From: Candidatus Heimdallarchaeota archaeon
GTDB lineage: Archaea; Asgardarchaeota; Heimdallarchaeia; Heimdallarchaeales; Kariarchaeaceae
Assembly (NCBI GenBank): GCA_030149205.1
Contig: JASBSB010000007.1
Location: 60,001-92,000, forward strand
Direction of reading: 5' to 3'
DNA length: 32,000 nt
Shown here: positions 1-32,000 of the stretch, in pieces
Layout: the number at the start of each line of letters is the position of its first letter
Numbering within the stretch: the first letter of the stretch is position 1
Program-made: the position numbers and the translations under genes
Notes under the pieces: model-generated
Database searches by the model: none
Told to the model about the DNA's origin: nothing
What the model saw: only the letters and a program-made list of their open reading frames with translations

Positions 1-1
1 A

Positions 2-1690
2 CGTTCTACTGAGTTTTTGGAGGATTTGAATATTTTAAGAAAATCTTTGACTGAGAATAAAGCTTCAATTATCGCCCATGGTGAGTTAGAGTTTATCATC
101 AAACAGGTAAATATCTTTGGGTTTCATCTTGCACCACTTGATTTGAGACAGCACTCTAAACGTCACCTTGAAACAGTTTCAGAGATTTTTCATTTCATCG
201 GTGTGCAAGATTTTGATAAGCTGGGATTTGAGGATAAAAGAGACATATTGCTTAAAGAGCTGAACAATCTTAGACCACTGGGTGCTCTGTTTAATCTCAA
301 TAATTTTTCAGATAATGTTAAAGAGATTATTAGAACTTTATTAGTGGCTAAACAATCAATTGAAACCATATCACCTCGTGTGATTGATTCTTACATCATT
401 TCAATGAGTAAGGATGAAACAGATGTTTATAATCTGATGTTGTTGATGAAGGAGATTGGATTGATCAAAATCAAGGATGGAAAGGCAATTTTTGGTCTTA
501 TAGATATAGTTCCACTTTTTGAGACCAAGCTGGATTTAGAAAATGCACCAGAAGTTATGGATAGACTCTACTCAGACCCACTTTATAGATCCTACATCAA
601 TTTAAAGCAAAACACACAGGAGATTATGATTGGGTATAGTGATAGCATGAAGGATGCAGGATTTCTTCAATCTAATTTCATGCTTATTCAGGCACAATTG
701 AGGTTGAAAGAAGTTGCAGATAAGCATGGGGTAAAACTTAGAATATTTCATGGGAGAGGAGGTTCTATTTCAAGAGGCGGAGGTCCCACACACAAGTCAA
801 TTTTAGGGCAACTCCCTGAGACCGTTTTTAACATCAAAATTACAGAGCAAGGAGAGGTAATAGGATTCAATTATGCAAATAAACTCATTGCTTACAGACA
901 TTTAGAGCAAATTGTAAGTGCAGGTGTGTATCGCTGTGTCAGTGACATAAAGCTTCCGAGAGAGCAAAACAAGGCTTACAACTATGAAAGATATTTTAGT
1001 GTATTGAAAGAACTAGCCTCTACCTCCTATATCACATATGAGAAGTTGGTGAAACACGATCCAGAATTTTTGAAGTTTTACCAAGAATTTACACCTTTGG
1101 ATGTGATTGAACGAGCTACAATTGGATCACGTCCGAGTAGAAGAGGTATTGGAGAAGTTAAGGGAATCGAGGACCTTCGTGCCATTCCTTGGGTCTTTTC
1201 TTGGATGCAAACGAGATTAATTTTTACAGCCTATTATGGAGCTGGTACAGCACTTCGTACATTCATCAGTCAAAAGGGAATAAGTACTTTAAAGGAAATT
1301 TATACTGAATGGCCTTTTTTTCAATCATTAATTGATAACCTTCAAATGATCTGTACAAAGGTTGATATTGATATTGCAAAACAATATCTGGAGCTTTGTC
1401 TGACTGCGGATGTGAAAATATTCGATCAAATCTCTGAGGAGTATGATAAAACCAAGGCTAGTATACTCGAATTGGTGGGTGAAAAGGAACTTTTAGAGAG
1501 TGCACCAGACATTAGAAACTCAGTTCTCAGAAGAAATCCCTACACAGATCCATTAAATCTTATTCAGGTGGAGCTTGTAAAAGAATGGCGTAGTAAAGGT
1601 AAACCCGATGATCTTTCATCCACGGGATTGTTAAGGTCTCTTTTACAAACTGTCAATGGAATTGCAGCAGGTCTAAAAAACACAGGTTAA
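2..1690 (+). CDS. ppc: Phosphoenolpyruvate carboxylase, bacterial/plant type (5'-truncated by window edge)
   Basis: Motifs QEIMIGYSDSMKDAG, FHGRGGSISRGGGP, TEQGEVI, LRAIPWVFSWMQ, RRNPYTDPLN and C-terminal GIAAGLKNTG. The frame is open from position 2 (RSTEFLEDL...). Confidence 0.96.
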   Translation, partial: RSTEFLEDLNILRKSLTENKASIIAHGELEFIIKQVNIFGFHLAPLDLRQHSKRHLETVSEIFHFIGVQDFDKLGFEDKRDILLKELNNLRPLGALFNLNNFSDNVKEIIRTLLVAKQSIETISPRVIDSYIISMSKDETDVYNLMLLMKEIGLIKIKDGKAIFGLIDIVPLFETKLDLENAPEVMDRLYSDPLYRSYINLKQNTQEIMIGYSDSMKDAGFLQSNFMLIQAQLRLKEVADKHGVKLRIFHGRGGSISRGGGPTHKSILGQLPETVFNIKITEQGEVIGFNYANKLIAYRHLEQIVSAGVYRCVSDIKLPREQNKAYNYERYFSVLKELASTSYITYEKLVKHDPEFLKFYQEFTPLDVIERATIGSRPSRRGIGEVKGIEDLRAIPWVFSWMQTRLIFTAYYGAGTALRTFISQKGISTLKEIYTEWPFFQSLIDNLQMICTKVDIDIAKQYLELCLTADVKIFDQISEEYDKTKASILELVGEKELLESAPDIRNSVLRRNPYTDPLNLIQVELVKEWRSKGKPDDLSSTGLLRSLLQTVNGIAAGLKNTG

Positions 1691-1803
1691 AAGAGAATAG
1701 TGGAGTAAATTTCTAAAAAATAGTTGCGATTATAATTAAGTAAGAAGTAAAATATTATATTTAGATATAATAGTGATTGTATAGTTGGAAAAGGAGATCA
1801 AAA

Positions 1804-2598
1804 ATGAGTACAGTCATTTATAACAAAGAAGGAACCTTTCTGAGCACAGTTAAAAACATTGCTAAAATTACATTGAACAAACCGGGATCATTAAATGCAC
1901 TTGGTCCAGATCTATTAGGTGATTTGGAGGATGCATTTACGAAGGCAGAAGAAGACCCAGAGGTAAGAACAATTATTATTACTGGTGAAGGAAAGGCATT
2001 CTGTGCTGGAGCAGATCTCAAAGCTCTTGGACAGTTGAATGAACAGGAGGCACATGAATATTCTAAGAGAGGCCAGGCATTTTTCAGAAGAATTGAAAAT
2101 TCATCAAAAGCAGTAATTGCAGCAATAAATGGAATCTGTCTAGGAGGAGGATTAGAGATGGCAATGTCATGTGATATCCGCGTTGCAGCAGCAGAGATAA
2201 AGATCGGGTTACCAGAGGTTTCTTTGGGATTGATCCCAGCATGGGGTGGTTCTCAAAGACTACCCAGACTGGTTGGTATGTCAAAAGCACGAGAAATGAT
2301 TTTGACTGGAACCTTTATTTCATCAGAAGAGGCATTAGAAATGGGTCTTGTAAGTAAAGTTGTACCAGCTGATGAACTGGCAGCAACAGCAGGATTTCTC
2401 GCAGCTAAGGTTGGAGATAATGCACCTTTGGCAGTTAAATATGCTAAAGAGTCAATGAATAAGAGCAGAACTGCAACAATTGAAGAAGGAAACGCCTTTG
2501 AGCTTGAGATCGCAGACAAATTGGCAAAAACCTCTGATCTTAGAGAGGGTATCACCGCAGTCTTGGAAAAAAGAAAGCCAGTGTTTAAAGGCGAGTAA
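1804..2598 (+). CDS. Enoyl-CoA hydratase/isomerase (crotonase family)
   Basis: AFCAGADL, AAINGICLGGGLEMAMSCDIR, GLPEVSLGLIPAWGG with both catalytic Glu. Start placed at ATG 1804, after the SD-like AAGGAGAT. Confidence 0.95.
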   Translation: MSTVIYNKEGTFLSTVKNIAKITLNKPGSLNALGPDLLGDLEDAFTKAEEDPEVRTIIITGEGKAFCAGADLKALGQLNEQEAHEYSKRGQAFFRRIENSSKAVIAAINGICLGGGLEMAMSCDIRVAAAEIKIGLPEVSLGLIPAWGGSQRLPRLVGMSKAREMILTGTFISSEEALEMGLVSKVVPADELAATAGFLAAKVGDNAPLAVKYAKESMNKSRTATIEEGNAFELEIADKLAKTSDLREGITAVLEKRKPVFKGE

Positions 2599-2631
2599 GT
2601 GCAATAGTTAGTTACTAGGTGAAAAATAGAT

Positions 2632-3792
2632 ATGGATGATGATATTGTAATAGTTGGAGGAGGTCAATCAAAGTTTGGGAAGCGAAAGGGGCTCGGTATT
2701 CGAGAGCTTGCCTTTGAAGCTGTCTCAGATTTGATGAATGATTTCAACATGGGAATTGAGGATATAGACGCCTCAGTTATTGGTATAGCTGGAGAGGAAT
2801 TCTCCGGGCAAGGTGCACCGGCAGCTGTTGTGGTTGATGAAATTGGGATGGTGGGGAAGCCAACCATTCGGGTAGAATCAGCTTGTGCCACTGGATCAGC
2901 CGGAATAAAAACAGCCTATGGATGGATTAAGGCAGGTTTTTATGACACCGTGATGGTTGTAGGTGTTGAAAAAATGACTTCAGTAAGTTCTGCAAGAGCG
3001 ACAGAACTTATGGCAAGAGCAGGAGATGTGAGATGGGAATCACCTTATGGTTGCTCATTTCCGGGATATTATGCAATAATGGCATCTGCCCACATGAAGG
3101 AGTACGGAACAACAAAAGAGATGCTTTCAAGCGTTGGAGTTAAGGCCCATCATTATGGTTCATTAAATCCTAAAGCACATATCCAAAAAGAGGTTAGCTT
3201 GGAAGAAGCAGTTAATTCAATTCCAATTGCTTATCCGCTAAATCTTTATGACTGTTCTTTAATTTCAGATGGTGCAGCAGCGGTTGTGCTTACCAAAGCC
3301 AGCCTGGCAAAGAAATATACAGACTCCCCCGTTAGAATAAAAGGTGTGGGATCTGGTTCTGACACAATGGAAATTGCGCACAGAAAATCATTAACAAGCC
3401 TGAGTGGGGCAAAAGAAGCTGCTAGAAGAGCATATAAAATGGCAGGAGTTACTGCGAAAGACATCGATGTAGCTGAGGTGCATGATTGCTTCACGATTGC
3501 AGAAATCATTGCAACGGAGGACCTTGGATTTTTCGAACCAGGACAGGGAGGTCCAGCAGCACTTGATGGGCAAACCTACATTGGAGGCAAAATTCCAATT
3601 AATGTAGATGGTGGACTAAAATCAAAGGGACATCCCCTAGGTGCTACCGGTGTGTCTCAGGCAAATGAGATTAGAAACCAGTTGTTGGGTAAATCTTATA
3701 ACAGACAGGTAGAAGGAGCAAAAATTGGCTTGTCACACAATGTTGGACAATCTGGACAGTTCGTAAATGTCATGATTTATGACAGGGTGTAA
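2632..3792 (+). CDS. Thiolase (archaeal/SCP2-thiolase-like acetyl-CoA C-acyltransferase)
   Basis: VESACATGS (catalytic Cys), AEVHDCFTIAE, KSKGHPLGATG. SD AGGTGA at about 2617-2622. Confidence 0.95.
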   Translation: MDDDIVIVGGGQSKFGKRKGLGIRELAFEAVSDLMNDFNMGIEDIDASVIGIAGEEFSGQGAPAAVVVDEIGMVGKPTIRVESACATGSAGIKTAYGWIKAGFYDTVMVVGVEKMTSVSSARATELMARAGDVRWESPYGCSFPGYYAIMASAHMKEYGTTKEMLSSVGVKAHHYGSLNPKAHIQKEVSLEEAVNSIPIAYPLNLYDCSLISDGAAAVVLTKASLAKKYTDSPVRIKGVGSGSDTMEIAHRKSLTSLSGAKEAARRAYKMAGVTAKDIDVAEVHDCFTIAEIIATEDLGFFEPGQGGPAALDGQTYIGGKIPINVDGGLKSKGHPLGATGVSQANEIRNQLLGKSYNRQVEGAKIGLSHNVGQSGQFVNVMIYDRV

Positions 3793-3800
3793 GGAGTGAA

Positions 3801-4226
3801 ATGAAGATGTCATCACAAGAAACTATGAAATTTGGTTATGTAACTTATGAAGAGGTTGTTCCTATTGCCTCAGAATTTGCAAAGTATTTGGAAGAGGGTA
3901 AAATCATGGGAAATCGCTGTAAAAAATGCGATACAAAATTCCTTCCTCCAAGATCTGGTTGTAATAAATGCTTTAGCACTGACATGGAATATTTTGAGGT
4001 AAAACCTGAAGCTACCCTTAGAGGATTCACTGTTATTCATTTTGCCCCAGAATCATTTTCTGATAAGGCACCATACATTGTGGCTGTTGGAGAATTGGAG
4101 AACGGATTAAGCGTTCTTGCACACTTGGTTGGTGTTACTTCCATGCCAGATGTTGGAATGAAAATGAAACTCGTGCCACAAAAAATTTCAAAAGACAGAA
4201 TTGTCTATAAATTTACAAAAGCATAA
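3801..4226 (+). CDS. DUF35-family Zn-ribbon/OB-fold protein (thiolase partner)
   Basis: CKKC...PPRSGCNKC Zn ribbon followed by an OB-like region (FTVIH...PYIVAVGELENG). It lies directly after the thiolase, with SD GGAGTG. Confidence 0.92.
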   Translation: MKMSSQETMKFGYVTYEEVVPIASEFAKYLEEGKIMGNRCKKCDTKFLPPRSGCNKCFSTDMEYFEVKPEATLRGFTVIHFAPESFSDKAPYIVAVGELENGLSVLAHLVGVTSMPDVGMKMKLVPQKISKDRIVYKFTKA

Positions 4227-4314
4227 AATCCAAGACACAATTTATTACAAACAATTTATGACAGAGCTACCGATAATTAAAAAAGATGAAAATTTGAGAA
4301 TGCTTTGTAGATCG

Positions 4315-5499
4315 ATGAAATTTAAGCATGCATTACTCTTAGGATTGTTGGTTTTATCTGTGTTTATGCTACCAGCGGCTTCAGGTCAGGTAACACAGAA
4401 AACCTTTGTTATTCTTTACGACCAGTCTCATGGTCAGTATTTCACAAAAGATAATATGACAACCGTCTTTAATAACTTCAAACAAATTGAGACGAAATTC
4501 AACATCAAAATAGAACTTAGAACACTAAACACATCATTCAATTTTACAAATCTACAGGGAGTTGATCTATTAATTGTGAGTAATCCTTCTGAAAATGCTA
4601 CGCTTAGTGCAACTGAAAAATCTGCGTTGGCAAATTATGCCTCGAATGGAGGTAGCACACTATACTTAGGTAATCCCTATTCATTTAATAATAAAATCAG
4701 CTCACATCCAAGGATTATTAATGAGATGATGAACCTGAACCTCCAGTCAAGAGCAGATTTTGTGACTCGGGATGCTACCAAACCTAACGTAGGCACAGTT
4801 ATGATTGATGATTTTAATAACAAGGGGAACATTTCATACCTGACATTCAAGAGAGACACCATAACTCCCGAATCTTTGGTCTCTGGTGTAAAAAATATTT
4901 CTCAGGTTGTTTTTTATGGAACTGGAGTTTTAGATAAGAATTCAATTGCTTCAAACATTAAGCAGGTTGTATATGGAAACACTTCATCAACTGCCTATTT
5001 GGTGACTGGAAACTACACATTAACTGCCACAGCAGAGCTTTTCCATTGGTTTGTCGGTAAGAGCTATGCAAATTCAAGAAGCTTATCAATTGGTAGTACT
5101 ATTATGTTCAGTGACATGTTTGTGAACAACAACAAAACACTTGGAAAATGGATTAACCAAGGAGATAATCTTGGCTTTTTCATAAACACTGTTACCTGGT
5201 TATTGAAAATTATTCCACAACAAAACAATGCACCCATAATTAACCAATCATTTCAGTTCTTTATCGAGTTCAATCTGATGGTAAGTATTATTGCAGCGTT
5301 ACTCTTTGTTTTGTTGGTTGTTTCTGTTCTTGTCTTCAGTAAAAAGATGAGCTTTGCAGATGTTTTTAAGGTAAGAGTTGAAAAAGTAGGCTACGGTAAG
5401 AGCAGATCAAGAGGCAAAACATCTGAGGGTTCAGATGAATCGACTCCAACTAAAAAAGAGAGAACCAAGAAAAGAAGAAAACGAAAGTCCGCACGTTAG
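4315..5499 (+). CDS. Membrane-anchored protein with GldG/IFT52/DUF4350-like extracellular domain
   Basis: Signal-peptide-like MKFKHALLLGLLVLSVFMLPAASG from ATG 4315. Motifs ILYDQSHGQ, DLLIVSNP, NYASNGGS and DNLGFFINTVTWL; a C-terminal TM helix and a basic tail. Confidence 0.65.
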   Translation: MKFKHALLLGLLVLSVFMLPAASGQVTQKTFVILYDQSHGQYFTKDNMTTVFNNFKQIETKFNIKIELRTLNTSFNFTNLQGVDLLIVSNPSENATLSATEKSALANYASNGGSTLYLGNPYSFNNKISSHPRIINEMMNLNLQSRADFVTRDATKPNVGTVMIDDFNNKGNISYLTFKRDTITPESLVSGVKNISQVVFYGTGVLDKNSIASNIKQVVYGNTSSTAYLVTGNYTLTATAELFHWFVGKSYANSRSLSIGSTIMFSDMFVNNNKTLGKWINQGDNLGFFINTVTWLLKIIPQQNNAPIINQSFQFFIEFNLMVSIIAALLFVLLVVSVLVFSKKMSFADVFKVRVEKVGYGKSRSRGKTSEGSDESTPTKKERTKKRRKRKSAR

Positions 5500-5513
5500 T
5501 TCTAAAGATAAAA

Positions 5514-7793
5514 CTATTCAAATTTATCAACTTTAACCCTATTGACATTCTTAAGAAGAAAATCTATATTATCAAAATACTCTGATGGTTCTTTGTTGTT
5601 GATTAAAGAAAGCTGAGCTTCATCTCCCATCTCATTGTTAACCTGAATGAACTTTTCTGTGACATTTAACACAACCTCAGGTGAAAGAAATTGTGAAAGA
5701 AGTGTCAAATCAAAATTGTAATCATAAATCTGATCATCTCTCTCAGATTGTTGAGAATACAATTGAACATTATTTTTTATATATTTGATAAGATACCCAA
5801 TTAAGTTTGAGTTGTAATAGATTGAAAATACCTCACCACTCATTTTTTGTGCTGGTAGTTGAAGACTTGGATTTTCAATGATCAGATCAGGAAGATAGAG
5901 GATTGTTAGAGGGTCATTATCAGGATAAATTTGAACCAAGGGGTTATTTGGATCCTCAGTTGTAGAATTAAGAAAATTCAGTGTTTGGGGAGTTGTGTAG
6001 TATTTGTCATCAGAATCTTCTACCTCGAATAAAGCAATCTTGTCAACGCGTAGCAATTTACTTAATAGATTATCTAGCTCTTGGAATGTCCATCCAAAAT
6101 ATCTCGACAGTTGAATTGTCGAAAGGGGAAGATTACGATTTAACAACATTAACAGCTGTCTTTCCATAGATTTACTTTTGGTCAGACCTAGGTGTTCCAG
6201 CCCAGATTCATAGGTTCTCCATTTCAACAGTTCAAAGTTGGATAATAATGTTGGTACTCTCTTAATGAGATGATACTTCTCTAGGAATTTTAATCGTTGA
6301 ACGAATGATTTGAATGGTATATTCAACATTGCTTCTAATTCATAAGAACTTGGACTTGTTCCTCCATTCTGCTCAATTCTACTAAGCTCTCTGATGATTT
6401 TTTGATCCAAAAAATGGAGATTTGGTTTTTGTGGGAATAATAATTTTATCTCTGCAGCCTGCTGAGGGGTAACAAAAGAAAGTCTATTGTTGAAGGCGTA
6501 AACAAGGTTACAAGCTGAGATCTTTTCGTCAGTTACATTAATCCCCCTGTTTGAGAATGAAAGTTTTGAATGTAAGGGCCCAACGTTAGAAAGAAGATCC
6601 ATAATATCCTCAAAATGTCCTGTCTGAAGTTTTAGAAGTTTAGAATAATATGTCGTGGTATAGATCATTTTAGAGGACTTCTTTGGTTTTTCATATTTGC
6701 TTAGTACCAACTTCTCATTTGAGTGAATATATCCTCGAGAGATTATAGTTGAAAAAATCAACGCGGACTCCTTTGCTAACTGACCTGAGGTGAAATCAAT
6801 ATCCATTTTATACCCTAAACCCTCAGCCCAGTTCGATATATTCTGAAGAATCTGTTGAATAGGAGTTTGCTCATTCTTTAATCCCTGAAAATTGGTCAAA
6901 ATCAATGTTCTCTTGCTTGATAAGAGTTTAATTTTGAATTGAGCAACAATTTTGAAATTTAAGATATAAAAGCTAAGATTCTTCCTAGGGGCTGGTTGGA
7001 TTTCTTCCATAAGGATGGAATGTAAGGCATCTGAAGGATCAACAATAATCCTAGAGAAAGTTGATTCATTAGTCTCCTCATCATCAGAGAGTCTGAAATA
7101 TTCAGATACACCTCTTGTTAGATACATCCCTCTCTCGATTATCTCCTCATCAGTAAGTTGTTTGATTGGGTTGGCAAGAGCAAACTTTGAAAGCAACAAA
7201 AAGTCAGCTAACTGCCCAATTGACAAGATTCTATACCGTTTAAGGAGCTCAACAATAGCAAATTTGATTAAATCTTCCTTCAGATCTGGTAAAATACTCT
7301 TTTTACTTGTGTCTAGATGTTTTAGAAGTGAATGAGACTCCCAATAATGCTTTTTACCACGTGAAAACATGGGAATCACCAAAAAAGATTTTTGAAGGTT
7401 AGTAAGCTCTTGTCTTGTTTTTGTTGAAGTTTTACCGATTTTCGCGGCTATTTCTGTGTTAGTAAGATTTGATTCTCTTTTCAAGAGTTTAAGAATTTCC
7501 CCCCCTTCGGGTTTGTTGGCATCCGAAATATGTAATTTCAGCAGCAGATGAAGAATAGATAGAGATAACCTCTTGGGATTATTCTTAACTAAAATTTCGG
7601 CACAGTTGTTATTGAAAATCTTTTTTGCAAAATATTCCTTTATCTCAACACGGGTTGTAATGCTCAATAAATTGTTTGTCCACCAGATTCCACTTAACAG
7701 GTCATCCCGGTTGTGTCTGGACATATTTGAGATAAATGTCAAATGATGCTGTAACCGTTGCTTGTTTAATGAATTAAATTCCAATTTGGTCAA
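5514..7793 (-). CDS. 759-aa winged-helix-repeat protein, similar in style to the Lhr C-terminal (HTH_42/AlkZ-like) region
   Basis: Several wHTH-like segments (LTNTEIAAKIG, LSIGQLADFLLLS, LSTIQLSRYFGWT) and two D-P/beta-strand modules. The TTG start overlaps the lhr TGA (TTGA). Confidence 0.6.
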   Translation of the reverse strand: MTKLEFNSLNKQRLQHHLTFISNMSRHNRDDLLSGIWWTNNLLSITTRVEIKEYFAKKIFNNNCAEILVKNNPKRLSLSILHLLLKLHISDANKPEGGEILKLLKRESNLTNTEIAAKIGKTSTKTRQELTNLQKSFLVIPMFSRGKKHYWESHSLLKHLDTSKKSILPDLKEDLIKFAIVELLKRYRILSIGQLADFLLLSKFALANPIKQLTDEEIIERGMYLTRGVSEYFRLSDDEETNESTFSRIIVDPSDALHSILMEEIQPAPRKNLSFYILNFKIVAQFKIKLLSSKRTLILTNFQGLKNEQTPIQQILQNISNWAEGLGYKMDIDFTSGQLAKESALIFSTIISRGYIHSNEKLVLSKYEKPKKSSKMIYTTTYYSKLLKLQTGHFEDIMDLLSNVGPLHSKLSFSNRGINVTDEKISACNLVYAFNNRLSFVTPQQAAEIKLLFPQKPNLHFLDQKIIRELSRIEQNGGTSPSSYELEAMLNIPFKSFVQRLKFLEKYHLIKRVPTLLSNFELLKWRTYESGLEHLGLTKSKSMERQLLMLLNRNLPLSTIQLSRYFGWTFQELDNLLSKLLRVDKIALFEVEDSDDKYYTTPQTLNFLNSTTEDPNNPLVQIYPDNDPLTILYLPDLIIENPSLQLPAQKMSGEVFSIYYNSNLIGYLIKYIKNNVQLYSQQSERDDQIYDYNFDLTLLSQFLSPEVVLNVTEKFIQVNNEMGDEAQLSLINNKEPSEYFDNIDFLLKNVNRVKVDKFE

Positions 7794-10700
7794 GTCTTTA
7801 CACCTTCCCAGAATCTTGGCTGAAACTGATTAATTTGATTGATTGAAAGGACACGAAATCCCTGTTTGAAATAGTGTTGCTCTATATACTCAAATACAGC
7901 ATTCAGTTGCTTTGCACTTTGAATCGTTCCAGATTGGAGATTTTCTAATTCAATCACATCATTGGTTTCAGAAATTTTTAACCCTAACATTATTTCCCCT
8001 CGATAAACTACTAAATGAGACATTCTTTCGAAATATACCTTGGTATGCTTTAATAGCTCGATAAACGAAGGAGATAAATTATCAACGAAAAGAATTTCTG
8101 GTAAAAGTGCAGCTCTTGATGAGTTCTCCAGAAGTGAAATGAGATCATTTTTAAGATAAAAAACCTCTTTGATAGGTTCTTGTAACAGTAGCAATGAAAG
8201 TTCCTTACTTTCCAGCATTTTACTTATCTGTAACAATATCAATGGTCTTGGAACAGAACCATAGAATATCCCAACTATCTCTGACATTGTGACCAATGAA
8301 TTCATAGATATAAAAGCTAAAATCCTCTCTTTTATCAATTCTGAAGTTATTTTATGCTGGCGTATTGAATGGTAGCTACGAAATTTTCCATCTGGGATAT
8401 ATGAATAGATCAACCGTCTTTTCGACAGAGTTCTAAGAATTTCACTAAGCAGTTCATCAGAAATTTTAGCTTGAGTTACCAAGGATGATTTTGTTAACCC
8501 TCCCTGTTCTCTTAACAGATTGAGAACCCTTTTCTCCTCTATTCCTAGATTCTCTTCCTTTGGTTTGAAATTCCAATCCCAATAAAACGGGTTGTAGTAT
8601 GTATCCTGAAGAAAGTAAAGTTCTTCCTCCTCTACAAACCTGTTCAATGTGTGAATAGTTGTAGCAGGAGTGGTTTCAAATTCTCTCAGTATATCTGCTG
8701 TTATGAATGAGGTGGAAGCATTCACAAAATCATTTAAAGTTTGATGCCCTTGATATCGCCCAAGAAGCTTTAATTCTATAATATCTTGTAGGTTAATCAC
8801 CTCTTTTCTGAAGTGCTTCGTGACTAGATAATCAACAAACAATTGAAATCCGTTTCTGATAAATATCTGAGTCAAGAGCTGAATTTTCTCCAGATTGGGG
8901 GCCTGCTTGTTAATCTCTTCAATCGATAGAATATTTGTCTGAAATGCAAGATATGTGATTCTTTTTAGTTCTTTTGCTAATGCGGTTATAAAGGGTTGAT
9001 CATAGAGAAAATCCTGTTTTAACTGGATGTTAATAATCTGTACATGATTAATTGACTGGGGAATCAGGTCTATCTGACCTATTATAGTGCCATCATAAAA
9101 AATGGAGAGAAATTTTTGCGCAGGATGTATCTTCTGATGAAACAGGCTGGAAACAGTTGTAAAAAATTGATCAGATTCATTGATTATCTTTAATTGGAGT
9201 GATGGAAGAGTCTCAAGCTTAAGATAATTATTGAATTCATCTAAATCATTTATATAATAGGTAATAGAACCATCAAGGATACTTATCTCAAAAATCCTCC
9301 GTTCAGAGAGGAGTTCGGATAGATAAGACTCTATCACACTATACTGCAATCTAGAAAGTTGGATAAGGCTATCTAATGTGAGGGGAGAGAACCACTGGAC
9401 GATTTTTTCTAAAAACATTTTTTGGTTTAATTTGATCGTCTCTTCGTCAGTATCTGTAATTTGTGGCAATGGATAATAGAATTCCTCATTCAAACTGTGA
9501 AGCAGACGATTTAATCCACTTTTTCCGATGTATAACTGACTTTCAAGAAGTGAGAGGGTCTCCTTCAGCTTTGTTCTTTCTATCCTTGTCTCTGAGACGA
9601 GTTTCTTCAGATTTGCCCCAGGAAACCTTTGTATTGTCTCTAGTACAAATTCCTCTGTATCTGTCAATTTAAGGTCAAATTCTCTAAATGTGTAGATTCC
9701 CAACACACAGTCTTTTTCATGAACAAACCAAGGTTTACCCTGAAGGAAGGGAACCAGATAAATTTCATTATTATGAATTTCTGCTATCAAATCCTCCACA
9801 TTAAAGTTCGTAATTCGACTAATTAACTGAAAAATGTCTCGAATTGGACTTCGTTCCAATACATATTCATTTACATCTCCGTCATATGATTTAAAGTATT
9901 TTTGTATCTTATAGTTATAAATATCAACATCCGATATAATGGTACTGGTTCGCTCTGATTTTTGAACTAGATTGTCTCTATCTGATCTTAACAGCAATTG
10001 ATTTTCCTCAGAAATGAAAGCTCCTGAGTAGATAACGAAATTTCTCTTTAAATAGTTAAGAGACCTGGAAAAGAGAGTTGATTCGACTTGTAACCTTTTG
10101 AAAAGTTCATCTCTTGTTATTGGACCGCTAAAAGTCAGAATTTGAATAATAAGTGATTCAATAGTCTGATTTGCGCTTAGTTTTGAATTGAATGTGTAGA
10201 TTTCCTTTAAGAGAGCAGGCTCAATAGGTTCATCCAGGAGGTTTCTTAGCTTTTTTAACTCCCTTGATTTTAAGGAGTACCCCAGCCTTAACTGAGGCTC
10301 AACAAAAATCAGATCTCCGTTGGTGTAAATTTTACTCTTAATTTCATCTGGCAATTCACTGAACAAAATATTAGCAAAATTCTCTAAATCAATCTGAAAA
10401 TTTTTCTTTGTACATGTCAACCCATTTGCCAAAATCATTCTTTCAATCCTTTGATAAAGTGTTAACTTTGAGTCATTGATCTTAGAACTGAAATAATCTC
10501 TTAAGAGTTGCTTATCAAATACACCACTCGTAACCCTTTTTGGTAGCAACTGCTTTATGACCTGTTTATGTAGTGATAGAAGAAGCTCTCTCCTGTCTTG
10601 CATCAAGACCACATCTGAGTTAGAGGCTAGTATTATCTCATGGGTCAATGGGGATGGGGTGTTGTTTCCAGACTTATCAACAACAGAAATATCTCCTGAT

Positions 10701-13159
10701 TTAGCTTTAAAATATATTTCAGATGCTTTGGGTGCATTGTAGGTGGAACTCAAAATCTCTCGCTCAGTCTCTTCAATGAGTGGAAAATTGTCAGGTAAGA
10801 ATTTAAGAAGTCTCTGTGCTGATCTTGATTGCTGTTCTGAGCTTAATTCATGTCTTGTTGATTTCTTCAAAACCAGTAGACCTCGTACTGCAACATGTCT
10901 AAACCTCAATTTAAACAATTCAGAGTTTCTAATTGCATGTTTAAGTTCATCAATAAGGTCTTCCTCTGTTTCAAAGAGAGAAAATATGGTTTCTCCAGAA
11001 ATATTTATTCCTGGGGGGAGAATCACACTGAAACCATTATCTATTGCAGTAAAACCAACATTAACACTGAATCTTTTGGACAGACCAAATGCGATAGCTT
11101 GAGAAAGAGGGGTGTTAACAGCCCTACCAAAGAGTGATAAGACGATCCAGTGTGTCACATCATTCCTATCAACGTACTTTTCAACGATCAGTCTCTGGAG
11201 GGTAGGTATATCCGATATCTTATGCTGTCTCTCAAGAAATGATGACAAAGAGCTGGTTGTTGCTTTATTTATCTGATACTGATCAGCCAGCCAGCTCCGT
11301 AGTTCCTCCTTAGATCCATTCTTCAGAAATTCTATTGCATGTGAGAAGATGTAACCCACCTCATTTGCAACCAGATCTGTCCGGCTTATTGCCTCACCCA
11401 CCCAAGAAGGAATGGTGGGGGGAATTCCTACTGCTTTTCTGACTATGATCTTGTTTCCGACTGTTCTTAGAAACTTATAGGGAGACCCTCCAAGAATAAA
11501 TACATCATTCGGATTAAGTTTCTCTACAAACCTCTCTGAGAGCACCCCAAGATGTGTCCGTTGCTCCTCAAGCACCACTTCCACAGACGTAACATCTGGA
11601 ATTGTTCCAATGTTTAGCATAAAGGTGGTTCTCGCGTACCTTCTCTTCCCAAGTTGGTTTGTCTCCTTATCCAACCAGATTCTCCCATATTTCCATTGCT
11701 CTGATTCTTCTGTTGGATTGTCCAAGGCAGTGATGACTTTGTAGAATTCCTCAAATCTAAGACCTTTGTATGGAAAGGCTTTGGTGATAAGGTTGTAGAG
11801 CTCATCCACATCCCAGTTTTTTTCTATTGTTAATCCAACAATCACCTGAGCCAGAACATCAAATGGTGCCTCTGGGATATCTATAGGATCTATTTTCCCC
11901 TGTAGTGCCAATTTATTGATACAGACGGCTTCTATCAAATCCGAAATGTGAGTTATAACAAACCTGCCCTTAGAGGTGGCCTCTAATGAGTGACCTGCCC
12001 TTCCAAACCTTTGTAATGCCTTGGCAACGGATTTTGGTGATCCCCACTGGATTGCCAGACTAATTGTCCCGACATCTATCCCCAGCTCCAAACTTGTGGA
12101 GGTTACAACAGCTTTTAGTTCACCATTTTTTAGTTTGTCCTCTACATCCAACCTCACATCACGATGCAGTGACCCATGATGTACCCCAATCATTGACTTA
12201 TACTTTTCAGGGAGCATCTCTTGTATCTTTGTGGAAAGTCGCTCTGCCCAATTTCTTGTGTTAGCAAAAACAATTGTCGTTTTATGGGTCACAATTGACT
12301 GAGAAATGAATTTTATCAACTGATGCTCAAGCTGGTCAAATCTCTGAGTTATCAGGTCTGAATCTGGTGTTACAACCTTGAGATCAAAAGATCGATGAAT
12401 AACCCCCTTTATAACAGAAACCATGGATCTTGGACCTGCAAGAAACTCAGCTATCTTTTCAACTGGTTCGACTGTTGCAGAGATTCCTATCTGGCAGAAT
12501 TCGTTTTTGGAGTAATACCTCAACCATTCAATCATTAGTGAGAGGAACGTCCCCCGTTTGTTGTCTGCTAATGCATGAATCTCATCGATTATCAGCCATT
12601 TTATGTTAAATAAGTGATGCTTAAACTTCTTTGTTGCAAGAGCAACACCAAGTGATTCAGGGGTTGTTATTAGAATGTGTGGGGGTTCCCTCAACATCTT
12701 TTGTTTAGCATAGGTTGTTGTGTCTCCCGTTCTCACCGCAATTCGAAGCTTTTCAATTGAATTTTTATCCTTATCTCTGGAGTTTTGTCTGATCTTAACA
12801 CCAAATTTTTCTTCCAAGGTTTTGTAAATTTCACCCACTGGATAATTGAGGTTTTTTTCTATATCATTGTTTAGTGCCTTAAGGGGAGAGACATAAATAG
12901 CATAAATGCGATTTTCAAGCCTTAACTCTAAAGACAGTTCAATCAGTTCATTTAATATCCCCATAAATGCTGCAAAGGTCTTTCCTGAACCTGTTGGTGA
13001 GATGATTAAGGTGTCATTTTCCTGTTGAATCTGTTCTAGACTGTGAAGTTGCATCTCGTTAAGTGAGGACAGATTCTCTTTGATCCATGATTCAACGGGG
13101 GCAGAAAGTTGAATCTTGGGAACAGATTCTGTTTTGACATAAGAAACCTCAACAGTCAA
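7790..13159 (-). CDS. lhr: Lhr-family SF2 helicase with a long (~930 aa) C-terminal extension
   Basis: SPTGSGKT, YVSPLKALNNDI, RTGDT, ILITTPESL, IIDEIH, GISAT, HHGSL, TSLELGIDVG, QRFGRAGH, PFDVLAQ, NIGTIPD, PSWVGE. TTG start. Confidence 0.92.
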   Translation of the reverse strand: MTVEVSYVKTESVPKIQLSAPVESWIKENLSSLNEMQLHSLEQIQQENDTLIISPTGSGKTFAAFMGILNELIELSLELRLENRIYAIYVSPLKALNNDIEKNLNYPVGEIYKTLEEKFGVKIRQNSRDKDKNSIEKLRIAVRTGDTTTYAKQKMLREPPHILITTPESLGVALATKKFKHHLFNIKWLIIDEIHALADNKRGTFLSLMIEWLRYYSKNEFCQIGISATVEPVEKIAEFLAGPRSMVSVIKGVIHRSFDLKVVTPDSDLITQRFDQLEHQLIKFISQSIVTHKTTIVFANTRNWAERLSTKIQEMLPEKYKSMIGVHHGSLHRDVRLDVEDKLKNGELKAVVTSTSLELGIDVGTISLAIQWGSPKSVAKALQRFGRAGHSLEATSKGRFVITHISDLIEAVCINKLALQGKIDPIDIPEAPFDVLAQVIVGLTIEKNWDVDELYNLITKAFPYKGLRFEEFYKVITALDNPTEESEQWKYGRIWLDKETNQLGKRRYARTTFMLNIGTIPDVTSVEVVLEEQRTHLGVLSERFVEKLNPNDVFILGGSPYKFLRTVGNKIIVRKAVGIPPTIPSWVGEAISRTDLVANEVGYIFSHAIEFLKNGSKEELRSWLADQYQINKATTSSLSSFLERQHKISDIPTLQRLIVEKYVDRNDVTHWIVLSLFGRAVNTPLSQAIAFGLSKRFSVNVGFTAIDNGFSVILPPGINISGETIFSLFETEEDLIDELKHAIRNSELFKLRFRHVAVRGLLVLKKSTRHELSSEQQSRSAQRLLKFLPDNFPLIEETEREILSSTYNAPKASEIYFKAKSGDISVVDKSGNNTPSPLTHEIILASNSDVVLMQDRRELLLSLHKQVIKQLLPKRVTSGVFDKQLLRDYFSSKINDSKLTLYQRIERMILANGLTCTKKNFQIDLENFANILFSELPDEIKSKIYTNGDLIFVEPQLRLGYSLKSRELKKLRNLLDEPIEPALLKEIYTFNSKLSANQTIESLIIQILTFSGPITRDELFKRLQVESTLFSRSLNYLKRNFVIYSGAFISEENQLLLRSDRDNLVQKSERTSTIISDVDIYNYKIQKYFKSYDGDVNEYVLERSPIRDIFQLISRITNFNVEDLIAEIHNNEIYLVPFLQGKPWFVHEKDCVLGIYTFREFDLKLTDTEEFVLETIQRFPGANLKKLVSETRIERTKLKETLSLLESQLYIGKSGLNRLLHSLNEEFYYPLPQITDTDEETIKLNQKMFLEKIVQWFSPLTLDSLIQLSRLQYSVIESYLSELLSERRIFEISILDGSITYYINDLDEFNNYLKLETLPSLQLKIINESDQFFTTVSSLFHQKIHPAQKFLSIFYDGTIIGQIDLIPQSINHVQIINIQLKQDFLYDQPFITALAKELKRITYLAFQTNILSIEEINKQAPNLEKIQLLTQIFIRNGFQLFVDYLVTKHFRKEVINLQDIIELKLLGRYQGHQTLNDFVNASTSFITADILREFETTPATTIHTLNRFVEEEELYFLQDTYYNPFYWDWNFKPKEENLGIEEKRVLNLLREQGGLTKSSLVTQAKISDELLSEILRTLSKRRLIYSYIPDGKFRSYHSIRQHKITSELIKERILAFISMNSLVTMSEIVGIFYGSVPRPLILLQISKMLESKELSLLLLQEPIKEVFYLKNDLISLLENSSRAALLPEILFVDNLSPSFIELLKHTKVYFERMSHLVVYRGEIMLGLKISETNDVIELENLQSGTIQSAKQLNAVFEYIEQHYFKQGFRVLSINQINQFQPRFWEGVKT

Positions 13160-13398
13160 TATTTTAAATAAGGGAACATGCTAATAAATTTTTATTAATC
13201 TGTCTTATAGAACTAACTTAGTAAGAAAGTCGTTCCAAGTTGTTCACAAAAATTAGGTTGAAAGAAGATTGATTATGTGACAAATTAGATCAATAGGACT
13301 TCTTGTTTAAATTGAAAATTATGATCACAGAAGTTTTTGCAAAATTATATTACACCTCCAGATGTTGCAATTGTATAGTTTAGGCAGGAACACACAAC

Positions 13399-13460
13399 AT
13401 TTAACCAATCGGTTGAATGAAAGGTTTAAATACTGAGAATAGTTTACCAATTGGTTAAAT
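13399..13460 (+). promoter_or_regulatory. Two imperfect palindromic operators flanking a TATA box upstream of arsR
   Basis: ATTTAACC-AATC-GGTTGAAT at 13399-13418 and AGTTTACC-AATT-GGTTAAAT at 13441-13460. TTTAAATA at 13425-13432 lies about 27 nt before ATG 13459. Confidence 0.75.
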
Positions 13461-13794
13461 GAGTCAACAACTCGATCTTTTGTTCTATTCACTTTCAGAC
13501 CAGACCAGAAGGGATATTTTGAGAAGGTTAACCTTGAAAGAGCTGACTGTGAGTCAGATAGCTAAACCTTACAAAATCTCTTTGGCTGCTGTGTCAAAAC
13601 ATCTCAAGGTTCTTGAGAAAGCAAAGCTGATAGGAAGAAGGAGAGATGGCAAAAATCACATTATTCATGCAGAGCCAAAAACCCTGATTAAGATTGATTC
13701 TTGGATTGAATTTTATAAGCAGTACTGGAATGAGTCCTTTGATCAACTTAACACTTATTTAACGACTGTAGGAGATACAAAGAATGAAACATGA
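13459..13794 (+). CDS. ArsR/SmtB-family transcriptional regulator
   Basis: LSDQTRRDILRRL, VSQIAKPYKISLAAVSKHLKVLEKAKLI, W...YKQYWNESFDQL, as in the SRPBCC-associated subfamily. Confidence 0.93.
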   Translation: MSQQLDLLFYSLSDQTRRDILRRLTLKELTVSQIAKPYKISLAAVSKHLKVLEKAKLIGRRRDGKNHIIHAEPKTLIKIDSWIEFYKQYWNESFDQLNTYLTTVGDTKNET

Positions 13795-14263
13795 GTTAGA
13801 AAAACTAAACGGAACCACAGATGACCATCTTGTCATCGTACGCGAATTTTCAGCACCAAGGGAAAAGGTGTTTGAGGTATTAACCAACCCAGACCATGTG
13901 AAAAAATGGAGCTGTCCAACAAGCATGAAGATCACTTTTAGCGAGGGAGATGTAAAAGTTGGTGGAACATACAGGTTTGGAATGCAGTCTGCCTCTGGTA
14001 AAGGTCCTGAGATGGTGTTGACTGGGTCATACAAGGAGATCAACAGACCTGAAAGAGTTGTATACACTCAGTTTATGGAGATGCCTGATGGTAAGAAAAG
14101 TCCTGAGACAGAAATAGAAATTCTGCTAGAGGAGAATAAGGGAACGACACAGATGGTGTTTCATCACAGTAGATTCCCATCTGCTGGTGATAGAGATAAC
14201 GCAAGAATCGGCTGGACTGATGCATTTGGTAAGTTAACAGATCTTGTTCACTCTATGAAATAG
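13784..14263 (+). CDS. SRPBCC/AHSA1 (START-like) domain protein
   Basis: REFSAPREKVFEVLTNPDHVKKW, DVKVGGTYRFGM, GSYKEINRPERVVYT, GWTDAFGKL. It overlaps arsR by 11 nt and has SD GGAGAT. Confidence 0.92.
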   Translation: MKHELEKLNGTTDDHLVIVREFSAPREKVFEVLTNPDHVKKWSCPTSMKITFSEGDVKVGGTYRFGMQSASGKGPEMVLTGSYKEINRPERVVYTQFMEMPDGKKSPETEIEILLEENKGTTQMVFHHSRFPSAGDRDNARIGWTDAFGKLTDLVHSMK

Positions 14264-14402
14264 AACAAAAGCTGATGTGGCTTACAAGGATTCAGGAAGT
14301 CACAAACTCATCGCTGATTCATCAGAATTTGTTGTTATTTGTTAAATCGACAAGAGTTCATTAAATTAATTTTATGTAAATACTGAACTAATGATAACAA
14401 AC

Positions 14403-14419
14403 ATATCAATCATTGATAT
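14403..14419. promoter_or_regulatory. Perfect 8-bp-arm palindrome, putative operator upstream of the YHS gene
   Basis: ATATCAAT-C-ATTGATAT, about 70 nt upstream of ATG 14491. Confidence 0.45.
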
Positions 14420-14490
14420 ATGAATATTGGCTGATCCAAAGTTTTAATAATCAAATCGAATACCTCAAATCACTTAAAAGAGGTGATCAC

Positions 14491-14634
14491 ATGGTAAAAG
14501 ATCTAATTTGCAATATGGATGTAAATCCTAAAACAGCTTCATTCAGTTCTGAATACAAGGGGAACAATTACTACTTCTGTTCCAAACATTGTAAGATGAC
14601 TTTTGACAAGAATCCGACAGAGTACGTAAAATGA
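14491..14634 (+). CDS. YHS/TRASH small metal-binding protein (47 aa)
   Basis: DLICNMDV...EYKGNNYYFCSKHCKMTFDKNPTEY. Strong SD GAGGTGATC immediately upstream of ATG 14491. Confidence 0.88.
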   Translation: MVKDLICNMDVNPKTASFSSEYKGNNYYFCSKHCKMTFDKNPTEYVK

Positions 14635-14755
14635 AAGAAAGCTCAACAGGTTATAATTTAATAATATTAATGTAAAATTACAAATACAAAATTGAATAAC
14701 TAACAACCAATTCAAAATAGAATAAGCTTATTAACAAAGCTTCAGCATCTCTCTT

Positions 14756-15271
14756 ATGGAAAATAACGAACTAACCTACAGAGATGGATATTCTCCTCAG
14801 ATCGCAAGATTTGTGGCTATGTTTGATAATAACAGGGAAAGATTGCTCTACAAATTGAAAGATGTGACAGATGAGATTCTAGATTTCACGCCTGATGAAA
14901 AGACTGTAGAAACAATTGGAACTCTATTGTATCATATTGCTGCAGTAGAGCATGACTGGATATTTTATGACATAGACAAACAGGAGATTGATGAAGAACG
15001 ATGGAAATATGCATTTGCCACCAGATCCGATGATATAGACCAACTAAAGGGGAAAGGGTTACAGTTTTATCTGGACGCACTTCAAGAGGTCAGAGATAAA
15101 ATATTTAATCGATTCAAAAAATTTTCGGATAATGATTTGAAGAGGAGCATTGAATCAGAAGGAAAAACCTTTACAATAGAATGGATACTGTTTCACCTGT
15201 TGAACCACGAGGCAGTACATATTGGTCAAATTAGTCTGTTAAAGAGACTTTACAGATTGAGGGAAAAGTGA
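14756..15271 (+). CDS. DinB/YfiT-family protein, copy 1
   Basis: ETIGTLLYHIAAVE and WILFHLLNHEAVHIGQI, giving the three-His metal site. Confidence 0.9.
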   Translation: MENNELTYRDGYSPQIARFVAMFDNNRERLLYKLKDVTDEILDFTPDEKTVETIGTLLYHIAAVEHDWIFYDIDKQEIDEERWKYAFATRSDDIDQLKGKGLQFYLDALQEVRDKIFNRFKKFSDNDLKRSIESEGKTFTIEWILFHLLNHEAVHIGQISLLKRLYRLREK

Positions 15272-15291
15272 TAAGAAAAAGGTATATTTCA

Positions 15292-15807
15292 ATGGTACAC
15301 AAAGAGCTGACCTACAATATTGGTTATTCACCTAAAGTTTCATCTTATCTAGCAATGTTTGAAAACAACAGAGAGAGGTTATTCCATCAATTGAAGGATG
15401 TCACAGATCAAATGCTTGATTATACACCCAATGACAAGACTGTTGAGACTATTGGAACACTCCTTCTCCATATTGCAGCAACAGAGAAAGACTGGATATC
15501 TGTGGTAATTGACAATCAAGAACCAGACAATGGAATTTGGAAATATGCCATTGCAACACGATTTGACGACCTTAAGCAATTGAAGGAAAAGGGGTTGCAA
15601 TTTTATTTGGATAAGCTCAATGAAACCAGAGAAAAAACCGTAAATCGCTTCAGAAGATTTACAGATGAAGAGTTAAAGGAAGTAGTAACTTACACTAGTG
15701 ATACGTTTACCATTGAATGGATCCTGTTTCACCTAATCAATCATGAAGCGATGCATTTGGGACAAATAAGTCTCTTGAATAAGGTGCACAAATTAAAGAA
15801 AATTTAA
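15292..15807 (+). CDS. DinB/YfiT-family protein, copy 2
   Basis: ETIGTLLLHIAATE and WILFHLINHEAMHLGQI. It aligns end to end with copy 1 from ATG 15292. Confidence 0.9.
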   Translation: MVHKELTYNIGYSPKVSSYLAMFENNRERLFHQLKDVTDQMLDYTPNDKTVETIGTLLLHIAATEKDWISVVIDNQEPDNGIWKYAIATRFDDLKQLKEKGLQFYLDKLNETREKTVNRFRRFTDEELKEVVTYTSDTFTIEWILFHLINHEAMHLGQISLLNKVHKLKKI

Positions 15808-15862
15808 TACCTCTATGCTTTAGAGTGGATAGATTTTTAATTCTAAGAATGAAGTTTTTCTA

Positions 15863-16477
15863 ATGCCAGGCAAAGGTTCAGGAAAGACAATACCTAAACC
15901 CCCTATTGAACAGCTTAAAAAAGAGTTCAAGGAACAAAAAGAAGAAGATCTACTAAAGATGTTTAAACAGAGGTTTGAGAAGAACAATCAGAGACACAAG
16001 GGTCTGGAGTGGGACAAAATTCAATCAAGGCTTGAAAAACATCCAGAAAAGCTTCTTTCGCTTTACCTGATGGAGCAAACTGGCGGTGAACCAGATGTAG
16101 TGGGATATGAAAAAACTACCGATGAATACATATTCTACGACTGTTCACCTCAAAGTCCAAGTGGTAGAAGAAGCATCTGCTACGATCAAAAGGGATTGGC
16201 TGAGAGAGAGAAGAAGGGGGTATTTCCTGCTGGAAGTGCTGTTGGTTTAGCGGAGACAATGGGTATAGAACTCCTAACTGAGGAGGAGTATCGAAAGTTG
16301 CAGGAACTTGGTGAATTTGACACAAAATCTGAGAGTTGGTTAAAAACACCTGAAGAGGTAAGAAAACTTGGAGGAGGCATATTTGGAGACAGAAGATACA
16401 ACCGTGTTTTTGTCTTTCATAACAGCGCACCCTCATTTTATGCTGGACGCGGCTTTAGAGGAACACTTAAAGTATAA
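15863..16477 (+). CDS. DUF4256-family protein
   Basis: RFEKNNQRHKGLEW, MEQTGGEPDVV, SPSGRRSICYD, SWLKTP, GDRRYNRVFVFHNSAPSFYAGRGFRGTLKV. Confidence 0.85.
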   Translation: MPGKGSGKTIPKPPIEQLKKEFKEQKEEDLLKMFKQRFEKNNQRHKGLEWDKIQSRLEKHPEKLLSLYLMEQTGGEPDVVGYEKTTDEYIFYDCSPQSPSGRRSICYDQKGLAEREKKGVFPAGSAVGLAETMGIELLTEEEYRKLQELGEFDTKSESWLKTPEEVRKLGGGIFGDRRYNRVFVFHNSAPSFYAGRGFRGTLKV

Positions 16478-16568
16478 CACAGCTACTAAAAAAGATTGAT
16501 TTAAAGTTAAAACAGTGTAAGGTTACTACTTGATTTTGGTTATGTAATCTCTTAATCATTAATAAATC

Positions 16569-17486
16569 TCAGATATTAGATGGGTCTTTCATTTTAGTAG
16601 ATTTTATTCGAGTATCACTTACATAAATTTCTCTATTTTCCACCTTAACAATCTCAAATTCAAGTATGCCTTTCAATACTTCCAAGAAAGAATTTACCTC
16701 ATCTTTGACTTTAGTCTCAAATAAGGAAACTGCTTCCAATTTATTGGTTTCTTGAGGATACATCAATCCGACCACATATTGTCTTTGGATATTTGTTCCC
16801 AATTCGTTAAATTCTAACTCATTATAACTATATACGTCCGCTGAATGTGATAGGTCTGAAAGATGTCCCTTTTTGTTCTCAATACCTTTAATTTGAATTT
16901 TAGCAGGTTGATTTTCTTCTTTTTTGAATGAAAACTTAATATTTAGTTTAAAAGGGAATATTACATACGAATCAAAATATGATGCATAAAGTAATTCATT
17001 GTGATAAATAATAATTTGGCGTTTCCATGATATAACATATATAAACAAAGACAGATATATCAGACCTGAATAAGAGATTAAGATCAAAAAAATATTTTGA
17101 ACATTTTGGTTATAATAACCGAAGAAATCTAAGGAAAAAAATATTGGGAATAAAGTTGTGACTATTATGGCTAAAGTGATTGATACTCCATAATACAAAG
17201 TGGGAAAAGTATAAATAATATCCCACATTTTTTTGTTGCTTTTAATTAACAGGACACCAAACAGGTATGCGGTTGTAGATAATGAGATAATGAAAACATA
17301 ATCTGTAACTAGTAAATTAATTGGTTTAAGGTAGTTTAGAAATAAAACAAACATTACTCCAAAAAATACAAAAAGTATAGGGACTAGAACCAATAAAATT
17401 TTAGTTCTGATTAATATTGGTTTAATTATAGTTTTATTTTGATTGAAAATTATTTTGGTTTTTCTGTATAAGATCAAATTTTCCAT
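16569..17486 (-). CDS. Hypothetical membrane protein (about 4 N-terminal TM helices plus a soluble C-terminal domain)
   Basis: 305-aa ORF with hydrophobic stretches in the first ~155 aa. Very AT-rich. No family recognised. Confidence 0.6.
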   Translation of the reverse strand: MENLILYRKTKIIFNQNKTIIKPILIRTKILLVLVPILFVFFGVMFVLFLNYLKPINLLVTDYVFIISLSTTAYLFGVLLIKSNKKMWDIIYTFPTLYYGVSITLAIIVTTLFPIFFSLDFFGYYNQNVQNIFLILISYSGLIYLSLFIYVISWKRQIIIYHNELLYASYFDSYVIFPFKLNIKFSFKKEENQPAKIQIKGIENKKGHLSDLSHSADVYSYNELEFNELGTNIQRQYVVGLMYPQETNKLEAVSLFETKVKDEVNSFLEVLKGILEFEIVKVENREIYVSDTRIKSTKMKDPSNI

Positions 17487-17611
17487 TTATAAAATTATAA
17501 TTTATAACTTTTTTTTAGTTTTGTTATAAACAAATAATAATTTGGCTAAAGAACAAAGAATTATTGTTTTATTGCCCTAAGGCTTGTCCTAAAACTAGAT
17601 CACATTAGAAT

Positions 17612-17690
17612 CACTCCCTGAGCTCGGAGTGTTTGATTATCCCAGACAACACAGTCAAACCGATTTTCAGCCCGTTCTAAGATATAGAAC
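17612..17690 (-). terminator. Two short hairpins just downstream of the 330-aa gene (possible terminator)
   Basis: CACTCC-N8-GGAGTG at 17612-17631 and GTTCTA-N5-TAGAAC at 17674-17690. The gene stop is at 17695-17697. Confidence 0.3.
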
Positions 17691-17694
17691 CCCG

Positions 17695-18687
17695 TCACTT
17701 TTCTCTGCTTTTGAACAAAACAACAATCAAAATGATTACCCCAAAAACTGGCAATAGGATAATATCAAGCACAAAAACCACCTGAGTAAGTACGACAAGT
17801 ATTCCAAAAATAATACCCATAAGTATAAACAATATACCCATAAGACGAAGTCTCCTCTTCATCTCCTCCATAACAATTTCATCAACTTCCTCATCTATTG
17901 GCCACTCTACAAATTTAAAAATCAAGAAAAGAATCACAATCGCAATTATTAAAATTGATAAATAGGGGAGTAGAGTACTTGGTATCGCGTCCTTTCTAAT
18001 CTGTGTAAAGCCAAACAGATATAAGGCAATTAGATAGAAGACAAGGACTGTCATTCCAATCCTTCCAAGCACCAGATTTTCCTCTGAGATTCTGTTTCTA
18101 CCGATTCTGTAGATCAAAACTATAAGTACAAAACTTCCTCCAGCAGCCAGTAGCTGAGTTGCGATATTAAACCCACTACTGAGAGTTGAGAAGCTGCTCT
18201 GGGTTAAAACAAAGACAGCAGATACAACTTTGATCCACCGGGAAAGGTGTACAAATTCTTCCACGTAATTAGGAAGCACAGACCCATTTTGGTAGGTAAG
18301 AACTTTAAAGATTGAAATTGGTACAATAAATGCAAAGATAGGGTGCCAAAAGAACACGAGTGTCAAAAATTCAAACCAGCCCACACCCAAGATTGTACCG
18401 TTTGGTAGACCATTTCCTGGATATCCTGCCCAAAGTACCTTCGTAATTGGTGCCTCGTATAAGGCCAACAACATCCCCCAGAAGTACATGTGTGCCAATG
18501 AATCCCTTTGTGTACGATACGCCACATTGTAATAGAACAGAAGGTGAACAAGGTATAGTGGTAACGTGACGAGCAACCCCCATCCATCAAGAAACCAGAC
18601 AAGTGAAGAGCCAGCAAAAACCTCTGCTGTGAACATTGTTATGGTGCCTATAAGAAGAAAGGTCAAGAACCGAGATAGGAAGCTCAT
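17695..18687 (-). CDS. Hypothetical polytopic membrane protein (about 9-10 TM)
   Basis: 330-aa ORF with ATG start and repeated hydrophobic segments. Function not recognised. Confidence 0.75.
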   Translation of the reverse strand: MSFLSRFLTFLLIGTITMFTAEVFAGSSLVWFLDGWGLLVTLPLYLVHLLFYYNVAYRTQRDSLAHMYFWGMLLALYEAPITKVLWAGYPGNGLPNGTILGVGWFEFLTLVFFWHPIFAFIVPISIFKVLTYQNGSVLPNYVEEFVHLSRWIKVVSAVFVLTQSSFSTLSSGFNIATQLLAAGGSFVLIVLIYRIGRNRISEENLVLGRIGMTVLVFYLIALYLFGFTQIRKDAIPSTLLPYLSILIIAIVILFLIFKFVEWPIDEEVDEIVMEEMKRRLRLMGILFILMGIIFGILVVLTQVVFVLDIILLPVFGVIILIVVLFKSREK

Positions 18688-19027
18688 GATAAAGTTGGAA
18701 GATCACCATCATTGTTAAAGACAACCAAACCAATATAGACCAACGGAAATTACAACCGGTTAAACCCTCATTACAAAGAGAATCATGATCGCATAAAGTT
18801 TATTTTCAACCTCTACAATCTAATATACATAAGAAATAAGACAGTTATTGTTATGCGAATTTTCATCCTGCTTAATGTGAAATATTGACTTAACATTAAA
18901 TAATTTTTATGTATTTTTTTAAAGAAAATATTCAAAGGATTAACCAAAAATCGAAGGGTATAAATGAAAAAAATAAAATGTAGGTTAAGGGGATTTTATA
19001 ATTTCATATTTTACGTGGAATAGTATA

Positions 19028-21265
19028 TTGGGTAATTATTTTTTTAACCCCAATAAAGAGGGTTCATGGGTTCTTTTATCTTTGGAGGAAGAATTATTTA
19101 ATGAACTTGGAAAAGAAATTAAACAAAATTTTGAAGATTTTCTTAAAGCTATAAAAGAACCAAAATTTCAGGAATCTTGTTATTATGACCACAAGTGCAA
19201 ATATAAGCTCTCTGATTTTACCGGCAAGGTTCAAAATCCAATTAACAACACTATAGCACTACACAAGTTTTATCTCAAACATGATAAAGACCTAATTAAA
19301 ACCAAAACCCCACCTTTTTTTGCCTTTTTATGTTTTTTTATCGTTCCAATGCTTCATGATGAGAAAAATTATTATAAACCCTTAAATCAGTTATTAAATT
19401 TAAACAACGAAGGTATGCCAAAAGGATTTGAAGAGATACCAAATGTATTCGTAACTTTAGAAGATTGGTCACTGCAAAATGAAGGGAAATTAGGGTTATT
19501 CTTAGCTAATTCTAATTTCATACATGAAAGATACATTAATGTTGGAACAATTTGGACTCAAAGTCTTTTACGACCTTCTGACAAAGAAATTCTCAAAATC
19601 ATTTTTTATGGATACCAAGGTATAAAAGGAAGAAATATTTCTAAACAAGAATTAAGATATCTGATTATTAACTCAAAACCTTTTCATCTACTTAGAAAAA
19701 AAATTAAGGATATCTTAAAAGATGACAATCCAAATAATAAAACAAAAAAAGCACTTCTACAAATAATACAAAATGAATACTCAGATTGGGATGGAAAAAT
19801 CGATGAGAAATTTATTTCATATATTGATAAAAGAGAATTAAATCTAGATGCCCGTGGTCATATCTCTTTGAAGTTTCAGGAGACAAAATTAATTTCTGTG
19901 AGATTAAGGTTTCAAATATACAGTGAGAATTTAAAAGGAAAAATAACATTCAATATAGAAAGAAATAAATTATTGATAAAGGTTAGAAATGATGATTGGA
20001 GTTCTCCAGCCTACACAGTTAATCAAGATGAGATGGAAGCAGAAATATTTGATGCAACAAAAATATTATTTGAAAATGTATATATAGATTCTGAAAAGTT
20101 AAAATCTGTATTTCATAGTAAAGATATATTATACTTTCAGCAAGGTGGATTCCATAATGGATTAAATAATGATGAATTTATACAAAATTCTCAACTTTCT
20201 GTTGATGAAATTAACATGGTAATTACAACTAAGAATAATAAACAATACTTATCTTGGAGTGAAAATCCAGAAAATTACAAAAATCAAAAAAAATTACAAC
20301 ACCCACAAAGTGGGAAATTTGATTTATTTGTTATTCAGGATCCAAAAGTTGATATTATAAGTTTAGAACCAATCGTGAATATAGACGATGTTTTAATAGA
20401 ATTTATTGATGGAATAAAAAAACCAAATACAAAAAAAAGTATCTATTTTTTTGATGTCCCTCCTACAATATTGATTAAACCAAAAGATAATTACAAAGTT
20501 TTTTTAGGTGGTACAATATGTTCGATTGATGTTGAGAATTTATGTGAGCATAAAATTTTAAAATTGAAAAATAATAGTCTAAATGAATACTCTGTACGAA
20601 TTAATAAACATATTAATCATTATTATGAGTCGCAGTTAGAAATTATTGTTAAAAAAGAAGATCAAATTTTGGCTCGCAAACAGATTAAATTTATTAAAAC
20701 CATAATGAAAATACCACACATCAGATTTAAAAGAGATTTATTTTTCAATCAAATTGAAAATGAAGATAAATTTGTGGATTTTTTCATTTATAGACTACGT
20801 TCTAAATTTCCTTTAGAATTTGGGATAAATGTAACTTTTATTGGTCTTCAACCAGGAGAAATTTGTAGATTTAATTTGAAGAAACCTGTGATTAACACGC
20901 ACAAAAAACAAAAAACGAAATATAAATTTAATAAATATCAAAAATATAAAAATTATAAAAGAACCTCAGATATCCAATTATACCAAGAGGAAAAGGCTAA
21001 ATTAGAATTAACTTCATGGAATCCAATTTGGGCTATTATTCATCAAATTAATGAAAAATTGGAGTTTATTCCCCTAAATACGAAAAAAAATCGAAATCAA
21101 ATCATACGAAATATAAATCAATTAAATGGAAATGTTCCACTGGGTTTGAATGGAGAGGAATGGAAAAAAATAATAATCAATTTTAAAGGAATGAAACCAA
21201 AATCAATTTCTGAAAAAATGTTATGGGATAAATTCTCAAATCAGGTTTTAACTTTATTCCAATAG
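19028..21265 (+). CDS. 745-aa hypothetical protein, Druantia accessory-like (DruH N-part or DruC/DruF-like)
   Basis: Long ORF in the island upstream of the DruE-like helicase. TTG start, but the frame is open from 18989 (…SYFTWNSILGNYFFNP). Ends in TAG in frame with the next ORF. Confidence 0.5.
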   Translation: MGNYFFNPNKEGSWVLLSLEEELFNELGKEIKQNFEDFLKAIKEPKFQESCYYDHKCKYKLSDFTGKVQNPINNTIALHKFYLKHDKDLIKTKTPPFFAFLCFFIVPMLHDEKNYYKPLNQLLNLNNEGMPKGFEEIPNVFVTLEDWSLQNEGKLGLFLANSNFIHERYINVGTIWTQSLLRPSDKEILKIIFYGYQGIKGRNISKQELRYLIINSKPFHLLRKKIKDILKDDNPNNKTKKALLQIIQNEYSDWDGKIDEKFISYIDKRELNLDARGHISLKFQETKLISVRLRFQIYSENLKGKITFNIERNKLLIKVRNDDWSSPAYTVNQDEMEAEIFDATKILFENVYIDSEKLKSVFHSKDILYFQQGGFHNGLNNDEFIQNSQLSVDEINMVITTKNNKQYLSWSENPENYKNQKKLQHPQSGKFDLFVIQDPKVDIISLEPIVNIDDVLIEFIDGIKKPNTKKSIYFFDVPPTILIKPKDNYKVFLGGTICSIDVENLCEHKILKLKNNSLNEYSVRINKHINHYYESQLEIIVKKEDQILARKQIKFIKTIMKIPHIRFKRDLFFNQIENEDKFVDFFIYRLRSKFPLEFGINVTFIGLQPGEICRFNLKKPVINTHKKQKTKYKFNKYQKYKNYKRTSDIQLYQEEKAKLELTSWNPIWAIIHQINEKLEFIPLNTKKNRNQIIRNINQLNGNVPLGLNGEEWKKIIINFKGMKPKSISEKMLWDKFSNQVLTLFQ

Positions 21266-21274
21266 GTGGTAAGA

Positions 21275-22270
21275 ATGAACAACATGCTTTTAAAACTTAT
21301 TAGTCATCATGGAGAACTAAGTATATCTAATAAATTTTATGATATATATTATTCATTATTAAAAAAAAGAGCTGAAGAAATTAATAATTTTGACCTTTTA
21401 GATGAAAATTATTTTAAATTTCATCGCAATCAAACTCTAGAATATCTTAGAGCATTATGTCATATAGATTTCAGTATTCCAGAAAATAAAATTGTAATAT
21501 TAAAACCAACACTTCATGAAATAAAAAAGGTTGCTCGTTTGCACACATTTTACATTAGTGGATCAATAGATGATGAACTGAAAAATGAATTAGATATTTT
21601 TGTACAAGAAAATAGAGATATCAAATATGAAAAAAGAATAAATAACAGAAATGATAATTTAGTTTTAATTCCAGATTCTATCTATCTTTTGACTCATGAC
21701 TTTGACAAAATTATTGATTTTTGTAAGTCGGATGAAAGATTTAATTTTTCTTTTCAAACTGGCTCAAACATGATCCAAAACTCTCCAAGGTTAGATATCT
21801 ATTTAAAATATCTAAATAAAAAGGGAGTAAGTTGGCAACCATTTAAAGATTTGAAAGGGTATAGTAAATATTATTTTGATAAAAACAATTTCAAATATCT
21901 AATAAAAAAGCAAGTTGCAAGAACAATGCTTGTAAAATATCAAAATCCAATAAATTTTCAAAATTATTTTTTTCTTGTTGAAAACAATCAGATGATAGAA
22001 GTGGATTATTATTGGGGAAAATACTTATATTTAAATAAAATTGGTGTTACCAGTTCAGTTATATATTATAACACCTATAAAAAGGAACTCAAAATTCCTC
22101 AATCATTAAAATTACCACCTTCAATTAAAATTGGATTGACTATGTTATCTGCAGAAATTCCAAAAATTAGTTTGATTAATAACATTCGATATGAAGTTTA
22201 CTATAATGTTCTCGAACCTATGGCATACGAAATATGTATAAGACTTGGACAAAGGTTAAGTCGCAAGTAA
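21275..22270 (+). CDS. ~331-aa hypothetical protein, Druantia accessory-like (DruH C-part or DruD-like)
   Basis: LEYLRALCHIDF...V.LKPTL and LKLPPSIKIGLTMLSAEIP...YYNVLEPMAYEICIRLGQ recall, from memory, proteins encoded beside DruE. SD-like AGGTGGT precedes ATG 21275. Confidence 0.5.
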   Translation: MNNMLLKLISHHGELSISNKFYDIYYSLLKKRAEEINNFDLLDENYFKFHRNQTLEYLRALCHIDFSIPENKIVILKPTLHEIKKVARLHTFYISGSIDDELKNELDIFVQENRDIKYEKRINNRNDNLVLIPDSIYLLTHDFDKIIDFCKSDERFNFSFQTGSNMIQNSPRLDIYLKYLNKKGVSWQPFKDLKGYSKYYFDKNNFKYLIKKQVARTMLVKYQNPINFQNYFFLVENNQMIEVDYYWGKYLYLNKIGVTSSVIYYNTYKKELKIPQSLKLPPSIKIGLTMLSAEIPKISLINNIRYEVYYNVLEPMAYEICIRLGQRLSRK

Positions 22271-23320
22271 AATTACAGTATAGAAACTTGCAATATACTG
22301 TCGTTGAATTTTGGTCTTCCTAATGTTGTAAATATAAAATTTTTTCCGAACATGTTTTTCTAAATCAATATTGTATGAGAATTTTCGAATTCCCCGAATT
22401 GAAAAATTAAAATTATTCTGTGTAAAGACAAGAGAAATCGTTCCATCTTGTGCACAAAAAATTTTTTCTAAAATACCAACTTGATCAAAAGTTTCTCGTT
22501 TATTTTCCCCAACAAATGCTAAAATATTGTCTCTATATGGAAAACATATTGACCTATATATACATCTCCTGCAAATTTCAACATCAGGAGAAGCTAATTC
22601 AAGCTGTAATTTCTTTGGTAAATTCTTGGTATCTTTCCCGAAATTTTTAATTTTTTCAGAAATTGGAATAAATTGATTTTTGAAATAAGTTAAATATCGA
22701 ATTACTTTAAGTTTTTCTAATTTTATAGGAATTCTTCTATTCTTATTATCGACTAGAATTAGATTTTGTGGCCATTTCTTATTTATTTCTGAGTATAAAT
22801 AAGCATAAATATGGAGTTGAAGGTTATATTTCTTCAAATATCTTATTTCTGACGGTATTTTCTTTTTAAAATCAATTATGGTTGTACCCGATTTTTTTTC
22901 AATAATTAAATCAGGAATGCCAACAACATTAAATATTTTAGATTTAAGTTTGATCTCAAAATAAGTCTGAATGCTCTCTGTACTTTTAAAGGATTTTTTA
23001 TTTTCTGATAATATGAACCTTAACTTTTCCTTTTCCACATAATAATTTGGTATGAATTTATTTAAGGGGAAAAAATTTTTTTCTGGCAAACCCCTTTTTA
23101 TATAATTATTCATTAACTCTGTTTCAATTTCACACCAATTATTATCAAAATCATTATTATCAATTAATCTATTTCTAATTTTATGTTGAATTTGACCTAA
23201 TAATATGTTGGGAGAATAGGGAATATCTCTCGAAATATTTAGGTAGTAAAAAATGAATTTTAGGCGACATTCAAAAAAAGTAAAAAGTATAGTAGTAGAG
23301 ATTTCCCTCAATTTATTCAT
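22256..23320 (-). CDS. PD-(D/E)XK nuclease, Cas4/AddB/RecB-like, with a probable 4Fe-4S staple
   Basis: GIPDLI, IIDFKK and QLHIYAYL. One N-terminal Cys (FECRLK) plus C-x2-C-x5-C (CRRCIYRSIC). LLGQIQH helix. Confidence 0.85.
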   Translation of the reverse strand: MNKLREISTTILFTFFECRLKFIFYYLNISRDIPYSPNILLGQIQHKIRNRLIDNNDFDNNWCEIETELMNNYIKRGLPEKNFFPLNKFIPNYYVEKEKLRFILSENKKSFKSTESIQTYFEIKLKSKIFNVVGIPDLIIEKKSGTTIIDFKKKIPSEIRYLKKYNLQLHIYAYLYSEINKKWPQNLILVDNKNRRIPIKLEKLKVIRYLTYFKNQFIPISEKIKNFGKDTKNLPKKLQLELASPDVEICRRCIYRSICFPYRDNILAFVGENKRETFDQVGILEKIFCAQDGTISLVFTQNNFNFSIRGIRKFSYNIDLEKHVRKKFYIYNIRKTKIQRQYIASFYTVILLAT

Positions 23321-23405
23321 ATTATTTTTTTATTTTATACTATTAACATCTGTTGTCCTAAATTGTTATTAATGTTAAAAAAATTGAAAAGATTACTGAT
23401 TTTTC

Positions 23406-26400
23406 GTGGATGACCCTATCCAAGTATTTAATGACATAAATAATAACATAATCCGCTACATTAGAACTGCTTTTGGAACAGATCATAAAAACATTGAAGA
23501 TGAAAGAGAATTTTTATTAAAGAACTCAAATTTATTTAGTCAAATTCCTTATATCGAAATTTTACCGGAATACTTGACGTCGGGCAAAAAGATTACGGAT
23601 TTAACAAGTCAAGACTTACCCCAATTATCTGTAAAGGAAGTAGAGCAATTCATAGAACTAGTTAAAATGGGACTTATTGGTGATTATGAGCTTTATAACC
23701 ATCAATTAGAAATGCTTAAAAGAAGCCTCAATGGTCAAAATTGTATAATAACCTCTGGTACAGGGTCTGGAAAAACAGAAGCTTTTCTTTTGCCTTTGTT
23801 TGCAAGTTTGGTGAAAGAGTTTAAAAATTGGACTTCACCAACTCCAATAAATAAAAGAAACAATGATTGGTGGTCAAATTCTACATGGAAATCAGAACAT
23901 TTTACAAAAGGAAAGCAACCTCGAATTAAAGAGAGTTATTTCGTAAAACAGAGAGGGCATGAAACTAGGAAATCGGGTATTAGAGCTTTGCTACTTTACC
24001 CAATGAATGCACTAATTGAAGATCAATTAACAAGATTAAGAAGGTCACTTGATACAGAAAGCATTAGACAATGGTTTACTGAAAATTGTGAAAATAACTT
24101 TATTTACTTTGGTAGATACAACGGTAGTACTCCAGTATCGGGAACAGAATTAAATCAAAAAGGAAATCCAAATCGTTCAAAAATAACAGATCTTGAGAGT
24201 AAAATGAGAGAAATGGAATCAACCTTTGAGGCTGCAATAAGAGAAGAGCAATTGAATAATAAAGAAGGGGAAATTAGATATTTTTTTCAAAATCCGTTTG
24301 GTTCAGAAATGCGCTCTAGGTGGGATATGCAGTCAAACCCCCCAGACATCCTTATAACAAATTATTCAATGTTAGGAATAATGATGATGAGAGAGGAAGA
24401 AGATCAAATTTTTTCATTAACAAAAGAATGGTTGGAAGAAGACCAAAATAACATATTTCACCTTATAATTGATGAACTGCACCTTTTTAGAGGGACTCAA
24501 GGGGCTGAGGTATCATATCTTCTTAAATTATTTTTATCAAGGATTGGTCTTCATCCAGGTCATAATCAGTTGAGAGTTTTAGCTTCTAGTGCTTCCCTTT
24601 CAGCTGAAGATGAAAAAAGTTTTGAATTTATAGAAGCTTTCTTTGGAATGAAAAGAGGGAATTTTAGCTTAATTTCTGGGGATTTAAAAATCCCTGATTC
24701 TAAAAACATCTTGAAGTTAAACAAAGGTGATCTTGACCTAATAGTTGACAATTTATCGAGCTTGTCCGGGAATAGTTTGGTTGAACATTTTCAAAATCGT
24801 TTTACAAGAAATTCTTTGCTTCAATTTTCAAATTTATTAAAGTCAAACTTTTTGGATACTAATGAGAAGCGATATATAACTATTTCCATTTTAGAACTTG
24901 CAAAAAGGATATATCCAAATGTTGAAGACAAAAATACTTTACTTAATGAGATAGGAAAGTTATTAAGGTTAAGGGGTGCTTTCTCAAACAATAAACTACT
25001 TCCTAGTTTTAGAATACACCTACTCTATAGAACAATTAAAGGATTTTGGGGTAGTGTAAAACCAGATCTTCTAGCTAATCCCAAAAATTCGGTTTTTCTA
25101 GAACCACAGGTTTTTGATTCAAATCTAAATAAAGTAGCTGAATTATTATATTGTGAGCAATGTGGGGCAATTTTTTATGGTGGCTTTAGATTTCAAACAA
25201 AAAGTTCCACTGAGTTAATATTGACAGATTATAATTTTAGTAGATTACCCGATAGAACTCCAAATTTTGAATTTTACCGTAGAAGTTTTTACGAATATAT
25301 TGTATTTTACCCAAATTTCAATAATGAAAATATACAAGAAGAAAATTGGAGTGTATCTCCCAAGTTAAAAACAGGTCAAAATATCGAAAACCTTACTGAT
25401 AAGCGTACTGGACATTGGAAAAAGGCCAAAATAAATAGATTTACTGGAGAAATTAAAATTGGAAATGAAGATGAAATAGACTGGATAAATGGATTCATAT
25501 ACTCTTTAAGTTCAGATAATAAATATTCTATTTCACCAGAACTACACAGGTATAGGGCTGCACCAAATATTTGTATTTCATGTGGTGTGGACTACCGGAA
25601 GAGAAAATTAGATTCTCCTATTAGAGCATTTAGGACTGGTCTTTCTAAACTTTCTCAACTATTTATAAAAGAACTTTTTATGCAATTACCGGAGAATCAA
25701 GTTAAAAAAACAGTTATTTTTTCTGATAGTAGAGAGGATGCTGCGACTATTTCTAATGGTATTGAACGTTCTCACTATCAAGAATTAATAAGAGATTTAT
25801 TACTTTCTCTGTCCGAAATAATTTTAGACGGGCAATTAGCTTTTATTGAATTTTATAATGATTTAGAAGGTGAAAAATTAGAAGACTTAATTTTATTAAT
25901 TGCACAATATGAGTTTCAAAAAGGACTAAAAATTTTTCTAGAAAAATATGAAGGAAATAAAGTTGAGCGAATCAAAAAAATTAACGAGGCATATCCAAAA
26001 ATCTTAGAGACGATTTTCAATTTACAAGAGGAGATTAATACAGATTTGACTGAAATTACCTCAGAAGCAAAAAGAAAATTAAGAAAGAAGAAAATCAATG
26101 AAACACAAGAAATTTATGATATGATTAAATTAAAGATTGAAAACAGGATATTATCAATTGTTGATTTTTTGTCATTTGAGAATAATAACGGATATTTGAT
26201 TAAAAAATTACTTGAGTTGGGGATCAACCCTGGTGGACCTGATATCTCGCTAAAATATACAATTGATGGTCAAATCTGGACAAAAATTTATGATTTTGAA
26301 AATTTAACCACAAAAAAAGTTCTAAATGTTGAACTAAATCAATTAAAGGATAAAATAACTAAAAAATTACAATCAAATATTCTTTCAATATTATTTAGAA

Positions 26401-29183
26401 GGTTATATTTTGGTTTTGAAAGTACTGGATTAGGTTATGTCACATTTGACTTTACAAATAAAATCCTAATTGAAAAGTTAGAATTTTATAAACTGAAGGG
26501 GGTAGGGAAAAACCAAATAATTAATCTCTTTTCCTCAATTATTCGAATTATTGGATCACATTACAGATATGAACCAAACGATTGGGAAAATAATACTGTA
26601 GGTTGGGTGAAGTATACAGAAATTACGCAAAGTTGGTTCCGTCCATACCTCAAAAAAATTGCAAAAAATTGGAATATTAATTTAAATTTACTCTTACAGT
26701 TCATTTTATCCGGATTAAATAAAATTGGTCACAAACAAGGGATATTAAACATAGAATATTTGGATCTTCGTATTGCAGAAGAACATGAAAAAGTATACAT
26801 ATGTGAAAATTGTAGAACAATTCACCTTCATGACTCAAATTTTTGTTGTACCTTTTGTTTTGAGTCAATCAAAGAATCTGATCAAACTGTATTAGATATA
26901 AGATCCAAAAACTATCTTATTCGAAGTGGAATAGGTAATTCAAATATATTCAGGTTACATAGTGAAGAGTTAACAGGACAAACTGATAATCAATTGGAAC
27001 GTCAAAGAAAGTTTAGAGATGTTTTCGTTAATTCAGATGAAATAAGGCAAGTTGAAACTATAGATTTATTATCTGTCACAACAACTATGGAGGTGGGAGT
27101 TGATATTGGTGACTTACAGACAGTCATTATGGCAAATATGCCACCAATGAGATTTAATTATCAACAGAGAGTAGGAAGGGCTGGTAGAAGAGGTCAACCA
27201 TTTTCCTATGCACTAACTATCGCAAGAGACCGTCCTCACGATGAATATTATTTTACAAACCCTCATAGCTTAACAAATGATATTCCTCCAACCCCATTTC
27301 TTACTGCAGAGAACGAACAAATTCAAATAAGACTTATTACAAAAGAAGTACTAAGACGCGCATTTAAGAATGCAGGTGTCACTACTCATGACTCTCCGAA
27401 TAATGATACTCATGGTCAATTTGGAGAGATTAAAGATTGGGAACACTCAAAAGAGTTAGTAGTTTCATGGCTCCAAAATCAAAATAATGAAATTAAAAAG
27501 ATTATAGATGTTATTGTTAAAAATGGAAAATTAGAAAACAAAATTGTTGAAGATTACCTATCATATATTCAAAATAATTTACCTGAAAAAATAGACAATA
27601 TAATATCTGATGAAACCTACTCTGGATCGGGACTGGCTGAAAAATTAGCTGAAGCTGGTATTTTACCAATGTTTGGAATGCCATCTCGTTTAAGAGATTT
27701 GTTTCATGGAAAAGATGATGATAAAAGGATTGTAAAATCTATTCAAAGAGATCAATCTATAGCAATTTCTGAATTTGCACCTAATTCTCAAAAGACAAAG
27801 GATAAAGGAATTTTAACTGCAATTGGATTCACAAATGATTTATATTATGATTATTCAGGGGTTAAACCAAGAAATTCGGGAAATCCAATTGCTAATAAAA
27901 GGCAGATGGTCTCTTGTACAAAATGTGGATATTTTAACATGAAACTTTTAAATGAAGCCACTGAATTAAACTGTCCGAGATGTTTTGAATCTAGGGAAAA
28001 TGGTTACTTCATACTTCAGGTAGGAAGTCCCATTGCCTATAGAACAAATTTTCAAAATCCGGATGATGCAGCTAACGATTATATTGTAAGATCTAGCTCT
28101 TCTCAATTACAAGTACAGGACACAGAGAATCCAGGAGAAAAATTTGTACGTTGTAACATTACTTTTAATAACATGGATCCAGTATGGAAAGTGAATTCAA
28201 ATAATAATTTAGGGTTTAAAGGGGGCATAATTTCAACATTTGGAAAAATAAGAGGATTTAACTTAGACAATCAATGGATTTTAGAAGATTACATGCAAGG
28301 GATCGTAAGAAATGATGATAAAAAATCAGTCGAATTTGAAAATATAGGTTTATATGCACAACAGGTTACAGGAGTTCTTAGATTCAAACCTAGTCAAATA
28401 ATTGAAGGGATTAAATATGATATATGGAATTCTGAAGATTTAGAAATGGGGATTGTTGCTGCGGTTTATTCATCTGCATATTTATTAAAGCGTTTTCTAT
28501 CGAATCATTTAGACATTGATCCAAATGAAATTAATGTCCCAAAAATTCGAAGAGTTAAGTTAAATAACAATTTTGTCACTGAAGCTGCACTTAGTGATGC
28601 GCTTGAGAATGGATCAGGGTTTACAGAATATCTAAAGTCAAGATGGGTTGAGTTGATTGATAATCTACTTAACTCAGACGAAGGATTTGGGGGGTTTATT
28701 AGATCAGATGCCCACCAAGCATGTATGAATGCATGTTACAGGTGTTTAAAATCTTATAGGAATATGAGTTTTCATTCCATTTTTGATTGGCGTCTGGGAT
28801 TGACCTATTTAAAACTACTAATGGAAAAAAGTTACAACTGCGGTTTAGATGGAGATTTCACATCTGTTGAATTAAAAAATTGGTTTGAGTTCGTTCAATC
28901 ATCATTGAAAAATTTTGTAAAAAGATTTAAGCACAAAAACTTTAAAATAACTCAAATAGAATCCATTCCGGCCCTATCTTTGAAACATGAAACTAAAAAT
29001 AAGATAATTTTAATAACTCATCCGTTTTGGGATAACAAAAACCCTTATGGAATCCTAGCTAAAGCAATAGCTCGAGTTCAAGAACATGAATTAATCTTTA
29101 TCAATTCGTTTGATCTGAGCAGAAGACCAACGTGGTGTTATCAAAATATTTTTTCTGAGAATTTAGATTGGTTTCCAGAATAA
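23406..29183 (+). CDS. 1925-aa DEAD/DEAH SF2 helicase with C-terminal DUF1998, DruE-like
   Basis: YNHQ, TSGTGSGKTEAF, LYPMNALIEDQ, PPDILITNYSML, IIDELH, SSAS, IFSDSRE, TTTMEVGVDIG, QQRVGRAGRR. DUF1998-type D.LENGSGF and C-x3-CYRCLKSYRN...FDWRLG. GTG start. Confidence 0.9.
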   Translation: MDDPIQVFNDINNNIIRYIRTAFGTDHKNIEDEREFLLKNSNLFSQIPYIEILPEYLTSGKKITDLTSQDLPQLSVKEVEQFIELVKMGLIGDYELYNHQLEMLKRSLNGQNCIITSGTGSGKTEAFLLPLFASLVKEFKNWTSPTPINKRNNDWWSNSTWKSEHFTKGKQPRIKESYFVKQRGHETRKSGIRALLLYPMNALIEDQLTRLRRSLDTESIRQWFTENCENNFIYFGRYNGSTPVSGTELNQKGNPNRSKITDLESKMREMESTFEAAIREEQLNNKEGEIRYFFQNPFGSEMRSRWDMQSNPPDILITNYSMLGIMMMREEEDQIFSLTKEWLEEDQNNIFHLIIDELHLFRGTQGAEVSYLLKLFLSRIGLHPGHNQLRVLASSASLSAEDEKSFEFIEAFFGMKRGNFSLISGDLKIPDSKNILKLNKGDLDLIVDNLSSLSGNSLVEHFQNRFTRNSLLQFSNLLKSNFLDTNEKRYITISILELAKRIYPNVEDKNTLLNEIGKLLRLRGAFSNNKLLPSFRIHLLYRTIKGFWGSVKPDLLANPKNSVFLEPQVFDSNLNKVAELLYCEQCGAIFYGGFRFQTKSSTELILTDYNFSRLPDRTPNFEFYRRSFYEYIVFYPNFNNENIQEENWSVSPKLKTGQNIENLTDKRTGHWKKAKINRFTGEIKIGNEDEIDWINGFIYSLSSDNKYSISPELHRYRAAPNICISCGVDYRKRKLDSPIRAFRTGLSKLSQLFIKELFMQLPENQVKKTVIFSDSREDAATISNGIERSHYQELIRDLLLSLSEIILDGQLAFIEFYNDLEGEKLEDLILLIAQYEFQKGLKIFLEKYEGNKVERIKKINEAYPKILETIFNLQEEINTDLTEITSEAKRKLRKKKINETQEIYDMIKLKIENRILSIVDFLSFENNNGYLIKKLLELGINPGGPDISLKYTIDGQIWTKIYDFENLTTKKVLNVELNQLKDKITKKLQSNILSILFRRLYFGFESTGLGYVTFDFTNKILIEKLEFYKLKGVGKNQIINLFSSIIRIIGSHYRYEPNDWENNTVGWVKYTEITQSWFRPYLKKIAKNWNINLNLLLQFILSGLNKIGHKQGILNIEYLDLRIAEEHEKVYICENCRTIHLHDSNFCCTFCFESIKESDQTVLDIRSKNYLIRSGIGNSNIFRLHSEELTGQTDNQLERQRKFRDVFVNSDEIRQVETIDLLSVTTTMEVGVDIGDLQTVIMANMPPMRFNYQQRVGRAGRRGQPFSYALTIARDRPHDEYYFTNPHSLTNDIPPTPFLTAENEQIQIRLITKEVLRRAFKNAGVTTHDSPNNDTHGQFGEIKDWEHSKELVVSWLQNQNNEIKKIIDVIVKNGKLENKIVEDYLSYIQNNLPEKIDNIISDETYSGSGLAEKLAEAGILPMFGMPSRLRDLFHGKDDDKRIVKSIQRDQSIAISEFAPNSQKTKDKGILTAIGFTNDLYYDYSGVKPRNSGNPIANKRQMVSCTKCGYFNMKLLNEATELNCPRCFESRENGYFILQVGSPIAYRTNFQNPDDAANDYIVRSSSSQLQVQDTENPGEKFVRCNITFNNMDPVWKVNSNNNLGFKGGIISTFGKIRGFNLDNQWILEDYMQGIVRNDDKKSVEFENIGLYAQQVTGVLRFKPSQIIEGIKYDIWNSEDLEMGIVAAVYSSAYLLKRFLSNHLDIDPNEINVPKIRRVKLNNNFVTEAALSDALENGSGFTEYLKSRWVELIDNLLNSDEGFGGFIRSDAHQACMNACYRCLKSYRNMSFHSIFDWRLGLTYLKLLMEKSYNCGLDGDFTSVELKNWFEFVQSSLKNFVKRFKHKNFKITQIESIPALSLKHETKNKIILITHPFWDNKNPYGILAKAIARVQEHELIFINSFDLSRRPTWCYQNIFSENLDWFPE

Positions 29184-30916
29184 TCTTGTAGGTTATAATT
29201 TATAATTTTGAAAATTTTTCGATCTACTTCTTCCTTAGTGCTACATTGACAAATTAATATAGATTTATTTGATATTTTGTTAATTTCAGATGAAATATAA
29301 TTGTGTGAATCATTGTCTTTACATAATAGTAAATGAATTTCTAACAGAATTTTGTTTTTTTCATTTCTAACTGTTAGTTTTGGATTAGGTATTTTTTTGG
29401 TTGTAGATTTTAATTCAATAGATTTTAGTGTTAGATAGTCCTTCTTTTTAGAAGAAACTTTAACCTTTTTCCCAAAAATAGATTTAATAGTTTTTTCAAT
29501 TTCTTCTAGCTTAAACCATTCAATACATTTTTTAGAACAAAATCCATTTTTCTTAAATAATTCATCACCTAATAAATTTTTATATTCATCCTTGGTGATT
29601 ACTTTATCCAGATCATAATTATTGTTACAACCCTTACAGTTAAAATAGAATCTTCCTTCAATATCAAAAGGTAATATTAAGAATTGAAGAAAGTTATCAT
29701 CATTAAATTCTTCAATTTCTGAAAATAATTCATCAAAAGTTTGAATTAAGAAACTTTTAGATAAATCTTCTAATCTTTCGCCTTTTGTTCTATCATTTTT
29801 AATATCTTTACCCAAATTTAAAGATCCAAGATTATCACAGCTTGAAGTTAATTTTTCCCACCCAATAAATTCTTTGATTAGTTTTGCCAAACTGTTTGCA
29901 AGTGGTGGAGGAACAGCATTTCCAATAATCTTATAAAGAATCTTAAGAGTGAACCCATTTTCTGAATAAAGAGTCTCAAGCTTATCTATAATTTCACGAT
30001 CGAAACCTTGAATTGCTGCAGCTTCTTGCCATGATAGAGGTCTATTTTCATCTAATAATGGATATTTATACGAAAGAAACCATTCATAAGTAAATCTGTC
30101 ATTAATCAGGTTATCTTTCTTCATTTTGATTCCAGTTGGATGTAGTGATATAGAGCGCATGCTTGCAAGTATTGTATATGAAACGTCTTCATATCCTCTC
30201 TTCCGATTTCTAGAACGAAAGTGCCATGGTTGCGGGAATTCTAAAAATGGAAAATAATCGGATCCTGAACGAAACAATCTCCCTTCAAACTGTTTTAATT
30301 TGTCACCTATTTTGACTCCATTGTTAGCATACTTCATTAATTTGTGAAAAATTATTTCAATTGACAGATTTTTCCAATTAGGGTCTTTTTCTCGAACTTT
30401 TCGATGTATTCCAAAATAAAATAATCTTCTTCTTGCCTGCGATACCCCAAAATCAGAGGCATTTAAAATTAGTGGAAAAACATGATAAGACCCGTTGTTA
30501 ATAGAATTAAATTCATCTAGAATATAATCAAAAAAATAACCATCATAATTTGATTTTAATCCCAATACATTTTCTGCAACAAAAAAAAGTGGTTCAACTG
30601 TTTTAACAACTTGTTTAAAAAATAAAAATAACTTATTCCTTGGATCATTTTTTTCTCTCGAGCCAATCATACTAAAACCTTGACAAGGAAATCCACCAAT
30701 TACAATATTGGCCCTTGGTAATAAAGATAAATTTAAGTCTTCAATAGGGATTATTCCAATGCTTTCATTATCACGATAATTATGAATAGCTTGATATATT
30801 TTGTAAATTTCAGGTACTTTCTCATTTGCAAACACAATTTTAAACCCTTCTTTTGTAAATCCAAGATCAAGTCCTCCTATACCGCTAAATAACGAAATCA
30901 CATTTGGAGCTACCAT
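29141..30916 (-). CDS. DNA (cytosine-5) methyltransferase fused to a ~240-aa C-terminal domain
   Basis: Motif I LFSGIGG, IV GGFPCQGFS, VI ENVLGL, VIII QARRR, IX RPLSWQEAAAIQGF and X IGNAVPP, all within about aa 1-350. Confidence 0.95.
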   Translation of the reverse strand: MVAPNVISLFSGIGGLDLGFTKEGFKIVFANEKVPEIYKIYQAIHNYRDNESIGIIPIEDLNLSLLPRANIVIGGFPCQGFSMIGSREKNDPRNKLFLFFKQVVKTVEPLFFVAENVLGLKSNYDGYFFDYILDEFNSINNGSYHVFPLILNASDFGVSQARRRLFYFGIHRKVREKDPNWKNLSIEIIFHKLMKYANNGVKIGDKLKQFEGRLFRSGSDYFPFLEFPQPWHFRSRNRKRGYEDVSYTILASMRSISLHPTGIKMKKDNLINDRFTYEWFLSYKYPLLDENRPLSWQEAAAIQGFDREIIDKLETLYSENGFTLKILYKIIGNAVPPPLANSLAKLIKEFIGWEKLTSSCDNLGSLNLGKDIKNDRTKGERLEDLSKSFLIQTFDELFSEIEEFNDDNFLQFLILPFDIEGRFYFNCKGCNNNYDLDKVITKDEYKNLLGDELFKKNGFCSKKCIEWFKLEEIEKTIKSIFGKKVKVSSKKKDYLTLKSIELKSTTKKIPNPKLTVRNEKNKILLEIHLLLCKDNDSHNYISSEINKISNKSILICQCSTKEEVDRKIFKIINYNLQDYSGNQSKFSEKIF

Positions 30917-31146
30917 AAGAAATATTAAAATTCAGGTAAATTAACTTTTGGCCATTGAATAAATCAAATTGTAAGCTTTTTTTATTATTATAATATGTAC
31001 AAAATATATTCATTCTCATTTTTTTAGGGCTGTTTATTCAAACGTTTAATTTATCATATAATAGAAAAATAAATAGAATGCAGTGATTACTCTTAAATGA
31101 TTTTTAGGGTACAACCCAATTTAAAAGAGTTGTATTTTTCTTAAGA

Positions 31147-32000
31147 TCAAATTTTAATCTTGAAATGTTCAAGGTTAACATCTGATTCACCAGTCAGAAT
31201 TAAATCTCTCACTACCTCACCAATTAATGCTGTAAATTTAAATCCATGACCAGAAAACCCCCCACAAAACAGGATATTTTTATTTTTTGGGTGATAATCA
31301 ATTATAAAATTATCGTCTGGTGTAATTGTATAAAGACATCTCTCAGAGAACTCTGGAGTGGGATTTAGTCCAGGGAACATTCTCTCTGCAAATTTTGTCG
31401 TCAGTTTGACCAATTCAGAATTCACTTCCGGATCGCGTTTTGAGATATCATCAATGATCTTGTTTGAGAAATGAGGTGCGATTTTGACATACCCATCCTT
31501 TTCAAATTCTGGAAACCCATAAAACACAGGCTCTTCCCAACAGATGAAAATAGGGCTATCAACTGATTCTCGTTGCTTAAAATACATGAAGGCAACCTGC
31601 CAAATTTGTAAATAACCCAATTTGATCCCCAAATCCTCTGCGATGTTTTTTAGCCAGGCACCAGCTGTAATTACAACCTTTTTTGAGGTATATTCTCCTT
31701 TAGAAGTTATTACCTTTATTCCTTCCCTCAATCTTTGAATTGATAACACCTCTTCTTCGTCCTTCATTGTGCATCCCTGTGCTTTAGCCTGATTTTGGAG
31801 AAAGGGGAGGACCTCATCAGGATTAAGTATCCCTGCATCTGGTTGGTAGATTCCTATATAACCGCCAGGGATATTGAAATTGGGAAACCTGCCTCTCATT
31901 TCCTTAGCGTTTAATCTCTCAAACTTGATCCCTATTTTTTCTATGGATTTGATTGTTTGTAACAACCTTGGTGAATCTGGGGGGCCAAAATCTAAGCCAC
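31147..32000 (-). CDS. solA: Sarcosine oxidase / N-methyl-L-tryptophan oxidase family FAD oxidoreductase (5'-truncated)
   Basis: VVITAGAW, FYGFP, ERCLYTITPDDNFIID (Cys at the covalent-FAD position), GGFSGHGFKF. The frame is open to the window edge. Confidence 0.85.
   Translation of the reverse strand, partial: GLDFGPPDSPRLLQTIKSIEKIGIKFERLNAKEMRGRFPNFNIPGGYIGIYQPDAGILNPDEVLPFLQNQAKAQGCTMKDEEEVLSIQRLREGIKVITSKGEYTSKKVVITAGAWLKNIAEDLGIKLGYLQIWQVAFMYFKQRESVDSPIFICWEEPVFYGFPEFEKDGYVKIAPHFSNKIIDDISKRDPEVNSELVKLTTKFAERMFPGLNPTPEFSERCLYTITPDDNFIIDYHPKNKNILFCGGFSGHGFKFTALIGEVVRDLILTGESDVNLEHFKIKI

Follow-up and report, generated by a model that had tools for sequence, protein, structure and literature searches.

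A divergent Druantia type IV locus with an adjoining nuclease and C5 methylase in an Asgard-like archaeon

Layout and host of the locus

The window, that is, the whole stretch of 32,000 nucleotides that was analysed, carries a cluster of five genes. The gene druF (18989..21265, + strand) encodes a DruF4-like accessory protein with its first canonical start at TTG 19028 (745 aa). It is followed by druL (21266..22270, + strand), a DruL4-like ORF of 334 aa with a probable start at ATG 21275 (331 aa). A Cas4/AddB-like 4Fe-4S PD-(D/E)XK nuclease of 354 aa is encoded by druK (22256..23320, − strand), the 3′ end of which overlaps that of druL by 15 nt. The gene druE (23406..29183, + strand) encodes a giant YprA-family SF2 helicase with a DUF1998/MZB zinc module (1925 aa) and is convergent with a methylase gene (29141–30916, − strand, 591 aa), the 3′ ends of the two overlapping by 43 nt. 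Between the divergent starts of druK and druE lies an AT-rich spacer of 85 bp (23321..23405) that, read from the sequence, is probably a shared promoter region.

An earlier, sequence-only reading of this DNA had placed five ORFs in a single AT-rich block, and all five were found where it put them. GC content was 0.244–0.326 in each 1-kb interval from 19001 to 31000, compared with 0.34–0.36 in the immediate flanks and a maximum of 0.45 elsewhere. All five frames are uninterrupted across 11.9 kb of DNA with 28% GC, in which stops arise easily. A second low-GC pair, consisting of an unknown protein of 347 aa and an N4/N6 methylase, is located 2.8–5.6 kb downstream of the C5 methylase. No tRNA gene, cas gene or CRISPR array was detected in the window, no integrase among the neighbouring genes, no convincing direct repeats flanking the island, and no match to Vsr anywhere in the host genome. 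When an empty-site comparison with same-genus genomes was attempted at the DNA level, the flanks were too diverged for alignment.

The host of the Druantia locus is an Asgard-like archaeon, in line with the archaeal origin suspected from the sequence: the archaeal model scored best on its SSU, and two Snf7 genes above the Pfam cut-off are present on the same contig, 34 kb from the locus. DruL4 was found in one of 400 genomes of the phylum, plus one marginal match. No DruE orthologue was detected in three same-genus genomes, and the named relatives of DruE are all bacterial. Taken together with the low GC content relative to the flanks, these observations point to a foreign, horizontally acquired origin of the cassette.

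Proteins of the cassette

Each of the five proteins is named by PADLOC models, in most cases over the full length. As the sequence-only reading had proposed, the locus is of the Druantia family and is built around DruE. The helicase scored 1665.8 bits with the DruE2 model (PDLC00014, residues 1–1917 of 1925) and 1601.8 bits with DruE4 (PDLC00051, residues 2–1916), whereas DruE3 models covered the helicase core only (288 bits). Pfam matches were to DEAD, Helicase_C and, weakly, MZB/DUF1998. Helicase motifs I, II and VI (GTGSGKT, DELH and QRVGRAGRRG) and the CxxC clusters are intact in the translation. Identity to bacterial homologues (1551 matches) was 36–40% end to end, and the protein matched PDB entry 9wae_A ('Helicase', 1970 aa) with an E-value of 5e-199.

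The two ORFs initially left as hypothetical are DruF and DruL. DruF matched DruF4 (PDLC00054, 1.1e-38, residues 3–618) and DruF2 (PDLC00021, 2e-31), DruL matched DruL4 (PDLC00056, 1.2e-26, residues 5–332 of 334), and no match to DruH or DruG was found, so the DruH-like accessory proposed earlier was abandoned. An exhaustive search with DruF gave 125 representatives, the best non-self one being 29% identical, and the protein shares conserved columns with an alignment of 79 family members. In the Atlas, it fell only in 'hypothetical protein' clusters of DruF size. The AF2 model of DruF (pLDDT 77.8) comprises a helical N-domain, beta-sandwich domains and an alpha/beta C-domain. It had no Foldseek match at E ≤ 0.001 and no clear PDB match; VIA-align recovered only an Ig/FN3-like sandwich at residues 454–558 (Z 6.4). 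We rejected a Toprim domain in DruF: the single Pfam match to the TOP6A/Spo11 Toprim (E 7e-4) was below cut-off and absent in homologues, and the structure gives it no support.

As one correction, the conserved N-terminus of DruF begins upstream of the first canonical start. The frame is open from 18989, after a stop at 18986–88, and ATT 19001 falls opposite the Met of its homologues. Upstream of TTG 19028 lies the conserved N-terminal motif (M-x-Y-x-x-W-N...FFN), here ISYFTWNSILGNYFFN, and no ATG, GTG or TTG occurs between the stop and the conserved N-terminus. A start at TTG 19028 would cost DruF about nine conserved residues.

The genes druF and druL lie in the same frame with a single TAG between them; ATG 21275 of druL lies 9 nt past this TAG, with AGGTGG ahead of it. 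Read-through of the TAG by pyrrolysine was rejected, as no PylS was found above cut-off and split F and L are the norm in bacteria. Aligned end to end with bacterial DruL, the protein was 19–23% identical, with 17 invariant columns. A word-index search with DruL as single query returned only itself, and a four-sequence profile yielded 10 proteins. In the AF2 model of DruL (pLDDT 76.9), an N-terminal winged helix reached background level only in VIA-align (Z ~7, rmsd 2.2–2.7 Å over 67–78 residues), and Foldseek found nothing clear. The predicted complex of DruF 265–745 with DruL scored 0.00, which is no evidence on binding either way.

Homology links DruL to the C-terminal third of long type II DruF. 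A natural DruF-DruL fusion of 948 aa exists, and eight DruF-family proteins of 900–1140 aa have a DruL4-like C-terminus, one of which aligns along its entire length with the long type II DruF models. A long type II DruF is thus a fusion of DruF and DruL, the F and L pair is the counterpart of type II DruF, and the main difference between Druantia types II and IV is this gene split.

The third partner had been read as an Fe-S PD-(D/E)XK nuclease of the Cas4/AddB kind, and this assignment holds. DruK matched PDDEXK_1 in Pfam (4.4e-16) and, in PADLOC, the DruK models PDLC00059 (1.3e-12) and PDLC00060 (2.1e-11), followed by Cas4 models (1e-7 to 1e-8). Residues C18, C250-x2-C253-x5-C259, D137, D150-x-K152 and Q168-xxx-Y172 are invariant in nine homologues. 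The protein therefore has the cysteine pattern (C...CxxCx5C), PD-(D/E)XK and QxxxY motifs of a Cas4/AddB-type Fe-S nuclease and is predicted to bind a cluster. Its only sequence match in PDB was 4ic1, a weak one (E 0.008). We found no paper naming DruK in the literature; the name occurs only in the PADLOC model library.

The methylase is an extended C5 enzyme, also as first read. Its C5 cytosine DNA methyltransferase domain (residues 1–348, 29873..30916, − strand) matched PF00145 (7.7e-58, 196.9 bits over 5–348) and TIGR00675 dcm (1.4e-49), and in PADLOC it scored best with DruM2 (PDLC00027, 1.8e-62), compared with 1.7e-58 for a generic type II MTase model. All motifs are present: FSGIGG (I), PCQ (IV), ENV (VI), QARRR (VIII) and GNAVPP (X). 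The C-terminal extension of about 240 residues (residues 349–591, 29141..29872, − strand) contains a zinc-finger-like motif (C427-x2-C430 ... C460-x3-C464) at 29525–29638. It had no Pfam match below E 0.3, no Atlas match and no plasmid match. HhH-GPD and Vsr domains were considered for the extension and rejected, there being no Pfam match and no alignment to the HhH-GPD tail of Druantia-linked methylases, as seen in the methylase-glycosylase of a related locus (L013).

Related loci, the role of the methylase and the proposed working

We compared the cassette with 14 related bacterial loci, 13 of which were readable. F-L-E was present in all 13. The check proposed earlier, a search for the nuclease and methylase beside this helicase clade in other genomes, was positive: druK directly follows druE in 10 loci, and 11 of the 14 have a C5 methylase no more than 3.5 kb away. 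In five loci, the genes form one operon in the order F-L-E-K-M-Vsr, with druK and the methylase (M) overlapping, Vsr next and no restriction enzyme. A neighbourhood search of genome contigs with DruE alone gave 11 pattern matches, none of which was confirmed. The same gene content recurs across many bacterial phyla and, since the nuclease and methylase recur with this helicase clade, the five-gene composition is not new. This DruE clade is regularly accompanied by the Cas4-like nuclease and a C5 methylase, neither of which appears in the published definition. In the archaeal island, the genes are rearranged compared with the bacterial operon, druK and the methylase being inverted. DruF, DruL and DruK are only 20–25% identical to their bacterial counterparts, and a set this divergent sharpens which residues are truly conserved.

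In our reading, the locus probably entered the genome by horizontal transfer and belongs to the Druantia type II/IV family of anti-virus defence, with F, L and E as core, DruK as accessory and a C5 methylase adjoining. A catalogued type IV cassette would then have crossed from bacteria to an Asgard-like archaeon and stayed intact, adding to the known movement of defence genes across domains.

The main rival reading concerns the methylase, which may stand outside Druantia. It would be a mobile archaeal C5 methylase, an orphan or else a remnant or partner from a different restriction-modification system, and would only neighbour an acquired F-L-K-E set in a small defence island; Druantia would work here without methylation self-marking. 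We put this reading just short of an even chance. The closest relative of the methylase, a protein of 567 aa from a same-genus genome (G053), is 43–45% identical (45% over residues 5–505) and conserves the zinc-finger part of the extension, and G053 has neither a DruL4 match nor a DruE orthologue. As housekeeping orthologues of G053 and the host are 82–84% identical, the methylase family appears to move independently. However, the G053 genome is 89% complete and its methylase lies 73 bp from a contig end, so a neighbour could be unassembled. The Druantia-linked bacterial methylases are merely 24–34% identical to this one, occur in varied orientations and in some loci have a restriction enzyme of their own (MvaI/BcnI in L010, NgoPII in L002), and type IV as published is without DruM (PMC8565338). 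The second low-GC pair downstream, with its N4/N6 methylase, suggests that the region collects modification genes. Against a methylase outside Druantia stand the frequency of C5 methylases near the related loci and the five operons in which the methylase overlaps druK. At the archaeal locus itself, the methylase overlaps druE by its 3′ end, has no cognate endonuclease adjoining it, and its GC content (0.26–0.30) fits the island and not the flanks.

Under the reading of an acquired type II/IV cassette, each mechanistic step is drawn by analogy, the literature searched having yielded no experiments on type IV systems. DruE would be the ATP-driven motor, unwinding incoming or replicating viral DNA after loading on its free ends or at ssDNA-dsDNA junctions. 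DruK would provide the cutting activity, degrading the strand set free by DruE in the manner of AddB or Cas4, and would thereby supply a nuclease to a DruE clade reported with only an inactivated Vsr-like domain. DruF and DruL, being fused in other lineages, would act as one unit, a sensor or regulator that licenses DruE. For the methylase, the chances are roughly even that it marks host DNA as self here; the methylation gating suggested by the sequence-only reading is plausible for the bacterial F-L-E-K-M-Vsr operons.

The absence of a canonical start before the conserved N-terminus of DruF and the scrambled gene order mean that the cassette could be impaired. A decaying, non-working relic would account for the missing ATG, GTG or TTG ahead of the W-N motif, for the inversion of druK and the methylase, and for the high divergence of F, L and K. 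Genetic code table 11 allows ATT or ATA as rare start codons. With this, with five frames still open in such AT-rich DNA, and with all catalytic, Fe-S and helicase motifs that were checked intact, we consider a relic improbable.

Comparison with known Druantia systems

Four Druantia subtypes are recognised (10.64898/2026.05.13.724313). Type IV was defined as DruE, DruF and DruL, is said to have no DruM and no DruG, and is rare in archaea, where it was listed for Methanofollis and Methanosarcina (Payne 2021, PMC8565338, Table S5). The archaeal locus has a DruE of the DruE2/E4 clade, DruF beside it and DruL, the defining protein; F, L and E are all adjacent, and translation of F and L is coupled, as it is in bacterial loci. 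It lacks DruG but has a DruM2-like methylase abutting druE, and DruK in addition. As most related bacterial loci carry a C5 methylase, the clause excluding DruM looks too narrow and does not exclude this locus. A further difference is arrangement: F-L-E-K-M lie on one strand in bacteria, whereas here K sits between L and E on the opposite strand and M converges with E.

The sequence-only reading had favoured an undescribed Druantia-like type combining a DruH-like accessory, a methylase and a standalone nuclease, which we now regard as very unlikely: the exact five-gene set is not spelled out in PMC8565338, we found no paper that names DruK, and the gene order and extended methylase are unusual, but the supposed accessory ORFs are DruF4 and DruL4, PADLOC already models DruK, type IV is published and identical gene content is common in bacteria.

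By-products for Druantia work are the homology of DruL with type II DruF and the nuclease and methylase as regular companions of the clade. Type II reportedly comprises DruM, DruF, DruG and DruE (Doron et al. 2018). Here, DruE scores highest on the DruE2 model, DruF matches DruF2 and the best models for the methylase are DruM2. The full type II set is nevertheless not present, as none of the five gave a match to a DruG model at E ≤ 0.01; F and L are encoded separately, and a Cas4-like nuclease is outside the type II definition. A more speculative and rather doubtful possibility is that F-L-E-K(-M-Vsr) is a distinct methylation-linked subtype bridging types II and IV. In it, the C-terminal module of long type II DruF would have become a protein of its own, DruL, and DruK would be the effector nuclease missing from a nuclease-dead DruE. 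In this archaeon, a native methylase would have replaced the bacterial DruM and Vsr, its zinc-finger extension taking over, e.g., mismatch handling or docking.

Type III (DruH and DruE) is the only subtype with a worked-out mechanism, set out in two preprints of 2026 (10.64898/2026.05.13.724313, 10.64898/2026.05.12.724681). According to these, its DruE combines helicase and nuclease action at ssDNA junctions and is partnered by the exonuclease DruH. The present locus resembles it in pairing a giant YprA-family DruE with a separate nuclease-type partner, a helicase-plus-exonuclease logic at DNA ends or junctions. It differs in that neither accessory ORF matches a model of DruH, a protein of ~1100 aa; if its TAG were read through, the pair of 745 and 334 aa would be equivalent to a DruF-DruL fusion and not to DruH. 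Type III DruE also has C-terminal PLD nuclease domains, whereas an inactivated Vsr-like domain has been reported for the DruE of types I and II (PMC12458937). Both of these types include methyltransferase modules, and modification of host DNA is described for type I (10.64898/2026.05.12.722862).

DruK shares with Cas4 and AddB the same 1+3 cysteine staple and the D...D-x-K and Q-xxx-Y motifs. It differs from them in its setting, always beside DruE and never in an adaptation module, and in about 90 extra C-terminal residues that are conserved within DruK. The class is unchanged: the locus is an unusually divergent further example of catalogued Druantia type IV, joined by a nuclease and a methylase, and a known kind of system.

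Gene content of the low-GC block

Five closely packed ORFs were found at positions 19028–30916 of the window. GC content was 0.244–0.326 in each 1-kb window of 19001–31000, 0.34–0.36 immediately outside it, and up to 0.45 in the rest of the window. Together with the Pfam domains, these positions and values confirmed the five ORFs in an AT-rich block that had been described from sequence alone. All five proteins were named by models in PADLOC, the check that the sequence-only reading had proposed. The 745-aa product of druF (18989..21265, plus strand) matched DruF4 best (1.1e-38) and also DruF2 (2e-31), and the 334-aa product of druL (21266..22270, plus) matched DruL4 (1.2e-26). For the 354-aa product of druK (22256..23320, minus), the best model was DruK, 'PD-(D/E)XK nuclease superfamily' (1.3e-12), with Cas4 models weaker. 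The 1925-aa product of druE (23406..29183, plus) was matched end to end by DruE2 (1666 bits) and also by DruE4 (1602 bits). The fifth gene (29141..30916, minus) encodes a 591-aa protein matching DruM2 (1.8e-62) and a generic type II methylase model (1.7e-58).

In Pfam, the 1925-aa protein had DEAD, Helicase_C and a weak MZB/DUF1998 match, the 354-aa protein PDDEXK_1 (4e-16), and the 591-aa protein the C5 DNA methylase family (8e-58); the 745-aa and 334-aa proteins had no significant Pfam match. No DruH or DruG model in PADLOC matched any of the five proteins. The DruH-like accessory that the sequence-only reading had proposed was thus not recovered, and both of its hypothetical ORFs were matched instead as DruF4 and DruL4. 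The enzymatic motifs were retained: GTGSGKT, DELH, QRVGRAGRRG and CxxC clusters in DruE; motifs I, IV, VI, VIII and X in the methylase; and, in DruK, C18, C250-x2-C253-x5-C259, D137, D150-x-K152 and Q168-xxx-Y172, all invariant in nine homologues. Searched by sequence, the PDB contained no relative of DruF, DruL or DruK. For DruE, two DruE-like helicases of solved structure were matched: a 1970-aa 'Helicase' at E 5e-199 (9wae_A, with six sister entries) and, at 1.6e-30, a DEAD/DEAH helicase of 2108 aa (9tu7_Y).

DruF homologues open with M-x-Y-x-x-W-N-D-x-L-A-x-x-F-F-N. In the window the counterpart reads I-S-Y-F-T-W-N-S-I-L-G-N-Y-F-F-N. This conserved N-terminus, ISYFTWNSILGNYFFN, is encoded at 18989–19030, ahead of TTG 19028 (the first canonical start) and in frame with it. 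The codons ATG, GTG and TTG are absent between the stop at 18986–18988 and this TTG, and ATT 19001 lines up with the homologues' Met. Either druF uses a rare start codon, or it has lost its start, in which case translation would begin about nine conserved residues late. The druF and druL ORFs share one frame with a single TAG between them. Read-through of this TAG is not favoured, as no PylS is present; the most likely druL start is ATG 21275, 9 nt after the TAG and behind AGGTGG.

Recurrence and origin of the cassette

A search with DruE yielded 1551 full-length relatives, the best at 40% identity and the named ones all bacterial. Gene neighbourhoods were examined at 12 distinct loci from metagenomes or genomes and on two cyanobacterial plasmids. 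This sample is non-random: it consists of the nearest relatives of the window's DruE, and locus L018 is nearly identical to L003. The genes druF, druL and druE were present in 13 of 13 readable loci, the gene table of the last plasmid being incomplete. The gene immediately 3' of druE encoded a PDDEXK_1 protein of about 360 aa in 10 of the 14 loci, and a C5 methylase lay within 3.5 kb in 11. The possibility, raised in the sequence-only reading, that nuclease and methylase never co-occur with this helicase clade elsewhere therefore does not hold. Five loci (L003, L018, L004/5, L006/7 and that of protein P0126) carried druF, druL, druE, druK, methylase and vsr in this order on a single strand; in these, druK and the methylase gene overlap, and there is no restriction enzyme.

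The host had been read as a probable archaeon, and this was borne out. The archaeal model was the best match to the genome's SSU rRNA, and the 633-kb contig that bears the locus also carries two adjacent Snf7/ESCRT-III genes (G000:C8:44592-45720), 34 kb upstream of the locus and some 15 kb ahead of the first position of the window. These two genes scored 87.6 and 72.5 bits, above the Pfam cut-off, and a Sulfolobus control fell below it. These results point to an Asgard-type archaeon. Among 400 genomes of the phylum, the DruL4 model matched only in that of the window, plus one marginal match (7e-4), and three same-genus genomes (82–89% complete) contained no DruE orthologue. Their absence from relatives, the low GC content and the all-bacterial relatives support horizontal acquisition of the cassette. 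Searches around the locus recovered neither a tRNA nor an integrase, and no clear repeats flanked it. One same-genus genome encodes a 1755-aa helicase (G055:C3:90018-94628) that matches the DruE helicase core and DUF1998 region weakly (59 bits); this is a different, YprA-like defence helicase.

The methylase, neighbouring genes and a possible mechanism

The 240-aa extension of the methylase had no Pfam, Atlas or plasmid match, and it is not the HhH-GPD tail of the L013 methylase, with which it did not align. The window's methylase has a relative in the same-genus genome G053 (L032 74-1777, contig G053:C66), a 567-aa C5 methylase with 43–45% identity over about 480–500 residues; the aligned span takes in the zinc-finger portion of the extension (PFD-x-x-G-x-FY-x-CKGCNN...CS-x-KC-x-EW). 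A glycosyltransferase lies beside the G053 gene, and the contig ends 73 bp away. Housekeeping orthologues of the two genomes share 82–84% identity. Since neither DruL nor DruE was seen in G053, and Druantia-linked bacterial methylases were only 24–34% identical to that of the window, the extended methylase seems to be one of a mobile, lineage-specific family of extended enzymes in these archaea. This leaves two readings: either the imported cassette took on a methylase already present locally, or the methylase is only its neighbour. Methylases in the bacterial loci are diverse, so swaps are common: the gene runs convergently in L010 and L013, encodes a fusion with an HhH-GPD glycosylase in L013 and at the P0056 locus, and has an endonuclease partner of its own in L010 (MvaI/BcnI) and L002 (NgoPII, upstream). 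The window's genome has one other C5 methylase and no Vsr match.

A second low-GC pair (0.27–0.30; L014 3739-6494, window ~33739–36494, past the window end) lies 2.8–5.6 kb downstream of the C5 methylase, beyond two ordinary genes of metabolism, one sarcosine-oxidase-like and one for an SDR. It comprises a 347-aa protein without a family match and, in convergent orientation to it, an N4/N6 DNA methylase of 482 aa (3e-40 with type II MTase models), and is probably a separate restriction-modification system. With this pair near the cassette, the region behaves as a small defence island.

Elsewhere in the window, a 1789-aa Lhr-type helicase (5514–13159, minus; DEAD, Helicase_C, WH_Lhr, DEAD_assoc) carries about 930 extra residues, and its gene shows translational coupling to that of a 759-aa protein for which winged-helix matches were obtained. 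The helicase's DpdJ/BrxH-like PADLOC matches are only partial, across the Lhr core; as its GC content is normal, it probably serves housekeeping repair, not defence. A small ArsR/SmtB-type winged-helix regulator (13459–13794; NCBIfam 1e-19) is matched by the PADLOC Csa3/CARF HTH models through its HTH domain only, and no cas genes occur near it.

Type III DruE is a helicase-nuclease acting at ssDNA-dsDNA junctions with the exonuclease DruH (10.64898/2026.05.12.724681; 10.64898/2026.05.13.724313), and type I/II DruE reportedly has an inactivated Vsr-like domain (PMC12458937). Methyltransferase modules occur in types I and II, with type I modifying host DNA (10.64898/2026.05.12.722862). By analogy, DruE would unwind invading DNA, DruK would cut it as a Cas4/AddB-type exonuclease, DruF-DruL might provide sensing or licensing, and the methylase, where coupled, could mark self.

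Relation to the known Druantia types

Payne et al. (2021) defined Druantia type IV as DruE, DruF and DruL, with 168 instances in 11 phyla, stated without DruM and DruG; their Table S5 includes the archaeal genera Methanofollis and Methanosarcina among its hosts (PMC8565338). Four subtypes were accepted in 2026, type IV accounting for 18% of 566 loci (10.64898/2026.05.13.724313). The locus has exactly this DruE-DruF-DruL core, but a DruM2-matching methylase adjoins druE, whereas the published class lacks DruM. The sequence-only interpretation was therefore supported in part: assignment to the Druantia family and the recurrence of nuclease and methylase stand, but the composition is not undescribed, as its core is that of published type IV and both additional genes recur in bacterial loci. 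The locus is a divergent, rearranged archaeal member of the known type II/IV family.

This divergence is uneven. DruF, DruL and DruK share 20–25% identity with their bacterial counterparts, versus 36–40% for DruE. An exhaustive DruF search gave 125 representatives, the best non-self match at 29% identity; the window's DruF is very divergent. AF2 models from family alignments (pLDDT 77.8 for DruF, 76.9 for DruL) predicted a helical N-domain, beta-sandwich domains and an alpha/beta C-domain in DruF, and an N-terminal winged helix plus alpha/beta domains in DruL; neither convincingly matched a solved structure.

DruF and DruL are fused naturally in one lineage (948 aa), and a DruL4-like C-terminal module occurs in eight DruF-family proteins of 900–1140 aa (P0256, P0145, P0220, P0232, P0240, P0187, P0195 and P0248). 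Of these, P0256 aligns along its entire length with PDLC00023 and PDLC00016, the models for long type II DruF, and at residues 770–1027 with DruL4. DruF and DruL thus evolve as one unit, and DruL, the protein defining type IV, is the split-off C-terminal third of a long type II DruF. The long type II DruF accordingly corresponds to DruF and DruL fused, with types II and IV separated largely by a gene split.
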